Shown: positions 1-64,000 of the stretch, piece after piece
Layout of the letters: every line of letters starts with the position of its first letter
Position numbering within the stretch: the stretch's first letter is position 1
The notes under the pieces: model-generated
Seen by the model: only the letters and a program-made list of their open reading frames with translations
Database searches by the model: none
Told to the model about the DNA's origin: nothing
Assembly (NCBI GenBank): GCA_016931415.1
Contig: JAFGEW010000027.1
Span: 4,550-68,549, forward strand
Length of the DNA: 64,000 nucleotides
Direction: 5' to 3'
Source of the DNA: Verrucomicrobiota bacterium
Lineage (GTDB): Bacteria > Auribacterota > JABMQX01 > JAFGEW01
Made by a program: the position numbers and the translations under genes

Positions 1-5
1 AGGAG

Positions 6-599
6 ATGATGATGCTTGCCTCCGGCGCACGTGCGCGCCACGCGCTGCGCGTCAAGAACGACTCCGAGGTGCCGCTCACCACCGGCCCGGCCCTCATCCT
101 CGCCGAGGGAAGTCGGACGGGTGGCCAACTGCTTGCCCAGAGCTTGATCCGCTACACATCGGTCGGCAACGAGGTCGATGTTGACGTCACGGTCGCCACC
201 GATCTCCACACCAAGAAGTGGGAGCAGCAGACCGGCCGAGAGGACAACGCCAAGGTCATCAACGGCCACAACTTCACGCGCCTCAACATGCGCGGTTTCC
301 TCGAACTGACCAACTACAAGAAGGAACCGGTCACCGTCGAGGTCACGCGCGCCGTGCTCGGTACCCTCACCGAGTCCGACAACGACGGCGAGCTCTTGCA
401 GATCAACGCCTTCGAGGACTGGTCCTACCTGCCCGAGGGCTCCGGGGCGAACTGGCGTTCCTGGTATTGCCGTTGGTGGGGCAACTGGCCGTCGTGGTGG
501 CACAACGCCAACGACATCGGCCAGGTCAAGTGGACCATCACTCTCAACCCGGGCGAGAAGCGCACGCTCGGATACACGTGGTACTACTACGCGTGGTGA
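6..599 (+). CDS. Hypothetical Trp-rich protein (C-terminal WWGNWPSWWH / YTWYYYAW). AGGAG sits at window positions 1-5, so the gene may start at one of the first ATGs or continue upstream of the window.
   Basis: Long ORF with GC3-rich codons and no recognisable family motif. Converges on the small membrane protein gene on the minus strand. Confidence 0.4.
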   Translation: MMMLASGARARHALRVKNDSEVPLTTGPALILAEGSRTGGQLLAQSLIRYTSVGNEVDVDVTVATDLHTKKWEQQTGREDNAKVINGHNFTRLNMRGFLELTNYKKEPVTVEVTRAVLGTLTESDNDGELLQINAFEDWSYLPEGSGANWRSWYCRWWGNWPSWWHNANDIGQVKWTITLNPGEKRTLGYTWYYYAW

Positions 600-996
600 G
601 CGATTCACGCCACGGCGTAAGGTACAGGAATGCCGTGTCGCCGTCTTTGATCTCGGGAACTTGGAACTGCGGGTACGCGAGGCCCTGCTCAATAATGTCG
701 AAGATCCCCTCGTTTCTCGCGACGGTGTCGGCGGCAAGCGCATCATCCCAGCCGTCGCCGACAAGAAGGCCTTCGAGACGTTTGTTGTCGTTGTAGTGCG
801 TGGGCCAGTCAAGGGCAGCCACCGCGTCGGCGAAGAAGGTGAAGGCGTTCTCCGAGTCGGGAATCCGTTCGGAGGTGGGGCGCAGGTCGGCATCGTCGGG
901 CGCGAGGGCGTCGACCAAAGCCCAGATGCTGAACAGGGCGAACAGGGACAGAACAATGATGGAGGCAATGATGATCCGCTTCCGGCCCAACGTCAT
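544..996 (-). CDS. Small membrane-anchored hypothetical protein (N-terminal TM helix IIIASIIVLSLFALFSIWALV).
   Basis: Start chosen at M46 (MTLGRKR...) of ORF 544..1131. It has one hydrophobic helix and no motif. It lies downstream of, and co-oriented with, hybrid kinase 1. Confidence 0.35.
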   Translation of the reverse strand: MTLGRKRIIIASIIVLSLFALFSIWALVDALAPDDADLRPTSERIPDSENAFTFFADAVAALDWPTHYNDNKRLEGLLVGDGWDDALAADTVARNEGIFDIIEQGLAYPQFQVPEIKDGDTAFLYLTPWRESLTTRSSTTCIRACASRPG

Positions 997-1127
997 AATC
1001 GAGTCTCCCAGCTCCGTCACGCTCGCCGCCGTGATGCGAGCAGCCGCATGCCGTTTGCCGCGGCGCACAGGTGCCTGCACTGAGACTAGCAGGGAACGGC
1101 TACCTGGCCAGGTCGCGAGGAGCGGAA

Positions 1128-4100
1128 TCATGCACCGGCGGGAGGCCTCCTGGACTCGAAATGGGCCTGAATGGCGCGGAGCCGCTCAATAAGCGGGCCG
1201 ATGGAGTCGAGATCGCCGGCCTTGCCAAGCTCCTCGATCCGGGCGCCGATCTCGCTGATCTCGGGGAAGCCGTACGAGGCGCCGCTGCCCTTGAGCCGGT
1301 GGCCGAGCCCGCCGAGTCCGGCCGCGTCGTCCTGCACCGCGAGCGCGTCGAACTCGGCCAGCACGCCGGCAAAGGCGTCCATGTATTCGCCGCGCAATTC
1401 CTCGAGGAGCCCGCTGAACTGCTCATCGGCCTCGACCTGGGTGGCCGGTGCCGACGTCGACGGCGCGAGGCGCGGAGCGGGCTGCGCCGCAGGCGTTGCG
1501 ACCACCTTGCCGACGCCGCCGGCATGCGCCGGCACATGGCGGTGCGCAAGCACACGCCTCATCTCGCCAAAGAGCTCCATCTTCTCGATGGGCTTGGAGG
1601 CGAAACCGTCGCACCCGGCGGCCATAGCTTGATCGCGGTCGACTTCCATTGCCGAGGCCGTCAGCGCCACGATCGGCAGATCGGCCAAGTCCGGATCGGT
1701 CTTGATCGCGCTGGTGGCCTCATGACCGCTCATCACGGGCATGTGCATGTCCATCAGAATGATGTCGGGGCGCCGGCGCGCCTGCTCGACGGCCTGGCGG
1801 CCGTCTTCGGCGATGAGTACGGTGCAGCCGTGGTTCTCCAGCAGCCGGGTGATAAGACGGCGGTTGAACACGTCGTCCTCGGCCACCAACACGCGCAAGC
1901 CCTCACATTGCAGGTCCGGCCGGGTGTGGGACGCGTCCTGCCCGGTCTGCACCTCGCTTTGAACCGGCGCCCACGGGAAGGTCAGCGTGAAGGTCGAGCC
2001 GACGCCCGGCGTGCTCTCGACGCTGATCGTGCCGCCGATCAGCTCGGCGAAACGCCTGCACAATGTCAGGCCAAGCCCGGTGCCGCCGAAACGGCGCGTT
2101 GTGCTCGCATCGGCCTGAGTGAACGGCTGGAAGACCGCGTCGAGCTTGTCGGCGGCGATGCCGATGCCGGTGTCAATCACGGCCAGCTCGATAAGCGCCG
2201 CGCGGCACCGCACGCGAACAGTGATCGAGCCCTGCTCGGTGAACTTCGCGGCGTTCGACAGCAGGTTGGTCAGGATCTGGCGGACTTTGACTTGGTCGGC
2301 GCGGATGGCGTCCGGCACATCGGGAGCGATGTCGGTAACAAGCACGATCCCGTTCTTGGAGCAGCGGGCGCGCACCAGGTCCGTGCTGTTGGCAACAAGC
2401 CCGTGGAGGGAGAAGTCCACCTCCTCGATCGTCATGCGCCCAGCCTCGACTTTGGACAGGTCGAGAATATCGTTGATGAGCGCCAACAGGTTGGTGCCGC
2501 TCGTGTTGATCATGCTGACGGTCTCGCGTTGCTCGGGCGTGAGCGCCTCTTCGAGCAGCAGCGTCGAGAACCCGATAATGGCGTTCATCGGCGTGCGGAT
2601 CTCGTGGCTCATATTGGCCAGGAAACGGCTCTTGGCCTCGTTGGCCGCTTCCGCCGAACGTTTGGCCTGCTCGAGCGCCTCGGCCTGCTTTCGCTCGGTA
2701 ACGTCCTGGAGCACCGTGGCAAACTGGCCGGGCGCCGGAGCGAACACCGAGGCCATGCAGTGCTTGCCCAGCGGCTCGATGTACTGCTCGACAAACACGG
2801 AGCGCTGGGTGGCTATCATCTGGTGGTACAGATCGAGGAACGGGGGCGCTCCCGAGCTGAACAGCTCGGAGCCGCGCTTGCCGAGCACTTGGGCACGCGT
2901 CACGCCGGCGAGCGTCTCGAAGGCCGGGTTGATGTCGAGCACGACGTAGTCGACGGCGCTGCCATCATCACCGCTGACGACCTCGTGCAGGGCGACGCCC
3001 TCGGTCATGGCGGCAAACATGCCGCGGAACCGCTCCTCGCTCCGCCGCAGGGCCTCCTCGGCCCGGAGCCGCTCGGTGATGTCGCGCGAGAGGGCGAGGA
3101 GAATCTCGCGCTCGCCCCATCCAACCTTGGAGACGCGCGTCTCGACGGGGATAAGGGTGCCGTCCTTCGCCATGAGCGGCACGGGGCAGGTCTGGCGCGT
3201 GCCGGCAAGCATATCGGTAATGATGACGGCGCTTTCGGCCCGGCGTTCAGGCGGGTGGACATCGAGCACGTCCATGCCCTGGAGTTCGCGGGCCGAGTAG
3301 CCGAGGCGCTTTTCGACAACCGGGTTGACCTGCACGATGCGCGCGCTCGCATCGAGAATGAACAGGAAGTCCTCCATGCCGTTGAACAGCGTCTGGAGTT
3401 TGTCGTGGCTCTCGCGCACGGCGGTCTCGGCATGCCGGATCTCGTCCGTGCGGCGCTCCACCTCGGCGATCATGGCGTTGATGCTTCGCTGCAACTGCCC
3501 CAGCTCATCGGCCCACGTCTTGGACGAGAGTCGCGCTCCGAGGTCGCCTGCCTCGACGCGCCGCAGGCAGCGCACGGTCTGGCCGATGCGCCAGCCCGTC
3601 AGCGTGTGCACCAGAAACACCCCGGCCAGCGTCGTGAGCACCACACAGACGACCGAGCTCAACGCAAAGGACACGGCGGTCGCCCGCTTCTCGGCCGCCG
3701 AGCGGCTCGTGTTCACCTCGAGGTAAAGGTAGCCGATGAGCTTGTCGCCCGAATGCAGCGGCGTGAGCGTCGAGACGTAGGTCTTGCCGTCGCGCCGGAA
3801 CCACCGCGTCTGGCCTGTCGCGGCGTCGGTCTTCCAGTCCGTTTCGGCTCCGAGCACGGCGCTTGCGTACCGGCCTTCGAGGGCCGGGTCTGAGGCATAG
3901 AACAGCCTGCCGTCGGGCCGCACGACGAAGGCCTGCTCAACGTTCTCGCCAACGAGACGTTCGAGCGCCGCCCGGTCGCGCACCGCGTCGTAGTTGAGCG
4001 CCTGCTCCGCCATGAGCGTGCCTGGGATCTGCATCTTGGTGCGGACCTGGGTGTCGAGTTCGCGGCTGTAGTGGCCGACGTAGTGGAAGCCCAGCAGAAC

Positions 4101-4172
4101 AAAGACCAACGTCTCCATCATGAAGATGGCGAAGCTGATCTTGAATGCAAGGCTATGAACGAACCGCCGCAT
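1128..4172 (-). CDS. Hybrid sensor histidine kinase with domain order TM, HAMP, 2x PAS, HisKA, HATPase_c, REC, Hpt.
   Basis: H-box [18 protein letters not shown]; G-box [13 protein letters not shown]; receiver domain [12 protein letters not shown]...[14 protein letters not shown]...VALTASAM; C-terminal Hpt [12 protein letters not shown]. Start chosen at M22 (MRRFVHS) ahead of the TM segment. Confidence 0.85.
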
Positions 4173-4242
4173 CGCGATCACTCCGACGCCCCCGCACACG
4201 CCGATCCGACCGCCGGCGGCCGGATCGGCCCGCACGGACGGT

Positions 4243-5649
4243 CTACTTGCACTCGGCCATCACCGCGTCGTAGGCCTGCTGGGCTGTCGTTTCGCCAGCG
4301 AGCAAGCGGACGACCTGCTCGTTGACCACATGCCCGAGCAGCTTGTTTTCCTCGCCGAGAATAAAGCCAACGTCATCGCTGAAATACAGCCGGCCCCCAT
4401 AGGTCGTGTTGACCCGAGCCTGAAACTGCTCGAACTGGTCTGTGCCCGCGGTCGAGGTTTCCAGGTTGCCGCGCAGCCCCGTGGGTGCCTTGGTGTAGCG
4501 CACCCACTTCTCGGCCACCTTCGGCTGGCACCAGAACTGAAGCAGCCGCACGGCCGCGTCGCGGTTGGGCGCGTTCTTGAACACGGCAAACTGCGGCGTG
4601 TAGCTGCCCATGTAGAAGTCGGTCGGCGCCAACACGGGCAGTTCGGCCGGCACCATCTTCATCGTCTTGGTCTCGTTGAGGTTCATCCAATGGCTATACA
4701 TCCACGAGCCATTGACATAGAAAAGCGCCTGGCCATCGAGCACCAGCCCGCGCGTGTCGAACCACACGTTGTCGTTGTACGAGCCGATCAGCGGCTGGTA
4801 CCGGCCGATCTCCTCGAGGGCCTGGAGCGTCTTGAGCAACGAGGCCCGCTTGCCCTCCGAAGCGGTCTTCTGCCTCAGCTCGTCGTAGTCGCCCACGGCT
4901 GAGGCGAACAGGTGGCGGAACAGGTACTCGGTCGTGCGCCAGTCTTTGGCCTCGTAGAGTGCGGCGATTGAAGTCCCGTGCGTCGCGTTGTAGTCGTGTA
5001 CGGCGCGCACGTAGCCGACGAGGTCCTCCAACGTCATGCCATGCTGCTTGATCTTCAGGCCGAGATCTCTGGCCACCTCGCTGTTGAACCACAGCATGCA
5101 GTAGAACCCCTCGATGTACGGCCCGACGTAGGTCCCGCCGAAGGCCTCGCGGTACATCGGATCCTCGCTGATGCACGGCTTCTGTGTGGCCAGGAAGCCG
5201 TCGATCTCCCCGAAATCCACCAGGTACTTCTGGCCCCACAACGGGTCGTCAAGCAGCGCGGCCACGTCGCGGTACTGCCCGGTGTTGACCGGCACAATGT
5301 CCCACTCATAGTTGCCGCTCCGAATCATCTCGACGATCTTGGCGGCGACGCACTTCTCGTTGGGCAGTCCGGCTTCCTGATGGAACGCAAAATTGAGGAC
5401 CAAGTCCGGGTTGAGAAAACCGAACTCTTGCGCGAGCTCACGGACGAACGTTTCGCGCTTGTGCTCGCCCATCCACCGGGCCATCCAATTCAGAGACGCC
5501 GTCGTGGGCATCGTCGGACCGCTCGGGCCCGTCCCGTCAAGCACCGGCGTGCCCGCCGGGCCCGTTGTCCGCTGCGACGGCCAGAGCAGGAAGAGCGCCA
5601 GGCCGGCGACCAACACAGTGGTGCCCACGGCAATCCAGGTACGATTCAT
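4243..5649 (-). CDS. Extracellular solute-binding protein (ABC-type family 1, sugar-binding-like) with an N-terminal signal anchor.
   Basis: N-terminal TM/signal [23 protein letters not shown]. About 450 aa with the alpha/beta periplasmic-binding-protein flavour. Encoded between the two hybrid kinases. No cognate ABC permease or ATPase genes are adjacent. Confidence 0.65.
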
Positions 5650-5652
5650 CGT

Positions 5653-7890
5653 CTAACCCTCCTTGGGAGCGGCCACAGGGACCCGCGCCCGGTTGTATGC
5701 GGTATGGATCTCGCGGAGCCGCTCGACCAGCGGCGCGATCGGATCGAGCTTCGCCTGCCTGCCGAGCTGCTCGATCTGGGCGCCCAACTCGCTGATCTCG
5801 GGGAACCCGTACGAGGCGCCGTTGCCCTTGAGCCGGTGGCCAAGTCCGCCGACCGCGGCGGGATCCTGTTGGGCGATGAGCGCGTCGAGCTCGGCGAGCA
5901 CACCGGCAAACGCCGCCATGTACTCGCTACGCAGCTCCGCCATAAGCGAGTCGAAACCCGCCTCCACGGCCGCGCCCGATGCCGCCTGGCTGTCGGACGA
6001 CGCCCGCGGCACGGCCGTCGTGCCGCGCACCCCGAGCACACGCTGCATCTCGGAAAACAACTCGTCGGTCTTGACGGGCTTGGCGACGAAACCGTCGCAG
6101 CCGACGGCAAGCGCCTTCTTGCGGTCGCTTGCCATGGCCGAGGCCGTGAGCGCGATGATGGGGATCGCGGCCGTCCTGTCATCGGTTTTCAGGGCACGCG
6201 TCGCGTCGTGCCCGCTCATGACCGGCATGTGCATGTCCATGAGCACGAGGTCGGGCCGATCGGCAACCAGCGCGACGGCCTCGGCGCCCGTGGCGGCAAA
6301 GGCGGGGATACAGCCATGATTCTCAAGCAGGCGACGTATGAAGCGGCGATTGAACTCATCGTCCTCGGCCACGAGCACGCGTAGCCCGTCGAAGGTCAGC
6401 GACGCCGACGGGGATACCGGCTGCGCGGACAAGCCGGTGCCCGGCCTGAACGGGAACGACATGGTGAACGTCGACCCTTCACCCGGTGTGCTCTCGAGGC
6501 GGATCGTGCCGCCCAACAGCGCCATGTAGCGCCTGCACAGCGTCAGCCCGAGCCCGGTTCCGCCAAACCGGCGCGTTGTCCCCTCGTCGGCCTGCGTGAA
6601 GGGCTGGAAGATGTGTTCGATCTTGTCGGCCTGGATGCCGATGCCGCTGTCCCTGACGTCAACCTTGATGGCGTTGCCCTGCCGCGAGGCGTGCACGAGG
6701 ATCGAGCCGCTCTCGGTGAACTTCACCGCGTTCGACAACAGGTTGTTCAGCGTCTGTCGCACCTTCACCTCGTCGGAGCGAACCGTCGCCGGCAGGCTCT
6801 CTCCGAGTTTGACGCTGAGCGCGATCCCCTTGGCCGAGGCCCGATTGCGGAACAGGCTCACGCAGTTACGCACGAGCGCGCTCAGGTCGAAATCGACTTC
6901 CTCGATGGTCATGCTGCCGGCTTCCACCTTGGACAAGTCGAGGATGTCGTTGAGAAGCACGAGCAGATTGCTGCCGCTCGTGTGGATGATCTCGACCGTC
7001 TCGTGTTGCTCGGGCGTCAGTTCCTCCTCGAGCAGCAAGGTCGAAAAGCCGATGATGGCGTTCATCGGCGTGCGGATCTCATGGCTCATGTTGGCCAGGA
7101 ACTGGCTCTTGGCCTCGGAGGCGGCGCGCGCCTCGCGCGTTTTGGTCTCGAGGTCGCGTGTGCGGTCATGGACCAATTCCTCGAGGTGGGCGCGATGCTG
7201 CTCAAGCTCGGCATCGCGTTTCTGGATCTGCGCCACCATCGAGTTGAATCCCTCGTGGAGCACGCCGAGCTCATCACGGCTCGTGCTCGCCACTCGGATC
7301 GAGTAGTCCCCGTCGATCGAGATGTGCTGCGTGGCCTTGGCAAGCCGCATGATCGGGTCCGCGATGAGGCGCTGGAGCGCTAATCCGAGCAGGACGGAGG
7401 CGCCCAGCGAGCTGCTCACCACGGCGGCCATGATGTACAGCGCCTGCATAATGCGCGCGCGCACCTCGCCCAAGTGGGCGCGCAAGAACACGGTGCCGAC
7501 CTGCTCGCCCTCGAGCACGATTGGGCTGAACACCTCGAGGTGCTTGTTGCGGAACCAGGCGCCACTCTCCCCCACCGGCGGCACGGGGCCCGGCGTGCGC
7601 CCGGCATGGTACGTGGCAAACGGCGCGCCAAGACCGTCATAGACGCACGCATCGACCACAACCGCCTCGTGGCGGAGCGAGGCAAGGGTCTCGTTCGCCG
7701 CACGCGCATCATCGAAGGCAAGTGCCGCCGCCGTGTTGTCGCCGAGCACGCCGGCCAGTGTCGAGAGTGTGCGCACCATCGAGGCGCGCGTCACACGCAC
7801 CTCGTTCACCATAGACGTGGCCCCGGAGAGAAATACCGACACGGCGGCAATCAGCGCCAGGAGCAGCACCAGCTTCGTCTTGATCGACAT
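5653..7890 (-). CDS. Hybrid sensor histidine kinase with domain order periplasmic sensor domain, HAMP, HisKA, HATPase_c, REC, Hpt.
   Basis: H-box [24 protein letters not shown] and Hpt segments are closely paralogous to kinase 1 ([19 protein letters not shown]). Start chosen at M58 ([16 protein letters not shown]). Confidence 0.85.
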
Positions 7891-7909
7891 GGCACTGAAG
7901 CCGCGCACG

Positions 7910-8497
7910 TCAGTCCTCCTTGGTGGCCTTGACAAGGCGCGCCAGCCGCAGCAGCTTCGAGCTGATCTTGAGCCCCGCGCGCTCGGCAGCCGCCGGGTTG
8001 ACTTCGAGCCGCACCTTGTTGTCTTCGATGACCAGACCGAGCGCTCCGCCCGCCTGGGCAAACCCTTTGGTGTCGGCCACGAGCAACACCGGCGTGTCTC
8101 GTAGTCTCTCGATCACGCCGGCGATGCGGCTGTGCTCGGAGACTGCGACAAACAAGATGTGGCACGGCGTGTAGGCCTCGAGGGTCTCGAAACGGCGCAC
8201 GATGATCCGCTTGTCGCCGACCTTCTTGGTCGCTGCAATCTCGTCGAGGAAGGTCCCGAAAGGATCGGAGCCGAGCACGCCGATCACGAACACGTCGGGC
8301 GTCTCGGGTACGGCGGTTGCCGGCCATTCGACGAACAGGGCGGCCTTATACAGAAACGCTGCCTTGATCTGGTACTCGCGGGCCACCAGCTCGGACGCGC
8401 CGGCGCGCCCCGCCATGGCAAACACAGCCGCCAACGCGATCAGGCCGGCGACTGCGGCGGTTGGACACAGCATCAAGGCCGTTCTGCGCAGCATCAC
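7910..8497 (-). CDS. DUF4154 / YfiR-like periplasmic protein.
   Basis: Signal peptide followed by conserved [18 protein letters not shown] ... CHILFV ... LLVADT ... ISSKLLRLA, typical of YfiR-family proteins linked to TonB-dependent receptors and sensor kinases. Confidence 0.7.
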
Positions 8498-8501
8498 CGT
8501 C

Positions 8502-9182
8502 TCAGCTCCCTGCCCAGAGGGCCTGCCGCCAACGGCTCGACGGGCCCCTGGCCGATGCCAGCTTGGTCAGCGCGAGGATCATCCCGCGCCCCCCGGCCTC
8601 GCCCTGGACAAGGCGGGCCAGCCGAAGGAGTTTCGAGCTGATTCTGAGCCCGGCCCGCTCGGCGGCTGCCTGGTTGATCTCGAACCGGACCTTCCTCTCC
8701 TCGAGTACGAGGTTGACCATGCCTCCCGCCTCGGCGAACCCCCCGGTGTCGCCCACGATGAGCACAGCGGCACCGGCAAGCCGCTTGAGCACAACCGGCA
8801 GATGCTCGCGCTCCGACGCGGCGACGAACAGGATGTGGCACGGCGTGTAGCCGTCGAGCGTGGCGAACCGCCGCACGACGATCCGCTTGCCCCGGACGGT
8901 CCTGGACGCGGCGATCGAGTCAAGCTCTGGCCCGAAGGGGTCTTTGCCGAGCACGCCGATGATGAACGTGTCGCCCGCGTCGGGCACGGCGTCCTCGGGC
9001 CAGTCGACGAACGTGGCGAAGTTGTACAGAAAGGCCGCCTTGACCTCGTACTCGCGCGCGGCGCTCTCGCCTTCGCTGGCGAGGACCGGGATCGTGGCGC
9101 ACAGCCACAGCAGCACCACGGCGATGACCGCCGCGGCACTGCGCGTCGGGTCTCGAAGGCCTCTGTCCTTCGTCACGTTCAT
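8502..9182 (-). CDS. DUF4154 / YfiR-like periplasmic protein, a tandem paralog of the preceding gene.
   Basis: Same motif set ([43 protein letters not shown]), giving clear paralogy with 7910..8497. Confidence 0.7.
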   Translation of the reverse strand: MNVTKDRGLRDPTRSAAAVIAVVLLWLCATIPVLASEGESAAREYEVKAAFLYNFATFVDWPEDAVPDAGDTFIIGVLGKDPFGPELDSIAASRTVRGKRIVVRRFATLDGYTPCHILFVAASEREHLPVVLKRLAGAAVLIVGDTGGFAEAGGMVNLVLEERKVRFEINQAAAERAGLRISSKLLRLARLVQGEAGGRGMILALTKLASARGPSSRWRQALWAGS

Positions 9183-9201
9183 GTCAGACGGTCCCCGAGT
9201 G

Positions 9202-11211
9202 TCAGAAGCGGTAAACCAGCTTCAGGCGAAAGCTGCGCCCATCCTGGTCAATGATGTCCTGGATGTGCTCCTCCGACCCTGGATGCCCATAGCGCGTGTC
9301 GAACACGTTGTAGATGCTTGCCGAGAGGCTCAGCCCGTCGGCGAGGTGCGCCGCCACCAGGGTGAGGTTAGCCACGACGAAATCGTCGGCCTCGTTGCCC
9401 CCCAGCGTCAGCCGCGTACCCGTGTAGCGGACTTCGAGGCCGGTGGAAAGCCGTTGGCCGGCGAGAGGCGCCCGTAGCTTGAACTTCGCCAGGTGTCTGG
9501 GCGAGTTGGTCAGCCGCGCGCCGGTTTCACTGTTGGTCGTCTCTTGATAACTGTAACTCGCCGTGGCGCGCGCGCCGGAGCGCCAAGCGCGTTCGAGCTC
9601 GAACTCGACACCATGCGACTCGGCCTGATCGATGTTCATGAAGAAGAGCAGCCCGTCGTCGGGGTCCTCGACCTGGTTGATCAGATCGTCGAGTTCGTAG
9701 CGGAACCCGGCCACCGTGAGCCGCAGCGCCTTGCTGAGCACCTGTTCGAGAACGACCTCGTAGGTCGTGATTGTCTCCGGCCCCAGCTCGGCGTTCCGTC
9801 GTTGGGTGATGGCGTAGTCCTCGTAGTACAGCTCGTAGACGCTCGGGGCACGAAACGCCTCGCCATAGAGAAACTTGAGCGTCGTGCGAGCGCCCGCCGC
9901 ATAGATGAGGGCCAAGCGTGGATTGGTGCTGCCGCCGAAGGTCTCGAAATGGTCGTGGCGCACGCCGGCGTTGACGATGAGCGCGTCGGCGAGCATCCAC
10001 TCGTCCTGCGCATAGACGCCCCAGTTGACGCTGCTCCGCTGGTCGTCAAGATAGACCACTTCATCGAAGTTGAGCTGATCCTGGCGGTAGTTGTTCTGGA
10101 CCTCCGCGCCGACGGTGAGCCGGTGGCGCGCCGAGACCGGCTTGCTGAGCTGAGCCTCGCCGCCGTACCAGCGGCCCCAGACGAAGTCCGTGTTGACCAG
10201 GATGCGCGAAAGATCCCCCGCCTCCGAAGCGTCCCAGGGGTACTCGCCAGCGTAGTTGTACCAGCCGTATGAGAGCCGGGCGAGCGCCTCGAGCTCGCTG
10301 GGATAGGCGTGCATCCATGTCAGGTCGAGGCGGCCCTGCGCGTCAACCGTGAAGGTTCCATGCGCATCGAACAGCGTCTCCCAGGGCGCGGTCGGGATCA
10401 TCTTCTCCCGCCGGGCGTAAGCCGCCTGGAGCGAAAAGTCGCCGTACGAGATCAACCCGAATAACTGGTTGGAGGCATCGTCGTCGTCGGTGGTGCTGCC
10501 GTTGTTGGTCTCAGGCGAGTCGAATTCCTCGAAGAACAACCTCGGGCCCGCGCTGTCGTAGAGCGTGCCCGAGAGCAGCACCTCGAGGCCGTTCTCACGC
10601 CGCGTCGCGTAGGTGAACCGCCCCTTGAGCGTATCGTAGCTGGCCACCTCAGCGCTCGCCTCGGCCCCTTGCAGATCGCGCCCGTGCCTGGTGATAACAT
10701 TGACAACGGCGAACAACGCACCCGTGCCATAGAGCGACGATGAGGGCCCGCGCACGATCTCGACCCGGTCGATCAGATCGACGTCGATAATGGCTGCCGT
10801 GCCGAGGTAGGCTGCGCTGTAGATGTTCTCGTTGATACGGCTGCCGTTGACGAGCAGCAACACACGTGTGTTGTAGTCGCCGGGCCGCAAGAAGCCCCGC
10901 ACGCCCAAGTAGCTGTAGTTGCGATCGTAGGTGACGTAGAAGCCGCGCACCCCGTCGAGCAGCTCGCCCAGCGTCCGGTAGCCGTAGGCGCGGATGTCGC
11001 CGGCCGTCACGATTGTCACCGACGACGGTGCCTGGCGCACCTCCTGCTCGTGGCGCGAGGCGGTCACCACCACGTCAACGTCCATGAGCTCTTCGAGGCT
11101 CAGGTCAGTGAAGTCGGCGCCCTCGGCGTCGCTGTCCGCCGCCTGGGCGGAAGGAGCCGCCGTTGCAGCGATGACGCCGGCGAACAGCACACAGAGGACT
11201 TCGCGTCTCAT
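9202..11211 (-). CDS. TonB-dependent outer-membrane receptor.
   Basis: Signal peptide, then plug domain (DVVVTASR...SVTIVTAGDI...RVEIVRGPSSSLYGTGALFAVVN). The beta-barrel ends in an aromatic residue (LVYRF). Confidence 0.85.
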   Translation of the reverse strand: MRREVLCVLFAGVIAATAAPSAQAADSDAEGADFTDLSLEELMDVDVVVTASRHEQEVRQAPSSVTIVTAGDIRAYGYRTLGELLDGVRGFYVTYDRNYSYLGVRGFLRPGDYNTRVLLLVNGSRINENIYSAAYLGTAAIIDVDLIDRVEIVRGPSSSLYGTGALFAVVNVITRHGRDLQGAEASAEVASYDTLKGRFTYATRRENGLEVLLSGTLYDSAGPRLFFEEFDSPETNNGSTTDDDDASNQLFGLISYGDFSLQAAYARREKMIPTAPWETLFDAHGTFTVDAQGRLDLTWMHAYPSELEALARLSYGWYNYAGEYPWDASEAGDLSRILVNTDFVWGRWYGGEAQLSKPVSARHRLTVGAEVQNNYRQDQLNFDEVVYLDDQRSSVNWGVYAQDEWMLADALIVNAGVRHDHFETFGGSTNPRLALIYAAGARTTLKFLYGEAFRAPSVYELYYEDYAITQRRNAELGPETITTYEVVLEQVLSKALRLTVAGFRYELDDLINQVEDPDDGLLFFMNIDQAESHGVEFELERAWRSGARATASYSYQETTNSETGARLTNSPRHLAKFKLRAPLAGQRLSTGLEVRYTGTRLTLGGNEADDFVVANLTLVAAHLADGLSLSASIYNVFDTRYGHPGSEEHIQDIIDQDGRSFRLKLVYRF

Positions 11212-11698
11212 TGCCGTCTCCTGTCCCTATTCGGTATCTCCAGGTAATCGGGCATTTGTCGCAACCCGCGGCTGGGCCGACGCGCCGGTCAACTCCCCAC
11301 GGATGCGGTGAAGACGCACGGCAGGCATAGGGACAAGCCCGGCGGGGATATGCTCTGTGCAGCCCAGCGCGCTCGGGGGTGTTCCCGAGCTGGGCCGGTA
11401 ACAGTCGGCAGCGTGCGGAGTCCTCACTGTTGTTGCGGCAGCACGATCCGCTGCGACCATGTGTGTCTCTCTCCCTGCGGCGCGCCCCCGGGGCGGGCCG
11501 GCAGCTCTCTCTGGTGCGCGGGTGGGCGCGCCCCCCGGGGGAGAGGGCGCGCGCAGTCCGGTCGTGGTATCGGCACACTGGGGAGTCGCTTGAGCTGAAA
11601 CCCGACCCTCCGAGTCGGTTCCGAGTGCCGAACGGAAGGGTTGCCCGGATCGGACCTGACCTGTATCATCCGCGGGCACTGTCTTGGGAGGAAAGCGA

Positions 11699-12772
11699 AT
11701 GCCGTCTCAATCGGACCACGGCGAGACCGCCGCCGGCCACCTGCAGCCTCAGGAACCACTCTCCCAGATCCCCGTCCTCCACATCCGTGCCCGCACGCTG
11801 CCCGAGGCGTGGGAACGCGCCGTCGCCGAGACCTGGCGAACGGGCGCCGCCATATGCACCCAGTACGACAAGCCCGGCGACCCGCCTAGCCGTGACGCCA
11901 CCGTCGTGATCGAGATCGCCGAGCCGCTCGGCGAGCCGCGCCTGCACCGTAGCTTCCCCGCCGGGCTCGAGGAGCTGGAGATCTACGTGCAGGAGGTCGT
12001 CTGGGGCGTGCACGACTCGTGGATTCGTCCGGACCAAGGCAAGTGGTCCTACACCTACCACCAGCGCCTGTTCGCCTACGACGTGATCGCCGATTTCCGG
12101 GACTCGCCCACGGGCGGCCCGTTCGGCGCCGTTGACCAAGTAGCTGCCGTGGTCGACGAGCTCGCCGCGTGCGGCTACACGCGCCGTGCCCAAGCGATTA
12201 CCTGGATGCCGACCGTTGACCTCGGCCACGCCGAGCCGCCGTGCCTCCAGCGCGTCTGGTGCCGGCTGATCGATGCTGCCCCCGCGCACCGCACTGACGA
12301 GGCCCCGCGCCTGGTGATGAACACACACTGGCGCTCGCGGGACGGCTACAAAGCGGCCTTCATGAACATGGTAGCGCTCACCACGCTCCAGGCCGAGATC
12401 GCCCGCCGGCTCGCCGAGCGCCTTGGCCGGCCCGTCGAACTCGGCCGCTACGTCGACATCTCCGACAGCTTCCACATCTACGGGAGCTACTTCGGCGAGA
12501 TCGAACGCAGCTTCCTCGCCCTCATGGCGCAGCGCTCGTTCGACGAGCGCACCTGGCGCACCGACGATGTGGCCGACCTGCTCCTCATGGGGCGCGTGCA
12601 GCTTCTCAACGGCAAACCTGGTGAACCGCCCGTCTCCGACAACGACGCGGCGCGTCTGTACTCAAGCCTTCCCCCATCGCACCGATGCTTAGTGGAGGAA
12701 TCGGTGCGCACCCGCATCGAGCGCGCACAGGCCGGCCCCCGCGCCGCAGGCGCAGGCGACGCCGGACTGTGA
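11699..12772 (+). CDS. Thymidylate synthase / dCMP-hydroxymethylase superfamily enzyme; divergent, with a 60-aa N-terminal extension.
   Basis: Active-site Cys (PPCLQRVWCRL) aligns with ThyA PPCHAFFQFYV. WRSRD aligns with QRSCD, FMNMVAL with FNIASYAL and DISDSFHIYGSY with GDTHLYSNH. ATG at 11699 sits 7 nt after GGGAGG. Confidence 0.65.
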   Translation: MPSQSDHGETAAGHLQPQEPLSQIPVLHIRARTLPEAWERAVAETWRTGAAICTQYDKPGDPPSRDATVVIEIAEPLGEPRLHRSFPAGLEELEIYVQEVVWGVHDSWIRPDQGKWSYTYHQRLFAYDVIADFRDSPTGGPFGAVDQVAAVVDELAACGYTRRAQAITWMPTVDLGHAEPPCLQRVWCRLIDAAPAHRTDEAPRLVMNTHWRSRDGYKAAFMNMVALTTLQAEIARRLAERLGRPVELGRYVDISDSFHIYGSYFGEIERSFLALMAQRSFDERTWRTDDVADLLLMGRVQLLNGKPGEPPVSDNDAARLYSSLPPSHRCLVEESVRTRIERAQAGPRAAGAGDAGL

Positions 12773-12866
12773 CCGGAGTGCTCTGCGACAGCTAGACGGA
12801 TTGGACAACACGAGACACCAGCACCATGCCGGCTCAGACGAAGCGTCGGCGAGCCCGAGCGTATCC

Positions 12867-14039
12867 ATGGCAACACGAGCCCAGGTTCTCATCATCGACG
12901 CCGACGTGACCACGCTGGAGGCGCTCCGCGTCGGCTTGGCGAAAAACGGCTTCACCGTCGAGGCCCATGCCGACGCCCATGAGGCCTACCGGGCGCTGGC
13001 GGCCCGGCCGTTCGACGTCGTCATCGCCAGCCTCGGCGTGCCCCAGGCCGAGGGCCGCAAACTGCTCGAACGCGTCAAGCAGGGCGACCCGACCGTGCCG
13101 GTCATTTTCCTGGCCAACGGCTCGGCCTGCTCGTCCGCGGTCGAGGCGCTGCGACAAGGCGCCTTCGATATCGTCGAGGGGCCCATCCGCGTACCCAAGG
13201 TCCGATCGCTTGTCGAGCGCGCCATCGAGGTGCGCCGCTTGCGCGAGGAAGTGGCCCGCCTGCGTGCAGAAATGCTCGCCGGCACCTGCCCCGACGAGCT
13301 CATCGGCCAAAGCCCCCCCCTCGTCGCCGTCCTCGAGGCGATCCGGCGTGCAGCGGCCGACACAGGCTGCGTGTTGCTCTGCGGCGCGCCGGGCACCGGC
13401 AAAGAGCTGGCGGCCCGCACCATTCACCGGCTCAGCACCCGGGCAAGCAAACCGTTTGTTGCCGTCGACTGCGCCGCCCTCAACGAGGCCTTCGTCGAGA
13501 GCGAGCTTTTCGGCCACGTGCGAGGCGCCTTCCCCGGCGCCTTCGCCGACCACGCCAGCCTGATCGAGACCGCGGATGGCGGCACGTTGTTCCTCAACTC
13601 GATCGACGTGCTGTCGAAAGCGGCCCAAGTACGCCTGCTCAAGGTCATCGACGAGCGCGTGATCCGTCCGCTCGGCTCGACCGCGTCGCGCCCCGTCGAG
13701 GCCCGGCTCGTGGCCGGCACCGCAACCGATCCTGCAACCGCCGCCGGCCGCCGCCGAGTCCGGGAGGATCTTCTTGCCCGCCTGAGCACGGTGCGCATCG
13801 CCCTTCCCGAGCTCAAGGAGCGGTCCGAGGACATCCCGCTACTCGCCAATTTCTTCGCCAAGACCATGGGCGCACGCCTCGGCACCCCGCCGCCTGCAAT
13901 CTCGCCCAAGGCGATGGCAATCCTCATGGATCGGCCCTGGCCAGGCAACGTCCGACAACTGCGCGACGTGGTTGAGCGCGCCGCCCTTCTGACCGACAGC
14001 GCTCAGATCTGCCCAGAACACCTCGGCGAGCCAACCTAG
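12867..14039 (+). CDS. Sigma-54-dependent response regulator (REC + AAA+ sigma-54 interaction domain). It ends at TAG before any DNA-binding domain.
   Basis: REC domain (VLIIDADV...DVVIASLGVP); Walker A GAPGTGKE; ESELFGHVRGAFPGA; GNVRQLRDVVERA. See the finding on the in-frame extension 14040..14279. Confidence 0.8.
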   Translation: MATRAQVLIIDADVTTLEALRVGLAKNGFTVEAHADAHEAYRALAARPFDVVIASLGVPQAEGRKLLERVKQGDPTVPVIFLANGSACSSAVEALRQGAFDIVEGPIRVPKVRSLVERAIEVRRLREEVARLRAEMLAGTCPDELIGQSPPLVAVLEAIRRAAADTGCVLLCGAPGTGKELAARTIHRLSTRASKPFVAVDCAALNEAFVESELFGHVRGAFPGAFADHASLIETADGGTLFLNSIDVLSKAAQVRLLKVIDERVIRPLGSTASRPVEARLVAGTATDPATAAGRRRVREDLLARLSTVRIALPELKERSEDIPLLANFFAKTMGARLGTPPPAISPKAMAILMDRPWPGNVRQLRDVVERAALLTDSAQICPEHLGEPT

Positions 14040-14648
14040 CCGGCCGGCACATTCAGGCGCGGCCTGGAAGGCGCGACGTTCATCGGCTCGTTCGAGTCCC
14101 TCGACGTCACCACACCATACGAGGGCGTCCGCGATGTCATCGTGCGCGCCAGCGCCCTCTGCCACGGCATGTCGCGCTCGATCCTGGCCACGCCGGGCGT
14201 CGAGCTCGAGTTTTCCGAGGGTCTTCGACCACATGAACTTCGTGAACTGCTGGAGCCCCCTCAACGACTCGCTCGATGAAGGGGAAAGAGGATCCCGGCC
14301 TCGACGGCCTGACAAGTATCGGCGACTTGGGCGAGGGCGACGGCCCGGGAGAGAGAGCCGGCCATGGCTCACAGGGCAAGCCACGACCTCGACGACCTGA
14401 TCGGCGCCCTTGTCATCGGCGGAGTCAGCCTCGTCGGCTTCCTCCTGCTCCGCGGCCGCGATTGGACGTGACGTCGTCGCCCGAGCGCACGCCCACGCCC
14501 TGTCGCGCGGCGCGGCCACTCGGGTTGGCTTTGACCCCGCGCGGCGAGCAAGATACACTCCTGCCGGCCGACTCATGTGAACAGAGCGACCGTCCAGGCG
14601 TCCTAACGTTCAGCGCATCTCGGACCCTGAGCAGGACAACTCGCTATC

Positions 14649-15653
14649 ATGCCGACGATCACCGCCCACATCTCACGCCCCTGGTTGCCCTGGTTCATCT
14701 GTCTCGTGGCCATCAGCACGACCGGCGCGGCCTCCGAGACGCAACAGCCCGCCGAGACCGTCCCGGCCCGACTGCTGGCCTGGGTACTCGAGCCAGGCGA
14801 GGCACGCGGCCACACCGTCGAGATCGAGCTCGACACACGGTTGGCCATCACGCAAGGCAGCGAGGCCATGCGGCGCCACACGGCCATCGTTGCCTCGTTT
14901 CAGATCGAATCGCTCGGCCTGCGCCGCCGCCAGATCGACGAATACGTCGTCGAGGACTGCGTCCATGATTTTCAGCTCGCCGTCCTTACCACGGCCGACG
15001 ACACGACCACCGAGGTGACCATGGATCGGACAGGCCTCACGGCGCGGCAAGGGCGTGGACAGCCCCACACCGCGCCGTGGGCCGATGTGCCGCGCGGTCA
15101 CGGCGGGGAGATCGGCGAGTTGCTCGGCCGCGGGATGACCAACACGATCAACCGCTGTGGCACGGCGCTGGCTGTCGACGCCCGCATGAAGCCATGGGAG
15201 CGTGTGCTTGACTGTATGGACCTGACACCCTTGCTGCTGCCGCTGGTTCCGCTGCCAGACAGCGCCGTCGAACTGGGCACAACATGGACGGTGACCGGCC
15301 GGCGCCAGGTGCAGCTCTCGTGGCCCTGGGGCTCGATCGAGCTCGAAACCCGCACCGAGGTCAAGGTCCGCGCCTTCGAGCGCCAGGGCGACCGCGACGT
15401 GGTGCGCCTCAGCTTCATGGCCGTCACCAAGCCGGCCGAGGAGCAGGTGCGCCTCAGATACGCCCTGACGCTACGCGGCGAGGTTGTGCTCGGGCTCGAC
15501 GGCACCGTCGTCGGCGGCGAGGCGGACATAACGCTCGCCGCCTCGACCACGGTCATCGATGCCGTGCACGAGCTGGCTGGCGCGGGCACACTCCGCTTTC
15601 GCGGCGCGCCCGGAGCGCCGATCCCGCCCCAGAACGAGCGCAACAGCGATTAG
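14649..15653 (+). CDS. Hypothetical secreted protein.
   Basis: Signal peptide (WLPWFICLVAISTTGAAS). 334-aa ORF with no recognised motif. Confidence 0.45.
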   Translation: MPTITAHISRPWLPWFICLVAISTTGAASETQQPAETVPARLLAWVLEPGEARGHTVEIELDTRLAITQGSEAMRRHTAIVASFQIESLGLRRRQIDEYVVEDCVHDFQLAVLTTADDTTTEVTMDRTGLTARQGRGQPHTAPWADVPRGHGGEIGELLGRGMTNTINRCGTALAVDARMKPWERVLDCMDLTPLLLPLVPLPDSAVELGTTWTVTGRRQVQLSWPWGSIELETRTEVKVRAFERQGDRDVVRLSFMAVTKPAEEQVRLRYALTLRGEVVLGLDGTVVGGEADITLAASTTVIDAVHELAGAGTLRFRGAPGAPIPPQNERNSD

Positions 15654-15669
15654 ACGGCGCGCGCCGTCC

Positions 15670-16227
15670 TCACTCGGCCGTGATGGCGGTCGGCGAGGTC
15701 CACACCGTCCCAATCCAGGCCGGCGTGCCCCCGCCGGGGAGCGGCTCGTCCTTGACCGTGTAGAAGAACACCACGCGGTACTCCCCTGGCTGGGAGAAGC
15801 TGTAATACGGCGCGATACGCACCACCTCGTTCGCGCTGGTGAAGTCGCCGAGTTGAGGCGCATACAGCTCGCCCTGGACGTCCTTCGGCGCAAGCGCGAC
15901 CGAGGTGATCTGACCATCGGGGGCCTTGATGGCCGCGCTGAGAAATGTGTACACGATGCCGTCGGGCGTCTCGATGCCGAGCGGCAGCGCGCGCGGCGTT
16001 TTCGATGCATTGTACAGGAGCACATTGAACTCCACGTCGCCGCCGGTTTGGATGGTCGTCCAGGCCGGGCGGGCCTGGAGCTTCACCGAGCGGTCCTTGG
16101 GCGGGCGGAACTCCTCGCCGAAAAACTGCTCAAGGTCGGTTCTCTCGTCCAGCGGCTTGTCCTTGCGCCCGCAACCGCACAAGACGGCCACCACGGCAAT
16201 CACACAGATCATCGTTCGCCAGATCAT
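15670..16227 (-). CDS. Hypothetical lipoprotein.
   Basis: Lipobox-like N-terminus (VIAVVAVLCGCG). Start overlaps the archaemetzincin stop by 4 nt, which suggests translational coupling. Confidence 0.5.
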   Translation of the reverse strand: MIWRTMICVIAVVAVLCGCGRKDKPLDERTDLEQFFGEEFRPPKDRSVKLQARPAWTTIQTGGDVEFNVLLYNASKTPRALPLGIETPDGIVYTFLSAAIKAPDGQITSVALAPKDVQGELYAPQLGDFTSANEVVRIAPYYSFSQPGEYRVVFFYTVKDEPLPGGGTPAWIGTVWTSPTAITAE

Positions 16228-17195
16228 GGTTCCTCCACACCTCTTGTTGTGGCTGCACGCACGCCCGGAGCGCCGGCAAGACGCTCGCGCACGAGGCGCG
16301 CATCCAATGTGAATCCAAGTTGGTCGTATAGAGCCGCCAGCCGTTCGAACCGCACCGTCGGATCAAAGGCAAGCGCATGACGCAGTTTATCATGACACAG
16401 CGGGCAGTAGTGTAACGGCTGGCCGTCGCTTTCACCGAGCGAATTGCTCCCGTTCATACAGCAGGCGTAGAAGATGCAGTGCCGCAGACCGAAGACGTGG
16501 CCGGTCTCGTGCGCGAAACTCTTGACCGCCCGGTGCAGGAACTCGGGCGTGTCCGGCTCCCCGTTGCGCCCCAGCGCAATGATCGCGACCCGCCTGCGCA
16601 AGCTGGCCAGACCGAATACGAAGTCGAGCTCGCCGCTGTAAAGGTCGGCCATGGTCACCCCAACCACGGCGAGCGCATCGTCGGGCGCGACGCGCGCCAG
16701 CCGGGTGAGCACGTCGGCCGCATTGTACTGCTTGCGCCGGTGGATGTAGGACGCCTCGGGCAGTCGAACGGGCCGGAGCACGGTGACGCGGCAATCGAAG
16801 AACACCCGCGCAAACGCGGCGAGCTGTGTCACCACCCGCTGCGTCGCCGCGTCCATCGGCCCGCACGGCAGAATGTAAATCGTCTGGCGCTGATCGGACT
16901 TGAGGTTGCCCGCCGTCCGGACGAACTCCTCGTACGTCTGCCCGGGCTCGACCACAATCGAACGCCACTCGCCCGGCTTCGGCTCGCCGAGCTTACGCCA
17001 TTCGCTCTGAGCATACTCGGCATAGACAAGCGCTGTGCGCTGCTCGGCCGTCAGCGGCGCGCTCGGACGCGCCGCCTGCCCGGCCGCACGCAGGAAGCCC
17101 CACCCGATCGCGATGCACGCGATCAGTCCCACCAGCCTGAGCAACAAGCCCGGCCGGACGGCTCGGTGGAACGTCGTGAGACGCTCAGACATGGA
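16224..17195 (-). CDS. amzA: Archaemetzincin-like zinc metallopeptidase.
   Basis: HETGHVFGLRHCIFYACCMNGSNSLGESDGQPLHYCPLCHDKL matches the archaemetzincin HExxHxxGxxHCxxxxCxM...CxxC signature. N-terminal TM anchor present. Confidence 0.7.
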   Translation of the reverse strand, partial: SMSERLTTFHRAVRPGLLLRLVGLIACIAIGWGFLRAAGQAARPSAPLTAEQRTALVYAEYAQSEWRKLGEPKPGEWRSIVVEPGQTYEEFVRTAGNLKSDQRQTIYILPCGPMDAATQRVVTQLAAFARVFFDCRVTVLRPVRLPEASYIHRRKQYNAADVLTRLARVAPDDALAVVGVTMADLYSGELDFVFGLASLRRRVAIIALGRNGEPDTPEFLHRAVKSFAHETGHVFGLRHCIFYACCMNGSNSLGESDGQPLHYCPLCHDKLRHALAFDPTVRFERLAALYDQLGFTLDARLVRERLAGAPGVRAATTRGVEEP

Positions 17196-17337
17196 CATTG
17201 TCCTTGACTGCGTCTGGGGCACCAAATAGGTTGGGGCCGCGTTGCCATCTCTGAACGGATGATGCTATCATATATATATGATGCGTGTCCCGCCAACGCA
17301 AGTTGGGGGTGCGCATCGTGCTGCAAAGGAGATCGCC

Positions 17338-17562
17338 ATGGAGACAAAGATCCGCGAAGTGATCGAAAACCAGATTCGGCCCCTGCTGCAACGCGACGGA
17401 GGGGATATTGAATTCGTCGGCATGGACGACAAGACGGTGAAGGTCCGCCTCCGGGGGGCGTGCGCCGGGTGCCCCGCCTCGCAGATGACACTGCAGTTCG
17501 GCGTCGAACGCCTGCTGCGCGAGGAAGTGCCGGAGATCGAACGCGTGGTCGCGGTCGCCTGA
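17338..17562 (+). CDS. NifU-like (Nfu-type) Fe-S cluster scaffold domain protein.
   Basis: IREVIENQIRPLLQRDGGDIEFVGMDDKTVKVRLRGACAGCPASQMTL carries the Nfu C-terminal domain with its CxxC motif. Confidence 0.7.
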   Translation: METKIREVIENQIRPLLQRDGGDIEFVGMDDKTVKVRLRGACAGCPASQMTLQFGVERLLREEVPEIERVVAVA

Positions 17563-17590
17563 GCGGCCGCGTAGAGGGAGGGAGTCGGCG

Positions 17591-18205
17591 ATGGCCTTGA
17601 CGTTGTTTCGATGGATTCACGTGATGGCCGCGGCGCTCTGGCTGGGCAGCCTTGTGTTCATCATCGTGGTCATGCGTGCCCCTGTGCAGGAGCTCGGGCG
17701 GCACACGACGCTCGATCCGATGCTCGTGCGCTTCCGCGCGCGCTTCAAAGGGATGCTCATTGCCACGGCCGTGGCGCTGGTCGTCTCCGGCATCGGCGCC
17801 CTCGCCGTACAGCATGTGCCGCCGAAAGCGTTCTATGTGGTCCTCATCATCGCCAAGATCCTGTTGAGCAGCGGCGTCATCGCGTTGTTCTGGTACGTCG
17901 CCTTCGTCCGACAGGAACCGCGCAAGCGTCTCCCCGAGGCCGTTGACTCGCCGCAGACCACACCGGCCGCCGGCGAAGGCGTGCCGTCGGGCGAGGCGAT
18001 CGAGGACGCCGACTTCTTTTTCCGTCCCAAGCCGCATCAGGCTTCCGTGCAGTGGTGGATTGTCGGCGCCACTGCCGCCGCCGTCCTGCTCGGCCTCGTC
18101 GCCGCCCACAAGGGCACGGGCCTCGCCGAGCAGCGCAAAGAGCAGCAGCGCAAGGCGCGTGCGACTGAGCAGCCGCAGGAACAGAAACCGAATCCGAACG
18201 AGTAG
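17591..18205 (+). CDS. Hypothetical integral membrane protein (4 predicted TM helices).
   Basis: Hydrophobic helices, with no family assignable from sequence alone. Confidence 0.5.
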   Translation: MALTLFRWIHVMAAALWLGSLVFIIVVMRAPVQELGRHTTLDPMLVRFRARFKGMLIATAVALVVSGIGALAVQHVPPKAFYVVLIIAKILLSSGVIALFWYVAFVRQEPRKRLPEAVDSPQTTPAAGEGVPSGEAIEDADFFFRPKPHQASVQWWIVGATAAAVLLGLVAAHKGTGLAEQRKEQQRKARATEQPQEQKPNPNE

Positions 18206-18221
18206 CGCAACGAGTCTTGTA

Positions 18222-18270
18222 CGCGGCACCCTGCCGTCATCGGGTGATGATGACACGGTGCCGCGTTTTT
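18222..18270 (+). terminator. Rho-independent terminator downstream of the membrane protein gene.
   Basis: cgcggcacc ... ggtgccgcg stem with an inner ccgtcatc/gatgacacgg pairing, followed by TTTTT. Confidence 0.6.
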
Positions 18271-18749
18271 CATTTCGACGCGTGCCCCGCAACACCACGC
18301 CAGCGTCGTACAACCCGCGCCCGCGCGCCGCACTCGTTTTCTCGACGAGCAGCCGTGATGCTGTCGCGTTGCCGCTGCGATGCAGCTCACACTCGGTACA
18401 CTTCTTGCTTTCTGAGCAGGCTTGCTTCGCGCGACCGCGAACATCACGTGATCGGCACCGCACAATGAGCATGCACGCTTTCGTCGAGCTCCAAACGCTT
18501 CCGACCCGAGCGCCCGGCGCGATGCACGGCGTTGCCCAACGGATCGCCACGATCGTTGCCCGGTGTCCTCGCGCACGAGGCGCGCGGTGCACGCCCGCCG
18601 CGGACGGCGTTATCTTCCCGTCGAGAAACCACACCATCGCAATGGCAGCCGCACAGGCGCCCGCGCGGCGTTTTCACGCGGAGCGTGAGGACCGTCGCTT
18701 GCATGCCCCGTGCGCTGCCGTGTGCTCTCCAATACGCGAGACAGAGAAA

Positions 18750-18765
18750 AAACGTGTTGACACGT
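18750..18765 (+). promoter_or_regulatory. Palindromic operator AACGTGT-TG-ACACGTT overlapping a TTGACA -35-like hexamer.
   Basis: Perfect 7-2-7 inverted repeat seen directly. It lies about 135 nt upstream of the mini-ORF. Confidence 0.4.
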
Positions 18766-18901
18766 TGAACTTGTGCACTCTACAAGCGTGATGGTTGCAC
18801 GTGTCCGCGCGGCGCGGCCTCGTGCGAGGTCTTTGAAAGCAGATTGACCGCACTCCTTCCCGATTATTACAACGCCAGTCGAAAGGAGGTGAGCGCGTAC
18901 A

Positions 18902-18982
18902 ATGGCGAAGAAGAAAGCGAAGAAGAAGGTCGCCAAGAAGACCGCAAAGAAGAAGGCGAAGAAGAAGGCCAAGAAAAAGTAG
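18902..18982 (+). CDS. 26-aa lysine/alanine-rich mini-protein MAKKKAKKKVAKKTAKKKAKKKAKKK.
   Basis: AAAGGAGGTG SD ends about 8 nt before the ATG. TAG-TAA double stop. A rho-independent terminator follows about 90 nt downstream. Below the ORF-track length cutoff. Confidence 0.4.
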   Translation: MAKKKAKKKVAKKTAKKKAKKKAKKK

Positions 18983-19073
18983 TAAGGCCTTCCGAAGCCG
19001 CCTTCGAACACGTGTTGGCTGCGGATCGTGTCAGCACCAGGTCATTCGCAGCCGCGCTGTTCAAGGATCGCAG

Positions 19074-19104
19074 CCCCGTGGCATCAGTCACGGGGCTCGT
19101 TTTT
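19074..19104 (+). terminator. Rho-independent terminator.
   Basis: ccccgtg-gcatcagt-cacgggg hairpin followed by ctcgTTTTTTgcg. Confidence 0.6.
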
Positions 19105-19379
19105 TGCGCTCCTCTTCTGCACTGGAGCTGTCTCGCCCTGCGCACCCCGCTTCTCTCGTCGGGCGCACCGGATCCACCCCAGCACTCGGCCTGCTGCAAG
19201 GTCGCCCCCCGGCGACTCCAACAAGACTCTGAAGCCCCGCACCACGATGACGGGGACGCCATCATCAAGCGGATGGACGCGTGCAGGTCCTCAATCGACG
19301 AGCATGTGGACGCCGGCTACAGGCGGCCTCGTCCGGCCTGCGCGCGGCTGCCTTGCGCGCCTGACCACCGGCATGCTAG

Positions 19380-19760
<381 letters not shown>

Positions 19761-19763
19761 ACC

Positions 19764-20582
19764 ATGACTGACACGGTCTTGCGCGCCGACGCCTTGAGCG
19801 TCGGCTATCACGGCCGCCCGGTGCTCCACGCCATCTCGTTTGGCGTGCGCGAGGGCGAGTTCTGCGGCCTGCTCGGGCCGAACGGCTCAGGCAAGAGCAC
19901 GCTGCTCAAGGTGCTCGCCGGTCTGCTACGCCCATGGTCGGGCCGCGCCGAGCTGTTCGGCACCGACGTGCACGTGCTCTCGCCCAGGGCGATCGCCCGC
20001 CGCGTCGCCGTCATCCCCCAGGGTGTGAGCATGCTGTTCCCGTTCACGGTCGAGGAGATCGTCGCCATGGGGCGCCATCCGCACCTCGGCCGATTCCAGC
20101 GCGAAGGCCGCTTCGACCGTGACGCCGTCCGGCGCGCGCTTCACGAGACGGATACCGCCGCGCTCGTGGGCCGGCCTGTTGACGAGCTCTCCGGCGGCGA
20201 GCGCCAACGTGTCGTCATCGCCCGCGCGCTTGCCCAGGAGCCGGAGCTGCTGCTCCTTGACGAACCGACGACTCACCTCGACATCAACCATCAGGTCGAA
20301 GTCTTTGAGCTGCTCGCCCGCCTCAATCGCGAGCGTGGGCTTACGGTGCTTGCCATCTCGCACGACGTCAATGTCTGCGCCGAATACTGCCGCCGCCTCC
20401 TCGTGCTCAAGGACGGCCGCCTCGTCGGCGACGGCACACCGGCCGTGCTGCTCACGCCCGAGCTCGTGAGCCACGTCTACGGCGCGCCGGTCCACGTCCT
20501 CGCCAACCCGACCAGCGGTGCGCCCCTCGTCGCCGTCGACTCGTCTCGCGTCGGTGCCGATTCCCCCCGGGGCCGGCCATGA
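19764..20582 (+). CDS. ABC transporter ATP-binding protein (FecE/BtuD/HmuV-like).
   Basis: Walker A GPNGSGKST; signature LSGGERQRVVIARAL; Walker B LLLLDEPTTHLD. Starts 3 nt after the glnB stop. Confidence 0.85.
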   Translation: MTDTVLRADALSVGYHGRPVLHAISFGVREGEFCGLLGPNGSGKSTLLKVLAGLLRPWSGRAELFGTDVHVLSPRAIARRVAVIPQGVSMLFPFTVEEIVAMGRHPHLGRFQREGRFDRDAVRRALHETDTAALVGRPVDELSGGERQRVVIARALAQEPELLLLDEPTTHLDINHQVEVFELLARLNRERGLTVLAISHDVNVCAEYCRRLLVLKDGRLVGDGTPAVLLTPELVSHVYGAPVHVLANPTSGAPLVAVDSSRVGADSPRGRP

Positions 20583-21817
20583 TTGCCGACGTCGCGCCGT
20601 CGGACACGCGCCGCGTCGTGCTCGCCTTCGCCGCATGCAATTTCCTGTTCTCGTGCGCGAGCTGGATGCTCGTCGCTTTCCTCCCCATCTACCTGCGGAA
20701 CGACCTGGGCTGGTCGGCGGGGCGGATCGGCATGCTCATCGCCGCCTATATCGTGACAACCTTGTTGCTGATCGTGCCGCTGGGCTACCTGTCGGATCGC
20801 GTCTCGCCCAAGCGTCTCGTGCAGGCGGGCGCCGCACTCTACATCGTGTATGCCCTCCTGCTCACGTCCGTGCAAACGTTTGGCGCTCTGGTCGCAGCCC
20901 AGATCGTCGGTGGAATGGGCGAGGCCGTCATTCTCATCGTGCTGCCCGCGCTGCTCTACAAGGACCTTGGCGTGACAGGGCGGGGCCAGAACGTCGGCGC
21001 GTTCGTGGCCGGATCGATGTTCGGTTTCTCTATCGGGCCCATGGCCGCGTGGGCGCTGCTCGACGTCGCGGGCCTGGCGTATCGGGGCTTGTTCGGCATG
21101 GTCTGCGGCGTCGCCGTCGTGCTTGTGCTGGTCAGCACGTTGCTCAAGGACGCCCCGCCGCTGTCCATCCACCTCGCCGATTACCTGCGTGACATCAAGC
21201 GACGCGAGGTGCTCCTCGTCGTGATCGCCATCGCCGGCCTTGGTGTCCACTTCGCCCACGAACGAACGACCTACGCGCTGTTCCTGAAGAACGTGGCCCA
21301 GTTCTCACGTCTGGGCGTGGCGGGCATGTTCGGCGTGATCGGGATCTGGATGGGCGTGCTGTCCCTGCTCATGGGACGAATCTTCGACCGGAACTCGCAT
21401 GTCCTTGTGTTGATCGGCGTCGGCTTGGCGCTCTCGGGCGGGTTCCATGCCGCGACGCCGTACGTCCGGGGTTTCGGGAACCTCGTCGTGATGCGCGCCA
21501 TCCACACGATCGGCGACGTGATGGTGATCTTCTCCTACAGCGTGATCGTCGCTTCGATCTTCCCCCGGGCGCGCATGGGCGGCAACACGGGCTTCGCCCT
21601 CATGTTCCGTGCAGTCGGCGGCGTGCTCGGCGCGGCTGTCGCCGGCCTGCTCGACAAGGAATTCACGTCGCTTACGCCGTCGTTCGCGTTTGCCGGCGGA
21701 GCGATGATCGTCTGCGGCGCCGTGCTTCTGATCAACTGGCGCACCTTCCGCCGCGTCTCGCACGGCATCCGCGCCGATCTGAGGGGTCAGCCGGCCCCGC
21801 TGCCTCCCGCATCCTGA
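20579..21817 (+). CDS. MFS transporter (12 TM).
   Basis: 12 hydrophobic helices and a D-R-x-x-P-K-R-like loop (YLSDRVSPKRL). ATGA overlap with the ABC ATPase gene. Confidence 0.75.
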   Translation: MIADVAPSDTRRVVLAFAACNFLFSCASWMLVAFLPIYLRNDLGWSAGRIGMLIAAYIVTTLLLIVPLGYLSDRVSPKRLVQAGAALYIVYALLLTSVQTFGALVAAQIVGGMGEAVILIVLPALLYKDLGVTGRGQNVGAFVAGSMFGFSIGPMAAWALLDVAGLAYRGLFGMVCGVAVVLVLVSTLLKDAPPLSIHLADYLRDIKRREVLLVVIAIAGLGVHFAHERTTYALFLKNVAQFSRLGVAGMFGVIGIWMGVLSLLMGRIFDRNSHVLVLIGVGLALSGGFHAATPYVRGFGNLVVMRAIHTIGDVMVIFSYSVIVASIFPRARMGGNTGFALMFRAVGGVLGAAVAGLLDKEFTSLTPSFAFAGGAMIVCGAVLLINWRTFRRVSHGIRADLRGQPAPLPPAS

Positions 21818-22029
21818 CCGGCGTCGAGTTCCCTGAGCAGCTCGATCGTCCGGCGCGCCTCATCTTGGTCGAGGCGTTCGAGCGCGAACCCGGCGTGCAC
21901 GATAACGTACTCGCCCGGCTTCACGTCCGGCAGGAGCGTCAGGTTCACCGGTTGCTGCACGCCGCCCAGCTCAACGGTGCCCGCGGTGCCCTCGACCGAG
22001 ACGACGCGCATCGGGACGGCAAGGCACAT
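21787..22029 (-). CDS. hypC: Hydrogenase maturation factor HypC.
   Basis: N-terminus MCLAVPMRVVSV matches the HypC signature (MCLAIP). Start chosen at M26 of the ORF. Confidence 0.8.
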   Translation of the reverse strand: MCLAVPMRVVSVEGTAGTVELGGVQQPVNLTLLPDVKPGEYVIVHAGFALERLDQDEARRTIELLRELDAGQDAGGSGAG

Positions 22030-22031
22030 CC

Positions 22032-22691
22032 TCACGCCCCCTTCCGGCACAGCCGCCGCTCGAGCCACGCGTACCAGGCCTCCAGCCCCTCGCCCGTGCG
22101 GCACGAGGCGCGGATGATCTCGAGCTTCGGATTGATCTTGCGCGTCTCGCCGATCAGCGCTTCGACGTCGACGTCGCAGTACGGCGCGAGATCGAGCTTA
22201 TTGAGCACCATGGTCTCGGCGCGCCGGAACAGCGCCGGGTACTTCGCCGGTTTGTCCTGCCCTTCGGCAATTGAGAGCACGGCAACCACCGCCTCCTCGC
22301 CCAGCTTATAGCTCACCGGGCAGACGAGGTTGCCGACGTTCTCGATGAACACCACGTCGAGCGCCTCGAGCGGCAGGTTCTCCAGCGCGCGCCCCACCAT
22401 GTTCGCGTCGAGGTGGCAGCCGCCCTGCGTGTTGATCTGCACCACCGGCGCGCCAAGCGCCTGGATCCGCTCGGCGTCGCGCGAGGTGGCGATATCGCCC
22501 TCGATCACGCCGATGCGCCACGTTCCCTTGAAGTGCTCGAGCGTGCGTTCGAGCAGCGTCGTCTTGCCCGCGCCGGGCGAGCTGATGAAGTTGAGCGCAC
22601 GCACGCCGTGCTCGGCAAACCGCCGGGCGTTCGACTCGGCAAGCGCGTCGTTCGCTTTGAGTATCCCTTCAACGACTCTGATCTCAGTCAT
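22032..22691 (-). CDS. hypB: Hydrogenase nickel-incorporation GTPase HypB.
   Basis: P-loop SPGAGKTTLL; metal-binding GGCHLD; ENVGNLVCP; NKLDL. Confidence 0.85.
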   Translation of the reverse strand: MTEIRVVEGILKANDALAESNARRFAEHGVRALNFISSPGAGKTTLLERTLEHFKGTWRIGVIEGDIATSRDAERIQALGAPVVQINTQGGCHLDANMVGRALENLPLEALDVVFIENVGNLVCPVSYKLGEEAVVAVLSIAEGQDKPAKYPALFRRAETMVLNKLDLAPYCDVDVEALIGETRKINPKLEIIRASCRTGEGLEAWYAWLERRLCRKGA

Positions 22692-23055
22692 TGACGGCCT
22701 TCTCCTCGAGGTCCGTGTCGCCCTCGATCGAATCGAGGTACAGCTCGCTGCCGCGCACGACGTCAACGTTGACCGACCCGCACGCCGAGCAGACGAACGC
22801 GATGTCCTCAAGCTCGGTCTCTGTTCCGCACTCGGTGCAGCGCACCGTCACCGGCACCTCGATAATCTCCAATTGCGCCCCGTCGGCCACCGTGCCACGC
22901 CCGGCGACCTCGAGGGCGAACTCGAGCGCCTCGGGCACCACGTTGCCGAGTGCGCCGACGACGATCCGCAGCCGCGCCACGCGCACGAGCTGGTGCTCAG
23001 CCGCCGTCTTCTCGACGATGGCGAGCAGGTCCTCTGCAATCGAGAGCTCGTGCAT
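22684..23055 (-). CDS. hypA: Hydrogenase nickel-insertion protein HypA.
   Basis: MHELSIAEDLLAIVE N-terminus and C-terminal zinc ribbon CTECG...CSACGS. Confidence 0.8.
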   Translation of the reverse strand: MHELSIAEDLLAIVEKTAAEHQLVRVARLRIVVGALGNVVPEALEFALEVAGRGTVADGAQLEIIEVPVTVRCTECGTETELEDIAFVCSACGSVNVDVVRGSELYLDSIEGDTDLEEKAVND

Positions 23056-23243
23056 GTCGCCTCCAGAAACGCCTGCGCCCTGTTGTTCGACGGGATCTCC
23101 AGACCCCGTGCCACATCCGGCCGAAGCCTGCGCGGCACCGCGTCGGAGCTTGGCCTTGACCCGCCTGCGCCCGGCTGCCAGAATCCGCTGCACCGGGTTG
23201 GTTCAGTCTAGCACAGGCCCCCGCACTTGCACAGGAGGAAGCC

Positions 23244-24863
23244 ATGGGCGTCGAGATACGCCCCATCGAGGAGGGCGACATCCAGGGCGTCATCGCCCTG
23301 TACCGCAAGGTCTACGGCGACGACTTCCCGTTCAAGCAGTTCTATGAGCCGACTTGGGTGCGCAAGGGCATCTACGACGACGACTTGGTCTGGAGCGTCG
23401 CCGAGCTCGACGGTCGCATCGTCGGTTCAGCCGCCGTTATGGTCAACGTCGGCGACCACGACGACCTCATCGGCGAGTTCGGACGCCTCGTCGTCGACCC
23501 GGACGCCCGCGGCCACGGCGTCGGCCAAGCGCTCGGCCAGATGCGCGTCGACGCCGTGAGCCGGCACATCGAGTTCGGCTTCGCCGAGGCGCGCGCCGTC
23601 CATCCGGGCGCACAGAAGATCATGGATCGCCTCGGCTTTGCCGCGATCGGGTTCGAGCCGATGAAGTACGTGCTCCGCCGCCGCGAGAGCGTCGTGTTCT
23701 TCGGCCGGCACTTCGGCAATGCGGCCGCGCTGCGCAAGAACAATCCGCAGGTCATCAGCGCCGTGCACGCCCTCGGCTCGCGCGCCCTCGAGAACATGGG
23801 TCTCGAGCCCGACCTCATCGTCAAGGCCGAGGTCGAGCCTTATCCGTCAGATCTCGAGTACGAGATCGTCGAGCTCCAGGGCGCCTGGTCGCACCGCCTC
23901 CTGCGCATCGAGCAGGGCCGCGTCGTCAAGCCCGAGGTTTTCGGCGGCATGCACCTCGACTACGGCTACCTCAAGATCAAGGCGGCCGCTGCGACCTACC
24001 TCGTCGCGCGTGAGCACGGCGCTCCCGTCGGCGCCATCGGGTTCACCATCGACGACATCGACCGCAAGTGCCGCATCTTCGAGCTCATCGAGTTCGACGA
24101 CGCGGTCAAGGGCTTCCTCCTCCGCTGCGTCACGGAGCGCGCCGAGACCCAATACGGCTGCGACTATATCGAGGTTGACGTCAACGCCCATTCGCCGCGG
24201 CTCCAGTGCACGCTCGACCTGCTCGGCTATGTGCCGGTCGCCTACTGCCCGGCGATGGTGTTCCACACCGTCGAGCGGCTCGACGTGGTGAAGATGGCCA
24301 AGGTCGTCTGCGACTACGAGCTCGGCGGGGTCGACCTCATCGACAACGCGAAACCGCTCTTCGACATCGTCAACAACGCGATGGTGCAGAAGAAGAAGGG
24401 CGTCGAGATCGACTCGATCATGGCACGCATCGGCATCTTCGAAGGCCTCGACTGGGCCGGCATCGACCGGATCGGCCGCATCTGCACCGAGAAGCAGTTC
24501 AAGGCCGGCGAGACGGTTTTCGCCGAGGGCAGCGAGGGCGCCCAGATGTACGTGGTCACTCGCGGCTCGATCGAGATCCGCGATTCCTCCTCGGGCGACG
24601 GGACGGTCGCCGCCGTGCGTGCCGGCGAGATCTTCGGCGAGTTCGCTCTCATCGACGCGTTGCCGCGTTCGATGTCGGCCGTCTGCGTCGAAGACGCCAC
24701 CGTGCTGGTGATCGCCAAGCGCGATTTCGACCACCTCATGGCCTACCATCCCTCGATCGGCTCGCGCGTCTACCGCAACATCGCCGCGACGCTCGTCGGC
24801 CGCCTCCGCCGCACGAACGTCAGCCTCGCCCTGCATAAGCTGAAGTACGAGACGGAGGACTAA
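23244..24863 (+). CDS. Tandem GNAT-fold acetyltransferase fused to a C-terminal cyclic-nucleotide-binding domain.
   Basis: GNAT acetyl-CoA motif RLVVDPDARGHGVGQAL. The cNMP-binding domain has a phosphate-binding cassette, GEIFGEFALID...PRSMSAVC. Confidence 0.7.
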   Translation: MGVEIRPIEEGDIQGVIALYRKVYGDDFPFKQFYEPTWVRKGIYDDDLVWSVAELDGRIVGSAAVMVNVGDHDDLIGEFGRLVVDPDARGHGVGQALGQMRVDAVSRHIEFGFAEARAVHPGAQKIMDRLGFAAIGFEPMKYVLRRRESVVFFGRHFGNAAALRKNNPQVISAVHALGSRALENMGLEPDLIVKAEVEPYPSDLEYEIVELQGAWSHRLLRIEQGRVVKPEVFGGMHLDYGYLKIKAAAATYLVAREHGAPVGAIGFTIDDIDRKCRIFELIEFDDAVKGFLLRCVTERAETQYGCDYIEVDVNAHSPRLQCTLDLLGYVPVAYCPAMVFHTVERLDVVKMAKVVCDYELGGVDLIDNAKPLFDIVNNAMVQKKKGVEIDSIMARIGIFEGLDWAGIDRIGRICTEKQFKAGETVFAEGSEGAQMYVVTRGSIEIRDSSSGDGTVAAVRAGEIFGEFALIDALPRSMSAVCVEDATVLVIAKRDFDHLMAYHPSIGSRVYRNIAATLVGRLRRTNVSLALHKLKYETED

Positions 24864-24930
24864 CCGCAGATCAGTACAGGCGGCACCGATATGACACACT
24901 GCCCCTCTATGTGATCTATGGCTCATTCCG

Positions 24931-26295
24931 ATGCGCTACCACGACGCGATCGACAGGCTATACACCATCCGCATGTTCGGCGCGAAGCTCGGGCTGGCAA
25001 ACACTCGCCATCTGCTCGACGCGCTCGGCCACCCGGAACAGCGCTATCGCATCGTCCACGTAGCCGGCACGAACGGCAAAGGCTCGGTCGCGGCGCTCGT
25101 TGCCTCCGCACTTAAGGCCGCCGGCCACACGGTCGGCCTGTTTACCTCGCCGCACATCTCGTCATTTCGTGAGCGGATGCAGGTCAATGGCCAGTCCGCA
25201 AGCGAGGCCGAGATCGCCGCGCATCTCGAACGCCTCCTGCCCATCGTTGACGATATGGCACGGCGCGATGACGTCACCTCCCCCACCTTCTTCGAAGTCG
25301 TCACGGCCATGGCCGCCGATCTTTTCGCCGCGCGGGGCTGCGACCTCGCCGTCTTCGAGGTCGGCATGGGCGGCCGCCTCGATGCGACCAACGCGCTGCC
25401 GGCCGCGGTCTCGGCCATCACGAGCATCGGCCTCGACCACACCGAATGGCTCGGCTCGACCATCCCCGAGATTGCGTTCGAGAAAGCCGGCATCATCAAG
25501 CCCGGCGTGCCTGTCGTGACCGACGCGCTCCCGGACGCCGCGCGCGACGTCGTCCGCTGCGCCGCCGCCGAGCGCCGGGCTCCGCTCATCGAGGGGGGCC
25601 GCGACATCGTCGTCGAGACCCGTACGCCGTCTCGCGAGGGCCAGACACTCACCGTCCGTACGCCCAACGGCCGCTATGACAACCTGCACCTTGGCCTGCA
25701 CGGCGCGCACCAGGCCGGGAACTGCACCGTCGCCCTCGGCGTCTTAGAGTCGCTGGCTGATCAGGGGGTCGATGTGCCGCGCGAGGCGATCGTCTCGGGC
25801 GTGCGCACCGCGCGCTGGCCCGGGCGCTTCGAGATCGTTCCGGGCGATCCGGCGTTCATCCTGGACGCGGCGGCCAATCCCCCCGCGGCCCAGGTGCTCG
25901 CCGCGACGCTCGGCGAGTTCCTTGCCCCCGGCGAGCGGCTCGTGCTCGTTACCGGCGCGCTCAGGGACAAGGACACGGTGCGCATGTGCCGTGCGCTCGT
26001 CCCACGCGCCGACGAGGTCATCGTTACCGAGCCGGCGAGCACGCGGCGGCTGCACGCCGATGAGCTGTACTACACCGCCGGCCGCTATGCGCTCGGTTGC
26101 CCGGTCCGCGTTGTCAACGGGCTCGACGCGGCGCTCGAGACCGCCGCCGCCCGGCTGCGCGGGCGACAGGGCTTCGTCCTGGTCACCGGTTCGATCTTTC
26201 TGCTCGCCCGGGCACGCGAGATGCTCGGTATCGCCGAGGCAGCCCAGGACTTCCGCCTCACGGAAGTCCTTGCCACACCCCAGGCGAAACGGTAA
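24931..26295 (+). CDS. folC: Folylpolyglutamate synthase / dihydrofolate synthase.
   Basis: VAGTNGKGS P-loop and Mur-ligase-family layout of about 450 aa. Confidence 0.85.
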   Translation: MRYHDAIDRLYTIRMFGAKLGLANTRHLLDALGHPEQRYRIVHVAGTNGKGSVAALVASALKAAGHTVGLFTSPHISSFRERMQVNGQSASEAEIAAHLERLLPIVDDMARRDDVTSPTFFEVVTAMAADLFAARGCDLAVFEVGMGGRLDATNALPAAVSAITSIGLDHTEWLGSTIPEIAFEKAGIIKPGVPVVTDALPDAARDVVRCAAAERRAPLIEGGRDIVVETRTPSREGQTLTVRTPNGRYDNLHLGLHGAHQAGNCTVALGVLESLADQGVDVPREAIVSGVRTARWPGRFEIVPGDPAFILDAAANPPAAQVLAATLGEFLAPGERLVLVTGALRDKDTVRMCRALVPRADEVIVTEPASTRRLHADELYYTAGRYALGCPVRVVNGLDAALETAAARLRGRQGFVLVTGSIFLLARAREMLGIAEAAQDFRLTEVLATPQAKR

Positions 26296-26353
26296 CGAAG
26301 GGGCGTCGCATTCACAGCAAGCCGGTCATTGCATCGAGGAGACTGACGACACC

Positions 26354-28195
26354 ATGTGCGGCATCGTTGGGTATATCGGCGCGCGCGACGCGCAAGACAT
26401 CCTGATCACCGGGCTCAAGCGGCTCGAGTACCGCGGCTACGACTCGTGCGGCATCGCCGTGCTCAGCCCGGCCGGCGAGATCGTCGTCGCCAAGAAGGAG
26501 GGACGCATCTCCAACCTGGAAGCCGCCCTTGCGGACCACCGCCTCGCCGGCACAACCGGCATCGGCCACACGCGCTGGGCCACCCACGGTCGTCCAAGCG
26601 ACGTCAACGCCCACCCGCATCGCGACGGCTCGGGCAGCGTCGTGCTCGTCCACAACGGGATCATCGAGAACTACGGCGAACTCAAGGAAGCGCTCCGTCT
26701 CAAGGGCCACGCCTTCGAATCCGAGACCGACACCGAAGTGGTCGCCCATTTGATCGAGGACGAGTTCGAGAACGGCGCCGCCACCCTGCTCGAGGCCACC
26801 CGCACCGCCCTCAAGCGCGTGCGCGGCGCCTACGCGCTCTGCATCATGCGCACGAGCGAGCCCGACCGCCTTATTGCCGCGCGCTCCGGTGCGCCGTTGC
26901 TCATGGGCGTTGGCGATGGCGAGTACTTCCTTTCGAGCGACGCCGCGCCCATCATCCCCTACACGCGCCGCGTGCTCTACCTTAACGACGAGGAGCTGCT
27001 CGAGATTCACCGCGACGGCTTCACCAAGATCAGCCTCGACGGCGAGCCCCTCGAGAGCACGATCTCGCAGATCACCTGGACGGCCGAGGAAGCCGAGAAG
27101 GGCGGCTACGAGACCTTCATGCTCAAGGAAATCTACGAACAGCCGGCCGCGCTCCGCCGCACGTTGAGCAGCCTGATCGACTCGAAAACCGGCGAGCTCC
27201 TCGTCGAGAACGCACCGTTGACGGCCGAACGCCTCCGCTCGCTTACCGACATCTCGGTCGTCTCGTGCGGCACCGCCCTCCACGCCGGCATGGTCGGTAC
27301 CTACCTCGCCAACGAGCTGTGCGGCCTCGACGTGCATACCGAGTGGGCGAGTGAGTTCCGCTACCGCCGCCTCAAGCTCAACCCGCAGCGCATGGTGCTC
27401 GTGATCTCGCAGTCGGGCGAAACCGCCGACACGCTCGCCAGCCTCCGCGCGGCCAAGGCGCTCGGCGCCCCCGTGCTCGGGATCATCAACGTGCGCGAGA
27501 GCACGATCGCCCGCGAGAGCGACCACGTGCTCTATACTCAAGCCGGCCCGGAGATTGGCGTCGCCTCGACCAAAGCCTACACGAGCCAGATCGCGGCTAT
27601 GGTTGTCTTTGCGCTGCACCTCGCGCGTGTGCGCGGCGAGATGAGCGATGACGACTACAATCGTTTTATGCGCGACCTGCTCGCCGTGCCCGACGTGATC
27701 GAGCGCATGCTGGCCGACATCACGACAATCAAGCGCATCGCCGACCGCGTCTACGATGCGCGGAGCTCGCTCTATCTCGGCCGTGGTTTCAATTTTCCGT
27801 CGGCGCTCGAGGGCGCGCTCAAGAACAAAGAGATCTCCTACATGCACTGCGAGGGCTATGCCGCCGGCGAGATGAAGCACGGGCCGATCGCGTTGATCCA
27901 GGCGCGTTTCCCCATCTTCAGCGTCTGCACCAAAGGCAGCACGTACGAGAAGATGGTGTCGAACATCAAGGAGGTCGGCGCGCGCAACGGCTACATCGTC
28001 ACCATTGCTACCGAGGGCGACGAACACATCAAGACGATCAGCGACGACGTGATCTACGTGCCCGAGGTACGCGAGGAGCTCTCGCCGCTCGTCAACGCCG
28101 TGCCGCTGCAACTGCTCGCTTACCACATCGCACGCATCCGTGGCTGCGACATCGACAAGCCGCGTAACCTGGCCAAGAGCGTCACGGTGGAGTAA
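26354..28195 (+). CDS. glmS: Glutamine--fructose-6-phosphate aminotransferase.
   Basis: MCGIVGYIG N-terminal Cys, two SIS domains and the C-terminal VTVE. Confidence 0.95.
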   Translation: MCGIVGYIGARDAQDILITGLKRLEYRGYDSCGIAVLSPAGEIVVAKKEGRISNLEAALADHRLAGTTGIGHTRWATHGRPSDVNAHPHRDGSGSVVLVHNGIIENYGELKEALRLKGHAFESETDTEVVAHLIEDEFENGAATLLEATRTALKRVRGAYALCIMRTSEPDRLIAARSGAPLLMGVGDGEYFLSSDAAPIIPYTRRVLYLNDEELLEIHRDGFTKISLDGEPLESTISQITWTAEEAEKGGYETFMLKEIYEQPAALRRTLSSLIDSKTGELLVENAPLTAERLRSLTDISVVSCGTALHAGMVGTYLANELCGLDVHTEWASEFRYRRLKLNPQRMVLVISQSGETADTLASLRAAKALGAPVLGIINVRESTIARESDHVLYTQAGPEIGVASTKAYTSQIAAMVVFALHLARVRGEMSDDDYNRFMRDLLAVPDVIERMLADITTIKRIADRVYDARSSLYLGRGFNFPSALEGALKNKEISYMHCEGYAAGEMKHGPIALIQARFPIFSVCTKGSTYEKMVSNIKEVGARNGYIVTIATEGDEHIKTISDDVIYVPEVREELSPLVNAVPLQLLAYHIARIRGCDIDKPRNLAKSVTVE

Positions 28196-28235
28196 GCCTT
28201 CGCCACAGATTCCCACAGAGGACACGAAACCCGCG

Positions 28236-28916
28236 ATGGCGAAGACGCAAGGACAGAGCACGTATCTCATCATCGGAGCCGGCAAGTTCGGCCAGGGCGT
28301 GGCTCGCGCGCTCGCCGAGCGCGGTGCGCGCGTGATCGCCGTCGATCGCCATCCCGAGGCGCTCGCCCAACTGTGCACCGTCGCCTCGAACACCCTCCAG
28401 TTCGACGCGACCGACGAGGCGGCGCTCACCGAGGCCGCGCGCGGCACGGACGTGGCCATCGTGAGCATCGGCGAAGATGTCGAATCGAGCCTCCTCATCG
28501 TCGCCGCGCTCAAGGAGGCAGGGGTGCCTACCGTCGTGGCCAAGGCACTCACCGACACCCATGGCAAGCTGCTCGCGCGCGTGGGAGCCGACCGCATCGT
28601 GTTCCCCGAACGGGACATGGGCCGCAAGCTGGCCGCCTCACTCGTCTCGCCGATGATCTTCGATCAGGTCGAGGTCACCCCCGGCTACGCGATCCTCGAG
28701 GTGACCGCCTCCGGCGCCTTGTGTGGCAAGAGCCTCGCCCAATCCGACATCCGCGCCCAGTACGGCGTCACCATCATTGCCATCAAGCCCGGCGGTGGTG
28801 CCCGCCGCGAAGCCGTCGTCGCACCGCCGGCCGACACGGTCATCGCCGAGGGCGACATTCTCGTCGTCATCGGGACCGACGCCGACATCGAGCGCTTCCG
28901 CCGTGTGACCGCCTGA
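28236..28916 (+). CDS. TrkA/KtrA-type K+ transport regulatory subunit (TrkA-N + TrkA-C).
   Basis: Rossmann GAGKFG motif and C-terminal TrkA-C (VTASGALCGKSLAQSDIRAQYGVTIIAIK). Confidence 0.75.
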   Translation: MAKTQGQSTYLIIGAGKFGQGVARALAERGARVIAVDRHPEALAQLCTVASNTLQFDATDEAALTEAARGTDVAIVSIGEDVESSLLIVAALKEAGVPTVVAKALTDTHGKLLARVGADRIVFPERDMGRKLAASLVSPMIFDQVEVTPGYAILEVTASGALCGKSLAQSDIRAQYGVTIIAIKPGGGARREAVVAPPADTVIAEGDILVVIGTDADIERFRRVTA

Positions 28917-28998
28917 GCTCACAGCGGCGGCCTCCGCCATCGACAGAACGACTGGAGAGAACTGCGCAGGCAGCAACGCGGGCCGATGGATCAAGCCG

Positions 28999-29655
28999 CT
29001 ACTCGTCGATGAAGCGGCCCGAGAGGAACATCTGGCGCAGCTCGACGATGCGGCCCATGAGGCGCTCGCGCGCGCCGATCAGCCGGGCCCGGAACCGGCT
29101 CGCGACCGGCTTCGGCACCGCGCCGCTCCGCTCGGCCTCGTCAAGCGCCGAGAGCGACACGAGCACATGGCCCATGGCACGTTTGTGGTTGGCGATGTTG
29201 CCGCCGAGCGCGTCGCGCGAGAAACCCATGCTGCGGCCGCCGGCGATTTTGGCGGCAATCATGGCCGACTGCGCCAGGAGCTCGGGAATGGCGGGCGAGA
29301 CTGCGCCGTCGCCCGCTCCGTCGAGGAAACGGTGGATGTCGACCGCGACGTCCTCCGCCCAGCGCCACAGGGGGTCGCGCTCGTAGTCGCACCCATCTTG
29401 CTCATCCGCGTCATCGTCGTCGAAGGCGCCATCCGGGCAGGCGTCGTCGTCGGCGCCGTCATCGAACGCCGCGGGCAGCTCCCAGCCCATCTCGCGCGCA
29501 ATCCGCTCCTCGGCGTCCGGCAGGCCGTGGTAGAGCTCCTCGAGCTGCATGTACCGATCGGTCAGTTCGTCCTGCTCGCGCAGGAACGCCTCCCACCGGT
29601 ACTCGTCCCACGGCTCATCATTCTGCCACGACTCGAATCCCCCGTCGTGAGGCAT
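28999..29655 (-). CDS. Hypothetical acidic protein.
   Basis: Start chosen at M17 (MPHDGG), preceded by GGGGGAG. Asp-rich tract. No motif recognised. Confidence 0.4.
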   Translation of the reverse strand: MPHDGGFESWQNDEPWDEYRWEAFLREQDELTDRYMQLEELYHGLPDAEERIAREMGWELPAAFDDGADDDACPDGAFDDDDADEQDGCDYERDPLWRWAEDVAVDIHRFLDGAGDGAVSPAIPELLAQSAMIAAKIAGGRSMGFSRDALGGNIANHKRAMGHVLVSLSALDEAERSGAVPKPVASRFRARLIGARERLMGRIVELRQMFLSGRFIDE

Positions 29656-29704
29656 CTCTCGCTCCCCCTCAGCTCCTGCGGGCCGTCTTCGACTCCCGGC
29701 CAAC

Positions 29705-31780
29705 CTAGACCTTCACCTCGACCAGGTGCGGCGCCATGGCCGGCACGGGAGCCTTGATGGTCAGCCGCGACCCTTTGAGCGCCCACTGGGCGCCGTCGAC
29801 CGTCAGATCCTTCGAGGCAACCAGACCCACGCGCCCGAGATCGAGCGCCTTGCGCAGTGTACGCTTCCGGCCGGCGAGATTGAACAGGTTTATCACCGCG
29901 CCGCGGCCGGGCAGCACGTGCACGTGCGCGTGTGGGTCGATGCCCCAGAACGTGCCGTGCGTATAGTAGCGCCGCAGCCGCTTGTAGACCTTCACCGCCG
30001 CCTTGAGCTTCTTGAAGTAGTCGGACCTCACGTCCTTGACACCGCCGATGCCGAGCCGCCGCACGAGCGATGCGTACCACCAGAACACGAGCAGGTTGTC
30101 ATTGTCCTGCCCGAGGTTGACGTGCAGATACATCGGGATCGAGTAGCACAGGTTGTAGTGGTAGAGCGTCTCGGCGCGGCCCGACGTGAGGTCGTTCATG
30201 CAGTCCCACATCAGTTCGAAGCCCCAGAGCTCATCGAAGCTGCCGGGCAGTCCGTGCTGAAAGTGCATCGGGTGGTAGTCCTGAGGACCGGAGGCGATCC
30301 GGTCGTGTGCCTCGAGCAGCACGTCGGGGTGCTTCGACTTGACCCCCTGGTACAGCCCAAGCAAGCCGTTCGCATGGTCGATGCGCCGCGACGGCACGGG
30401 GTGGCCGTGCGCGCGGTCGTGACACTCGGTGCCCGGCAGGAAGTCGGTGAAGTCGATCATGAGCCAGCTCGCGCCGTCGCGGCACAGGCGGTGCAGCCGC
30501 TTGACCTTCTCGTCGAGCCAGGCCGACGCCGTGCACGGGGCGCGCAGCTTCCAGCACGAGGCGATCTCGCCGCGCTCGTCGGTGCGGTAGAGGCCGGCAT
30601 ACTCGGTCGCGCTGTTGGTATTCTGCATCGTGTGCAGCGCCAGGTCGAGCCCGTGCTTCGTGCCGAGATGCTCGGCGAACGCGCGCTGCCGGCCCAGGCG
30701 CTTGGTGTCCCACTTCGTCGAGCCCTCGACCGTGTCCCATCGCGGGTCAAGGTAGAGGGCCTCGCAGCCGGCGGCCTTGGCGCGCACCGCTTCGGCCTCG
30801 AGGTCGTCGCGCGAGTACGAGGGACCGGGCGGCGTCGTCACCTCCCAGCCGCAGTTATACAGCACGTTCCAGAAGAGCTTGGGCCGGTAGCCGGGCGGCG
30901 CGATGTGGCCCCGCTCGTCCATCGCCTCGCGGAACAACCGGCATGCCTCCATCCAATCGCCGTCGAACAACACGTAGCGCGTCGCGCCGAACGCAAACGA
31001 CGACCGCGCCTCGAGCACGGCGGTCTCCTCCGGATCGCCACGGTACAGGCCCGCGCCGCCGAAGCGCAGCACGCCGGCGTGGCCCAGCCGCTCCGCCTTG
31101 AGCACGCTGAACTCGATCGAGCCGCCGTTGTGCTTGAGCACGAGGAGCCCGTGAGAACCGTCCGTCAGGCTCCAGCCCTCGGCCGCGTAGTCGGGCAGCT
31201 TGCCCGGCTTGGCCTCGGCCAGCTCGAGCGCGGTGAAGGCCTCGCGCCCGCGGTCAATGCGCAGTCCCTGCCGGCGCTGGAACGGCAGCGAACGCAGCGC
31301 GCAGCCGCGCAGCGCAGCAACGGGGATCCCGCCGGCCGTGTCGGCGAGCCGCTTGCGGAACCCGAACGCCACGTCGCGCACATGGACCGGCGCGTGGCCC
31401 ATGTTGCGCAGCGTGATCGCCTCCTCGAACCACGGCCTATTGGCAGGGATAACAAACCGCTGGGTAAAGTACAGATCGTCGGGCGCCGTCTTGCCGGGGA
31501 AACGCAGCCGGCCGGTGAACGTCAGCTCGACAAACGCCCGCGGGTGGAACCGGGTCGAGAAATCAACAAGCTCGGCGCCCAGGCTCGTCGCCGCCGGCTC
31601 GCCGAGCTTGAGCCGATAGGCATAGTCCTCGTCGGCGAAGCACACGCCCGAAGCCGCACTGAGCAGCCGGCACGGCGACAATCGGTGCCGCACGTCGACC
31701 TCCAGCTCGAGGAACTGGTTGCCGGCCGTCAACACATTGTGAAGGACCGAAAGCCTCGCCCCTATCGTCCGGCTCCCCAT
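29705..31780 (-). CDS. Hypothetical protein, about 690 aa; possibly glycoside-hydrolase-like.
   Basis: Long ORF with conserved-looking Trp and acidic residues (YLDPRWDT, WGFELMWD). The start is uncertain and no family could be called. Confidence 0.4.
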   Translation of the reverse strand: MGSRTIGARLSVLHNVLTAGNQFLELEVDVRHRLSPCRLLSAASGVCFADEDYAYRLKLGEPAATSLGAELVDFSTRFHPRAFVELTFTGRLRFPGKTAPDDLYFTQRFVIPANRPWFEEAITLRNMGHAPVHVRDVAFGFRKRLADTAGGIPVAALRGCALRSLPFQRRQGLRIDRGREAFTALELAEAKPGKLPDYAAEGWSLTDGSHGLLVLKHNGGSIEFSVLKAERLGHAGVLRFGGAGLYRGDPEETAVLEARSSFAFGATRYVLFDGDWMEACRLFREAMDERGHIAPPGYRPKLFWNVLYNCGWEVTTPPGPSYSRDDLEAEAVRAKAAGCEALYLDPRWDTVEGSTKWDTKRLGRQRAFAEHLGTKHGLDLALHTMQNTNSATEYAGLYRTDERGEIASCWKLRAPCTASAWLDEKVKRLHRLCRDGASWLMIDFTDFLPGTECHDRAHGHPVPSRRIDHANGLLGLYQGVKSKHPDVLLEAHDRIASGPQDYHPMHFQHGLPGSFDELWGFELMWDCMNDLTSGRAETLYHYNLCYSIPMYLHVNLGQDNDNLLVFWWYASLVRRLGIGGVKDVRSDYFKKLKAAVKVYKRLRRYYTHGTFWGIDPHAHVHVLPGRGAVINLFNLAGRKRTLRKALDLGRVGLVASKDLTVDGAQWALKGSRLTIKAPVPAMAPHLVEVKV

Positions 31781-31865
31781 CGGCCAGCGCTCCTGCTGCG
31801 TGTCGGGCCACAGTCTCCCACCGCGGCACCCCGTGGTCAAGGCCAATGCCAACCCGGCCTGTCTC

Positions 31866-32774
31866 TCAGACCGCGCCCGTGCGCGCCCGCAGATCCTCGT
31901 AGAACGCGATCTCGGCCGCCTTCATGTACGGCGTCAGCCACAAGAACCCGATTCCACAGGTGAGCACGCACAGGAACGCCCACCCGATGAAACTCAAGTC
32001 GAGCGGAAAGAGACGCCCCTTGTGCCCGTCCATCATCTGCTTGCTCGTGCTGATCGCCGCCAGTGGCCGCGTTGCGGGCTTATCAGCGATGATGTAGAAA
32101 ACCATCCGGTAGGAATAGAGCGCGATGATGCCCGGGATAATCAGCAGCAGCGACCAAAGAACAACCAGGAGCAGCCTGAGCATGTACGTGTTGATCGCGG
32201 TGCCCAGGTTGCTGAAGCCCTCGAACAGCCGGCTCAGGCTCGCCGGATAGCCGCGCGTGAACGTCAGAAAGAAGATCGCCAAGCCCAGCTCGAACGGTCC
32301 CACGATAATGATCTGCACCAGCCCGCCGAGGGGCCCCAGGAGATTGCCCGCTCCAAACGCGATCCCCCAGCAGATGAAGAGCGCGGCGATCGCGTTGCCC
32401 CAGTTGTCGCGCAGCGTCTTCCTTGCGCGGTTCCGAAGCTCATCGCTCGCCGGGAAGGCGCGGTTCGTATACGCGTACGCCGCTGACCCCCCGATCGCTG
32501 GCGCGCCGCCGTACAATGGCCACGCCCCCGGCTGCACCGGCGGAACGGCGGCCTGCACCGGCGGCACGCCCGTCGGCGGCGGCATACCTACCTGCAGCGG
32601 CTGCGCCACGGGAAACAGGTTGGGAACCAGAACCGCCTTTGACCAGTTCTGGCCCATCGTGCTGTTCCAGACATAGTCGGTTGGCCTGAGCTGGCCGCTA
32701 CGGGCCAGGCGCTGCAGCTCCTCCCACGACACCGGCCCGTACTGCAGTCCCTCAAGCGCGTAGAACCAGTCCAT
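31866..32774 (-). CDS. Membrane protein: N-terminal GYF/DUF4339-like domain, Pro-rich linker, C-terminal multi-TM domain.
   Basis: MDWFYALEGLQYGPVSWEELQRLARSGQLRPTDYVW, followed by four hydrophobic helices. Confidence 0.5.
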   Translation of the reverse strand: MDWFYALEGLQYGPVSWEELQRLARSGQLRPTDYVWNSTMGQNWSKAVLVPNLFPVAQPLQVGMPPPTGVPPVQAAVPPVQPGAWPLYGGAPAIGGSAAYAYTNRAFPASDELRNRARKTLRDNWGNAIAALFICWGIAFGAGNLLGPLGGLVQIIIVGPFELGLAIFFLTFTRGYPASLSRLFEGFSNLGTAINTYMLRLLLVVLWSLLLIIPGIIALYSYRMVFYIIADKPATRPLAAISTSKQMMDGHKGRLFPLDLSFIGWAFLCVLTCGIGFLWLTPYMKAAEIAFYEDLRARTGAV

Positions 32775-32879
32775 GCATCTCCCCTCGACGGCACGGCGCC
32801 TCGCACAACGGCGTCTCACCGGGGCTCTGCGCCGCGTCGGGTTCCTGTTCCCGGACAGGAATAGCACGCACGGCGGGAC

Positions 32880-33761
32880 TCAGAACAGCTTTTCCTGCGA
32901 CGCTTGCGTCGTCGAGATCCCTTTCAGCTCGGGGAAGCGGTCGTGCATCGCCGGCGGCGTCGGCACACACGCTTCCTTGACCAGGAACTTGAGCTGGAGC
33001 GCGTTGGCCACGGCTTGGCCTTGGAAGTGGTTGTTGGTGATGACGTAGGTCTCCTTGGTCTGCTCGGCCACCGCGCGGATGCGCTCGATCCACGGTTGAA
33101 GCTCGTCGATCGAATAGTAGTAGTTGTAGCGCTCGTCGCGTCCGGCGTCGGCCTTGAACCAGCTCTCCGTGTTCTGGCCGTGCAGCCGGATGTAGCCCAC
33201 CCGGCTCGTCGCGAGCTGCGTCGGCCGGAGCTGGCTGCGGAACAGCGGCTGGTCGATGTTGCAGAACCCCACGCCGCGCTCGGCGAGCATCTCGTAGACT
33301 ACTTCGTTGTCCCACGAGGCGTGGCGCACCTCGAGCACGAGCGGGTAGTCCTTGAACCGCTCGATGAGCCGCTTGAGGTAGAGCGAGCTGTCGGGGAAGA
33401 ACCTGAATGACCACGGAAACTGCATGAGCAGGCAGCCGAGCCGGCGCGCTTCGACGATCGGATCGATACCGGCGCGAAACGCCGTCTCGTCCGCTTCGGT
33501 GATGGCGCGCCGCTCGTGAGTGAACTTCTGCTGGAGCTTGAGCGTGAACTTGAACCGCGGATTGTCCGAGGTGCGCCGCACCCAACTCGCTGCCGCGCGC
33601 GCCGCCGGCGCACGGTAGAACGTGCTGTTGATCTCAATCGTGTCGAAATACTGCGCGAGATAGGCGAGCGGATCGAACCCCGCCGGCTTCCGCGACGGGT
33701 AGACAACCCCCTCCCAATCGTCGTACGACCACCCGGCCGGCCCGATCCGAAGCGTCTCCAT
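32880..33761 (-). CDS. DUF72 (YecE-like) family protein.
   Basis: LRIGPAGWSYDDWEGVVYP...YFDTIEINSTFYR is the typical DUF72 N-terminus. Confidence 0.7.
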   Translation of the reverse strand: METLRIGPAGWSYDDWEGVVYPSRKPAGFDPLAYLAQYFDTIEINSTFYRAPAARAAASWVRRTSDNPRFKFTLKLQQKFTHERRAITEADETAFRAGIDPIVEARRLGCLLMQFPWSFRFFPDSSLYLKRLIERFKDYPLVLEVRHASWDNEVVYEMLAERGVGFCNIDQPLFRSQLRPTQLATSRVGYIRLHGQNTESWFKADAGRDERYNYYYSIDELQPWIERIRAVAEQTKETYVITNNHFQGQAVANALQLKFLVKEACVPTPPAMHDRFPELKGISTTQASQEKLF

Positions 33762-33856
33762 CCCCGGCTTCTGAGCGCTCAGATTCTGATCGCTCGGATT
33801 CCCGTCCGCGTCGATCATGGCGTCGCCCTCACAACGCGTGCCGTCGCGTGCGACGG

Positions 33857-36800
33857 CTAGAACTCCGACAGGACCCTGTAGTAGTATTCGACGAGCGCCT
33901 GGTACTCGGGCGGGCACGTCTCGTCCTTCGGCAGGAGGACCTTGCGTGCCTTGACCAGCACGTCGATGCGCTGAACGACCGTGTCGAGCGCCTGCTCGAG
34001 CTGCTCGGCGGCCGTCTCGATCCGCTCGGTGTCTTCCATGCCCGGATCGGTCGACGTGTGCTCGCGGCTCAGGATCTCGCCTGCCTTCTTCGCGTGTTCG
34101 CCCGCCGTCTTGGTCTCGGCGTTCTCGCTGAGGTTCTCACCTTCGGCGGTAAGCTGCTCGGCGAGGCTGTCCATCTCCTCGTCACTCGGCTCGCCGTTGC
34201 GCATCGACTCGAGCTGCTCGCGCGCCTCGGTGAGCGCCGTGGCCGATTCCCACAGCCGCTCGAGCTCCGACGTGGTCAGAATCTTGTACGCGCGCTCGAG
34301 ATCGGCCCGCGCCGCATCGATCCGCTCGAGGACGCGGTCCTGCTTCGCCATCGCATCGTCCGCACGCCCCTCGACGATGTCCGTGCGACTCCCCTCGACG
34401 GCCGACTTGAACTCCTCGGAGCCGAGCGTCTCCTTCGCCTGCTCGATGCGTTCGCGCGCCTCGCTGCCGGCCGTGCCGGCCTGTTCGACCACGGTCGCAA
34501 GCTTATCCTCGAGCGCCCCCGCATCGTCGCCGACCCACTTCTGCTGCAGGGCCGTCTTCTCGCGCTGGCCCTCGGTCGGATCGTCCTGCGTCAGCGCATC
34601 GGTGCGCTCGCGCACGCGCTTCTCGTCGCTCTTGAGCCGGTCGGCGTCGCCGATCGCCTGGGCAAGGTCCTCGAGCAGCGCCTGGCCGTAGAGCTTCTGC
34701 AGGTCCTCCAGCCCTTTGGCCAGCCGCTCCTCGGCAAGCTCGCCCGACGACGAGGCGTTTGCCAGGTTGCCCTCGCTCAGGTAGCGCTCGGCCGTCGCCA
34801 TCTCGCGCCGCGCCTCGCGGAAGTCCTTCGAATCCGGCTGGTACTTGTCGCCCGTGGCCAGATCGTCGAGCAGCGTCACGATCTCCTGTACGAGCGTACC
34901 GGCCGCGCCTTGCTTCTCGGAAAGCTGCGCGGCCTTTGTGCGCTTCTGGTCCGCGCTCGGCGTCGGGTCAGCCTCGATCTCCTCCTGCGCGCGGTTCAGG
35001 CCGCGCTGCTCGGCGACCGCCTCCTTCGCTTTGGCAATCGCTTCGAGGAGCTTCTCCTTCTCGGTCTTCGACAGCGAGCGCAGCGCCTCGGCCGCCAGGT
35101 TGGCCGCCTCGCGAAGGTCCTTGCGCGCCTCTTCCTGCTCGGGCTGCGCGCCGGAGATGTCGCCGCTGCCCAGCTTCTCGACGGCGCGCTCCATCGCGTC
35201 CTGGATGTCGCCCGACGCAAGCTGCTCGGCGACCTCCTTGACCTTCTCGCCCGCCTCCGGATGTTCATCACGCACCTTCGGCGCGATTGCCTCGGCGTCC
35301 TTGGCCAGATCATCGATCGTCCCCTTGAGGCTCTCCTGCTGCCGGCCCGTCTCGGCCAGATTCGAGACATCGCCCGCCGAATCCGCCGCGTCTTCCTTAA
35401 GCAACTCCTGGAAGCGGCTCGCCTCGTCGAGATCGCGCGCAAGCCGCTCAAGCGAGCGTTCGAGGTTGCGTTGCTCGGCGGCGGCGATCTCCTGCATCAC
35501 CGTGTCGAGTAGCCGCTCGGCGTCGACGCCCTCCTTGAAGCCTTCCTCGTAGCTCGGCTTGTCGAGCTGCTCGGCTGCCTCATCCATCTTCGCGCTTGCC
35601 TTCTCGGCGCTCGTCGGCGCCTTGCTGCTCAGGCTCGGATCCTTCTTCGCCATCTCGGCAAGCTCGCTGGCGGCGGCCTTCGTCTCGTCGGCGAGTTGAC
35701 GCTGGCGCTGCGGGAGACCCTGGCCCTGGCCCTCGCCTTCGCCCTTGCCCTCGCCCTCGCCCTGGCCCTCCTTCGACTGCGTGCTCTCGCTGCCGCTCTG
35801 CGGCTGGGTGCTGGGCTGCGCGCCGGGTTTCTGCTGTTCGGCCTGGCTCGCCATTTCCTCGTTCAGGTCGTGCTGGCGATCCTTGAGCTCCTCGATCTCG
35901 CTCTTCTGCTCCTCGAGCTTCTCGCGGCGCTCCTCCTCGCGCTCGCGGCCCATCTCGGCCGCCTTCTTCTGCGCCAGTTCGAGTGCTTGGCGGAGTTGCT
36001 CTTTCTTCTGCGCTTCGGACATGCTGCTCGAGTCCTGCGAGACGAGATGCTCAAGGTCGGCCAACGCCTTGTAGAGCGCCCCGAGCGCCTGCTGCTCTGG
36101 ATCCGTGGCGCCCTGTGTGTCGAGAGCGTGCAGCAACAGAACCGCGGCGTCCATAAAGTCAGCGGCACGCTCGATCGCCTGCACCTTGCCGATCTCGTTC
36201 TCCATCTCCAGCGCAAGCAGCTCGGCCTGGAGCGTCACGGCGAAGTCACGCGCAAGCAACGCATTGTCGAACTCGAGCGAGGCAATCGACATGATCCGCT
36301 CCTCGACCTCCGGCTCGATCGGATCCGTCAACGCGTTGAGCACACCGAACGTCTTCTGGATCACCTCCTTCTGAATCCGGATCAGCTCGCCAAGCACGTC
36401 GAGCTTCGGCGCCATCGGCAGTCCCGAACCCTCCTTGAGCCGGTAGCGTTCCTCGTACGGCATGATCTCGAGAAAGTAGACGGTCGATCGCCCCTGCTTG
36501 GGCGACGGCGCGATCGCGTCGTTGTCGATGGCGAAGACGTAGTAGCTCACGATGTCGTGCGGCTCGAGCGGGTAGTCCTCGAGCATGATCACCGCCTCAC
36601 CCTGCGCGTTGAGCGTGCGCGTGTCGAATTCCTGCACGATCTGGCGTTGCTCGCCCTCCATGCGCACGTTGAGCGCCAGGCCGATCTTCGAGATGCCGTA
36701 GTCGTCGGCCACCTCGAACTCGATCGGCACCTCGCTCGTCTTGGTCACCTTCATGTCTTGGCCCGGATGGATGATGCGCACGTCGGGCACGGTGTCTTTG

Positions 36801-37960
36801 AGGGCGGTGATCGCGTACTGCTTGCGCTGACGGTTCACGTGCCCGTACTCGTCCTCGATCACGATCTCGTACAGGCCGTCTTGCTCGACGGTGAATGCGC
36901 CGCTCGCGTTGCGTCCATTCTCGCTGATCGCGAGCGGCACCACCGTGCCGTCGGCGCGCACAAGCCGCGCGCGATCGAGCTTCGTGTTCGCATGCGCGTT
37001 GAGCGTCACCTTCGTCCCGCGCAACGCCACGATGTCGCCCTTCTTGATCGTCTGCTTCGGGAGCTGCGTATAGGCCGGGAAGAGGAGCTCGGCACTGATC
37101 GCGTCGACTTTCGGGTCGGGATAGACGATCACCTCGTAGGTGGGCGAGGTCGCGTCGCCCGCCTCGACGTAGTATGAGAACGGGCTCGAGAGCCGCGTGA
37201 ACTCGAACGAGGCCGACATGTGCCGCACCCGGCCCCGTTCCAGGTCGAGCTTCTCGCTGATCCACTCGCCCTTGTCGTTCTCGAAATGGATCGTCGCCTC
37301 GTCCGGGATGCGGCCCGAGAGCTCGGCGTAGATCGTCAGGTCGCTCAGCTCCTCGCACTCGACGCTGCCCGGCTGCACGTCGAGTTGCGTGAAGGTCCGC
37401 TCCTGCCATGGCGTGATCGCGCGCAGCAGCGCCGTCCGCCCGTTCGGCACCAGCCCGGCGAACAGCCCCAGCCCAACGACGAGCGCCACGAGCGCCACAA
37501 ACGGCCACCGTACCCGCGCCCAGCGCACGCTGCGTCGCAGCGGCAGCACGCTGATCCGCTCGCGCGTCTGCCCCGCAAGCGCCTCCTTCATCTCGTCGCT
37601 CGTGTAGTGCGTGCGTCCGTACGGATCGACCGTGTACTCGACCGTCGTCGCGAGTGTCGCCCGCAGATCGGGGAACGTCTCCTCGACATCCCACGAGAGC
37701 TTGAGGATGCCGAGCCACCGCAGGATCGGCACGACGACGAGCCCGGCGACAAGCACGAGCCCGCTCAGCACGAGCCCGGCGAACAACAGCGTGCGCAGCC
37801 ATTGCGCAACCGAGACGTGGAGGTCAACAGATGACAACACGAGCGAGCCGAGGCACACGACGGCCAGCACGACGGCCGCGCCGAACGTGACGTAGAACCA
37901 CCGCTTGCTCCCCTGGAGCCCGCGCAGCCTTCGCTCGATGTATCTCACGTCGTCGTTCAT
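33857..37960 (-). CDS. Giant coiled-coil membrane protein (1367 aa): two N-terminal TM helices, a central beta-rich region and a roughly 800-aa E/K/A/Q-rich coiled coil. It is the terminal gene of the Bat-like operon and may belong to the DUF4175 family.
   Basis: ATG (MNDDVRY) preceded by AGGAGAAAGG, 16 nt after the stop of the VWA protein gene. The upstream 200 codons of the ORF-track call are Ser/Arg/Cys-rich and unlikely to be coding. Confidence 0.65.
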   Translation of the reverse strand: MNDDVRYIERRLRGLQGSKRWFYVTFGAAVVLAVVCLGSLVLSSVDLHVSVAQWLRTLLFAGLVLSGLVLVAGLVVVPILRWLGILKLSWDVEETFPDLRATLATTVEYTVDPYGRTHYTSDEMKEALAGQTRERISVLPLRRSVRWARVRWPFVALVALVVGLGLFAGLVPNGRTALLRAITPWQERTFTQLDVQPGSVECEELSDLTIYAELSGRIPDEATIHFENDKGEWISEKLDLERGRVRHMSASFEFTRLSSPFSYYVEAGDATSPTYEVIVYPDPKVDAISAELLFPAYTQLPKQTIKKGDIVALRGTKVTLNAHANTKLDRARLVRADGTVVPLAISENGRNASGAFTVEQDGLYEIVIEDEYGHVNRQRKQYAITALKDTVPDVRIIHPGQDMKVTKTSEVPIEFEVADDYGISKIGLALNVRMEGEQRQIVQEFDTRTLNAQGEAVIMLEDYPLEPHDIVSYYVFAIDNDAIAPSPKQGRSTVYFLEIMPYEERYRLKEGSGLPMAPKLDVLGELIRIQKEVIQKTFGVLNALTDPIEPEVEERIMSIASLEFDNALLARDFAVTLQAELLALEMENEIGKVQAIERAADFMDAAVLLLHALDTQGATDPEQQALGALYKALADLEHLVSQDSSSMSEAQKKEQLRQALELAQKKAAEMGREREEERREKLEEQKSEIEELKDRQHDLNEEMASQAEQQKPGAQPSTQPQSGSESTQSKEGQGEGEGKGEGEGQGQGLPQRQRQLADETKAAASELAEMAKKDPSLSSKAPTSAEKASAKMDEAAEQLDKPSYEEGFKEGVDAERLLDTVMQEIAAAEQRNLERSLERLARDLDEASRFQELLKEDAADSAGDVSNLAETGRQQESLKGTIDDLAKDAEAIAPKVRDEHPEAGEKVKEVAEQLASGDIQDAMERAVEKLGSGDISGAQPEQEEARKDLREAANLAAEALRSLSKTEKEKLLEAIAKAKEAVAEQRGLNRAQEEIEADPTPSADQKRTKAAQLSEKQGAAGTLVQEIVTLLDDLATGDKYQPDSKDFREARREMATAERYLSEGNLANASSSGELAEERLAKGLEDLQKLYGQALLEDLAQAIGDADRLKSDEKRVRERTDALTQDDPTEGQREKTALQQKWVGDDAGALEDKLATVVEQAGTAGSEARERIEQAKETLGSEEFKSAVEGSRTDIVEGRADDAMAKQDRVLERIDAARADLERAYKILTTSELERLWESATALTEAREQLESMRNGEPSDEEMDSLAEQLTAEGENLSENAETKTAGEHAKKAGEILSREHTSTDPGMEDTERIETAAEQLEQALDTVVQRIDVLVKARKVLLPKDETCPPEYQALVEYYYRVLSEF
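35719..35771. repeat. In-frame hexanucleotide simple repeat (gccct[cg] x9) encoding GEGEGKGEGEGQGQG within the giant gene.
   Basis: Read directly from the sequence. Confidence 0.7.
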
Positions 37961-37976
37961 CGCATCCGCCTTTCTC

Positions 37977-40076
37977 CTAGACGTGCGTCCGGTTTGCCAG
38001 CCAGGTCTCGCTGAGCATGATGGCCAGTAGACCGATGAACAGGTACTGCCAGATCTCGTCCCGGTCGGCGGCATCCTCGTCGCCCAGCCCGGCGCGCGCC
38101 GGACCGTCGGTCTCGCCCGAGAGAATCTTGCGGAACTCGACCACGCTGCACGCGCGCAGATCCGACTCCACGGGATTGACGGTGATCGCGAGCGCGTTCG
38201 CCCGCCCGTCGTCGAACAGCAGCGTATACAAACCCGGTGCCTCCGTCTCGCGCAGCGCGCTGCGGTCCGCGAGCTCAAGCACGCGACCGCCCGGGTCGAA
38301 CACCTTGGCAAGCCCCTCGGGCAGCGCGACCGGCTCGCCGACGAAGTACGAGTGCTCGGCCGCCGCTGTATCGGTGACGCCACAGAGATAGCCGGCCATG
38401 CGGTGCAACAGCGGCAAATAGACCTTGCGCTTCGGCAGGTCGGTCCACGCCTCGTCGCCGCTCGTCGGCACAAGGAGCACGCGGCCGGCGCCGAACTGCT
38501 TCTCGACAAGGATCGGCCGCCCGTCGTTGAGAAACGCAAGAGCACGCGCCTTGCCTTCATCGAAGGCGCCGAGCCGGTGGATGCGCTGGAAGCGCGGCAC
38601 GCTCAGGTCGCCTGCGGCCGGGTCGAGGAACGGCTGAAAGACCGGGTGCTTCTCGTCAAAGCTCGTGATCTCCCAGAAGACCGACGCGTCTACGAGTGTG
38701 CCCGCCGCCGGCTCGAGCGCCGCCGGCAGCAACCCTTCGCCATCCTTGTAGAGGTCGCGGTTGTACTGGATGATGGAAGCTTTGTCGCCCGTGAAGACGA
38801 GCAGCCCGCCACCGTCGCGCACGAACCGCTCGAGCAGCGCCACGGTGCCCTCGTCGAAGAAATCGACGTTGGCCAGCACGACGGCGTCCTGCCCCTCGAG
38901 CGCCGGTGCGCTGAGCTCGCCGGGCGAGATGACCTGCGGCGCGAACATCGTCGTCCCCGGCTCCTCACCGAGCCGGAACGGGTTGAGCGCCACCTCGATG
39001 TAGTGCGTCTCGCGGAAGTACGCAATCTGCGACGGCGTCCCGTTGACGAGCAGCACGTGGAGTGCACGCCGTACATCGAGCACCGCGTAGGCTGCGTTGT
39101 CGGTCCCAAGGGCGTCATCGACGTCCAAGCTCACCCCGATCCCGTACAGCCCAGGGTCTGCAAACGTATGCTCGAATTCCACGGTCGTCGTCCCGCCTGG
39201 GCCGAGTGAGACGCGCTGCTTGCCGGCCACACCGCCGCCGGCCTCGAGCGTTGCCAGCACCGAGCAGGGCGCCGTGCCGTAGTTGCGCACCTGCGCCTGG
39301 ACCGTCACCGGTGCGCCGCTCTGGAGAAAGCGCCCGACGGCCTCGAGCTTGGTGACCGCCACGTTGGCGGGCGCGTGCGTCAGGTCGGGAATCTCGAGAA
39401 CCACGCCGCGTCTGAGTCGCACGTCGCCCAGCATGCCGAGGCCGCCCATCTGGAGGTCGCTGACGAGGAACATCGCCTTCTGCCTCGCGTGTCCTGCACG
39501 CGCGCCGTCCCAGTCGAACGCCGCCTGCGCCGCCGCGATCGCCGTACCGAAGTTCGTCGTGCGCGTCCCGGGCGTGATCCGTTCCACGGCGGCGAGCACG
39601 GCGCCGAAGTCGTCCGTCATCGCCTGCACAAGCTCGGGCGTCTCGTCAAAGGCAATGACAGCCGCCGTGTCGCCCGGCTTGAGCTCCTTGATCCTCTCGA
39701 TCGCGTAGGCGCGGCCGTGCTCGATCTTCGTGCCGCCCAGCTCACTCTCCGCCCCCATGCTGTAGGAGCGGTCGACGAGGAACACGACCTCCTGGGCGCC
39801 CGGCCCGATGCCAGCGAGCGCCTCGTCGCGAAGAAACGGCCGCGCAAACGCAAAGACAATCAGCCCGACGATGAGCACGCGCATCGCCAGGAGAATGATC
39901 TGCTTGATCCGGTTGCGGCGCGCGTTTTCGCGCGTGGCGATCTTGAGGAAACGCAGCGTGCTGAAGACGATCTTCTTGCGCCGCTTCTTGAACAGCAGAT
40001 GGATGATGATCGGCGCCGACACCGCACCGAGCACGTACAGAAACGGCGCGTTGAGATAGCTGACGGCGATCAGCAT
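37977..40076 (-). CDS. BatA-like protein: N-terminal TM / Bat_N region, von Willebrand factor A domain, C-terminal TM.
   Basis: VWA core VVFLVDRSYSMG (DxSxS MIDAS). N-terminus IIIHLLFKKRRKK typical of BatA. Confidence 0.75.
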   Translation of the reverse strand: MLIAVSYLNAPFLYVLGAVSAPIIIHLLFKKRRKKIVFSTLRFLKIATRENARRNRIKQIILLAMRVLIVGLIVFAFARPFLRDEALAGIGPGAQEVVFLVDRSYSMGAESELGGTKIEHGRAYAIERIKELKPGDTAAVIAFDETPELVQAMTDDFGAVLAAVERITPGTRTTNFGTAIAAAQAAFDWDGARAGHARQKAMFLVSDLQMGGLGMLGDVRLRRGVVLEIPDLTHAPANVAVTKLEAVGRFLQSGAPVTVQAQVRNYGTAPCSVLATLEAGGGVAGKQRVSLGPGGTTTVEFEHTFADPGLYGIGVSLDVDDALGTDNAAYAVLDVRRALHVLLVNGTPSQIAYFRETHYIEVALNPFRLGEEPGTTMFAPQVISPGELSAPALEGQDAVVLANVDFFDEGTVALLERFVRDGGGLLVFTGDKASIIQYNRDLYKDGEGLLPAALEPAAGTLVDASVFWEITSFDEKHPVFQPFLDPAAGDLSVPRFQRIHRLGAFDEGKARALAFLNDGRPILVEKQFGAGRVLLVPTSGDEAWTDLPKRKVYLPLLHRMAGYLCGVTDTAAAEHSYFVGEPVALPEGLAKVFDPGGRVLELADRSALRETEAPGLYTLLFDDGRANALAITVNPVESDLRACSVVEFRKILSGETDGPARAGLGDEDAADRDEIWQYLFIGLLAIMLSETWLANRTHV

Positions 40077-40091
40077 CGGCTCCGCATCCTC

Positions 40092-40799
40092 CTATTCGAA
40101 CGGATCGACGGTGTAGCTCTCCGCCGTCTCCACGTCTTCCCTGACGATGAGATACTGGACGTGCCCGTCGAGATACAGCACGTTGAACGACGGGAAGCCC
40201 GCCGCCGTGTGCCAGTACCGTTGCAGCTTCGGCCAGTTCGGATTGAGCGTGACAAACCACCCTGCGTCGCCCGCGACACAGAGCCGGTCCGACGACGTCG
40301 AGATCTCGCCCAGATGCACGCCGCACAGCCGATCGTCGTTGTAGATGTACGACGTGCCAAACCGCGTGTAGACCGGCACGCCCGGCCGATCGGCGAACCC
40401 GTCGTCGCTTGGGCACAGAAATACCTCGTAGCGCGACGTCTCGGTGCCCGGCTGAACGTACGGATTGAGAATACGGTGCGACGCCGGGTACGCCCCGCCC
40501 CAGGGAGCGTCCTCGCCCGTCGCCCCGCCGAACGTGCTGCCGAGCACCATGTTGTTCTCGTCGCTCGGGAAACCGTCCCAGTCGGCCAGATACGCCGACC
40601 ATCCGATGCCGATCTGCCGCAAATTCGACAGGCACGACGCCCGCTTGGCCGCCTCGCGCGCCCGCCCGAGCGCCGGCAGCAGAAACCCCGCGAGAATCGC
40701 AATGATGGCGATCACCACGAGCAGCTCGATCAGCGTGAACCCGCGCCCCCGCCGGCCCGGGTGCTGAGAACGATCCGCTGAGCGCATTGGACCTCCCAC
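40092..40799 (-). CDS. Prepilin-type N-terminal cleavage/methylation domain protein with DUF1559 (Planctomycete pseudopilin).
   Basis: [25 protein letters not shown] and C-terminal H-x-DG region (YLDGHVQY). Confidence 0.75.
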
Positions 40800-40800
40800 C

Positions 40801-41826
40801 TCAGTGCGACTTGCGTCGCTTGATCAGATACTGCATGAGCGCGATCCCGAGCGACTCGTCGGTGACCACCGGCACGAAGTCGATCTGGCTGTTCGCGCAC
40901 TCCTTGGCGATCCAGCGCTGGTGCGCGCTGAACACTTCCTTGTACTTGTCCTGAACCGACGCCGGCAGCGTGGTGAGCCGCTCGCCCGTCTCGAGGTCCT
41001 CGAACAGGATCTGCCCCGTGAACGGCAACTCCACCTCGTCGCGCGTCAGCACCTGGAACACGAGCACCTCGTGCCCGGCGTGCCGGAAGTGCTTGAGCAC
41101 GTCCATGACCGCCTCCGGCTCGTCGAACAGGTCCGAGATGACGATGATCATGCCCCGCTTGCGAATCCGCTCGGCGAGCGCGTCGAGCCCCCGGGCGAAT
41201 CCCGTCTGTTCGGCCACCTTGACCCGGTCGAGGATCTTGAGCACGTGCAGCAAGTGGTCAAGACGCGCGCGGGGGGGTAAGTAGTGGCGGATCTCCGTGT
41301 CGAACGTCGCCACGCCCACGGCGTCCTTCTGCAGCATCATGAGATAGGCCAACGCGGCGCCAAGATACACGCCGTACTTGTACTTGCTCACCGCGTTGTC
41401 GCCGCCAGCCTGCGGCGCGTACCCCATCGAGGCCGAGGTGTCGAGCAGAATGTGGGCACGCAGGTTCGTCTCCTCGACGAACAGCTTGAGGAACAACTCG
41501 TCGGTACGCCCCCACAGCTTCCAGTCGATATAGCGGGTGTCGTCGCCCTTCATGTAGGGCCGGTACGAGCTGAACTCGACGCTGAAGCCGTGGAACGGGC
41601 TCTTGTGCAGTCCGACGAGGAACCCCTCGACAACGACCCGGGCCAGCAACTCGAGGTTCTGGATCCGGGCGATCACCTTCGGATCGAGGTACTGCAGCGC
41701 ATCGCGCACGCTTCCTCCTTCGCCGCTCGTGACGGGCGTGACGCCGCTAGCGCGCCATGCTCGTCGAAACCGAGTCGACCAGCCGCTCGATAATCGTCTC
41801 GGGTTGGACGTCCTCGCTCCGGGCAT
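40801..41826 (-). CDS. DUF58 family protein.
   Basis: [42 protein letters not shown]. The ORF overlaps the MoxR 3' end by about 80 nt, so the true start is probably an internal GTG or TTG. Confidence 0.7.
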
Positions 41827-42757
41827 GGAAGTTCAGAATGATCCGGTGATGGAGCACCGGCTCGGCCACCGCCCGCACGTCGTCGAACGTCACCGCGAGA
41901 TTGCCCTGCAGAATGGCGCGTGCCTTGGCGCCCAGCGTCAGGTACTGCGACGCGCGCGGGCTGGCGCCCCAACTGAGGTACTCCTTGACGAAATCAGGCG
42001 CCTCGGGCCGGTCGGGCCGCGTGGCCGAGACGAGCCGGACGGCGTACTCGACCACCTCGTCGGCAATCGGCACCTGCCGCACCAGCCCCTGCAAGCGCAC
42101 GATGTCCTGACCGGTCAGCACGCTGCGCAGCTCGGCCTTGTAGGTCGACGTGGTGCTCTGCACCACGGCAACTTCCTCGGCCACGGTCGGGTAGTGCACG
42201 CGCAAGTTGAACATGAACCGGTCGAGCTGCGCCTCCGGCAGCGGGTAGACGCCCTCGAGCTCGATCGGGTTCTGCGTCGCTATGACGAAAAACGGCTCCT
42301 CGAGCGGGTAGGTCTTGGTGCCGACGGTGACCTCGTGTTCCTCCATGACCTGGAGCATGGCCGCCTGCGTCTTGGGCGGCGTCCGGTTGATCTCGTCGGC
42401 GAGCACGATGTTGGCGAAGATCGGGCCTTTGATGAACTTCACCACGCGATGGCCCGTGCTCACGTCCTCCTCGATCACGTCGGTGCCCGTGATGTCCGAC
42501 GGCATCAGGTCCGGCGTGAACTGGATCCGGCTGAACTTGAGGTCGAGCACCTCGGAGATGGTCTTGACCATCATCGTCTTGGCGATGCCCGGCACGCCGA
42601 CCATCAGGGCGTGGCCGCGGCACAGGATCGTGATAAGCAGATGGTCGATCACATGGCGCTGCCCGACGATGACCTTGCCGATTTCGGCAGTCATCTCGGT
42701 GCGCGCGGCCGCGAGCCGCTCCACCGCCTCGCGGATGGCCCTGCCCGATTCCGTCAT
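41747..42757 (-). CDS. MoxR-family AAA+ ATPase.
   Basis: Walker A GVPGIAKT; Walker B LADEINR; VIATQNP. Confidence 0.9.
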   Translation of the reverse strand: MTESGRAIREAVERLAAARTEMTAEIGKVIVGQRHVIDHLLITILCRGHALMVGVPGIAKTMMVKTISEVLDLKFSRIQFTPDLMPSDITGTDVIEEDVSTGHRVVKFIKGPIFANIVLADEINRTPPKTQAAMLQVMEEHEVTVGTKTYPLEEPFFVIATQNPIELEGVYPLPEAQLDRFMFNLRVHYPTVAEEVAVVQSTTSTYKAELRSVLTGQDIVRLQGLVRQVPIADEVVEYAVRLVSATRPDRPEAPDFVKEYLSWGASPRASQYLTLGAKARAILQGNLAVTFDDVRAVAEPVLHHRIILNFHARSEDVQPETIIERLVDSVSTSMAR

Positions 42758-43060
42758 GAACTGCTCCTCCCCTCTCGTGTCAGTCCGTCATCGAGTCCAG
42801 TATCTCTCCCTAGAGCCGCGTCCGCGCCGTGCGATCGCGCCCGCGTGCTGACGCTGCCTTCGGCCGCCGGAGCGCCAGCATCCGGCGGCGCAACGCGCCG
42901 AGCGCACGCACGCGGTCCAGCGAGCCGTCCGAATCCTGCCCAACAAAGACCACCGCCACGAGCAGTTGCTCCTGCACGACACGCGCCAGTGCGGCGCTCT
43001 CAAGCAAGTTGTCCTTCACCACCATCGTTGACCCCTTCTCTCCTCAGACCTGCATCGCGC

Positions 43061-45778
43061 TCACAGCGGCGCGAGTGCGGCGCCATCGGCGTGCTCTGCC
43101 AACGACGCCTCTTCGATAAGCACGATAATCCGCCGCTGCGCCTGCGCCACGTCCCGAACGAACGCCCGGAACTCGGCGTAGTCGGCGGGGCTAATCTCGG
43201 CCACGCCCAGCTCGAACCGGTTGCAGCACACGATCGCGCCATCCTTATTGACGCTATAGGACTCCGAATAGGTCCCGATTTCTGTCCGAATCTCGAGCGC
43301 CTCCGGCAGGTTGCGTACCCGGAAGCCCTGCGGCACGGCAAGCACAAGCTCTCCCTCGCGCCGCATCGTCTGGCCGAGCCGCAACGGCTGCTGACGCTCG
43401 GGTATCGTCGCGAGATTCAGCAACCCGATGCGCTGAAGGGGCGCCGTGAGCACGATCAGATCGCCGGCCGTCGACGCGTAGCTCGGCGCCGTGTACGTGC
43501 GCGAGTAGACAATCGCGTCGGCCATCTCGACCATGCCCTGGATTGCATACTGGTCAAGCGTCGCCCCGGCACTGAAGTTGCCCAGCGCCTCCTGGAGCAT
43601 CGCCTTCTGCCCCGCGGCGTCGGCGTACCGGTAGGTGGCGCGGAACTGGTCGGCGAACGCGCCCCGGTACTCGACATGCTCCTCGACACGCAGCGTCCCG
43701 TCGCGCCCGACGGCCGCCGTGCCCGTATTCCTGAGCAAGTTCGCCTCGGCCGGCAACACCGGGATCTGCATGAACTCGCCCTTGGCCTCGCCGATGACGA
43801 ACACGGTACGGCCCTGGTCGTTGACTGGGATGTCGCCGAACGCCGTCTCGCCTCCCGTGCTGTCGAGCCAGTAGCGCGTCCCGTCAATCACCACGGTGGC
43901 GATGGCGTGGTTGAACTGGTCGAGCGTCGGCATCTCGGGATCGACCTGTGCCATGACGTCGGTGGCCACGAGCACGATGCTGCCGCGGATCCCCGCCTCA
44001 TCGAGCATCGTGAGCAGCAGCGTCGCCTTGTCCTTGCAGTCGCCATACCGGTTCTCGTAGATGCTCGACGCCGAGTGCGGCTGGTAGCCGTGCGGCCCGA
44101 GTTCGAGTCCGACGTAGCGGATCTTCGAGCACACGTAGTTGTAGACCGCCCGCGCCTTCTCGAGCTCGGTTGTCTGTCCCTCGATCGCCTGCGCCACCGC
44201 CTGCCTGATTGGCTCGTCGGCTTGGCGCGCGTTGTCCGAGAGCCGCCGGTACCAGTCCCATACCATGTCCCAGGACGCGATCGACGTGGAGATCAGCCGC
44301 GTGCTCAGCGCCGCCGGCGCCGGCCCGTACGGCTCCGAGCGCAGCGGCGCGATGTCGGTGAGGACGTACTCGACCGTCTGCCCGTAGCGCTCCGTCCGCT
44401 CGCTCTTCTCCACGCTGAACGGTGGCTCGGACGGCACAAACCGCGTGTTCACCCGCTTGGTGTCCGGCACGGTGAACCGCATCACCACGCGCTCCTGCGG
44501 GATCGGCATCTCGATCGCGAACGTGTTCCAGAACTCCCGGCTGAGCTGCACGCTCTTGCCCGTCTTGACAAACGTGTAGTCCAGAATACAGCCGTCCTCG
44601 ACCGACGGCATGCTGAATCGCTTGTACCGCGACTCGGTGTAGAACAGCGCCGTCGTCGACTTGACGTCGTGGATATTGGCTGCATCGAGCACCGCGACCT
44701 CGCCGCTCGGCTTGATCGTCTTGGCCTCCTCGATCTCGAGCGTCTCGCTGAACGTGTTATAGAACACGATGACTTCCGAGTACTCGTGCCCCCCCTTGTT
44801 GAGCACCTTGACCCGGCGGCGCTCGCGGATCCGGTAGGTTAGATCCGTGCTGATCGAGTAGTCGATCTCCTTGAGCAGGACAATGGCCGGCGGCTTGAGC
44901 TCGGCCCACTTCGAACCCGCCTCGGTCACCTCGGCCTCGGCCTCGGCCGCTGGCAACGCCGCCGCACGCACCGCCGGCCCAACATACGTCGCAAGCGCCA
45001 GCGCCCCGTCGGTCGCCTCGCCTGAATCACGCTCACCCGGGATCTCCCGCGTCCCCTCGCCGTCGCCGTTGTCGTCGAGCATCGCGTGCTCGGTCGGGAT
45101 CAGTCCCCCCGTCTTGAACTCCCCGTCGACGAGCGCGCGTGCCTGCATGTACAACTCGCCAATCGAGGGCCGTTCGCCGGCGTTCGCCGTCTTCTCGAGC
45201 ACCTCCGAAAACACCCGGCCGAAACGCACCTTGTTGATCTCGCGGTCGGCCTTCGTCGCCGTGATCACGATGCGGCCCGGCCCCTGCAGCGGCGCCATGA
45301 AGTAGCCGCTTACCGGCGTCGACACGATGAGAATGAGCCGCCCCGGAAAACCCGCGAAAAGCTCGCCGAGGTCCTTGTCGCGTATGTCGCGCCCCGGCAG
45401 ATGAACGGACGCCTGCCGGCCCACCATCTCGGCGTGCCCAAGCACCACGACGAGCAACTGGTCCTCGGGTCGCGTCACCGCGCGCAGCCTCTCGACCGTC
45501 GCCTCGATCGTCTCGCGGCGGGGCAACCCGTCGGCGCCCACGCCCACCCGGGCCTCGTCGTCAAACAGCAGCGTGACGTTCTCGCGCGCGTACCCGTATG
45601 GCCCCGTCAGCACCGAGACAAACCGCTGCGCCGTCTCCCAGAACTCGACGTGGTTTTTCTGGTCGCCGGCGACACCCGCGATGATCAGCGCACGGTAGGC
45701 CCCGCCAGGGTCGCTGTCTGCCGCGAGACCCGCCGTGGCAAAGACAAAGATGCCGACAAGCGCAACGAACACTCTCAT
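43061..45778 (-). CDS. Secreted DUF3857 + transglutaminase-like domain protein (about 905 aa).
   Basis: Signal peptide MRVFVALVGIFVFATAGLAA. Transglutaminase core YGDCKDKATLLLTMLDEAGIRGSIVLV. Start chosen at M95 of the ORF. Confidence 0.65.
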   Translation of the reverse strand: MRVFVALVGIFVFATAGLAADSDPGGAYRALIIAGVAGDQKNHVEFWETAQRFVSVLTGPYGYARENVTLLFDDEARVGVGADGLPRRETIEATVERLRAVTRPEDQLLVVVLGHAEMVGRQASVHLPGRDIRDKDLGELFAGFPGRLILIVSTPVSGYFMAPLQGPGRIVITATKADREINKVRFGRVFSEVLEKTANAGERPSIGELYMQARALVDGEFKTGGLIPTEHAMLDDNGDGEGTREIPGERDSGEATDGALALATYVGPAVRAAALPAAEAEAEVTEAGSKWAELKPPAIVLLKEIDYSISTDLTYRIRERRRVKVLNKGGHEYSEVIVFYNTFSETLEIEEAKTIKPSGEVAVLDAANIHDVKSTTALFYTESRYKRFSMPSVEDGCILDYTFVKTGKSVQLSREFWNTFAIEMPIPQERVVMRFTVPDTKRVNTRFVPSEPPFSVEKSERTERYGQTVEYVLTDIAPLRSEPYGPAPAALSTRLISTSIASWDMVWDWYRRLSDNARQADEPIRQAVAQAIEGQTTELEKARAVYNYVCSKIRYVGLELGPHGYQPHSASSIYENRYGDCKDKATLLLTMLDEAGIRGSIVLVATDVMAQVDPEMPTLDQFNHAIATVVIDGTRYWLDSTGGETAFGDIPVNDQGRTVFVIGEAKGEFMQIPVLPAEANLLRNTGTAAVGRDGTLRVEEHVEYRGAFADQFRATYRYADAAGQKAMLQEALGNFSAGATLDQYAIQGMVEMADAIVYSRTYTAPSYASTAGDLIVLTAPLQRIGLLNLATIPERQQPLRLGQTMRREGELVLAVPQGFRVRNLPEALEIRTEIGTYSESYSVNKDGAIVCCNRFELGVAEISPADYAEFRAFVRDVAQAQRRIIVLIEEASLAEHADGAALAPL

Positions 45779-46056
45779 GAAGACTCTTACTCTCTCTGGC
45801 CGGTCATAAGGCCCGCCCAAGTGACGAGGAACAAATAGGAGCCAACGATGATCCGGCAACCGCGCCGCAGAAACAGCGCACGGGCCTCGGTCGCCCGTGT
45901 TCCGCTCCCAATTGCTGTGCACTTCAAAGACTCTGTTTTGTAGCACGCGGTTCCGCGCAGGGCAAGACAGAACGGCGAGACTCCGGCCCCAAGGCAGGGC
46001 GTGCGGCAGAAGAAACTGTTTGACTACTCTGATGCGCGACCGGCAGGCGGGGGCTC

Positions 46057-47127
46057 TCACCCACCCGGTAGCTCCCCCTCGGAACCGCCGGGCTGGCGGG
46101 TGCCGGGCTCGATATCGGTCAGCGCGATGCCGTGGCGGTAGACGCGGACCTCGCCGGTGGACTCGCTGACCACAATGGCGATGGAGTTGCTGACGGCGGC
46201 GGTGATGGACGCGGCGGCGAGATGCCGCGCGCCAAGTCCCGGCGGCAGCTCGGCCGGCGTGATCCGCGCGTCGAGATAGGTGCCGGCGGAAAGGACGATG
46301 CCCTTGGTGTCGATGACAAAGGCACCATCGATGGTCGAGAACTCCTTGATCGTGGCGCGCACGGAGGGATCGAGTATCTGGCGTTGGCGCTCGCTATAGC
46401 CCTTGAACGGATTGAGGACGAGCTGGCGCACGTGGTCCTTGAGCGCCTTGGTGTCGCCGATGACGAAGATGGTGCCGACTGGCTTGCCTTCGCGCCCCTG
46501 GTTGGCCAGCTCGAGAGCCAACTCGAGGACCGTGTCGAAGACGCCGGCCTTGACGCGCCTGGCAAATCCCCCGATGTCCGACGTGGTGATCACCTCGGTC
46601 TCAGTGCCTACCTGCAGAACCAGGATCGTGTCGAGCACGCCCGCCTCCGGCAGCCCGGAAACGCAGACGACCCGGTCGCCCGTCTTGAGCAGCCCGCGCG
46701 AAGCCGCCATGACCATCGCGACCTTGATCTTGCCCACGCGCCCCATGGGAATGCTGGGAACCTTGAGCACCTTGCACGCGGCGGCATCGGGGAGTACCAT
46801 CTGGTCAGTCGACTGCGTGACGACGTAGATGTCGAAGCGGCGTTTCGACGCATCCAGGACGCGCCCGGACGGGAGCAGATCGGCCGAGATGAACACCGCA
46901 AGGGCCTGGAAACGGTCCGCGATCTCGAGCGCGTGGTCAATGACCATGTTGGACAGGGAACTGCCGTCGGGCGACAGCGGGCCGGACACCGTCTTCAAAC
47001 CCGTCTTGCTTACGGCCTTCCCGCCTGCTCGTACAGGCAGCGCGGCTGTACGCCGGCGTGGCCGCCCCGTCTCCTTGGCGCCCGGCTTGTCGCGTGGCGC
47101 GCCCGCATCTCTGCTCGATATGGCCAT
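46057..47127 (-). CDS. CdaZ-type diadenylate cyclase: pyruvate-kinase C-terminal-like domain + DAC domain (c-di-AMP synthase).
   Basis: DAC motifs GTIFVIGDT, DGAFVIDTKGIV, GARHLAAASIT, AIVVSESTGEVRV. N-terminal domain resembles PK_C (GDRVVCVSGLPEAGVLDTILV). ATG 9 nt after GGAGG. Confidence 0.65.
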   Translation of the reverse strand: MAISSRDAGAPRDKPGAKETGRPRRRTAALPVRAGGKAVSKTGLKTVSGPLSPDGSSLSNMVIDHALEIADRFQALAVFISADLLPSGRVLDASKRRFDIYVVTQSTDQMVLPDAAACKVLKVPSIPMGRVGKIKVAMVMAASRGLLKTGDRVVCVSGLPEAGVLDTILVLQVGTETEVITTSDIGGFARRVKAGVFDTVLELALELANQGREGKPVGTIFVIGDTKALKDHVRQLVLNPFKGYSERQRQILDPSVRATIKEFSTIDGAFVIDTKGIVLSAGTYLDARITPAELPPGLGARHLAAASITAAVSNSIAIVVSESTGEVRVYRHGIALTDIEPGTRQPGGSEGELPGG

Positions 47128-47567
47128 GACGGCTTGAGCTCCTCCTTCCTCACTATACCACAATGGGGCCATCTGTCGCCTTCCCGCGAGTTCGCCCGCC
47201 AGGCCATCAGACACGGGTGTCTCTTTGTCCTTGACAATCATCTACTAACTGAACAAAAAGCATACCAACCCAGTGCCACTGGGCACGCGGTGCAGCGCGT
47301 GACGGGCTTGCTCGCCAAAGACGGGTGCGACACCATGGCCCATACTTGAGCTGCGGTTGTGTGTCACCTTGTCCCGATTCCACTCGGCCAGAGCCAGGCA
47401 CACGATCGGCCGATGTCGGTAACAAGCGTCCGCGCAGGCTGTTAAGATGATACTATTCCGCTGGCACCGCACTTGCGTTCTGTCTGGCAGAGATGAGGTT
47501 TGCCCATTCGTGATCGGCTGAACAGCCTAGGGATAGCAGGAAGAAACTGACAAGGAGGGACGAAGGT

Positions 47568-47864
47568 TTGAAAACGAAAGTCAAGCCACTGGGCGGCCGC
47601 GTACTGGTCAAGCGGCTTGAGGAGACCGAGCGGACCAAAGGCGGGATCATCATCCCCGACAGCGCCAAAGAGAAGCCCAAAGAGGGTGAGATCGTCGCCC
47701 TCGGCACCGGCAAGATCGACAAGGAAGGCAAGAAGGTCGCCTTCAACGTCGCCGTCGGCGACCGGGTGCTCTTCACCTCGTACGCGGGCACCGAGGTGAC
47801 CGTGAATGACGAGGAATACCTCATCATGAGCGAGGACGACATCCTTGGTGTTGTCGCGAGATAG
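47568..47864 (+). CDS. groES: Co-chaperonin GroES (TTG start).
   Basis: KPLGGRVLVKRLEETERTKGGIIIPDSAKEKP. AAGGAGG SD. Confidence 0.9.
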   Translation: MKTKVKPLGGRVLVKRLEETERTKGGIIIPDSAKEKPKEGEIVALGTGKIDKEGKKVAFNVAVGDRVLFTSYAGTEVTVNDEEYLIMSEDDILGVVAR

Positions 47865-47879
47865 GCGCGCGCAAGGTAA

Positions 47880-49583
<1,704 letters not shown>

Positions 49584-49650
49584 GCCGGTCTTGTCGCACG
49601 GTCCGGCGCCGGAACCCGGCACCGGACCGGAACGTCACAGAATCGGTGTG

Positions 49651-49682
49651 CCCCGAGGCACGGGCTTCCCCCGTGCCTCGGG
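49651..49682 (+). terminator. 12-bp perfect GC hairpin (cccgaggcacgg / ccgtgcctcggg) after groEL; no U-tract.
   Basis: Read from the sequence. Likely a terminator or attenuator between groEL and rpoZ. Confidence 0.4.
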
Positions 49683-49741
49683 TCCGCCGTGCGATGCTCA
49701 GGCGTCGCTCACCTCTAGCCGTAGGGAGTGCGAAAAGGCCA

Positions 49742-49990
49742 ATGACAACATCGAAACTCGGGACCGTCGTCAGCGAGAATATGTCGCTGAATCCGTTCCA
49801 ACTTGTGCTGATCGGAGCGGAGCGCGCCCGTCAGCTCATGCGCGGCTCGCGCCCCATGATCCAGACGCGCGCGAACCATCCCAGCGCCATCGTGCTCGAG
49901 GAGTTCGCCTCCGGATTGCTCAAGGCCGAACCGCTGGACGAGGTCCCCATCATCTGGTCCACGCCCATCAGCGAAATCGAAACGGACTGA
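49742..49990 (+). CDS. rpoZ: DNA-directed RNA polymerase omega subunit.
   Basis: NPFQLVLIGAERARQL aligns with RpoZ NRFxLVLxAAxRARQL. Start at MTTSK after GGGAG; an alternative start is MSLNPF at 49781. Confidence 0.65.
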   Translation: MTTSKLGTVVSENMSLNPFQLVLIGAERARQLMRGSRPMIQTRANHPSAIVLEEFASGLLKAEPLDEVPIIWSTPISEIETD

Positions 49991-50001
49991 GAGAGTCGGC
50001 C

Positions 50002-50310
50002 ATGCCAACCTACGACTACGAGTGTCAGCGCTGCAAACACACCTTCGAGGCGTTCCAGAGCATGACCGAGAAGCCGTTGTCCAAGTGCCCCGAATGCGGC
50101 GGCCGGGTCCGCCGCCTCATCGGAGCGGGCGCCGGCATCATCTTCAAAGGCTCCGGCTTCTACGCCACCGACTACCGAAGCAAAAGCTACGCGAAAGGCG
50201 CCAAGGCGGACGCCCCTGCCGCCGAGCCCGGCTCGAAACCAGCCTGTCCGGCCGGCAAGAGCGGAGGCTGCCCCGGAGGCGCGTGCGGCCGTTCCAGCAA
50301 AACTGACTGA
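50002..50310 (+). CDS. FmdB-family zinc-ribbon regulatory protein.
   Basis: MPTYDYECQRCKHTFE...CPECGG is the FmdB CxxC...CxxC signature. Gly/Cys-rich tail. Confidence 0.65.
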   Translation: MPTYDYECQRCKHTFEAFQSMTEKPLSKCPECGGRVRRLIGAGAGIIFKGSGFYATDYRSKSYAKGAKADAPAAEPGSKPACPAGKSGGCPGGACGRSSKTD

Positions 50311-50381
50311 CGCCTCACCGCGGCCTCGCGCCGCCTGACCCGCCGCGTAGCCGAGTGCGATCGCACGAAAGAGGCTCGAAC

Positions 50382-51722
<1,341 letters not shown>

Positions 51723-51763
51723 GGCCCGGCCGGCTCATACGCGGCGTTGCACGGAAAAATCAG

Positions 51764-51788
51764 AAGCCCCGCCTTGAGCGGGGCTTCG
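51764..51788. terminator. Bidirectional terminator hairpin between degP (+) and the tauE-like gene (-).
   Basis: gaagccccgc-cttga-gcggggcttc with an A-run on the plus side, which is a U-run for the minus-strand transcript. Confidence 0.5.
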
Positions 51789-51872
51789 AAACCCGGAGAC
51801 GAACCAGCCGGGGTGGTCTGCTATGGGTACTGGATGCCGTCGTGCAGCTATCGGCCCCAAGGCGCTGGGTCG

Positions 51873-52640
51873 CTACGCCCAACCGATGAACCTGGCCAGC
51901 GTGTAGCAGCCAAGCACGAAGATGATGCCCGCCACTGCCGGTTTGACGAGTCGCTCCGGTAGCCGCCTGACTGTGTGCGCCGCAAACGGCACTGACAGCA
52001 GCGCGCCCAGCATCAAAAATGGCGCCAGACGCCACGTCACCTCGGGGTGCAGCACCGCGTAGACAACGACGCCGACGAGACACGTGAGCCCCTCGGCCAG
52101 CGACGTGATCCCGATGGCGTTCTTGACCCCGACGCCCGAGAGCATCTGTCCGCCCATCACAAGCGGCCCGTAACCGCCGCCACTCAGCCCTTTGTTGAAC
52201 GAGGCCACCGCACCCACCGCCGTGATCTTTGCCCACGAGAACCGCGGCGTCCACCGCAGCGTGACGAGAATCACGCCGCCCATCGATAGAATGATGATGC
52301 CGATGATGAGCGTCAGCGTCTCCTTGCTGATCAGCGTCGTGAGCCACACGGCCCCCACCGTGCCCACCATCGAACACGCCGCCAGCACGACGGCGACTTT
52401 CGTGTCCTTCGAGCGGCGTTCGAACCGCACATTGCGGAAGCTGTGGTGCGCAAACGCCGCCGCCATCCCCGTGACAAACTCCGACATGAGCACCGCCGGC
52501 ACCACGTCCATCGGCTTGAACCCGAAGAAGACCATCAACACGGGCGTCAGAATCGTCCCGTACCCCATTCCCAAGCTCGAATCGCAGTACTCGCAGACGA
52601 ACGCGATCGGCACAAGCAGCAGAAGCTTCAGCTCCATCAA
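51873..52640 (-). CDS. TauE/SafE (DUF81) family sulfite/anion exporter-like membrane protein.
   Basis: Two-repeat, roughly 8-TM architecture with G-rich helices. Confidence 0.7.
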   Translation of the reverse strand: MMELKLLLLVPIAFVCEYCDSSLGMGYGTILTPVLMVFFGFKPMDVVPAVLMSEFVTGMAAAFAHHSFRNVRFERRSKDTKVAVVLAACSMVGTVGAVWLTTLISKETLTLIIGIIILSMGGVILVTLRWTPRFSWAKITAVGAVASFNKGLSGGGYGPLVMGGQMLSGVGVKNAIGITSLAEGLTCLVGVVVYAVLHPEVTWRLAPFLMLGALLSVPFAAHTVRRLPERLVKPAVAGIIFVLGCYTLARFIGWA

Positions 52641-52681
52641 TCCATCCTCTTTGCCGGCGTTACCCCTTGAAGAAAAACAAG

Positions 52682-53083
52682 CTAGACAAGATCGGCCAAG
52701 GTCGTCGCCTCAAGCCGCTCAGACACGTAGTCACGGATCTCCGTAAGCACCCCGATCACCTTCGCCTCCTTCTCCAGCGGCGTGTGCGAGAAGAAGTACT
52801 CGCTCACCGACTCGGTCGGCGCCAGCGCACCATCCATCAGACGGATCACCTCGGCCAGCGTGATCGCCCCAGGCGACTTGGCCAAGCAGTACCCGCCCTC
52901 GGCGCCCCGCCTGGCCCGCACGTAGCCGCTACGCTTGAGGATGAACAGAAGCTGCTCCAGGTACTTCTTGGGAATGCCGTACTTGGTGCAGATCCCCTCC
53001 ATCTTGACCAACTCGTCGCCCTTGTGCCGCGCCAGATGAATGAGCGCCAGGATCGAGTATTCACTTTTAGTCGTGAGCTTCAT
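52682..53083 (-). CDS. Rrf2-family transcriptional regulator.
   Basis: MKLTTKSEYSILALIHLA...LEQLLFILKRSGYVRARRGAEGGYCLAK is the Rrf2 wHTH. Contains a single Cys. Confidence 0.8.
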   Translation of the reverse strand: MKLTTKSEYSILALIHLARHKGDELVKMEGICTKYGIPKKYLEQLLFILKRSGYVRARRGAEGGYCLAKSPGAITLAEVIRLMDGALAPTESVSEYFFSHTPLEKEAKVIGVLTEIRDYVSERLEATTLADLV

Positions 53084-53101
53084 TGTTCTATATGAGATCT
53101 C

Positions 53102-53119
53102 TGTAGTCTAGCGACTACA
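53102..53119. promoter_or_regulatory. Perfect 7-4-7 palindrome TGTAGTC-TAGC-GACTACA, about 20 nt upstream of the rrf2 start codon; candidate Rrf2 autoregulatory operator.
   Basis: Read from the sequence. Resembles the IscR-type AGTC...GACT half-sites. Confidence 0.45.
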
Positions 53120-53481
53120 TAGACAATGGCGGCCGGTATGTCAAGCTCTGAAGAGAAAAAACATGTGCTTAAGTCTGAGCCTCTCAACAACTGCCCAGCG
53201 GGACTGGGAACGAGCGAAAAGAAGCGGCCCTGTCCTGAGGGGGATGGACAGGGCCGAGGGAAAGAGGGGTCGTAAAAGGAGGTGGTCTGTCTCGTCTATC
53301 CTATCTGGAGCCGCTGAGGTGCTGCGTCTTCGCCAGGTAACCGCTTTCTCAGAGGAAACTCGAAGGCAGTCGGTCCACCTGCTGCGCTCTTCCTCCGCTT
53401 CCTTCGTGGCCTTTGTTAGTGTATACGTGTCCCGCCCCGGCTTTGTTCCCCGGTGTCCAGGACTGATTCAGCGAGGATCGC

Positions 53482-55704
53482 ATGCCGCAACGAGACATCG
53501 ACAGCTTGCTCCAGCGCAGAGACAAGTGGTATCTCGGCGGCGGGGACGCAGTGATCTGGGCGCCCCGCTTCCCCATGTGGCTGACGCGTCCCGGATTCTG
53601 GGACGAGGCCCATGTCTACAACGAGCCGTTCGGCCCCGTGTTCGCCGTCTCGCTCATCGACGAGGAAGTGCGTGCGGTGCCGCTGCGGGCGCGTCGTTAC
53701 CAGTGGCGCCCCAGCTCGTTCAGTGTCAACTATGTCGTCGTCGGCCGCGCCGCGCGCGGACTGCGCGTTCGCGAGCGCAAGTGTGTGCTCGACAACGACG
53801 TGCTCGCCTCCGACTTCATCCTGCGCAACGAGGGCCGCTCGCCGCGGCGCCTGCACGTCGTGCTGTGGACGTGCCACCCTTACGCCCCCGACCCGCTCGC
53901 GCACCACGTCCGCGATGTGCGCGTGAGTGACGAGGCGATCGAGTTCGTCAAGATGCTTCAGGTGGGGCCCGGCCCGAAGCGCGACGTCACCTGCGTGCTC
54001 GGCACGGACGCGCCGCGGACCTCGTACCTCGTTCAGCTCTCGCAGCCCACCGAGAACCATCCGCGCTGGGCGCTCACGCCGTTCCACGACCGCTTCGATG
54101 GCCACAGCCTCGGCGATGAGATCAACCTCGGCGGGGTACACCGCGACGGGCTCGTCTACGTCGGCCAGCATGCCGTTGTCGAGCTTGCCCCGGGCGAGAA
54201 ACGCGCCATCAAGCTCTGCGCAGCGGTGGCCGAATCGCCCGACCGCGCCCGCGCCGCGCTCAAGAACGCCATCGCCACGCCCGGCCTGCTTGCCGACCGC
54301 TCGCGCCGCGCCTGGGGCCGCTACTTCGCCAGCCTCCCGCAGTTCGAATGCGACGACGAGTATCTGACCCGCTACTACTGGTACCGCTGGTATGGGCTCC
54401 GGCTCCTCACCACGCACGGCAACAACGACATAACCCCGTGGCCCTCTCTCAACGAGGGCATCGAATACTTCCGAGGGCCGATCGCCTACAGCGCTCCCGG
54501 CCATATGCTCGAGACCCGCTGGATGGCCGATCCCGAACTCGCACGCGGCTGCCTGCGCAACTTCATCCACAACCAGCGCCGCGACGGTTCGTTCCGCGGC
54601 ACGCTGCGCGTCCACCTTGGCGTCGGCTGGGACTTCTTCCACACCAACTGGGGCCGCGCCGTCATGGCCGTCGATGAACTCCATCCCGACGACGAGTTCC
54701 TGCGCGAGGTCTACGGACCGCTCTGCCGATACGCCGAGTACTTCGAACAACGCCGCGATTCCGAGGGAAGCGACCTCTACGACGTCATTGATCAGTTCGA
54801 GACGGGTCAGGAGTACATGAGCCGCTACACGGCCGTCAATGCCGCCGCCGACACCGGCTTGGGCGAGCCGATGATCCGGCTCAAGGGCGTCGACGCCACG
54901 CTCTACGTCTACGAGCTCCAGCGCGCGCTCGCCCGGATCGCCCGCCGCCTCGGCCTCAACGACGACGCTGTACGCTGGGACGCCGATGCCGACGCCACCC
55001 GCGCCGCGATGCGCTCCCGCATGTGGGACCCCGAGCGCGAGATGTTCTCCGACATCGATCCGAGCACCAACAGGCGCACGGGCATCGAGGCCGCCGTCTG
55101 CTTCTATCCCTACTTCACCGACGTGGCCGAACCGAAGCATGTCGCCGGGCTCGAACGCCACTTGCTCGATCCCGACGAGTTCTGGACCCCGTTCCCGGTG
55201 GCGACGACGAGTCGCAAGGACCCCTCGTTCGATCCCGCCAGCCGCTGGCGCCGCAAGCGCCACCACTGCCCATGGAACGGCCGCGTCTGGCCGATGGTCA
55301 ACAGCCACATCGTCGACGCCCTCGCCGGGGCCGGCCGCCACGACCCCCGCCTGCGGGAGCGCGCCGCCGAGCTGCTGCGCAAGTTCGTCCGCATGATGTT
55401 CTTCTACCAGGACGTGTCACGCCCCAACTGCTTCGAGCACTACAACCCGCTCACGGGCGCCGCCTCGGTCTTCCGCGGCATCGACGACTACCAACACTCC
55501 TGGGTCGTTGATCTCATCATCCGCTACGTCGCCGGCTTCCGCCCCCAGCCCGACGGCACCTACGCGATCGAGCCGCTGCCCTTCGGCCTCAAACGCGTCG
55601 TGCTCGACAACCTCCACTACCGCGGTAAGCGCCTCAGCATCGCGGTTGTGGACGGTCGTGTCAGCGTTAAGGAGAGCCGCATCCGGGCCAAGCCGCGGCC
55701 CTGA
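53482..55704 (+). CDS. (alpha/alpha)6-barrel glycoside hydrolase, GH63-like (glucosidase-I / mannosylglycerate-hydrolase family).
   Basis: 740 aa with conserved acidic/aromatic blocks (DQFETGQEYMSRY, HHCPWNGRVWPMVN) typical of GH63/GH37/GH15 folds. Family assignment is from memory only. Confidence 0.5.
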   Translation: MPQRDIDSLLQRRDKWYLGGGDAVIWAPRFPMWLTRPGFWDEAHVYNEPFGPVFAVSLIDEEVRAVPLRARRYQWRPSSFSVNYVVVGRAARGLRVRERKCVLDNDVLASDFILRNEGRSPRRLHVVLWTCHPYAPDPLAHHVRDVRVSDEAIEFVKMLQVGPGPKRDVTCVLGTDAPRTSYLVQLSQPTENHPRWALTPFHDRFDGHSLGDEINLGGVHRDGLVYVGQHAVVELAPGEKRAIKLCAAVAESPDRARAALKNAIATPGLLADRSRRAWGRYFASLPQFECDDEYLTRYYWYRWYGLRLLTTHGNNDITPWPSLNEGIEYFRGPIAYSAPGHMLETRWMADPELARGCLRNFIHNQRRDGSFRGTLRVHLGVGWDFFHTNWGRAVMAVDELHPDDEFLREVYGPLCRYAEYFEQRRDSEGSDLYDVIDQFETGQEYMSRYTAVNAAADTGLGEPMIRLKGVDATLYVYELQRALARIARRLGLNDDAVRWDADADATRAAMRSRMWDPEREMFSDIDPSTNRRTGIEAAVCFYPYFTDVAEPKHVAGLERHLLDPDEFWTPFPVATTSRKDPSFDPASRWRRKRHHCPWNGRVWPMVNSHIVDALAGAGRHDPRLRERAAELLRKFVRMMFFYQDVSRPNCFEHYNPLTGAASVFRGIDDYQHSWVVDLIIRYVAGFRPQPDGTYAIEPLPFGLKRVVLDNLHYRGKRLSIAVVDGRVSVKESRIRAKPRP

Positions 55705-55903
55705 CAACGCCTTTCTCATCGACAGCACACCCCTTCGCCCCTGGAGCGCACCGCCCCATGCGATTTGTGGGTTGCATGCCCTGCCCATACTGGTGTATAA
55801 GCCCTATGGCCTCCCGCGGCCATTCGGGGCACGCCCCGGCCAGCGGGAATCGAGGCCCGGGAGACCATGCGACCACACCCAGATACGGGGAAGGGGTCTC
55901 ACC

Positions 55904-57091
55904 ATGGCCAAACCCGCACGCGCAATGGACGAAGCGATGAAGGGCGAAGCCGACGTCGCCCGCTCACAAGCGCATTTCTCAATCCTCGACGGCGAGGACT
56001 TCACCGCCTTCAAGGAGTGTCTCCAGAAAGACTTCTTCCAGCCCGACGAGCCGCTCGAGGACAACGCCACGCGCGACAGGTGCCTGGCCTTCATGCGCTC
56101 GAAGGACTTCCAGGTCCAGATCCCGATGTGGAACGAGGGCGACACGGTCGGTCCGATCGTCAAGTTCCTCATCGAGCAGCTCGACGGCCCCCAGCACCTC
56201 ATCTGCATGGACGCCAACAGCGACGACAACTCGGTCGAGGTCGTCGAGGCCCTCGGCGTGCGCACCATCCGCCAGGCCGACATGTTCGCCTGCGTCAAGT
56301 GGGACAGGTTCTGCGAGTTGCTCAACGACCCGGAGCCGCGCGGCCGCGGTATGACGCTCTACGCCATGACCATGTATCGCTTCCTGATCCAAGAGGGCGC
56401 CTTCCCGAGCTACCTTGCGTACAGCGACTCGGACATCCGCAACTTCGCCGAGTACGACCCGATCCCGTACCTCGTCTACCCGGTCGTGACCGAACCGAAG
56501 CGCCACTGGCTCTACACGAAGATCGCCAAGCCGGGACGCAACAACGAGTCCGTCATGGCCGGCCGCATCGCGGCGCAGTCCTGCAGCCCCGTCGGGCGGC
56601 GCATCTACGAGCGGCTCTCGCGCGACATGTGGATGATCTCAGGCGAGTACATGGTCGAGGGCAAGTACATGCGGACGCTCGTCCATACCACCCGCTCGTT
56701 TCTCGACGCGCTGACGGCCGTCTACTTCGCCGACCTCGACGTGGGCGGCGTCGGCGACGTCGCCATCGTGGGCAACGGCAACTCCCGCCTCGACAAGAAG
56801 AACGACAACATGAAGGAGCAGACCATCCTCTACTCGATCGCCGCCAACATCGTGGCGTTCGCCAACTACGGCCGGTACGTGAGCGAGCTCACGCTCGACG
56901 ACATTCGAAAGCTCAACACCGACTGGTTCAACCGGATCGAGATCTATCCCTACATCCCGGAGGCAAGCGAGCCGATGCACGCGGTCAAGATCATGAACGA
57001 CCGCTTCATCCCCAGCATCGAACAGCTCATCGCCGCCGACCTGGTCGACACCGCCAAGGTCGCCGAGATGAAGAAGAAGTACCGTGGCTAG
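55904..57091 (+). CDS. GT-A fold glycosyltransferase (395 aa).
   Basis: N-terminal Rossmann (QVQIPMWNEGDTVGPIV...LICMDANSDDNS) and DxD motif (YSDSDIR). ATG after GGGGAAGGGG. Confidence 0.5.
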   Translation: MAKPARAMDEAMKGEADVARSQAHFSILDGEDFTAFKECLQKDFFQPDEPLEDNATRDRCLAFMRSKDFQVQIPMWNEGDTVGPIVKFLIEQLDGPQHLICMDANSDDNSVEVVEALGVRTIRQADMFACVKWDRFCELLNDPEPRGRGMTLYAMTMYRFLIQEGAFPSYLAYSDSDIRNFAEYDPIPYLVYPVVTEPKRHWLYTKIAKPGRNNESVMAGRIAAQSCSPVGRRIYERLSRDMWMISGEYMVEGKYMRTLVHTTRSFLDALTAVYFADLDVGGVGDVAIVGNGNSRLDKKNDNMKEQTILYSIAANIVAFANYGRYVSELTLDDIRKLNTDWFNRIEIYPYIPEASEPMHAVKIMNDRFIPSIEQLIAADLVDTAKVAEMKKKYRG

Positions 57092-57177
57092 GCGGCCGCG
57101 GTGCGGCCCGCGTACCGCGCGGCCCGGCATGATCCAGGCTCTAGAATCTGTGTGCTTTCCGCGCGAATCCGTGTTTA

Positions 57178-58542
57178 ATGGCGTCCATGGATAGACGCAT
57201 CCTCATCATCGGCGGCGGGCCGACCGGCTGCGGCGCTGCCCGGCGCCTCGTTCAACGCGGGCACACCAACTGGCACCTTTACGAACGCGACTCCGTGCTC
57301 GGCGGACTCGCCGGCTCGAGGACCGACGAGCATGCCTTCACCTGGGACATCGGCGGCCACGTCATCTTCAGCCACTTCAAGGAGTTCGACGCGCTCGTCG
57401 ACGACATGCTCGGCAACGAGATGCTCTCGCACGAGCGCGAAAGCTGGATCCGCATCCTCGGCACATGGGTTCCCTACCCGTTCCAGAACAACATCCGCCA
57501 CCTGCCCGCCGAGGCGCTGCTCGAGTGCCTCATGGGCCTGATCGAGGTTCACGCCACGGAACGCTCGACGGCTGATTTCCATCAGTTCATCCGCACCACG
57601 TTCGGCCGCGGGATCGGGCGCTACTTCATGGAACCATACAACTTCAAGGTCTGGGCTACGCACCCGAGTGAGATGAGCGCCGCCTGGATCGCCGAGCGCG
57701 TCAGCGTCGTCGACATCGAGCGCGTGCTGCGAAACGTCATCACACAACACGACGACGTCGCCTGGGGACCGAACAACCTGTTCCGCTTCCCGCTGCGCGG
57801 CGGGACGGGCGAGATCTACCGCCGCTTCGGCCGGACCATCGAGGCGAAAACCACGCTCAACGCCGAGGTGGTCGAGATCGACACGGCCAGGAAGCGCGTC
57901 AAACTCGACAGCGGCGAGACCGACCCGTACGACGTGCTGATCTCGACCATGCCGCTCAACGCCCTCGCCGCGCGCCTCCACCCGAAACGCGGCGACCTCG
58001 TCGAGGCCGCCGCCAAGCTCCGGTCGAACAGCGCGCTCATCGTTGGGCTTGGCGTCGAACGCCCCGTGGACAACAAACGCTGCTGGATGTACTTCCCCGA
58101 GGATAACTGCCCCTTCTACCGCACGACGAATTTCTCGAACTACTCGTACAACAACGTTCCGTACGGCGACGTCGCGCGCTACCACTCGCTCATGTGCGAG
58201 ACGTCGTTCAGCGACATCAAACCCCGTCCGAGCGACATGGTCAGGGCGACACTCGACGGCGCGATCAGCGCCGGCCTGCTCACCGACAACGACCGTCCGC
58301 GCATCGTCGACGAGTTTCTCATCGAGGTGCCCCAGGCCTACCCGGTCCCGACCCGTGATCGCGACACGGCGCTCGCCACGCTGCAACCCGAGCTCGAGCA
58401 ACTCGGGATCATGAGCCGCGGCCGCTTCGGCGCCTGGCGCTACGAAATCGGCAACATGGACCACTCGTTCATGCAGGGCTGGCAGGCCATCGACCACGTC
58501 TTCGACGGCGCCGCCGAAGACGTCTTCCTCAAGTGGAAGTGA
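57178..58542 (+). CDS. glf: Eukaryotic-type UDP-galactopyranose mutase (FAD-dependent).
   Basis: GGGPTGCGAARRL; GGHVIFSHFKEFD; WVPYPFQNNI; PYNFKVWA; CWMYFPEDNCPFYRTTNFSNYS; SRGRFGAWRYEIGNMDHSFMQG. All match blocks remembered from fungal/kinetoplastid UGMs. Confidence 0.75.
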   Translation: MASMDRRILIIGGGPTGCGAARRLVQRGHTNWHLYERDSVLGGLAGSRTDEHAFTWDIGGHVIFSHFKEFDALVDDMLGNEMLSHERESWIRILGTWVPYPFQNNIRHLPAEALLECLMGLIEVHATERSTADFHQFIRTTFGRGIGRYFMEPYNFKVWATHPSEMSAAWIAERVSVVDIERVLRNVITQHDDVAWGPNNLFRFPLRGGTGEIYRRFGRTIEAKTTLNAEVVEIDTARKRVKLDSGETDPYDVLISTMPLNALAARLHPKRGDLVEAAAKLRSNSALIVGLGVERPVDNKRCWMYFPEDNCPFYRTTNFSNYSYNNVPYGDVARYHSLMCETSFSDIKPRPSDMVRATLDGAISAGLLTDNDRPRIVDEFLIEVPQAYPVPTRDRDTALATLQPELEQLGIMSRGRFGAWRYEIGNMDHSFMQGWQAIDHVFDGAAEDVFLKWK

Positions 58543-58564
58543 CGCCGGACGCGGCGGGGCCTCT

Positions 58565-58589
58565 CAGCTACGGCGAGACCCCGTAGCTG
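58565..58589. terminator. Bidirectional terminator hairpin between convergent genes.
   Basis: cagctacgg-cgagacc-ccgtagctg. Confidence 0.45.
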
Positions 58590-58638
58590 CGTCTTCTCGT
58601 GCTTGCCGACGATACCCCGGCCCGGCTGGATGCCCCTC

Positions 58639-59889
58639 CTACTTGAGAGGCACCTCAACCCGGTAGACGTCTGTCCCGTCGACAGCCAGGTAATGCAGGC
58701 GATCGGCCGAATCGAAGATGACCCTGCCCGCGTTGAGAATGCGGTCATACGGGTCGCACTCGCGCCCGTTGATCACGACGAACTGGTCGCCGCCCAGAAC
58801 CGCCGTGTAGGCGAGCATCTCGCTGTCAGGGCTGAAGAGGAGCGTGCGCGGGTCAATCTGATCGTAGACCTTGCCCTCTTCGCCGTTCATCACGACGGAC
58901 TCGTTGCCGAATTTGCCGACCACGTAGGCGAGCTTCTTCCCGTTGGGGCTGAAAGCGAACACCGCCACAACGTGCTCGTAACGCTTGCCCTCGGCGCCGT
59001 TGTCGAGCACGTACCATTGGCCGCCCTCGAGGACGGCGTGCGCCAGCCGCGACCCGTCGGGGCTATAGAAGGGGCCTCCGACCCCGCCGTAACGCTTGCC
59101 TTCCACACCGTCGGCCACAATGAAGAACTGCCCGTTCGATCCTGCCACGAAGGCCATTTTCGCCCCGTCGGCACTGAACTCGGGTCCGCCGACCGCACTG
59201 TAGTGCTTGCCTTCCTCGCCGTTGATGACGAGGAACTGCTCGCCGCCTTCGACGGCTCCGTAGACGAAGGTCCTGCTATCCGGGCTGAACTTGAAGCCCG
59301 GGATGCCGTCATGCTGACGACCCTCCTCCCCATCGACCACGACGATCTGCTTATCGCCCACCTTGGCGCCGTGGGCGAGGCGTGCACCGTCGGGGCTGAA
59401 TGCCAAGCCGGCGACAATCCCGTCATAGGCCTTGCCCACCTGGCCATCGACGACAACGAACCACTTCCCGTCTTTCGAAGCCACATACGCGACTCGCGCG
59501 CCGTTCTCGCTGAACGTCAGCCCGCCGGCGGTATCGTAGGACTCACTCTCCTTGCTGTCGATGACGGCAAGCCACTTCCCTTCCTTCGACGCGAAGTAGC
59601 CCGCGCGTGCGCCATCTGCGCTGAGCACCACGCCGTCGCGACCAAGCTCGTCGTAGAGCGGCCCCGACGTCCCGTTGATCACAGCACGCTGCTTGCCGCC
59701 AAGGTCGGCCACACACGCGTACGCCGTCCCATCGGCACTGACGACGAGGCTCTCGGCAATCCACGACGGCTCGATCGTGGCGATGAGCTTCTCCGTCGTC
59801 CCAGCATCCTGATCGGCCGCCGATGCGGCCACGCTCAGGCAGATCAGCACAAGGGAAACGCAGTACAAAGAGGCATCCCGGAACACCAT
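58639..59889 (-). CDS. Secreted tandem-repeat protein (about 13 repeats of a roughly 28-aa unit, beta-propeller-like).
   Basis: Signal peptide. Repeating units of the form xVVxDGxEGKxYDxxxxxxFSPDGxRxAY. Confidence 0.55.
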   Translation of the reverse strand: MVFRDASLYCVSLVLICLSVAASAADQDAGTTEKLIATIEPSWIAESLVVSADGTAYACVADLGGKQRAVINGTSGPLYDELGRDGVVLSADGARAGYFASKEGKWLAVIDSKESESYDTAGGLTFSENGARVAYVASKDGKWFVVVDGQVGKAYDGIVAGLAFSPDGARLAHGAKVGDKQIVVVDGEEGRQHDGIPGFKFSPDSRTFVYGAVEGGEQFLVINGEEGKHYSAVGGPEFSADGAKMAFVAGSNGQFFIVADGVEGKRYGGVGGPFYSPDGSRLAHAVLEGGQWYVLDNGAEGKRYEHVVAVFAFSPNGKKLAYVVGKFGNESVVMNGEEGKVYDQIDPRTLLFSPDSEMLAYTAVLGGDQFVVINGRECDPYDRILNAGRVIFDSADRLHYLAVDGTDVYRVEVPLK

Positions 59890-60149
59890 TGCTCTCCTCC
59901 GAAACCAAGGTTCGTCCGCCCGCTATCGCCCTCCGGGCAGGCACCCTCCTACCACATTATAACCCTACTTGAACAGAGCGAACACCGCCAGACTCCGCCC
60001 GTAGGCCCCGCCGTTGCGGCGGCCCCGTGGCAACAGACAGGATTCCGCTTGCCGCAGGGCTGTGCTATGATAAGCACACGAGCGACGTGAACCTGAGCGA
60101 CCCTGCCCGGCGCTCCCCACACCCGATCAAGCGAGGTGATGCTGTTCTC

Positions 60150-61436
60150 ATGGCAGCCATGACACAGATCGAAGCGGCCCGAAAGGGCCAGGCGACCGAC
60201 GCGATGCGCGCGGCCGCCGAGCACGACCACGTCCCCGTTGAGCACATCGTCGCCGGCCTCGCCGACGGCACAATCGTCGTGCCGAAGAACACGGGCCACG
60301 CGTTCGCGCACATCATCGGCGTCGGCCGCGGTCTGCGCACGAAGACCAACGCCAACATCGGCACGTCGACCGACGTGTGCGAGCTCGACTTCGAGCTCCA
60401 GAAGCTCGCCGTCGGCAAGAAGGCCGGCGTCGATGCCGTGATGGACCTCTCGACCGGCGGCGACCTCAAGGCGATCCGCAAGGCCATTCTCGACGCGTGC
60501 GACATGCCGCTCGGCACCGTGCCCATCTATGACGCTGCTGTCGAACTCGCAACCCACGGCCGCCAGCTGAGCACGATGACACCCAACGAACTCTTCGCCG
60601 CCGTCGAGGCCCACTGCGCCCAGGGTGTGGACTTCATCACCGTGCATTGCGGCGTCACCCGCACTGCCGTCGAGGCGCTGCGGCGCGAGAGCCGCCTGCT
60701 CGACGTGGTGAGCCGCGGCGGCGCGATCCTTACCGACTGGATCCTTACCAACGACGCCGAGAACCCGCTCTACGCCGAGTTCGACCGCCTGCTCGAGATC
60801 GCCCGGCGCTGGGACATCACGCTCAGCCTCGGCGACGGCATGCGGCCCGGTTGTCTGGCTGACGCGACCGACCGCGCGCAGGTCACCGAGCTCGTCACCC
60901 TCGGTGAGCTCCAGCAGCGCGCGCTTCAGGCCGGCGTCCAGGCGATGATCGAAGGCCCCGGCCACATCCCGCTCAACGAGGTTGCCGACAACGTCCGGCT
61001 CGAGAAAGAGCTCTGCCACGGCGCGCCGTTCTACGTGCTCGGCCCGCTCGTGACCGACGTCGCTCCCGGCTACGACCACATCACCTCGGCGATCGGTGGC
61101 GCGATCGCCGCGGCCGCCGGCGCCGATTTCCTCTGCTACGTCACCCCGGCCGAGCACTTGCGCCTGCCGGAGCTCGACGACGTCCACGAGGGCGTCATCG
61201 CCGCCCGCATCGCGGCCCACGCCGGCGACGTGGCCAAGGGCATCCCCGGCGCGCGCGACTGGGACGACGATATGGCCCGCTGGCGCAAGAAGCGCAACTG
61301 GGCCAAGCAGATCGAGCTGGCGCTCGATCCCGAGCGGGCCCGCGACTTCCATGCCGTGCGCGTCTCGCACATCGAGGACGCCTGCACCATGTGCAGCGAG
61401 TTCTGTGCGATCCGTCTGCTTGACAAGCACCGCTGA
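60150..61436 (+). CDS. thiC: Phosphomethylpyrimidine synthase.
   Basis: TQIEAARKG N-terminus. C-terminal CxxC...C motif (CTMCSEFCAIR). Start after GAGGTGA. Confidence 0.9.
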   Translation: MAAMTQIEAARKGQATDAMRAAAEHDHVPVEHIVAGLADGTIVVPKNTGHAFAHIIGVGRGLRTKTNANIGTSTDVCELDFELQKLAVGKKAGVDAVMDLSTGGDLKAIRKAILDACDMPLGTVPIYDAAVELATHGRQLSTMTPNELFAAVEAHCAQGVDFITVHCGVTRTAVEALRRESRLLDVVSRGGAILTDWILTNDAENPLYAEFDRLLEIARRWDITLSLGDGMRPGCLADATDRAQVTELVTLGELQQRALQAGVQAMIEGPGHIPLNEVADNVRLEKELCHGAPFYVLGPLVTDVAPGYDHITSAIGGAIAAAAGADFLCYVTPAEHLRLPELDDVHEGVIAARIAAHAGDVAKGIPGARDWDDDMARWRKKRNWAKQIELALDPERARDFHAVRVSHIEDACTMCSEFCAIRLLDKHR

Positions 61437-61501
61437 TCTGCTGTGACCCGCACGGGGAACGTTCTTCCGCTCTCGACGGTTACATCGGAGAGGAGCCGAC
61501 G

Positions 61502-63334
61502 ATGAGCAGAACAATGTTGACGCCAACCTTGGCCCTTCTTCTCCTGCTGCCCGTGGGCGCCTGCGCCGCAGGCCTCGACGACCTGTTCGGCACGGGCACC
61601 GTGCCGAAAGAGCCGGTGCTCGGCTTTGAGTTCACCGCCTCACATACGACCCTCCGCCCCGCGACGCCGTTGCTCGTGGCCATCACGACGACGATCCCCG
61701 AGGACTACCACCTCCTCGACCAGATCTACCTCCGGCTCGACGACGGCGGACCGTTCGCGCCCGAGCGGTCGTGGCACACGCCCTACAAGGTGCGCAAGAT
61801 CGGCCCGAACGAATATGCCGAGTTCGTCGGCGACTTGCTCGTCGTCTACGAGCTTGCTGCCGATGAGGGCGCCGCGCCGGGGCCGCACGATCTCACGCTC
61901 ATCTTCGAGTACTCGCCCTGCCACGAGGAGCTCTGCTTCGGCCTCCGCGAGGCGCGCGCCACAATCCCGATCACGGTCGGCAGCACCGCCACGGCGAATC
62001 CCGCGTTCGAGCCGTTCCGCGCGCAACTCCCTGCGCTCACGGCCGTTGTGGCGCGGGAGGGCGCAGACGCGCTCCCGAAGACCGCGGGGGAAAACAGGAG
62101 GTACGTCGAGCAGTTCGACCTCATCGGCAAACCCAACGTTGTCTTCCTCGACGCCGAGGGCCGCGAACTCAACCGCATCGTCGGCTACCGGGGCCGGCGC
62201 GTGTTCCTCGAGGAGGTCGGCAAGGTGGCCGAGGGCCAGGTCGTGCAGCAGACGCGGCGCTCGCTCGCGCTCTGGATCGGGCTGGCGCTCGTTGGCGGCT
62301 TGCTCGCGGCGTTTTCGCCGTGCGTCTACCCGATGATCCCGATCACGATGGGGTACCTGGCTGACCAGGCCGGCCATCAGTTCCGGCGCAACCTCATGCT
62401 CGTTATCGCGCTCGGCGCCGGCGTCCTCCTGCCGTTTGCGCTCATCGGCGCGTTTATCGGTGCGCTCAAGGACACGCTCTACAGCCTGACGAGCAACACG
62501 GCTTACGTCATCGCCCTCGACGTGATCCTCATCGCGCTCACCGCCTCGATGCTCGGCGCCTTCGAGATCCAACTCCCCGCTGCGTTGCGCAACACGGCGG
62601 CCGCGGGGCGCAACACGGTCGGCGCAATCGGTGCGTTCATCATCGGGCTTGTCGTCGTCCCGCTCGCGTTCGCATGCACGGCGCCCGCGCTCGGGCTCAT
62701 CATCCCGTTCATCGTCGGGCAATCGGTCGGCGCCGCCATGCTCATCATGATCGTCTTCGGCCTCGGCTTGGCGCTACCGTTCCTGGCCGCCGGCATCTTC
62801 ACCGGGGCGATCTCGGCCATGCCGCGCGCGGGCGCGTGGATGCTCGGCATCAAGAAGGTGCTCGCGCTCTTGCTCCTCGGCGTGATCTTCTACGTCTCGC
62901 GTCCGCTCACCGCCGATTTCCCGCACACGACAGGCGTGATCGCCGGGACGGTGTTCATCGCCGTCGCTGTCAGTCTCGGCGTGTTCAGGAAGAAGCTCGC
63001 TTCGGTGTTTGACCGCGCCGTGGCCGTGATCGCTCTCGTGCTCGGCCTCAACCTCGTTGTCGGCTCGGCCCTGGTCAAGGCGGACCAGATCCCCGGCTTC
63101 CCGCTCCAGACCATCGTGGCCTATCCGCGCCTGGACGAGTCCGCCATTGACTGGCGTTCCAGCCTGGACAAGGCGCTCGCCGAGGCCAAACGCGACGACA
63201 AGCTCGTCATGGCATACTTCTGGGGCTACAACTGCATCGCCTGCACCGAGTACACCGCCTACGTCTGGTCGAGCCGCGAGACGGCCGACGCCCTCACAGG
63301 CTTCGTCCCGGTCAAGATCAACATAGACGAATGA
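61502..63334 (+). CDS. dsbD: Thiol:disulfide interchange protein DsbD (CcdA-like TM core + C-terminal thioredoxin-like domain).
   Basis: Signal peptide. TM-core Cys pair (FSPCVYPMIP ... FACTAP). C-terminal NCIAC thioredoxin motif. Confidence 0.75.
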   Translation: MSRTMLTPTLALLLLLPVGACAAGLDDLFGTGTVPKEPVLGFEFTASHTTLRPATPLLVAITTTIPEDYHLLDQIYLRLDDGGPFAPERSWHTPYKVRKIGPNEYAEFVGDLLVVYELAADEGAAPGPHDLTLIFEYSPCHEELCFGLREARATIPITVGSTATANPAFEPFRAQLPALTAVVAREGADALPKTAGENRRYVEQFDLIGKPNVVFLDAEGRELNRIVGYRGRRVFLEEVGKVAEGQVVQQTRRSLALWIGLALVGGLLAAFSPCVYPMIPITMGYLADQAGHQFRRNLMLVIALGAGVLLPFALIGAFIGALKDTLYSLTSNTAYVIALDVILIALTASMLGAFEIQLPAALRNTAAAGRNTVGAIGAFIIGLVVVPLAFACTAPALGLIIPFIVGQSVGAAMLIMIVFGLGLALPFLAAGIFTGAISAMPRAGAWMLGIKKVLALLLLGVIFYVSRPLTADFPHTTGVIAGTVFIAVAVSLGVFRKKLASVFDRAVAVIALVLGLNLVVGSALVKADQIPGFPLQTIVAYPRLDESAIDWRSSLDKALAEAKRDDKLVMAYFWGYNCIACTEYTAYVWSSRETADALTGFVPVKINIDE

Positions 63335-63390
63335 CCCCGCGCTCTGTACCCTATGCAGCCCGGCACAAGGGCAACCAGGAGGAATGATCG

Positions 63391-64000
63391 ATGCCTGACT
63401 ACGATGTCGTCGTGATCGGTTCCGGCCCCGCGGGCTACGCGGCGGCCTTTCGCGCCGCCCAGCTCGGCGGCCGCGTCGCCATGGTCGAGAAGGACCTCGT
63501 CGGCGGCACCTGCCTCAACCGCGGGTGCATCCCGACCAAGTCGCTGCTCGAGGCGACCGCCGTGCTCGATCACATGAACCACGCCGAAACGTTCGGCCTC
63601 GCCTGCGACAATCCGCGCCCCGACATGGTCAAACTCATCGAGCGCAAGGAGCGCCATGTCGCCAAGCTGCGCGGCGGCGTGGAGCAGGTCGCCAAGGGCC
63701 TCGGCATCGAGATCGTGCGCGGCACAGGCACGCTCGCCGGCCAGCGCAAAGTGAGCGTCGCCGGCAACGACGGCGGCGTACGCGAGCTGACGGCGAAGGC
63801 GATCATCATCGCGAGCGGCTCCGAGCCCCTCGAGCTCAAGGCGCTGCCGTTCGACCACATGACCGTGCTCTCGAGCACAAGCATCCTTGAATTGCGCGAG
63901 GTGCCGGGCTCGCTGCTCATCATCGGCGGCGGCTACATCGGTTGCGAGTTCGCCACCGTCTTCGCCTCGCTCGGCACGAAGGTCACCATCGTCGAGATGC
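63391..64000 (+). CDS. lpdA: Dihydrolipoyl dehydrogenase, 3'-partial (runs off the window end).
   Basis: MPDYDVVVIGSGPAGYAAA...GGTCLNRGCIPTK redox-active disulfide. CAGGAGGA SD. Not in the ORF track because no stop codon falls within the window. Confidence 0.85.
   Translation, partial: MPDYDVVVIGSGPAGYAAAFRAAQLGGRVAMVEKDLVGGTCLNRGCIPTKSLLEATAVLDHMNHAETFGLACDNPRPDMVKLIERKERHVAKLRGGVEQVAKGLGIEIVRGTGTLAGQRKVSVAGNDGGVRELTAKAIIIASGSEPLELKALPFDHMTVLSSTSILELREVPGSLLIIGGGYIGCEFATVFASLGTKVTIVEM

Follow-up and report, generated by a model that had tools for sequence, protein, structure and literature searches.

In the c-di-GMP systems YfiBNR (TpbB) and HmsCDE of Pseudomonas, E. coli and Yersinia, a periplasmic DUF4154 protein is found beside an inner-membrane CHASE8-HAMP sensor and an outer-membrane partner, which makes a three-tiered system across the envelope. 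The outer-membrane partner is an OmpA/Pal-like lipoprotein, and the output is a GGDEF cyclase. The gene order TonB-dependent receptor (TBDR), DUF4154 (YfiR-like) protein, CHASE8 sensor is widespread and conserved, and it is already curated in NCBIfam as NF053590 (receptor), NF053591 (YfiR-like protein) and NF053592 (CHASE8-HAMP kinase). A literature search found no experiment or published study on this triad, and a YfiBNR-like logic for it is thus an analogy. Cell-surface signalling of the FecA-FecR-FecI type likewise links an outer-membrane TBDR genetically to a signalling protein of the inner membrane. LuxP-LuxQ and TorT-TorS are hybrid kinase systems that depend on a binding protein.

The locus described here lies in a window of 64 kb, which is part of an 88-kb MAG contig. 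The source labels assign the organism to Verrucomicrobiota and not to Planctomycetota, the phylum named in the preliminary description. Six co-directional genes run along the minus strand from 11211 down to 1128: a TBDR (9202–11211), YfiR-like a (8502–9182), YfiR-like b (7910–8497), the hybrid sensor kinase HK1 (5653–7908), a solute-binding protein (SBP; 4243–5649) and the hybrid sensor kinase HK2 (1128–4172). The gaps between them measure 1–70 nt and come with Shine-Dalgarno sequences and stop/start juxtapositions, so the arrangement fits a single operon. A ThyA-like gene (11699–12772, plus strand) and then an EBP-like gene (12867–14039, plus strand) are divergent from it. Pfam recovers every domain named in the preliminary description of this DNA, in the order given there, and domain order and tight spacing bear out its six-gene layout. 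A seventh co-directional gene (544–1131, minus strand), whose ATG overlaps the HK2 stop codon, is a remnant encoding a putative membrane-anchored protein with no matching Pfam family. Compared with a 301-aa homologue it is shortened; it shares 34% identity with the gene that immediately follows HK1 in locus L090, and its GC3 is 0.8–0.87 in the central part only.

The first gene of the operon encodes a TBDR of 669 aa with a signal peptide, a Plug domain and a 22-strand barrel. As in the Fec type, a TBDR is coupled to an inner-membrane signalling protein, but this receptor lacks the N-terminal signalling (STN) extension, and the anti-sigma/ECF sigma pair gives way to a two-component kinase together with a soluble protein of the periplasm. 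With a score of 132.7 against NF053590 (TOL_0244 family; cutoff 645), it is outside the curated receptor family. It is 47–57% identical to the triad TBDRs of loci L084–L089 and only 25–34% identical to the triad receptors of the closest relatives. YfiR-like a (226 aa; DUF4154, E 9.8e-49) and YfiR-like b (194–195 aa; DUF4154, E 1.7e-43) both carry signal peptides and pass the cutoff of 125 for NF053591 (YfiR_like_TOL0243) with scores of 170.3 and 158.2, and both fall far under the true-YfiR model NF053586 (32 for YfiR-like a; cutoff 85). YfiR-like a is identical to the NCBI "YfiR family protein" P0121. Since each mature protein contains a single Cys, counted by eye in translations not aligned to YfiR, the disulfide pairs of YfiR appear to be absent. 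The two proteins share 58% identity (BLASTP) and form sister subclades in a neighbour-joining tree, each with its own orthologues; by sequence, they are old paralogues.

HK1 has the architecture TM-CHASE8 (periplasmic)-TM-HAMP-HisKA-HATPase-REC-Hpt. Its N-terminus scores 190.0 against NF053592 ("sensor histidine kinase, YfiR-like protein-associated"; cutoff 194), and the sensor region aligns across the entire 223-position model. The likely start codon is GTG 7908, which follows the Shine-Dalgarno sequence AAGGAGG and directly adjoins the stop of YfiR-like b. Module 1, as receptor, YfiR-like proteins and HK1 are called here, thus shares its three tiers with YfiBNR/HmsCDE, whereas a hybrid histidine kinase stands in place of the cyclase and a TBDR in place of the lipoprotein. 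Its order is also that of the NCBIfam triad, except that a single receptor is accompanied by two YfiR-like genes, that the kinase fuses REC and Hpt, and that a second SBP-kinase pair is joined to the operon. There is also no stand-alone receiver after the kinase, unlike in loci L086 and L088, where a REC gene of 122–125 aa follows the triad kinase.

In all homologue contexts sampled (L082/83, L084/85, L086/87 with two triads, L088/89, L090, L092 and L096/97), the YfiR-like gene is immediately preceded by a TBDR gene and immediately followed by one for a CHASE8 sensor. The layout had been called unusually elaborate; with a triad this common and already curated, it is not especially unusual. The kinase of L090 is 56% identical to HK1 over its full length. 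One relative (L096/97 and L099) carries TBDR1 (73% identical to the window receptor), YfiR_a (76%), TBDR2, YfiR_b (76%) and HK1 (75–79%). TBDR1 stands upstream of YfiR_a at the contig end in L099, and the YfiR_b orthologue in L097 is flanked by TBDR2 and HK1. Because this relative has the order TBDR1-YfiR_a-TBDR2-YfiR_b-HK1, the operon in the window has lost TBDR2, and its two YfiR-like paralogues would be what is left of two TBDR-YfiR pairs that gave input to a single kinase.

If module 1 works like YfiBNR, the activity of HK1 would be set by a YfiR-like protein bound to the kinase's periplasmic CHASE8 domain. The outer-membrane receptor would play the role of YfiB, titrating or loading the YfiR-like protein upon a change in the receptor's ligand or TonB-driven state. 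Alternatively, the YfiR-like proteins could be ligand-binding co-sensors and not sequestered repressors: the receptor would import a substrate, the YfiR-like protein would capture it in the periplasm in the manner of a binding protein, and the liganded form would switch the CHASE8 kinase, which would in turn control genes of uptake or catabolism. Such a role is a serious but rather doubtful candidate, as the only studied members of the family, YfiR and HmsC, are repressors that are titrated away, and the window holds two YfiR-like genes for one receptor.

The second module consists of the SBP (468 aa; SBP_bac_8 and SBP_bac_1 in Pfam), which has an N-terminal membrane anchor, and HK2 (TM-small periplasmic loop-TM-HAMP-PAS-PAS-HisKA-HATPase-REC-Hpt). 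The likely start of HK2 is ATG 4172, where the orthologue alignments begin. The pair is kept, at 68% and 58% identity, in loci L001, L002, L081 and L094, and the kinase core of HK2 is similar to TorS, LuxQ, BarA and ArcB (NCBIfam). As in LuxP-LuxQ and TorT-TorS, the binding-protein gene lies directly upstream of a short-loop hybrid kinase, but here the SBP is of the sugar type (SBP_bac_1/8) and membrane-anchored, and no cognate regulator is nearby. By the same analogy, the SBP is presumed to be the co-sensor of HK2 and would present a ligand to its small periplasmic loop. Outer-membrane receptor, YfiR-like proteins, CHASE8 kinase and SBP/PAS kinase pair together support the multi-input envelope sensing proposed earlier.

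Both kinases end, as previously described, in an intact REC-Hpt segment that needs a downstream receiver; the H-box, the REC Asp and the Hpt HxxKG motif are present in each. Their transmitter-REC-Hpt cores are 60% identical over 517 aa, and the residues around the Hpt phospho-His are nearly identical. HK1 and HK2 would run His-Asp-His relays through these cores, and we infer that they probably feed one response regulator. In the 64-kb window, phmmer finds a single non-kinase gene with a REC domain, the EBP-like gene, and no further REC-containing ORF. The preliminary description made this protein the output: the Hpt domains would phosphorylate it as a sigma-54 enhancer-binding protein (EBP) and so activate sigma-54-dependent transcription, possibly of the ThyA-like gene.

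The EBP-like protein (REC, Sigma54_activat and AAA_lid_14 in Pfam; likely start ATG 12867) does not suit this role. Residue-level alignment to NtrC1 (1NY5) and canonical EBPs indicates that the receiver has Ser for the phospho-acceptor Asp and that its conserved Thr and Lys are replaced by Ala and Gly, respectively. In the AAA+ domain, Walker B DE is replaced by NS and the sensor I Asn by Ala, and GAFTGA reads GAFPGA; Pfam finds no HTH_8. The end given earlier, 14279, is reached only by reading through TAG 14037–14039, and the 79 residues past this stop match no Pfam family. Both GAFTGA and the Walker B Glu are required for bEBP function (PMC7175178). With phospho-acceptor, ATP hydrolysis, sigma-54 loop and DNA binding all lost, the protein would be neither a phospho-acceptor nor a sigma-54 activator; it almost certainly cannot receive phosphate, hydrolyse ATP, contact sigma-54 or bind DNA. 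Among atypical NtrC-family proteins, NtrX and R. capsulatus NtrC lack GAFTGA, and FlgR and CtcC lack a DNA-binding domain. Taken singly, a missing sigma-54 loop and a missing DNA-binding domain thus both have precedents, whereas the EBP-like protein combines the two with loss of the phospho-acceptor, the Walker B Glu and the sensor I Asn. No functional EBP is known to lack ATP hydrolysis, sigma-54 loop and DNA-binding domain together.

The divergent intergenic region (11212–11698) offers the sigma-54 model no promoter. A search of both strands for TGGCAC-N5-TTGC, as had been proposed, gives no site with two or fewer mismatches. A sigma-70-like promoter is present instead (TTGCCC-17-TATCAT, 11641–11669, plus strand; 1 observed against 0.0 expected); it precedes the start of the ThyA-like gene (likely ATG 11699) by about 30 nt and most likely serves that gene. 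The region has no Rfam match, and its palindromes are only short and GC-rich. The ThyA-like protein itself stays below the cutoffs of Pfam Thymidylat_synt (21.2 bits; cutoff 24.3) and of the methanogen-type thymidylate synthase TIGR03283 (111.7 bits; cutoff 174.55) and is about 100 residues longer, but ThyA structures are the sole PDB matches of its family profile (E 1e-4). The catalytic Cys, dUMP phosphate-binding Arg, RSxD, uracil-selecting Asn and HxY are all kept, and the family-invariant residues include Cys182 (PPC), RR162-163, R212-S-x-D215, N223 and H259-x-Y261. The protein is probably a divergent (methanogen-type-related) housekeeping dTMP synthase. Its family comprises more than 5000 homologues at no fewer than 573 species loci. 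Outside one narrow clade, neither the sensory operon nor an EBP-like orthologue is a neighbour of the ThyA-like gene at any of these loci, and four of them encode an unrelated full-length EBP some 2 kb away. With a family that occurs outside such a context in more than 570 species, the gene is unlikely to be the dedicated regulated "nucleotide-modifying" target once suggested.

What speaks for the sigma-54 model, besides the EBP-like gene being the only receiver candidate in the window, is that sigma-54 probably works in the source organism, given an exact -24/-12 consensus upstream of groES, and that the two halves of the locus are co-conserved, side by side and in divergent orientation, across four layout variants within the narrow clade. 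Set against the defective receiver and AAA+ domain, the missing HTH and -24/-12 element, and a C-terminal extension that is domain-free read-through, this leaves the model unsupported and already contradicted at the sequence level, and we consider it very improbable.

The EBP-like protein may nevertheless work, at most, without phosphorylation. Its orthologue group comprises only 10 clusters, all without HTH_8 and all sharing the dead AAA+ features. The phospho-site column of 11 orthologues reads S, S, S, D, G, D, E, G, E, D, A; since three of these retain the Asp, the ancestral protein, of NtrC type, may have been a cognate receiver. A phosphorylation-independent part in the sensory island, tying envelope sensing to the ThyA-like operon, could take the form of a pseudo-receiver docking on the kinases or their Hpt domains as decoy or connector, or of an ATP-binding, non-hydrolysing AAA+ ring that hetero-oligomerises with or poisons a true EBP. 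FleT, an EBP without a DNA-binding domain, and D-less bEBPs exist (PMC7175178), as do the hetero-oligomeric EBPs HrpR/HrpS (PMC3105312). Walker A has largely been preserved, and orthologues of 57–77% identity agree at many AAA+ positions, so the gene appears to be under purifying selection and not a pseudogene. The pseudo-receiver is its best-kept part and survives alone, as a 142-aa protein, in L082. However, any such interaction is hypothetical, the group is tiny, and key residues drift: two members have Arg for the Walker A Lys, several lack the sensor II Arg, and the phospho-site is free to vary. This pattern resembles decay more than a newly acquired constraint. A retained function of this kind is thus improbable, although less so than phosphorelay output. 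The ThyA-like/EBP-like pair also stays beside a sensory operon in L092 despite different downstream synteny, which hints at a functional tie that a relic would not explain, but the adjacency could be inherited synteny of one family-level clade.

With modest confidence as a whole, we prefer to read the minus-strand operon as a mosaic composed of two modules for envelope sensing that were shuffled among close relatives. The ThyA-like gene would encode the organism's normal thymidylate synthase and be transcribed from a sigma-70-type promoter, and the EBP-like gene would be a relic of an NtrC-type regulator. The relays of HK1 and HK2 would probably share a single response regulator whose gene lies elsewhere in the genome.

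The locus is a variant of a catalogued, experimentally unstudied triad of TonB-dependent receptor, YfiR-like protein and CHASE8 sensor, joined to a binding-protein/kinase pair and situated beside a decayed NtrC-family gene. Its sensory operon is encoded on the minus strand and starts with the TonB-dependent receptor (TBDR; 9202-11211), in which Pfam recognises a Plug domain from residue 58 and a barrel. Two DUF4154 (YfiR-like) proteins follow, YfiR_a (8502-9182) and YfiR_b (7910-8497), and then the hybrid kinase HK1 (open reading frame (ORF) 5653-8061; CHASE8-HAMP-HisKA-HATPase-REC-Hpt). An anchored solute-binding protein (SBP; 4243-5649; SBP_bac_8/1) and a second hybrid kinase, HK2 (ORF 1128-4235; HAMP-PAS-PAS-HisKA-HATPase-REC-Hpt), lie downstream. 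The divergent plus-strand pair consists of a gene with a weak Pfam Thymidylat_synt match (ThyA-like; ORF 11684-12772) and a gene resembling sigma-54 enhancer-binding proteins (EBP-like; ORF 12801-14039; REC-Sigma54_activat-AAA_lid). Every domain named in the preliminary description was confirmed by Pfam. Its right boundary at 14279 has to be corrected, as the EBP-like frame ends at the TAG at 14037-14039.

The region is high-GC coding DNA, with a GC3 of 0.84-0.89 in the called frames. Inspection of start codons places the start of HK1 at GTG 7908, which lies 1 nt from the YfiR_b stop and has AAGGAGG as its Shine-Dalgarno sequence, and the starts of HK2, the ThyA-like gene and the EBP-like gene at ATG 4172, ATG 11699 and ATG 12867, respectively. 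The gaps at all minus-strand junctions measure 1-70 nt, which fits a single transcript. A seventh co-directional ORF (544-1131, minus strand) overlaps the HK2 stop and has coding-like GC3 in its central part. It shares 34% identity with a membrane-anchored protein of 301 aa whose gene immediately follows HK1 in the homologous locus L090 (12957-13859), departs from it after about 175 residues, looks truncated and matches no Pfam family.

The triad is represented in NCBIfam by three linked models: NF053590 (TOL_0244 TonB-dependent receptor), NF053591 (TOL_0243 YfiR-like periplasmic protein) and NF053592 ("sensor histidine kinase, YfiR-like protein-associated"). YfiR_a and YfiR_b both exceed the NF053591 cutoff of 125 bits, scoring 170.3 and 158.2 bits. 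The sensor region of HK1 reaches 190.0 bits against a cutoff of 194 for NF053592 and covers model positions 1-222/223, and the TBDR remains below the NF053590 cutoff (132.7 versus 645 bits). The gene order of receptor, YfiR-like protein and CHASE8 sensor is that of the triad. In all sampled contexts of YfiR-like homologues with 49-76% identity, the YfiR-like gene is immediately preceded by a TBDR and immediately followed by a CHASE8 sensor, namely in L082/83, L084/85, L086/87, L088/89, L090, L092 and L096/97; in L099, TBDR1-YfiR_a lies at the contig end. The output of the triad varies in these contexts, ranging from a hybrid kinase, or a kinase followed by a stand-alone REC protein, to GAF-only proteins and long PAS arrays. 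L086 carries two full TBDR-DUF4154-CHASE8 sensor triads in tandem (5733-16603), the first with a hybrid kinase and a separate receiver behind it, the second with a PAS-rich protein exceeding 1900 aa.

The only studied relatives of the triad are YfiBNR and HmsCDE. No published work on the triad was found; literature on DUF4154, YfiR-like proteins, CHASE8 and the combination of YfiR, TonB and kinase yielded only papers on YfiBNR. In these relatives, YfiR binds the cyclase YfiN at its periplasmic PAS domain (now classified as CHASE8), and the outer-membrane lipoprotein YfiB titrates YfiR away (PMC4655355, PMC8085984). The window shares with YfiBNR the DUF4154 protein and the CHASE8-HAMP inner-membrane partner, HK1 having both CHASE8 (E 1.8e-18) and HAMP. 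However, the GGDEF output is replaced by HisKA-HATPase-REC-Hpt in HK1, and the true-YfiR model NF053586 scores the window pair at only 34.7 and 32.1 bits, below its cutoff of 85. An OmpA/Pal-like domain was absent from the eight cluster genes scanned with Pfam. Since YfiR acts on YfiN and is titrated by YfiB, the TBDR may by analogy stand in the YfiB position. The locus also differs from TonB-dependent transducers, as the TBDR has no N-terminal signalling (STN) domain, Pfam recognising only Plug and barrel, and no sigma-factor or anti-sigma domain was detected by Pfam in the cluster genes scanned. It is conceivable, at somewhat below even chances, that the triad forms a separate, widespread and experimentally uncharacterised route of signalling across the envelope. 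A soluble YfiR-like protein would carry information from the TBDR to a two-component kinase, and several receptor/YfiR-like pairs would be multiplexed onto one kinase, as with TBDR1-YfiR_a and TBDR2-YfiR_b onto HK1.

A recent tandem duplication as the origin of the two YfiR-like genes was rejected because the paralogues are as distant from each other (58% identity) as from their orthologues. In a neighbour-joining tree, YfiR_a and YfiR_b fall into sister subclades, and other samples contribute separate orthologues to each. A relative known from contigs L099 and L097/L096, which come from identical or similar samples, has both receptors in the order TBDR1, YfiR_a, second receptor, YfiR_b, HK1. 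Its TBDR1 (73%), YfiR_a (76%), YfiR_b (76%) and HK1 (75-79%) closely resemble those of the window, and its second receptor is only about 30% identical to the window receptor. This arrangement indicates that the window has kept both YfiR-like inputs and lost the second receptor. Conversely, L082 has two receptors and a single YfiR-like gene.

The SBP and HK2 are kept as a pair in L001, L002, L081 and L094 (68% / 58% identity). Their adjacency and co-conservation point to a putative binding-protein-dependent kinase of the LuxPQ/TorTS type. In L081 and L090, the order is K-channel-TrkA-REC-Hpt, dCache_3-GAF, SBP, HK2, TBDR, YfiR-like, HK1. L002 and L094 have the front part of this order up to HK2, after which a TBDR starts in L002, and the L094 sequence is cut inside HK2. 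L082 reads TBDR, TBDR, YfiR-like, CHASE8-HAMP-GAF, SBP_bac_11, PAS protein, and L092 reads dCache_3-GAF, TBDR, YfiR-like, CHASE8-PAS kinase. Because module order differs in this way among relatives, what had been described as a single elaborate operon is one permutation among several of the same parts. The fusion heading the sensory operon in L002 (8096-9829), L081 (8074-9828) and L094 (6319-8052), all on the minus strand, is unusual; it comprises 577-584 aa with a K+ channel pore (Ion_trans_2), TrkA_N/TrkA_C, a receiver and an Hpt domain, and is accompanied by a dCache_3-GAF-GAF protein without a kinase domain. Over 517 residues, the transmitter-REC-Hpt cores of HK1 and HK2 are 60% identical, with a near-identical stretch around the Hpt histidine, which suggests, at the level of sequence, one downstream regulator common to both kinases. 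Their REC domains are canonical.

The neighbouring EBP-like protein had been proposed as this regulator, with sigma-54-dependent transcription as the output. Alignment to A. aeolicus NtrC1 (1NY5) and four canonical EBPs does not bear out a role as sigma-54 activator. In the receiver, the phospho-acceptor Asp is replaced by Ser, the conserved Thr by Ala and the conserved Lys by Gly. The Walker B DE is changed to NS (LFLNSI versus LFLDEI) and the sensor I Asn to Ala (GTAT versus ATN), and neither the Walker B Glu nor the sensor I Asn is present in any orthologue. The L1 loop reads GAFPGA instead of GAFTGA, and none of the 10 full-length orthologues keeps the Thr, which is replaced by Pro or Ala. 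The function of bacterial EBPs centres on GAFTGA and the Walker B Glu (PMC7175178). Walker A (GxxGxGK) is present as GAPGTGK, with Arg for Lys in two orthologues. HTH_8 (PF02954) is absent from the protein and from all 10 orthologue clusters. An HTH hidden beyond the TAG or in another frame was looked for as well; translation in three frames revealed none, and the peptide from the 79 codons past the TAG matched no Pfam family. The orthologue clusters are 57-100% identical, followed by a fall to at most 43%, where ordinary HTH_8-bearing EBPs begin. The residues at their phospho-site are S, S, S, D, G, D, E, G, E, D, A, and in L082 the protein is shortened to a 142-aa pseudo-receiver. NCBI names P0241, the entry for the EBP-like protein (12867-14039, plus strand), a "sigma-54-dependent Fis family transcriptional regulator", and its JGI orthologues are called AtoC or NtrC-family response regulators. 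The P0241 name is probably a propagated misannotation, as the Fis-type HTH and the catalytic and sigma-54-contact motifs are missing. A small clade of NtrC-family proteins has lost every catalytic and output feature and is yet conserved, and its label in public databases is probably a transferable annotation error.

The intergenic region offers no support for a sigma-54 output. A -24/-12 element was sought in 11212-11698, and none was found on either strand of these 487 nt with up to two mismatches. The ThyA-like ATG is preceded, at a distance of about 30 nt, by a sigma-70-like promoter (TTGCCC-17-TATCAT), and the region otherwise contains only short GC-rich palindromes. A riboswitch or other RNA was rejected, with no Rfam match either at the gathering threshold or with E relaxed to 1. 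When all 49 candidate ORFs of the window were searched by phmmer with REC, Hpt, kinase and AAA seeds, only HK1, HK2 and the EBP-like protein were returned. Given the lost motifs, the missing -24/-12 element and the absence of another REC ORF in 64 kb, the sigma-54 model is unsupported and the phosphorelay output is probably encoded elsewhere. The multi-input envelope sensor of the preliminary description stands, and its sigma-54 output falls. With the step from sigma-54 to the nucleotide enzyme, the unusual circuit that the locus had seemed to encode fails as well.

The plus-strand pair is divergent from a sensory operon in all four layout variants, including L092, whose other flank is unrelated. 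This adjacency may have been inherited as synteny within a family-level clade. To the right of the EBP-like gene (14649-21817), L094 and L082 share the gene order of the window (an unknown 334-aa protein, another of 185 aa, Peptidase_M54, NifU, CopD, P-II, an ABC ATPase and an MFS transporter), so some of the adjacency may be plain synteny. That the pseudo-receiver keeps a residual phosphorylation-independent role, which would explain the adjacency, appears unlikely. In addition to the trans-envelope route proposed above, and of lesser weight than it, there is the possibility that the dead but conserved EBP-like protein serves, independently of phosphorylation, as an adaptor linking the sensory island to dTMP synthesis. 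Further along the window, a 539-aa fusion of a GNAT acetyltransferase and a cyclic-nucleotide-binding domain is encoded at 23244-24863 (plus strand). A 999-aa DUF3857/transglutaminase-like protein (43061-46060) and a DacZ-type diadenylate cyclase (DAC plus DacZ_P sensor domain; 46057-47241) are co-directional on the minus strand. The sole exact TGGCAC-N5-TTGC in the 64 kb, where 0.12 are expected by chance, is intergenic at 47462-47476 (plus strand), about 90 nt upstream of groES-groEL (Cpn10 47568-47864, Cpn60 47892-49583). It may be a sigma-54-dependent chaperonin promoter, and it also suggests that sigma-54 is functional in this organism.

The ThyA-like protein has more than 5000 database homologues, with relatives in at least 573 species, including Aminicenantes, Phycisphaerae, Sedimentisphaerales, Pirellulales and Acidobacteriota. 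Its family profile matches only ThyA structures, and the ThyA columns C182, R162/163, R212, S213, D215, N223, H259 and Y261 (catalytic Cys, dUMP-binding Arg, RSxD, Asn, HxY) are invariant. Curated cutoffs were not reached (Pfam 21.2 versus 24.3; TIGR03283 111.7 versus 174.55). On the simplest reading, it is a housekeeping thymidylate synthase related to the methanogen type, with predicted dUMP methylation. A dedicated sensor partner across phyla was rejected, as only the two closest of the best 80 species loci have a neighbouring gene in common with the window. In four distant loci, an ordinary full-length EBP lies about 2 kb from the ThyA-like gene, with other genes between. In two distant metagenome-assembled genomes (L026, 6872-8233; L037, about 6500-8000), a full-length EBP lies about 2 kb upstream, separated by two genes; these EBPs carry GAFPQA, with Pro in the L1 loop, keep the phospho-Asp and Walker B DE, and have a longer C-terminal region. 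The nearby EBP in all these loci is judged coincidental. The window adds context for this large, uncharacterised family of methanogen-type-related thymidylate synthases in several bacterial phyla.

If the proposed signalling route is real, the triad would represent a third logic of TonB-linked signalling, besides the anti-sigma/ECF and SusC/HTCS systems. The locus displays its modularity with comparative support, receptor/YfiR-like pairs being duplicated, lost and re-ordered around one kinase, and such natural variation could guide the first experiments on a common but unstudied triad.

Follow-up and report, generated by a model that had tools for sequence, protein, structure and literature searches.

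The gene at 11699..12772 on the forward strand of the analysed window, a stretch of DNA 64,000 nucleotides in length, is probably the housekeeping thymidylate synthase (TS) of its organism, within a bacterial sister clade of the methanogen-type ThyA branch. As judged from sequence, its product belongs to a distinct, mostly bacterial and previously uncharacterised sister clade of the archaeal/methanogen-type TS. A housekeeping dTMP synthase is favoured because the family retains the equivalents of Asn177 and Asp169 of Escherichia coli ThyA, carries inteins at the catalytic site in some members, is linked to NrdR across Planctomycetota, is nearly absent from phages and no longer adjoins a sigma54-type regulator at 79% identity. 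The first-pass annotation had suggested that the gene could be the organism's ThyA; a TS role is indeed favoured, while a canonical ThyA is not, the clade being sister to the methanogen-type enzymes.

Gene and upstream signals

The reading frame is complete in the ORF list (357 aa plus stop) and is intact on the forward strand from either TTG at 11684 or ATG at 11699 to 12772. The ATG is preferred because a strong Shine-Dalgarno sequence, GGGAGG, read from the sequence at 11686..11691 on the same strand, precedes it by 7 nt and because a sigma70-like element lies further upstream, at 11641..11669 (forward strand). This element, TTGCCC-17 nt-TATCAT, has 9/12 consensus matches and is a predicted promoter of the TS gene, called by consensus match only, in a scan that returned two sites in the region against 0.3 expected. 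No sigma54 -24/-12 element occurs between 11212 and 11698. A putative sigma70-like promoter and Shine-Dalgarno sequence of its own, with no sigma54 promoter, count in favour of the housekeeping reading.

The encoded protein is identical to GenBank MBN1916812.1 (P0126 in our set), which is annotated as a "hypothetical protein" in a metagenome-assembled genome labelled Verrucomicrobia bacterium. Relatives were found at 88-50% identity in the family search.

Domain architecture

The AlphaFold model of the protein (pLDDT 87.7, pTM 0.86) is confident from about residue 21. The confident part is preceded by an N-terminal tail of ~22 residues (11699..11764, forward strand), which is non-conserved in the family alignment (A1) and predicted to be disordered, with a pLDDT of 46-50. 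Family conservation begins at residue 23 ("IPVL"), and the methanogen-type model TIGR03283 aligns from residue 28 to residue 264, covering model positions 2-197 of 201. The N-terminal extension of 60 aa described previously therefore shrinks to these ~22 non-conserved residues. The TS-fold catalytic core spans residues 23-264 (11765..12490, forward strand), as delimited by the TIGR03283 and hhalign alignments and by invariant columns.

The earlier reading had missed a C-terminal helical extension of ~90 aa and two internal stretches that are inserted in comparison with methanogen-type TS. The first insertion, "VVWGVHDSW" at residues 100-108 (11996..12022, forward strand), is defined by hhalign gaps and corresponds in the alignment to I79-W80-D81-E82-W83 of E. 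coli ThyA, the canonical loop in contact with the cofactor. Among 280 proteins, it is conserved as His, Lys or Arg at the Trp80 position (197, 38 and 14 proteins, respectively), as Asp in 251 and as Trp in 219, and its lower pLDDT of 61-69 suggests a mobile loop. The second insertion, also located by hhalign, is a loop at residues 128-143. The C-terminal extension (residues 265-345; 12491..12733, forward strand) begins where the alignments to TIGR03283 and to methanogen-type TS (A2) stop, at ~264-266. Its helices, spanning residues 262-345, are predicted at a pLDDT of 84-98; methanogen-type TS has nothing equivalent, and no similarity to the C-terminus of canonical ThyA is detectable. The last ~45 aa ("LLNGKPGEPP...LP..H..LV..VR") are confined in alignment A1 to the closest clade, P0001-P0042.

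Relationship to known families

The low overall similarity to ThyA noted in the first-pass annotation is borne out by the profile search it proposed, in which the Pfam family PF00303 (Thymidylat_synt) matches at 21.3 bits, below its gathering score of 24.3 bits, and by a best PDB sequence match at E=0.12. The family profile reaches E=3.6e-4 against the PDB, and hhalign to a single ThyA sequence gives a probability of 3.9%. At E<=0.01 the query matches none of the canonical NCBIfam ThyA models (TIGR03284, NF0024xx), and its family relatives score 18-46 bits on these models against cutoffs of 108-427. The proposed assignment to the TS superfamily is upheld by structure comparison with Foldseek, which matches the protein to ThyA and MilA structures with a probability of 1.0 (E=1e-10 to 3e-12), and by the conserved catalytic residues.

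TIGR03283 ("thy_syn_methano"), an equivalog model of methanogen-type TS that we take to represent the enzyme of the Methanocaldococcus jannaschii MJ0757 type, scores the query at 111.7 bits (E=3e-32), below its cutoff of 174.55. The family members tested score 112-133 bits on this model, and eight genuine methanogen-type enzymes score 186-245 bits. Comparison of the family alignment A1 with A2 by hhalign gives 99.6% probability (E=9e-25) over 195 columns, covering the whole methanogen enzyme. In the neighbour-joining tree, the query family is monophyletic (99%) and sister to methanogen-type TS (74.5%). It stands apart from the phage dUMP hydroxymethylases, with which it groups in 0/200 bootstraps.

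These phage enzymes are related at profile level. Against gp29-like proteins, hhalign gives 99.8% (E=3e-28) for methanogen-type TS and 97.8% (E=1e-12) for the query family, while the phage profile phrog_5131 scores the query at 38.5 bits versus 455.7 for gp29 itself. The profile of the query family gives T4 gp42 a score of 1.1 bits. Among enzymes with established biochemistry, the phage gp29-like dUMP hydroxymethylases lie closest to the supergroup by sequence comparison. Failure of both curated cutoffs and this proximity to gp29-like enzymes count against the housekeeping reading, as does a viral relative located at a glycosyltransferase gene.

Active site residues

All four motifs quoted in the first-pass annotation are present, at residues 180-188 (PPCLQRVWC), 211-215 (WRSRD), 221-225 (FMNMV) and 256-264 (DSFHIYGSY). 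In the hhalign alignment they match C146, R166/S167/D169, N177 and D205/H207/Y209 of E. coli ThyA residue for residue, in agreement with the claim that the catalytic Cys and most dUMP-phosphate-binding residues are retained. C182 thus corresponds to the nucleophile C146, R212/S213/D215 to R166/S167/D169, N223 to N177 and H259/Y261 to H207/Y209; outside these motifs, Y120 corresponds to Y94 and R162/R163 to R126/R127. A residue census over 280 family proteins finds the catalytic Cys in 275/276, the Tyr94 equivalent in 276/277 and the Arg166/Ser167 equivalents in 270/270. The Asn177 equivalent is Asn in 268/271 and the Asp169 equivalent is Asp in 268/270. Sequences from different phyla are 50-60% identical, and 76 columns of alignment A1 are invariant.

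Two experimentally derived rules bear on these residues: Asp at position 177, found in MilA-type enzymes, specifies cytosine, and Asn at position 169 marks flavin-dependent hydroxylases (PMC13326640). Under these rules, the Asn177 and Asp169 equivalents of the family therefore indicate a uracil rather than a cytosine nucleotide, and pterin-type rather than flavin-hydroxylase chemistry.

Other positions around the substrate are specific to the family. E179 occupies the position of Leu143 in E. coli ThyA and H105 that of Trp80. Across the 280 proteins, the Leu143 position is never hydrophobic (Asp in 176, Glu in 50 and His in 26, so that Asp/Glu account for 226). Family-wide replacements also affect His147 (Leu), Gln165 (Trp/Phe/Met) and Cys168 (Arg/Asn), and in E. 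coli ThyA W80, L143, H147, Q165 and C168 all lie <=6 Å from C5 of dUMP. The acid at the Leu143 position and the loss of Trp80 across the family count against a housekeeping TS. Residue 143 correlates with hydroxymethyl versus methyl product, an acidic residue going with hydroxymethyl (PMC13326640). Bona fide methanogen-type TS, however, has Asp, Glu or His at this position. The rule has no discriminating power inside the archaeal-type branch because methanogen-type TS is also acidic there, and it was dropped as a means of calling the product.

Proposed mechanism

The steps of catalysis can be proposed by homology to ThyA. dUMP would be held by R212 and S213 and by R162/R163, the latter probably across the dimer interface, with N223 contacting O4/N3 of the uracil and H259/Y261 contacting the 3′-OH. 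The thiolate of Cys182 would add to C6 of dUMP. The resulting enolate would then attack the methylene on a reduced pterin that carries the one-carbon unit, with D215 and the H105-D106-x-W108 loop possibly holding this carrier in place. Removal of the C5 proton would be helped by Y120, and reduction of the exocyclic methylene would yield dTMP. Archaeal TS is experimentally uncharacterised and its cofactor is not established (PMC9931769; PMC9012536). ThyA and ThyX occur as alternatives in archaeal lineages, which implies that the archaeal type makes dTMP (PMC9012536).

Family distribution and genomic context

Species-representative genomes contain the family at no fewer than 590 loci, and its carriers include Planctomycetota, Aminicenantes, Omnitrophota and Thermoplasmata, among others. 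Synteny follows lineage, with KsgA/PdxA/RibE in Planctomycetota and YhhN in Aminicenantes. In Planctomycetota, the same strand carries NrdR downstream of the family gene at 10 loci and a second ATP-cone protein at 8, and a guanylate kinase gene adjoins the family gene in a relative of 60% identity. Some members contain inteins with homing endonucleases, at the catalytic-Cys site and at one other conserved site, and one carries an RNase H fusion. We regard the family as behaving like an essential cellular gene because of its number of loci, its invariant columns, this lineage-coherent synteny, the inteins and the RNase H fusion. JGI and some NCBI records already call family members "thymidylate synthase", and our literature search found no paper on the bacterial clade.

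Viral occurrences are few: a search of 50,697 phage genomes gave 3 weak matches, and one of 2.9 million viral contigs gave 4 loci. In one peripheral phage relative, the gene overlaps or adjoins a GT8 glycosyltransferase gene and the GVHDxW loop is lost. At the loci examined, family genes never have dNMP kinase or transferase neighbours.

In the window itself, the TS gene is followed after a gap of 94 bp, without a terminator, by a gene for a sigma54-dependent response regulator (12801/12867..14039, forward strand; REC, AAA+ and lid by Pfam, no HTH). On its other side lies a divergent TonB-dependent receptor gene (9202..11211, reverse strand), and a TonB-receptor/sensor-kinase cluster adjoins the gene. 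No nucleotide-metabolism gene is present within the 64-kb window. The neighbours had thus been named correctly, and the adjacency behind the proposed "regulatory locus" is real; its significance did not hold. The regulator is kept only in the two nearest relatives (L008 and L009), is missing from L010 (79% identity), where the other flanking genes are kept, and is absent at all more distant loci. The adjacency of the sigma54 regulator and of the TonB/sensor-kinase genes appears to be incidental, shallow local synteny, with the regulator not a functional part of the TS. Functional coupling to the regulator or to the TonB cluster was rejected on the basis of this loss at 79% identity and beyond and of the lack of an upstream sigma54 promoter.

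A regular-expression search for the ThyX motif over the window gave chance matches only, all out of frame. E. coli FolA, phage L5 ThyX and E. coli ThyA gave no tblastn match in the window and 90 loci (1.03 Mb, a weakly informative sample).

Alternative functions

A true dTMP synthase with non-canonical chemistry, using another one-carbon donor or a separate reductant, producing no dihydrofolate and having no need of DHFR, is unlikely. It is a mechanistic sub-variant of the housekeeping TS explanation. The family-wide replacement of W80, L143, H147, Q165 and C168 near dUMP C5 would fit such chemistry, as would the substitution of an unrelated helical domain for the canonical C-terminal segment, the archaeal-type TS cofactor, which is not settled in the literature (PMC9012536, PMC9931769), and the lack of folA near any of the 90 loci, a weakly informative result. 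Against this, the pterin-contacting Asp169, whose loss marks flavin-dependent hydroxylases, is conserved, and the family has kept an H-D-x-W loop, missing from methanogen-type TS, that aligns with the W80-D81-E82-W83 cofactor loop of canonical ThyA. No recurring partner reductase is found in the neighbourhoods.

Still less probable is a dUMP hydroxymethylase, or some other enzyme that modifies C5 without yielding dTMP, in which case a separate thyX or thyA would supply dTMP. Cys182 and the one-carbon donor would act as in TS, and water activated or admitted by E179 would add to the methylene to give 5-hydroxymethyl-dUMP. To our knowledge, no cellular pathway uses this nucleotide, which counts against the proposal. 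The protein shares its triad of Asn at 177, Asp at 169 and an acid at 143 with SPO1 gp29, a member of a detectably related group with a common "DS[L/F/Y]H[IV]Y" motif, and residue 143 tracks the product (PMC13326640); methanogen-type TS, however, is equally acidic there, and the alternation of ThyA with ThyX in archaea implies dTMP (PMC9012536). The phage relative beside the GT8 gene is suggestive, but it has no GVHDxW loop. The family is cellular and very widespread, with almost no phage members, and it has none of the dNMP kinase or transferase neighbours of the phage enzymes. The hydroxymethylase or methylase paralog raised in the first-pass annotation is thus disfavoured by the Asn177 and Asp169 counts, the bootstraps, the near absence from viruses and the lack of flanking modification genes.

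A specialised MilA-like paralog under the neighbouring sigma54 regulator, serving a nucleoside-antibiotic or other secondary pathway, is largely refuted and very improbable: MilA is the top Foldseek match (E=3e-12) and the regulator gene follows closely without a terminator, an adjacency kept in two close relatives, but the lead of MilA over ThyA is marginal with similar TM-scores, MilA-type enzymes have Asp at 177, the window contains no biosynthetic genes, no sigma54 promoter lies upstream and the regulator is gone by L010. A hypermodification or antibiotic paralog was rejected in view of diagnostic residues, phylogeny, distribution and context.

With the housekeeping TS as the preferred reading, there is a small chance that the bacterial clade, perhaps along with the rest of the archaeal-type branch, does not perform the textbook folate-dependent reductive methylation, and instead releases 5-hydroxymethyl-dUMP or makes dTMP with another donor or reductant. 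Such chemistry stays conceivable because of the polar or acidic Leu143 position, the loss of Trp80, the unrelated C-terminal domain and the phage dUMP hydroxymethylases as nearest proven relatives.

Significance

Thymidylate synthesis is essential and is a classic drug target, and only the ThyA and ThyX classes are well understood. For many bacterial lineages without cultured members, the large sister clade described here is likely the only candidate TS. This clade falls outside all curated models and solved structures and is often annotated as "hypothetical protein", so that its assignment fills an annotation gap. The biochemistry of archaeal-type ThyA is unsettled, in part owing to the unusual one-carbon carriers of archaea, which are difficult to obtain (PMC9931769). 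The bacterial hosts presumably use ordinary folates and could thus provide a more tractable system for the cofactor and chemistry of this branch. If dTMP is made by non-textbook chemistry, the clade would add a third mechanism of thymidylate synthesis, one at work in bacteria that use folates, Planctomycetota and Aminicenantes among them; if it is a simple folate-dependent TS, it is an ordinary housekeeping enzyme and a useful re-annotation.

Comparison with known systems

The flavin-dependent 5-hydroxy-dCMP synthases (phage HY126 AfhB and RB69 gp48; PDB 9iqu and 9iqc) share a compact TS fold with the query, with target-normalised TM-scores of 0.70-0.74. An AfhB-like hydroxylase, suggested by these high scores, was ruled out by the residues at positions 169 and 177, where the signature Asn169 and Asp177 are opposite to D215 and N223 of the query. 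The dCMP/CMP hydroxymethylases T4 gp42 and MilA share the TS fold and an acid at the Leu143 position, and differ in having Asp at 177 where the query has Asn.

The phage dUMP hydroxymethylases (SPO1 gp29, PhiW-14 gp230 and the ViI-like Det7 gp108; phrog_5131) have in common with the query Asn177, Asp169, an acid three residues before the Cys, the "DS[L/F/Y]H[IV]Y"-like motif and long C-terminal extensions. Their homology to the query is limited to 126 core columns. In phage genomes they adjoin dNMP kinases, whereas the query family is cellular with housekeeping neighbours.

Canonical ThyA of E. coli shares the fold with the query, a one-to-one correspondence of C146, R126/R127, R166, S167, D169, N177, Y94, H207 and Y209 and, presumably, the same overall reaction. 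Sequence similarity is marginal and restricted to the catalytic core, and the C-terminal domains differ. The N-terminal R21 segment of ThyA has no clear equivalent, and its hydrophobic pocket of Leu143 and Trp80 is replaced by E179 and H105.

Methanogen-type TS (TIGR03283; ~200-220 aa) is homologous to the query over its full length at ~28% identity, with a common P-C-L catalytic Cys, W-R-S-x-D...N, R-R pair, Y-T-Y and H-I-Y motifs and an acidic residue at 143. The methanogen enzyme is compact and stops soon after H-I-Y, whereas the query adds the 100-108 loop, the 128-143 loop and the C-terminal helical domain of ~90 aa. Unlike the methanogen/archaeal type, the query family is mainly bacterial.

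Gene, protein and fold

The open reading frame at 11699-12772 (+) probably encodes the organism's thymidylate synthase (TS), as a member of a distinct, mostly bacterial sister clade of the archaeal-type ThyA, in which Cys182 would act on dUMP as in ThyA. The frame is intact: it opens with ATG 11699, closes with a stop at 12772 and comprises 357 codons. Reading of the sequence places a Shine-Dalgarno element (GGGAGG) 7 nt before the ATG and a sigma70-like element (TTGCCC-17-TATCAT) at 11641-11669 (+), and the 487-bp divergent intergenic region contains no sigma54 -24/-12 element. The encoded protein matches GenBank MBN1916812.1 exactly; that entry is a 'hypothetical protein' of a MAG labelled Verrucomicrobia bacterium.

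All four motifs quoted in the first-pass annotation are found in the protein, and the weak similarity to canonical ThyA that it described is borne out (Pfam PF00303, 21.3 bits with a gathering score of 24.3; best PDB sequence match, E=0.12). Its 60-residue N-terminal extension is not real: TIGR03283, the NCBIfam model for methanogen-type TS, aligns with residues 28-264, conservation starts at residue 23, and the structure model agrees. Just ~22 N-terminal residues are non-conserved and disordered, and the C-terminus carries a helical extension of ~90 residues that is confidently folded in the model.

The AlphaFold model shows a TS fold (pLDDT 87.7, pTM 0.86). Foldseek searches with it matched ThyA structures (probability 1.0, E ~1e-10, TM 0.45-0.65), MilA (probability 1.0, E=3e-12) and AfhB, a newly solved flavin-dependent dCMP hydroxylase (target-normalised TM 0.70-0.74). 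A 35-sequence profile of the query's clade (the family) reached solved ThyA structures at E=3.6e-4 at best, over the catalytic core only, and retrieved no solved structure for the clade from the PDB.

Relationship to archaeal-type and phage enzymes

TIGR03283 matches the query at E=3e-32 with 111.7 bits, below its cutoff of 174.55. Ten of ten diverse family members score 112-133 bits against this model and 18-46 bits against canonical ThyA models. The clade lacks a curated equivalog model, hence the inconsistent names of its members.

References for further comparison comprised E. coli ThyA, T4 gp42 dCMP hydroxymethylase, SPO1 gp29 dUMP hydroxymethylase (L090:14101-15252) with five more gp29-like phage enzymes (related loci, L095-L099), a methanogen-virus 'methanogen-type TS', and eight proteins above the TIGR03283 cutoff (186-245 bits). 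Profile-profile alignment linked the family to methanogen-type TS across the whole archaeal enzyme (99.6%, E=9e-25, 195 columns) and to the gp29-like hydroxymethylases over 126 columns (97.8%, E=1e-12); methanogen-type TS and the gp29-like enzymes matched each other over 200 columns (99.8%, E=3e-28). Against the single E. coli ThyA sequence, the family profile gave 3.9% (E=0.011, 154 columns). The methanogen-type TS profile scores gp29-like dUMP hydroxymethylases at 84.7 bits and canonical E. coli ThyA at 46.3 bits.

A neighbour-joining phylogeny of 49 sequences (238 columns, 200 bootstraps), the check proposed in the first-pass annotation, recovered the family as monophyletic in 99% of replicates and the phage hydroxymethylases in 96%; the family joined methanogen-type TS in 74.5% and the hydroxymethylases in 0%. 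The query thus falls outside both canonical housekeeping ThyA and the hydroxymethylases, and sequence comparison places its clade as the sister of archaeal-type TS.

Diagnostic residues and predicted activity

Experimentally supported rules, given here with E. coli numbers, assign dUMP to Asn and dCMP to Asp at position 177; Asp169 is retained in folate-type enzymes and replaced by Asn in flavin-dependent 5-hydroxy-dCMP synthases; and at position 143 Leu correlates with methyl products and Asp or Glu with hydroxymethyl products (PMC13326640). Aligned with E. coli ThyA, the query has N223, D215 and E179 at positions 177, 169 and 143. In a census of 280 family proteins, the catalytic Cys is kept in 275/276, position 177 is Asn in 268/271 and position 169 is Asp in 268/270. 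Position 143 is Asp in 176, Glu in 50, His in 26 and another residue in 19, in no case a hydrophobic one, and the Trp80 equivalent is His, Lys or Arg.

Archaeal TS is described as experimentally uncharacterised, with an unknown cofactor (PMC9931769; PMC9012536). ThyA and ThyX alternate among archaeal lineages (PMC9012536), which speaks for dTMP formation by the archaeal branch. The analysis demonstrates homology, fold, residue conservation, distribution and context; for the query, we infer dTMP as the product, together with the one-carbon donor and the reductant.

The main alternative, dUMP hydroxymethylation or other non-dTMP chemistry, draws on the acidic residue at position 143 and on the kinship of the query's branch with gp29-like enzymes, and we regard it as improbable. 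The reference enzymes fit the published rule for position 143 (E. coli, Leu; T4 gp42, Asp; SPO1 gp29, Asp). All eight genuine methanogen-type TS proteins carry Asp, Glu or His there, so that the acidic residue is a trait of the whole archaeal-type/gp29 set and the product cannot be called from this position within it. In the profile comparisons gp29-like phage enzymes are much closer to methanogen-type TS than E. coli ThyA is, which suggests that they and archaeal-type TS form one supergroup, with an acidic residue at the Leu143 position in common.

Gene neighbourhood

The neighbours are those described in the first-pass annotation: downstream of TS lies a response regulator of the sigma54 type, and a TonB-dependent receptor gene diverges from TS. 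That the gene is a regulator-controlled paralog of secondary metabolism is essentially excluded: the regulator follows TS only in the two nearest relatives (L008 and L009, 77-82% identity), is missing from L010 (79%), where the same downstream genes are kept, and is absent at every more distant locus. Bona fide FolA, ThyX and ThyA queries gave no tblastn match in the window and 90 loci (1.03 Mb), a result of little weight, and no thyX, thyA or folA gene lies within the 64-kb window.

Recurrent neighbours of the family differ by lineage (KsgA, PdxA and riboflavin synthase in Planctomycetota; a YhhN-family protein in Aminicenantes), as is typical of a housekeeping gene passed on vertically. NrdR (10) and a second ATP-cone protein (8 Planctomycetota loci) lie downstream of TS on the same strand, at loci spanning Kuenenia, Sedimentisphaerales and Pirellulales-labelled MAGs; NrdR, the repressor of ribonucleotide-reductase genes, forms with the ATP-cone protein the one functional linkage among these neighbours. 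Guanylate kinase adjoins TS in one 60%-identical relative. At 24 Planctomycetota loci (L016-L084; e.g. L017:4544-5956 (+)), and not in the window, TS is preceded at a distance of 1-77 bp by a co-oriented gene, probably co-transcribed with it, for a ~470-510-residue protein that lacks a Pfam match and whose N-terminus resembles a signal peptide.

The regulator (12867-14039 (+); alternative TTG start, 12801) comprises REC, AAA+ and lid domains in Pfam; it stops after the lid and lacks a C-terminal HTH domain for DNA binding. Enhancer-binding proteins of this kind occur in Chlamydia (CtcC) and Helicobacter/Campylobacter (FlgR). The signalling cluster divergent from TS (1128-11211 (-)) encodes the TonB-dependent receptor, two YfiR/DUF4154 proteins, a CHASE8-HAMP hybrid histidine kinase with Hpt, a solute-binding protein and a PAS hybrid histidine kinase with Hpt, plausibly phosphorelay partners of the regulator across the TS gene. 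The only perfect match in the window to the sigma54 -24/-12 consensus, TGGCAC-N5-TTGC, is TGGCACCGCACTTGC (47462-47476 (+)), ~415 bp upstream of a co-oriented GroEL gene (47892-49583) followed by rpoZ. It may serve groEL as a sigma54-dependent promoter or have arisen by chance.

Elsewhere in the window, two more genes share a mainly archaeal flavour with the archaeal-like TS: one for an archaemetzincin-type Peptidase_M54 (16224-17225 (-)) and one for a diadenylate cyclase that carries a DacZ_P sensor domain (46057-47241 (-)). A prepilin-like DUF1559/N-terminal-methylation protein is encoded at 40092-40799 (-); Planctomycetota and other PVC bacteria typically have proteins of this type, in agreement with the labelling of the MAG as a PVC-group bacterium.

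Distribution of the family

Among 5.8 billion clustered proteins, >5,000 matched the query, with a close clade at 58-88% identity and many others at ~55%; Phycisphaerae, Omnitrophota and Thermoplasmata are among the sources named, and many matches are called 'thymidylate synthase' by JGI. When 1.84 billion representatives were searched exhaustively with the family profile, 315 clusters (50% identity) scored at E<1e-30. Species-representative genomes hold at least 590 loci with a relative, the best 80 of which come from Aminicenantes, Planctomycetota (Phycisphaerae, Sedimentisphaerales, Kuenenia and Pirellulales-labelled MAGs), Omnitrophota, Elusimicrobia, Poribacteria, Armatimonadota, a Paceibacterota MAG and Thermoplasmata. 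Across 35 family sequences 76 columns are invariant, an extreme conservation given this taxonomic breadth.

Six metagenome members (P0137, P0140, P0146, P0157, P0191, P0230) contain inteins (Hint/Intein_splicing with a LAGLIDADG homing endonuclease). Two conserved sites are used, profile position ~169, adjoining the catalytic Cys, and position ~105, close to the YTYH motif. Inteins tend to cluster at conserved positions of essential proteins in replication and nucleotide metabolism. In one further protein (P0142, 451 residues), an RNase H-like domain (RVT_3/RNase_H) is naturally fused to the N-terminus of a full-length family TS.

Comparison with known systems

Viruses are nearly without the family (3 weak matches in 50,697 phage genomes; 4 loci in 2.9 million viral contigs). 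One genuine phage contig with terminase and portal genes (IMGVR_UViG_3300021431_000553, 1503-3642 (+); L094) encodes a 250-residue distant relative (30% identity) that overlaps the 3' end of a GT8 glycosyltransferase gene. It retains the Cys, Asp169 and Asn177 and has lost the GVHDxW loop, and so looks like a viral offshoot taken up for DNA modification; the pairing with GT8 suggests a uracil-based DNA hypermodification module. Genes for characterised phage hydroxymethylases adjoin dNMP kinase genes, whereas the cellular genes of the family never do. Relative to canonical ThyA, the acidic residue at the Leu143 position is a real, unexplained difference. Unlike methanogen-type TS, the family has the extra GVHDxW loop, which aligns with the canonical cofactor loop W80-D81-E82-W83 and hints that its members bind a pterin in a more canonical manner.

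Follow-up and report, generated by a model that had tools for sequence, protein, structure and literature searches.

A gene in the window, which is the whole 64,000-nucleotide stretch of DNA analyzed here, encodes a protein in which two GNAT folds are followed by a C-terminal cyclic-nucleotide-binding (CNB) domain. The product is probably a cytoplasmic N-acetyltransferase that depends on acyl-CoA and is controlled by a cyclic nucleotide, which would most likely be cAMP. It belongs to a widespread, unstudied family in which a second messenger probably switches acetylation on or off. No description of the GNAT-GNAT-CNB layout was found in the open-access literature, published GNAT classifications included.

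The open reading frame at 23244-24863 on the forward strand encodes 539 amino acids from an ATG start to a TAA stop, according to the ORF list and its translation. Its product is 100% identical to a deposited protein (P0001) from a Verrucomicrobia MAG, which is named "GNAT family N-acetyltransferase". The features of the gene are collected in Table 1. The sigma-70-like promoter match (one site against 0.3 expected by shuffling) is located in the intergenic region between the divergent hypA and GNAT genes. Three domains are distinguished in the protein: GNAT1 (residues 1-158), GNAT2 (about 206-356) and a CRP/GlxR-like CNB domain (396-538). Two of the checks that the earlier note had proposed agree with this layout: in the domain search the C-terminal region is a cNMP-binding fold, and two Acetyltransf families plus Acetyltransf_10 pass their thresholds, while confident AlphaFold models show the GNAT topology twice, together with a CNB domain (pLDDT 87.7 and pTM 0.80 for the full-length protein; 91.7 and 0.90 for residues 1-365).

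Table 1. Position and supporting evidence of the features of the gene and its product (nucleotide positions of the window)
Feature	Position	Strand	Evidence
Complete gene: tandem GNAT, then C-terminal cNMP-binding domain	23244..24863	+	ORF list; translation; 100% identical P0001; homologues with the same N-terminus
Sigma-70-like promoter match, TTGACC, 17 nt spacer, CAGAAT, with TG	23156..23184	+	Consensus match only
Shine-Dalgarno AGGAGG, 5 nt upstream of the ATG	23233..23238	+	Upstream sequence
GNAT1, residues 1-158, predicted catalytic acetyltransferase domain	23244..23717	+	Pfam; AlphaFold topology; fold matches; invariant residues
Acetyl-CoA pyrophosphate-binding loop DPDARGHGVGQAL, Q/R-x-x-G-x-G/A motif, R89-G94	23496..23534	+	Conservation and translation
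Inter-GNAT linker, residues 159-205, motif L163-R164-x-N166-N167-P168, helix 172-184	23718..23858	+	Homologue alignment; AlphaFold
GNAT2, residues 206-356, GNAT fold without acetyl-CoA loop	23859..24311	+	DSSP topology; tandem-GNAT fold matches; HHalign; conservation
EFDDAVKGFLL in GNAT2, at the site of the lost acetyl-CoA loop	24090..24122	+	HHalign alignment
Linker and long helix, residues 357-395 (helix 367-394), tandem GNAT to sensor	24312..24428	+	AlphaFold secondary structure
CNB beta-barrel, residues 396-502	24429..24749	+	Pfam; phmmer against PDB; Foldseek
Phosphate-binding cassette GEIFGEFALIDALPRSMSA, residues 461-479, G465-E466 and R475-S476	24624..24680	+	Translation; conservation
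C-terminal helix, residues 503-538, LRRTN motif	24750..24857	+	GlxR alignment; AlphaFold helix

The N-terminal domain had been described as a canonical GNAT, and the Pfam search bears this out within residues 1-158: Acetyltransf_1 (PF00583) covers residues 20-132 (E=4.7e-10, 40.2 bits against a gathering score of 20.7), Acetyltransf_7 covers residues 51-100 (39.1 bits against 27), and Acetyltransf_10 is above its threshold too. In Foldseek the best single-domain fold matches of GNAT1 are RimI, SpeG and PAT/ArsN (rmsd 2.4-3 A). Its pyrophosphate-binding loop, R89-G-H-G92-V-G94, is contained in RLVVDPDARGHGVGQAL (residues 81-97), with G92 present in 63/68 and G94 in 67/68 sequences, and E78, R81, R117, H120, R147 and E148 are invariant in both subfamilies described below. 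The Pfam scores, this loop and the mixed alpha/beta fold place the protein in the GNAT superfamily; in fact, both domains have GNAT topology in the AlphaFold models and many GNAT structures are matched by Foldseek. GNAT1 is predicted to bind acetyl-CoA and to carry the catalytic residues, for which E78 (strand 4) and E115 and H120 (strand 5/helix 4) are candidates.

A second, degenerate GNAT fold had been suggested at residues 180-370. The fold itself is confirmed, but its boundaries are about 206-356. GNAT2 has no Pfam match even at E<=10. In both AlphaFold models, residues 207-354 repeat the order of strands and helices of the N-terminal GNAT; tandem-GNAT proteins rank at the top of the Foldseek search with the core model, with 370-400 aligned columns spanning both domains; and the GNAT1 and GNAT2 profiles are colinear over 145 columns (HHalign, E=1.1e-3). 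In this last alignment RGHGVG of GNAT1 stands against DDAVKG of GNAT2. The word "degenerate" fits GNAT2 for its acetyl-CoA loop only, which is lost; otherwise the domain has the highest mean column identity in the family (0.71; GNAT1 has 0.66 and CNB 0.59), and it is strongly constrained, neither decaying nor a relic. It is confined to this family, with 204 representatives among 1.84 billion. Of the two connecting segments, the linker at residues 357-395 is the least conserved part of the protein (0.53). In the inter-GNAT linker motif, R164 and P168 are invariant and L163 and N166 nearly invariant in both subfamilies, and in subfamily B most members have His at N167.

The C-terminal region is a cNMP-binding domain with an intact cassette, as the earlier note had it, and the strings which it quoted are present. 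The cNMP_binding family (PF00027) matches residues 417-501 with E=1.3e-19 and 70.4 bits, against a gathering score of 27.5. The nearest sequences in the PDB are GlxR and Mtb CRP (phmmer, E ~4e-17, 31% identity), and the same two proteins are matched at the level of fold (Foldseek, 4byy and 3d0s, E ~5e-13), with rmsd of 2.1-2.7 A across the GlxR/CRP matches and 2.1-2.9 A when PKA and others are included. The cassette has both G-E for the ribose 2'-OH and the R-[ST/A]-A type of element for the phosphate (FGEFALIDALPRSMSA). Among members of the window's subfamily, 68/68 have G465 and R475, and 67/68 have E466 and P474; position R+2 is Met in the window protein and its clade, and Ala in 58/68. The C-terminal helix aligns with the CRP/GlxR dimerization helix through residue 529 (GlxR 3r6s, 4byy) and shares LRRTN with it. 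The protein has no DNA-binding domain, because it stops, at residue 539, directly after this helix, and the CRP, FtrB and FixK NCBIfam models match the sensor part only, with scores far below their cutoffs. Cyclic-nucleotide sensing by the window protein is plausible, since the cassette is near-invariant and archaeal orthologues stand between a cyclase and a phosphodiesterase-like gene.

A relative of the protein was found in 142 species genomes; the best 80 of these 142 come from at least 12 bacterial phyla and from Thermoplasmatota archaea. The host organisms are almost all uncultured. All 80 loci kept align across the whole protein, except for a few truncated by contig ends. Full-length homologues in the window's subfamily have 42-88% identity to the window protein over 94-100% of its length. 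Versions of the GNAT-GNAT core without CNB (376-409 aa) were found as well. The family is composed of two subfamilies: A, which is the window's and keeps the cassette Arg, and its sister B, in which Arg is replaced by His in about 39 of 45 members and the CNB domain is retained. The cultured Ca. Uabimicrobium amorphum has an enzyme of subfamily B, with an M20 neighbor. As a consequence of this replacement, cNMP gating cannot be assumed for the whole family, and a CNB domain can persist without canonical cNMP chemistry. The signature residues of subfamily A are F113, E138, Y142, N167, D273, K275, G290, F464 and R475. The window protein has full-length colinear homology with this subfamily and carries its signature, FEYNDKGFR, which is identical in Verrucomicrobiota, Armatimonadota and Nitrospirota members and in all Thermoplasmatota orthologues; subfamily B differs from it at E138, Y142, K275, G290 and R475.

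In the window the gene is surrounded by hypCBA upstream, folC and glmS, neighbors that say nothing on its function. A search of the 64 kb found no class III cyclase, phosphodiesterase, other CNB or M20 gene, and, among the partner genes of the archaeal orthologues, only a generic Pyr_redox homologue at 63400-63996. In Thermoplasmatota the GNAT-GNAT-CNB gene is part of a conserved cluster whose other members are FecR, a CHASE2 class III cyclase, a 96-aa ORF, an MBL phosphodiesterase-like gene and Pyr_redox_2; within it the orthologue lies between the cyclase, a predicted adenylyl cyclase, and the MBL gene. The cyclases of these clusters have a Lys/Thr specificity pair, which we take from the established class III cyclase motifs to be typical of adenylyl cyclases. 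Moreover, a Nitrospirota orthologue is followed by an MBL gene above the Pfam threshold for class II cAMP phosphodiesterase, and a cyclase and FecR lie near a Fimbriimonadaceae orthologue; the cyclase linkage is drawn from essentially three lineages, with 11 of the 13 linked loci coming from one archaeal order. A further reading, to which we give a low probability, is that Thermoplasmatota have a self-contained cAMP cassette (CHASE2 adenylyl cyclase with FecR, tandem-GNAT-CNB effector, class II-like phosphodiesterase) and that the window protein is its reader's bacterial orthologue. De novo clustering of neighbors revealed no recurrent partner gene for the bacterial members of the window's subfamily. 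Two further links were abandoned. A link with hydrogenase, suggested by hypCBA in the window and by a hydrogenase fused to CNB domains in locus L018, did not recur elsewhere; a link with folate (folC here, CPG2-like M20A neighbors elsewhere) was dropped, as only one closely related clade has folC next to the gene and models of p-aminobenzoyl-glutamate hydrolase do not match the M20D neighbor.

In the mechanism that we propose, GNAT2 is predicted to pack against GNAT1 and to supply much of a highly specific acceptor pocket; in other tandem-GNAT enzymes the inactive domain contributes to the acceptor pocket. The predicted long helix would connect the tandem GNAT to the CRP/GlxR-type sensor. There cAMP would occupy the phosphate-binding cassette, held by G465-E466 and R475-S476 and probably in contact with LRRTN of the C-terminal helix, and its binding would shift both flanking helices and probably also a CRP-like dimer interface. 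Such a shift may open or close the acceptor site. The identity of the ligand, activation as against inhibition, dimerization and the acceptor are all parts of this scheme that we infer.

A defined small amine or a short peptide/N-terminus is our tentative choice of acceptor. It is favored over Pat-like protein lysines on three grounds: there is almost no variation in the pocket residues across archaea and bacteria, the nearest fold relatives are tandem GNATs that act on small molecules, and amidohydrolases of the N-acyl-amino-acid type accompany the sister subfamily. A Pat-like protein lysine acetyltransferase with the domains in opposite order, in which cAMP would activate the acetylation of acyl-CoA synthetases or other proteins, is conceivable but doubtful. 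Protein acetylation under cAMP control is the one output that has been characterized for a CNB-GNAT fusion (PMC8556138, PMC4964394), Eis, a tandem GNAT, acetylates proteins as well (PMC8556138), and an AMP-binding acyl-CoA synthetase gene directly adjoins the orthologue in the archaeal-type locus L004. This neighbor, however, is present in only one locus of the window's subfamily, and its tblastn relatives in only three further loci, all of the other subfamily; the GNAT does not specifically resemble Pat, its best fold relatives act on small molecules and the two-domain pocket is extremely conserved. Conservation of this degree is unusual for broad-specificity protein acetyltransferases. We regard as unlikely, for the window protein, a "protect and deprotect" pathway in which an amino-acid derivative is N-acetylated and then deacetylated by a partner M20 amidohydrolase. 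In 38 loci the immediate neighbor is an M20D or M20A amidohydrolase gene, which mostly shares the strand and lies 3-115 bp upstream; in 6 loci a flavin reductase is present as well. Acetyltransferase-M20 amidohydrolase pairs have a precedent in SnaA/SndA and ScmL/ScmP of Bacillus subtilis (PMC10221552). But this linkage is found only in subfamily B, with no subfamily A member having an M20 neighbor (Fisher p ~1e-11), and the window has no M20 gene. It was rejected as direct evidence for the window protein and was not transferred to it, since it is confined to a subfamily with different pocket and cassette residues.

The sensor and the donor could also be read in other ways. Many CRP/FNR-type domains bind ligands other than cyclic nucleotides, and the C-terminal domain might likewise bind a different ligand, or be a mere dimerization module, leaving an enzyme with no second-messenger gating; the His-type cassette of subfamily B in a domain that is kept, the lack of cNMP genes in the window and the Met for Ala at R+2 in the window's clade are consistent with this. 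We consider it quite improbable: the G-E and P-R-S of the cassette are essentially invariant in the window's subfamily, the domain closely resembles genuine cAMP binders, including the adenine-contacting C-helix motif, and orthologues adjoin cyclase and phosphodiesterase-like genes. It is very unlikely that the donor of GNAT1 is a longer acyl-CoA, succinyl-CoA or, as in Fem-type tandem GNATs, aminoacyl-tRNA, in which case "acetyltransferase" would be a misnomer. Donor specificity of GNATs is unreadable from sequence, and one of the top fold matches, the histidine acetyltransferase 9emp, was crystallized with N-myristoyl-histidine; on the other hand, GNAT1 has kept an intact pyrophosphate-binding loop of the kind seen with CoA donors, and Fem-type enzymes are absent among the top fold matches. 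A cAMP-controlled N-acetyltransferase remains the explanation that we prefer.

To our knowledge, direct cAMP control of an acetyltransferase is found in essentially one lineage, that of the mycobacterial Pat enzymes, and this control shapes how bacterial acetylation is classified. The family described here would be a second, independent solution, on a different catalytic scaffold (the tandem GNAT) and with a CRP-type sensor at the opposite end of the protein, and the GNAT classification, whose published types I-V do not include the GNAT-GNAT-CNB layout, would gain a type. If our reading of the cAMP signaling cassette is true, these proteins would form a new class of enzymes that act as second-messenger effectors, with acetylation of a specific metabolite or peptide as output, and a dedicated cAMP effector in Archaea; subfamily B would then be an offshoot which lost the cassette Arg and became coupled to M20 deacylases. 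The gene may also provide a tractable entry to archaeal cAMP signaling, as there it has the signal's predicted writer on one side and its predicted eraser on the other, and Arg-type and His-type sensors offer a natural comparison for the repurposing of a cNMP domain.

Among known systems, the closest relatives of the sensor, GlxR of C. glutamicum and Mtb CRP, have in common with it the PRS/T-x-SAVC cassette and the RLRRTN motif of the dimerization helix. In those proteins the sensor precedes a helix-turn-helix DNA-binding domain, whereas in the window protein it follows the enzyme and no helix-turn-helix is present, a layout different from that of CRP/FNR transcription factors. For the tandem GNAT, the best overall folds are small-molecule enzymes (clavulanate-pathway 2wpx, histidine acetyltransferase 9en3, MAB_4324 7q3a and mycothiol synthase MshD; E ~1e-11 to 1e-10 over 370-400 columns), in which two GNAT folds form one active site and one domain is catalytically silent. 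They have 12-14% identity to the window protein with high rmsd, and lack a sensor domain. In MshD, whose sequence match is not significant (E=0.9), the active domain is C-terminal, and in the window protein it is predicted to be N-terminal.

Eis-type ("type V") proteins, such as M. tuberculosis Eis, M. abscessus Eis2 (6rft) and B. anthracis 3n7z, share an active N-terminal GNAT, a central GNAT that does not bind the cofactor and a third C-terminal domain, and their Foldseek matches cover both GNAT domains of the window protein. Their third domain, however, is a beta-sheet/helix oligomerization region and not a cNMP sensor, and identity to the window core is 9-10% with rmsd of 9-11 A, so that the inter-domain geometry differs; the Acetyltransf_9 match is weak and below threshold (20.4 against 25 bits), and no other Eis-specific Pfam family was matched. 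MtPat (Rv0998) and MsPat (MSMEG_5458) are "type III" GNATs, defined by an N-terminal sensor followed by a single C-terminal GNAT (PMC8556138), and allosteric cAMP control of acetyl transfer would be expected in the window protein as in them. The domain order is indeed opposite to that of the mycobacterial cAMP-GNATs, as the earlier note had stated and published reviews confirm (PMC8556138, PMC4964394): GNAT, GNAT, CNB, with two GNAT folds in place of one and a CRP/GlxR-like sensor that ends in a long terminal helix. The NCBIfam Pat model NF058543 reaches 34.8 bits against a cutoff of 460, a score that does not make the protein a Pat, and its match is limited to the CNB domain (residues 398-513 against model positions 3-118); the GNAT-GNAT core has no match better than E=0.013 among PDB sequences, and Pat is absent from its matches. 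Since the GNAT core is unrelated to Pat and sensor-less forms exist, the fusion of sensor and GNAT in this family arose independently of that in mycobacterial Pat, a suggestion of the earlier note which is thus upheld.

The open reading frame at 23244-24863 on the plus strand, placed exactly by the earlier note, is best interpreted as encoding a putative cAMP-gated tandem-GNAT N-acetyltransferase. It translates from ATG to TAA into 539 amino acids, including both peptide strings cited in that note, with an AGGAGG ribosome-binding site 5 nt upstream of the ATG and a start consistent with the N-terminus of the homologues. Pfam recovers the proposed first GNAT (Acetyltransf_1, _7 and _10 at residues 20-136, each above threshold) and the proposed C-terminal cNMP-binding fold (cNMP_binding, residues 417-501, E=1.3e-19; its 70.4 bits exceed the threshold of 27.5); residues 140-395 have no match in Pfam or NCBIfam.

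This middle region is a second GNAT fold. In the AlphaFold2 model, built from a 68-sequence family alignment (mean pLDDT 87.7 and pTM 0.80 at full length; pLDDT 91.7 and pTM 0.90 for residues 1-365), residues 207-354 repeat the topology of residues 4-156 in the identical strand-helix-helix-strand-strand-strand-helix-strand-helix-strand-strand order. Profile-profile comparison aligns the two domains colinearly along 145 columns (E=1.1e-3) and sets the acetyl-CoA loop RGHGVG of GNAT1 against a shortened DDAVKG segment of GNAT2. The term degenerate, applied earlier to this domain, fits the cofactor loop but not the rest, GNAT2 being the most conserved part of the family alignment (mean column identity 0.71; GNAT1 0.66, sensor 0.59). 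The top Foldseek matches to the model of the core, formed by the two GNATs, are tandem-GNAT proteins: a clavulanate-pathway protein (2wpx), histidine acetyltransferase (9en3, 9emp), MAB_4324 (7q3a) and Eis-like proteins (3n7z, 2hv2, 6rft). These alignments, 370-400 columns long, thus cover both domains, and their 9-14% identity and rmsd of 9-15 A indicate a common fold class but a different family and inter-domain geometry.

Among solved structures, the sensor has its nearest relatives in two cAMP receptors, Corynebacterium GlxR and M. tuberculosis CRP, both in sequence (E about 4e-17, residues 389-529) and in fold (E about 5e-13, 31% identity, rmsd 2.1-2.7 A). The alignment includes the CRP dimerisation helix, where GlxR and the window protein have the RLRRTN motif in common; unlike CRP and GlxR, the window protein stops after this terminal helix in the AlphaFold2 model, without a DNA-binding domain. 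The phosphate-binding cassette is intact, as had been proposed: G465 and R475 are present in 68/68 members of the alignment and E466 and P474 in 67/68, and the sole departure in the window's clade is a Met at the second position past the arginine, where Ala is usual. Cyclic-nucleotide sensing is probable.

The family is widespread, is filed under a generic database name and is functionally uncharacterised. The identical protein has a database entry, [quoted passage not shown], public data contain at least 120 full-length homologues (42-88% identity), and relatives were found in 142 of the 185,579 species-representative genomes scanned. The best 80 loci, nearly all from MAGs with Ca. Uabimicrobium amorphum as the one cultured organism, match over the whole protein except for a few interrupted by contig ends; they belong to Verrucomicrobiota, Armatimonadota, Nitrospirota, Planctomycetota, Myxococcota, Gemmatimonadota, Chloroflexota, Kiritimatiellae, Melainabacteria/Cyanobacteria, Rhodothermales, Nitrospinaceae, Alphaproteobacteria and Acidimicrobiia and, among archaea, to Thermoplasmatota. 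An exhaustive search of 1.84 billion proteins with the middle region alone gave 204 cluster representatives, in which this domain always starts about 150 residues from the N-terminus; about 39 are 500-585 aa long and about 20 are 373-409 aa long. All short forms checked consist of GNAT and middle domain without the CNB domain and end naturally about 35-45 residues past GNAT2. A metagenomic protein of 802 aa (P0121) carries two complete cores head to tail, also without CNB, that is, four GNAT folds per chain. Because of these sensor-less and double forms, the tandem-GNAT core is considered an enzyme family of its own, to which the sensor is an addition in one branch.

An alignment of 77 full-length genes separates two subfamilies with different genomic contexts, a cyclase context in subfamily A and an M20 amidohydrolase context in subfamily B. 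Subfamily A comprises the window protein and the other Verrucomicrobiota, Armatimonadota, Nitrospirota, all Thermoplasmatota and a small number of further members; most of the subfamily is identical at nine positions (F113, E138, Y142, N167, D273, K275, G290, F464, R475). In subfamily B, position 113 is L or I, 138 is L, 142 is H, L or S and 290 is R, and the cassette arginine is replaced by His in about 39 of 45 members. An M20 gene directly adjoins the family gene in 38 loci (35-42% identity to the window protein): in 28, where it is located 3-115 bp upstream on the same strand, its product is of type M20D, and in the other 10 the product belongs to the M20A enzymes (CPG2/ArgE type). The M20D neighbour scores 338 bits on TIGR01891 "amidohydrolase", and its nearest named relatives, CpsA and the N-acetyl-diaminobutyrate deacetylase DoeB2, fall below their cutoffs. 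M20 adjacency was seen in 36 subfamily B members and in none of about 30 subfamily A members; its association with the His gives a Fisher p of about 1e-11, uncorrected for phylogeny (2x2 table 34, 5, 2, 27). A 202-aa flavin reductase accompanies subfamily B genes in six loci. The M20 link was thus ruled out as one to be carried over directly to the window protein. Residues common to both subfamilies (E78, R81, R117, H120, R147, E148, R164, N166, P168, D190, Y200, R221, D270, Q321, P336, E344, R345, D347, G465, E466) imply a common catalytic machinery and a partly common pocket, and the M20 linkage is informative on the chemistry of the family. In Bacillus subtilis, N-acetyl "protect and deprotect" pathways provide known examples of GNAT and M20D pairs (PMC10221552).

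The link to cAMP, on the other hand, holds for the subfamily of the window protein. In 11-12 Thermoplasmatota species the orthologue lies in a conserved cluster, preceded by FecR and a CHASE2 class III cyclase (divergent) and a 96-aa ORF, and followed by the genes for an MBL-fold protein and for a Pyr_redox_2 oxidoreductase; cyclase and FecR are also present in a Fimbriimonadaceae locus. The cyclase motifs FFSDIRGFT, DKYMGD and DYTAMGDNVNLASR contain the Lys/Thr specificity pair, which in class III cyclases points to ATP as the substrate, and these proteins are predicted adenylyl cyclases. The archaeal MBL protein has precomputed matches to Apyc1 and class II phosphodiesterase families, only generic MBL models in our Pfam scan, and the cyclic-phosphate diesterase PhnP as nearest solved relative (E=3e-6); its Nitrospirota homologue, downstream of the orthologue in locus L018, reaches 57.5 bits on class II cAMP phosphodiesterase (threshold 23.7). 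The cluster looks like a complete cAMP writer, reader and eraser set in archaea, and if it were a working cAMP pathway the interest of the family would increase. The 96-aa protein, highly conserved (motifs EWNYAALIKF and REEPITFFAKRGL) and without a Pfam match, could be a partner or substrate. In L018 the cNMP-hydrogenase fusion is followed by a large-subunit gene, and the pair lies directly 5' of the orthologue; no homologous structural hydrogenase gene was found in the window.

The context of the window gene itself is uninformative. It is divergent from hypA-hypB-hypC. Downstream come folC, at a distance of 67 bp and with no terminator-like site found in between, and then glmS, whose conserved N-terminus starts 59 nt past the folC stop; Verrucomicrobiota relatives at 77-83% identity have the same arrangement. 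The P-II, ABC ATPase and MFS gene order is likewise conserved in Verrucomicrobiota loci L007 and L012-L014. The 1567-aa ORF, whose low-complexity middle is possibly a coiled coil, coincides with a strongly anomalous AT skew (-0.42) between 34 and 36 kb.

Features in the window and in loci (L) of relatives
Feature	Position	Strand	Remark
P-II signal protein, ABC ATPase, MFS transporter	window 19422-21817	+	in a row, upstream of hyp genes
hypC, hypB, hypA	window 21787-23055	-	[NiFe]-hydrogenase maturation
glmS mechanical ORF	window 25772-28195	+	over-extended; conserved MCGIVGY start 26354, 613 aa
1567-aa ORF	window 33857-38560	-	long E/A/K/Q-rich middle
Thermoplasmatota cluster	L002 1792-9211; L004 2392-12079; L006 1578-8992; also L022-L034		
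96-aa ORF	L002 4858-5148; L004 5541-5831; L006 4675-4965		just 5' of archaeal orthologues
AMP-binding acyl-CoA synthetase	L004 7794-9431		convergent to GNAT gene, archaeal-type locus
PLP-dependent decarboxylase fused to cNMP-binding domain	L004 12349-13560		runs off locus; 757 aa by precomputed annotation
Two cNMP-binding domains fused to [NiFe]-hydrogenase small subunit (Oxidored_q6), with large-subunit gene; downstream MBL protein	L018 6541-9380 and 12081-12845		Nitrospirota MAG
Subfamily B genes paired with M20D/M20A or flavin reductase	L040-L091, e.g. L048 8781-9998, L075 755-1951, L040 8027-8632		

In the mechanism that we propose, GNAT1 would bind acetyl-CoA and catalyse the transfer, GNAT2 would build a specific acceptor pocket jointly with GNAT1, and the CRP-type sensor, probably dimeric via its terminal helix, would relay nucleotide binding through its two flanking helices. 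The analysis shows the folds, the motifs, their conservation, the independent origin and the synteny of the orthologues, from which we infer cAMP as the ligand, the direction of regulation, dimerisation and the acceptor. For the acceptor our tentative preference, at somewhat less than even chances, is for a defined small amine or a peptide; acetylation of protein lysines, as in mycobacterial Pat, is favoured less and appears rather unlikely, the one hint for it being the acyl-CoA synthetase gene that adjoins the orthologue in locus L004. No solved sequence relative of the core is better than E=0.013, and these weak matches are small-molecule acetyltransferases, with Pat absent.

The same search supports the origin independent of Pat that the earlier note had suggested, and so does the NCBIfam Pat equivalog, which matches the sensor part alone and with 34.8 bits stays far below its cutoff of 460. 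In published classifications type III, with N-terminal sensor and C-terminal GNAT, is the only place of cAMP-GNATs, and type V, Eis, the only one of tandem GNATs (PMC8556138, PMC4964394), and GNATs of archaea usually consist of one domain according to a 2025 paper (PMC12607858); no description of the GNAT-GNAT-CNB layout was found in the open-access literature. Sensor-fused GNATs are a known kind of protein, of which this architecture is a new layout: Pat carries its sensor at the N-terminus and its GNAT at the C-terminus, whereas in the window protein two GNATs precede a C-terminal sensor.

Follow-up and report, generated by a model that had tools for sequence, protein, structure and literature searches.

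A predicted DacZ-type diadenylate cyclase of a Verrucomicrobiota bacterium is an ordinary member of a widespread bacterial class

The gene at positions 46057..47127 of the minus strand (stop codon included) of a Verrucomicrobiota genome fragment very probably codes for a soluble enzyme of the DacZ/CdaZ class of diadenylate cyclases, which consists of a DacZ_P domain and a DAC domain and is predicted to synthesize the bacterial second messenger cyclic di-AMP (c-di-AMP). The whole fragment that was analyzed, in the following called the window, has a length of 64,000 nucleotides. The product of the gene, here called dacZ, has 356 aa and is identical to GenBank entry MBN1916840.1, which already carries the name "diadenylate cyclase [Verrucomicrobiota bacterium]". 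A previous interpretation, the sequence-only reading, had implied that the presence of the archaeal CdaZ type in a bacterium would be novel. This implication did not survive: the class was found in the genomes of at least 564 bacterial species, it has its own Pfam model, and the protein has been named. The class was first named in archaea, but its bacterial members are numerous and have been catalogued before, so that the finding is right but unremarkable: the gene has already been annotated, and the class to which it belongs is known and widespread. What it contributes is one more DacZ from the Verrucomicrobiota, with a basic tail that is specific to its clade. The only lead that is worth a follow-up is the repeated adjacency of dacZ to heat-shock genes, which hints at a testable input.

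Results

The start codon of dacZ

The minus-strand open reading frame, with its end at 46057, could begin at either of two ATG codons, 47241 (394 aa) or 47127 (356 aa). The GC contents at its three codon positions (0.66/0.49/0.82) exhibit the pattern of real genes in the window, which has a GC content of 65%. The 356-aa form is called by both GenBank and Logan, and it is also the form that the sequence-only reading had delimited. Upstream of the ATG at 47127, a GGAGG Shine-Dalgarno motif is present at 47141-47145, at a distance of 11-13 nt. Further upstream lies a candidate sigma-70-like promoter (47152..47179, minus strand), which consists of GCGACA, a 16-nt spacer, and TATAGT with an upstream TG (extended -10). 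This candidate promoter (TGGTATAGT, 47179..47152) falls within the longer reading frame; the search for such sites yielded one versus 0.2 expected. In the aligned upstream regions of verrucomicrobial relatives, GGAGG and the start-codon column were kept in four of four cases (with GTG in place of ATG in the relative L086). The TATAGT/TATACT box was kept in three of the four, namely in the three regions that span it. The sequence around the TATA box, GGAGG, and the start column has diverged among the relatives. The GGAGG motif and the internal promoter, their conservation in relatives, and the 356-aa GenBank annotation together indicate that 47127 is the better predicted start than 47241, and dacZ appears to have its own predicted promoter of the sigma-70 type.

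The alternative is a longer gene, in which translation would begin at 47241 and yield 394 aa, and in which …LWYSEEGGA… would be part of a conserved N-terminal peptide. The reading frame is indeed open as far as 47241, and the called sequences of several homologues begin with peptides that resemble it (MPALWYSDEGGA, MPALCYSEEGGA, …LVCYSGDGGA). However, at the DNA level, the conserved peptide corresponds to TG-n-TATA(G/C)T and GGAGG, directly 5' of the conserved start-codon column. Because the peptide (…WYSEEGGA…) coincides with this DNA, it would represent translated promoter and ribosome-binding-site DNA. In addition, the relatives P0012 and P0015 do not have an upstream ORF, and both database calls are of the shorter form. 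The longer gene is thus improbable, and the 394-aa ORF was dropped in favor of the 356-aa form. A sigma-54 promoter for dacZ was also considered and rejected as unsupported: the respective match, TGGCAC-N5-TGGTA at about 47283..47265 (minus strand), has no GC in the -12 box, and its TGGCAC half is missing in one relative (L082).

Domain composition and predicted fold

The 356-aa protein begins with a tail of about 52 aa (46972..47127, minus strand), which is basic (pI 11.9; 12 K+R versus 3 D+E) and predicted to be disordered, with pLDDT values of 42-55 over aa 1-50 in the AlphaFold2 model. The tail is confined to this verrucomicrobial clade, and its length and sequence vary among homologues. 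It is followed by the N-terminal DacZ_P domain (46594..46971, minus strand), which was detected with the Pfam model PF21755, described as "probable sensor domain" (E=1.9e-13, 50.6 bits versus a cutoff of 27.4). The C-terminal half is formed by the catalytic DAC (DisA_N) domain (aa ~196-340; 46108..46542, minus strand), which was detected with PF02457 (E=9.9e-20, 70.7 bits versus a cutoff of 27) and has sequence matches to CdaA, DacM, and CdaS in the PDB. While both of these matches are above the gathering scores, the Pfam match of the N-terminal domain to PK_C, the C-terminal domain of pyruvate kinase, is sub-threshold (E=0.008, 16.7 bits versus a cutoff of 28).

The sequence-only reading had described the N-terminal half as PK_C-like and had quoted a peptide of it, which is indeed present at aa 150-173 (GDRVVCVSGLPEAGVLDTILVLQV). 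A full-length AlphaFold2 model was generated from 120 homologues (pLDDT 80, pTM 0.76). In this model, the disordered tail (aa 1-50) precedes an alpha/beta domain (aa 53-172), which a linker connects to the DAC domain (aa 196-340). A Foldseek comparison of the full model with the PDB reported matches through the DAC half only, to CdaA, DisA, DacM, and CdaM, and the target-normalised TM values (TMt) reached up to 0.65 for the single-domain chains of CdaA, DacM, and CdaM. The N-terminal domain was modelled alone (aa 50-190; pLDDT 83.5). In this case, the top 50 Foldseek matches in the PDB were all pyruvate kinases, with a probability of 1.00 and TMq values of 0.56-0.65, and a different fold, which the sequence-only reading had still allowed for, did not occur among them. 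Likewise, 30 of the 35 listed PDB matches of a sequence profile of this domain were pyruvate kinases (E from 0.01 upward), and the alignments fall in the C-terminal ~150 residues of these enzymes (349-455 in E. coli PykF). On the basis of these structural and profile matches, the PK_C-like reading of the modelled N-terminal domain stands.

The predicted domain thus has the same alpha/beta fold as PK_C of pyruvate kinases, but it is fused to a cyclase and not to a kinase barrel. In a profile alignment, the effector loop of pyruvate kinase (L-T-E-S/T-G-x-S/T) aligns to an unrelated stretch of DacZ_P (…ADLLPSGRVLD…). As the sugar-phosphate loop is not conserved, fructose-1,6-bisphosphate is an unlikely ligand. 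Charged residues of the domain that are invariant or nearly so are R130, K135, D166, E176, and E178.

A membrane segment was not evident anywhere in the protein when 19-residue hydropathy windows and the AlphaFold2 model were inspected. The top two windows, with maxima of 1.79 and 1.75, correspond in the model to elements of the globular domains, namely to strands (aa 152-172) and to a helix and a strand (aa 300-320). The protein is predicted to be soluble and free of transmembrane helices, in which it differs from CdaA and CdaM. CdaA contains three such helices at its N-terminus, and its regulators are CdaR and GlmM.

Conservation of the catalytic motifs

All of the DAC signature blocks that had been quoted in the sequence-only reading were found, i.e., GTIFVIGDT (aa 218-226), DGAFVID (aa 267-273), GARHLAAASIT (aa 299-309), and SESTGEVRV (aa 321-329). 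No exchange occurs in any of 120 homologues at D267, G268, A269, F270, G299, R301, H302, and S321, and the DGAF, G-x-R-H, and S-E-S-T-G blocks are all conserved. Conservation had been expected for the motifs DGA and RHR as well, and this was true with one deviation. The DGA motif (D267-G268-A269; 46321..46329, minus strand) with the following F270 is invariant in 120 of 120 homologues, and the same holds for R and H of the 'RHR' motif (R301-H302-L303; 46219..46227, minus strand), but the third residue of the latter is Leu and not Arg. Among the 120 homologues, the third position is variable (V55/I16/A12/R10/L8/H8/Q5/Y2). From this alignment, the motif RHL is read as a presumably normal feature of the DacZ class, and not as a sign of inactivation.

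The R-H-L motif could alternatively mean that the DAC domain is degenerate and catalytically dead, and that the protein is a receptor or regulator for c-di-AMP or ATP rather than a synthase. In M. tuberculosis DisA, the triple exchange RHR->AAA abolishes ATP binding and activity (PMC3328451); this was the only RHR mutant found in the literature searched. However, only 10 of the 120 homologues have an R at the third position, which varies family-wide, and the contact maps of PanS/DisA name D, G, G, and the first R as the conserved contacts (bioRxiv 10.64898/2026.08.10.743927). The DGAF, G-x-R-H, and S-E-S-T-G blocks are all invariant or nearly so, which argues for purifying selection on a working active site. 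Furthermore, 19 gut Verrucomicrobiota species have DacZ without CdaA or DisA (PMC12901056). An inactive protein is therefore quite unlikely, and we regard the gene product as a predicted active cyclase.

Assignment to the DacZ/CdaZ class

The subfamily placement rests on NCBIfam scores, which were used as a proxy for a phylogeny versus CdaA, DisA, and archaeal CdaZ. The top match was DacZ (NF041371), with 140.2 bits (E=7.5e-41) and coverage of the model positions 64-267 of 270. The curated cutoff of this haloarchaeal equivalog is 430 bits, and thus the protein is not an ortholog-level match to haloarchaeal DacZ, but a related non-member. The scores of the other models were also below their cutoffs, i.e., 25 bits versus 189 for CdaA (TIGR00159), 23.1 bits versus 225 for CdaM (NF038327), 19.4 bits versus 225 for CdaS (NF038328), and 12.4 bits versus 201 for DisA (NF010009). 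These models match the DAC core only, and not the accessory parts typical of the respective classes (transmembrane helices; YojJ helices; HhH DNA-binding domain). The difference between 140 bits for DacZ and at most 25 bits for the others agrees with the sequence-only reading, which had favored CdaZ over DisA, CdaA, and CdaS. By these scores, the protein is a predicted representative of the DacZ/CdaZ class (PK_C-like DacZ_P plus DAC), and not of CdaA, DisA, CdaS, or CdaM.

Several known proteins can be compared with the window protein. Haloferax volcanii DacZ (HVO_1660) is a proven, essential, Mn2+-dependent c-di-AMP synthase (PMC6741144). Both proteins have a pyruvate kinase C-domain fold and a C-terminal DAC domain with DGA, and both are soluble, in the case of the window protein by prediction. 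They differ in their hosts, which are bacterial (Verrucomicrobiota) for the window protein and haloarchaeal for the other, and the extra basic disordered N-tail of ~52 aa is present in the window protein alone. Also, the H. volcanii gene forms an operon with mscS2 (PMC6741144), whereas the window gene is located between groESL and a transglutaminase gene. Methanocaldococcus jannaschii CdaZ/DacY, compared by its description, also combines a PK_C-like domain with DAC, and a heterologous host served to demonstrate its DAC activity (PMC6741144, PMC10249747). The N-terminal domain of CdaZ is caught directly by the PK_C model, whereas that of the window protein is caught by DacZ_P, with PK_C being sub-threshold.

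Bacterial DacZ_P+DAC proteins (from Nitrospinota, Syntrophales, Planctomycetota, Tectomicrobia, and gut Verrucomicrobiota) have the same Pfam architecture, the same invariant residues, and sequence identities of 40-85%. They are annotated as 'diadenylate cyclase' or 'DisA nucleotide-binding domain protein', and most of them have 285-305 aa and lack the basic N-tail of the window protein. CdaA (DacA) of Listeria, Bacillus, and Staphylococcus has the same DAC fold (target-normalised TM 0.60-0.65, 20-24% identity) and shares DGA, G-x-R-H of the RHR block, and S-E-x-T-G with the window protein. However, CdaA has an intact RHR and no PK_C-like domain, while the window protein has RHL and a PK_C-like domain.

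A role in anti-phage defence, in which the protein would be a defence-associated or product-diversified DAC protein with a nucleotide product different from c-di-AMP, as in the case of the Panoptoo/DS-2 DAC proteins, is very unlikely: other cyclic dinucleotides are possible products of DAC domains (bioRxiv 10.64898/2026.08.10.743927), and PADLOC gave a weak match of the DAC domain only with a candidate model named 'diadenylate cyclase' (E=4.5e-8), and NCBIfam gave a faint DS2_3 match (E=0.098), but DacZ is by far the best family match, the neighbors are chaperonin, transglutaminase, and Bat/MoxR genes with no adjacent defence genes, and the synteny is stable and housekeeping-like both in the clade and in other phyla.

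Distribution of DacZ-type cyclases in bacteria

A word-indexed search retrieved 1204 relatives, essentially all of which have the combination PF21755+PF02457; many of them are labelled as Nitrospinae, Deltaproteobacteria, Thermodesulfobacteria, or Verrucomicrobia. When 1.84 billion cluster representatives were searched exhaustively with a profile, the result was 659 clusters (50% identity) at E<=1e-30, 1395 clusters at E<=1e-10, and 5054 clusters at E<=0.001, the last of which probably include DAC proteins of other classes. With one genome per GTDB species, the number of bacterial genomes with a confirmed DacZ_P+DAC locus was at least 564. The best 80 of these loci are from Verrucomicrobiota, Nitrospinota, Nitrospirota, Syntrophales/Smithella and other Thermodesulfobacteriota, Planctomycetota (Brocadiaceae, Sedimentisphaerales, Pirellulales, and Isosphaeraceae), Tectomicrobia/Entotheonella, Methylomirabilales, and Chitinispirillaceae. 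A large subgroup of proteins of ~440-450 aa (e.g., P0117) has a PTS_EIIA_2 domain ahead of DacZ_P-DAC.

The bacterial occurrence of the DacZ/CdaZ family is already in print (Braun et al.). In a 2026 survey, which made the DacZ assignment by the InterPro code IPR014499, 19 of the 21 DacZ-encoding gut species belonged to the Verrucomicrobiota, the main carrier phylum in the gut (PMC12901056). In the DAC-encoding gut Verrucomicrobiota, the tabulated classes were mutually exclusive. A bacterial DacZ-type enzyme with enzymology was not found in the literature searched.

The genomic neighborhood of dacZ

The neighbors named in the sequence-only reading, the transglutaminase and Bat loci and the divergent groESL, were all recovered. 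The gene next to dacZ on the downstream side is co-directional (43061..45778, minus strand) and encodes a protein of 905 aa with DUF3857 and a transglutaminase core. Beyond it follow a 71-aa ORF and genes for MoxR (AAA_3), DUF58, a prepilin-type N-methyl protein, BatA/VWA, and DUF4175. Terminator-like hairpins are present between dacZ and the transglutaminase gene (45841-45899), but such matches are at chance level. On the other side, groES (47568-47864, TTG start) and groEL (47952-49583) lie on the plus strand (47568..49583), and both products scored above the cutoffs of the NCBIfam models GroES and GroEL. They are followed by a Zn-ribbon gene, which is preceded by rpoZ in verrucomicrobial relatives, and then by a gene for an HtrA/DegP-type protease.

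The gene order around dacZ recurs in verrucomicrobial relatives of 65-74% identity. The transglutaminase/Bat genes were considered as functional partners of dacZ and rejected. As one relative (L084) already lacks the MoxR/DUF58/BatA genes and the adjacency is conserved only in the close verrucomicrobial clade, it gives the impression of synteny within a lineage and not of a functional unit.

The spacer between dacZ and groES contains no Rfam element or riboswitch; the sole match was a meaningless miRNA with E=0.37. A CIRCE/HrcA operator was not found upstream of groES, even when three mismatches were allowed. A sigma-54-type -24/-12 element, TGGCAC-N5-TTGC, is located on the plus strand at 47462..47476, 92 nt upstream of groES; the window contains no other exact match. 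The element is found at the same place and in the same orientation in all verrucomicrobial relatives, where it forms an island of identity (TTGGCACC.C.CTTGC) within a diverged spacer. This predicted element is one that would serve groES, not dacZ. The window also codes for an NtrC-type sigma-54 activator (12693-14039).

Adjacency of dacZ and heat-shock genes

The neighborhoods were surveyed by clustering the ORFs of the best 80 of the at least 564 GTDB loci and annotating the recurrent neighbors. In addition to the verrucomicrobial clade, in which groESL is divergent from dacZ, genes of the heat-shock response and proteostasis were found next to dacZ in several other groups. In about 30 Syntrophales-type genomes, rpoH (TIGR02392, above cutoff) is divergent from dacZ, and dacZ is followed after ~13 bp by clpB, and then by htpX and DUF1844. 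One Tectomicrobia genome has the order clpB-dnaK-dacZ-htpX. The order htrA-dacZ was observed in other lineages (with a 3-bp overlap in L044), Sedimentisphaerales have a divergent htrA, and in another lineage dacZ is followed by dnaK at a distance of 158 bp.

The best 80 loci were grouped into 21 lineages by collapsing the DAC tree at 60% identity. A heat-shock or proteostasis gene was present within 3.2 kb of dacZ in 8 of the 21 lineages. The binomial probability of this result is about 4e-9 to 4e-6, with a background of 2-5% that was assumed and not measured. Among the best 80 loci, no heat-shock link was observed in Nitrospinota, in a group with the order ychF-dacZ-pth, and in several Planctomycetota.

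Discussion

Because different chaperone and protease genes lie beside dacZ in several separately collapsed lineages, it is conceivable, though doubtful as yet, that bacterial DacZ-type cyclases are functionally wired into the heat-shock and protein-quality-control response. The adjacency suggests that c-di-AMP synthesis by the DacZ class is co-regulated with, or responsive to, proteotoxic or envelope stress, with the PK_C-like domain as a possible input module. A paper stating a link of DacZ with heat shock was not found in the literature searched, the Galperin 2023 survey aside.

The head-to-head mechanism of DAC domains is reportedly established by work on DisA, attributed to Witte (2008), and on CdaA, attributed to Rosenberg (2015) and Heidemann (2019). 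By analogy with these two enzymes, two DAC domains of the window protein would meet head-to-head, each with one ATP and one divalent metal ion (Mn2+/Mg2+). The 3'-OH of each ATP would then attack the alpha-phosphate of the other, yielding 3',3'-c-di-AMP and two PPi. The PK_C-like domain would most probably control the formation of productive DAC dimers, and two routes can be envisaged. It could oligomerise, as the C-domains of pyruvate kinases do, or it could bind a small molecule at a putative site formed by R130, K135, D166, E176, and E178. The product c-di-AMP would act on its usual targets, i.e., potassium and osmolyte homeostasis.

The window also contains, 17 kb from dacZ and beside glmS, a gene for a TrkA_N/TrkA_C (RCK) protein (28053-28916). 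This protein is a plausible candidate for a c-di-AMP receptor.

Catalytic motif and domain architecture of the DacZ-type proteins

In alignment A1, which was used to count 120 homologues with the DacZ_P and DAC domains, the arginine and the histidine of the RHR motif were invariant. The third position is not conserved in the family: an arginine was present in 10 of the 120 sequences, V, I or A were found in most cases, and the window protein contains a leucine (motif at 46219-46227, minus strand). The family also differs from CdaA at the third position of a further block, which reads S-E-S-T-G instead of S-E-E-T-G.

In a large subfamily, an additional N-terminal domain of about 155 amino acids precedes the DacZ_P-DAC module. 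The subfamily comprises the homologue P0117 (469 aa) and many representatives of 435-480 aa among the homologues P0133-P0269. Because the extra domain of P0117 is PTS_EIIA_2 (PF00359), it points to a phosphotransfer or nitrogen-PTS input into this class of cyclases.

The dacZ products of the verrucomicrobial clade carry a basic N-terminal tail of variable length that is predicted to be disordered (window 46972-47127, minus strand). In the verrucomicrobial locus L086, the tail (about positions 2000-2200) contains short tandem-like repeats (GAAGGCGTCTGYG…), which suggests rapid low-complexity evolution.

The intergenic region between dacZ and groES

The database calls of several homologues (P0002, P0004, P0008 and P0010) contain N-terminal extensions. 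Judged from the nucleotide sequence, the seemingly conserved extension peptide …W/C-Y-S-x-E/D-G-G-A… is the translation of a putative promoter -10 box and Shine-Dalgarno DNA (window 47128-47241, minus strand). For two further homologues, P0012 and P0015, the database calls seem too short, since a conserved start codon column (ATG; GTG in L086) is located further upstream. The block TTGGTA(T/C)GCTTTTTGTT (47252-47268, minus strand), some 130 nt ahead of the dacZ start codon, is common to the window and the verrucomicrobial locus L082 despite diverged flanks; it may be an operator or mark where an element ends.

On the opposite strand, a perfect sigma-54-type -24/-12 element (TTGGCACCGCACTTGC; 47462-47476, plus strand) is located 77-92 nt upstream of the groES TTG start, and it is the single exact match within the 64-kb window. 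The element forms an identity island in four verrucomicrobial genomes, i.e. in the window, L082 (7762-7776), L084 (4539-4553) and L086 (1508-1522), the latter three on the minus strand. A CIRCE operator was not found upstream of groES in the window. The conservation of the perfect element together with the absence of CIRCE suggests, at the sequence level, that groESL of this clade would be RpoN-dependent. One sigma-54-type element was also observed in the dacZ-type locus L027, about 0.9 kb upstream of dnaK.

Genes in the neighborhood of dacZ

The dacZ-type genes are recurrently adjacent to heat-shock or proteostasis genes, and the partner changes with the lineage. Among the best 80 of at least 564 loci, collapsed at 60% identity, this adjacency was found in 8 of 21 lineages, a fraction for which the background rate used for comparison is an assumed value. 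The respective loci are L004, L008, L010, L014, L015, L025, L027, L044, L082-L088 and about 30 Syntrophales-type loci. In Verrucomicrobiota, groESL (plus htrA) is divergent from dacZ (46057-49583 and 50307-51722 in the window). The Syntrophales arrangement is rpoH <-> dacZ-clpB-htpX-DUF1844, that of Tectomicrobia is clpB-dnaK-dacZ-htpX, and other lineages show htrA-dacZ or dacZ-dnaK.

A protein with TrkA_N and TrkA_C (RCK) domains is encoded 17 kb from dacZ (28053-28916, plus strand), adjoining a glmS-like gene (25748-28195, plus strand). RCK domains of this type bind c-di-AMP in KtrA/TrkA-like regulators of potassium transport, and the protein is a candidate target of the cyclase product.

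A few kb past groEL-htrA, the window contains a TauE/Rrf2 pair (51873-53107, minus strand), which is syntenic in L082, and a gene for a glycoside hydrolase that resembles MGH1, a mannosylglycerate hydrolase (53467-55704, plus strand), which could point to compatible-solute metabolism. Signalling genes besides dacZ are also encoded: a fusion of a GNAT acetyltransferase with a cNMP-binding domain (23160-24863, plus strand), an NtrC-type sigma-54 activator (12693-14039, plus strand), and, at 1128-8112 on the minus strand, two histidine kinases of the hybrid type (PAS or CHASE8) accompanied by two YfiR/HmsC-like genes, as well as a TonB-dependent receptor.
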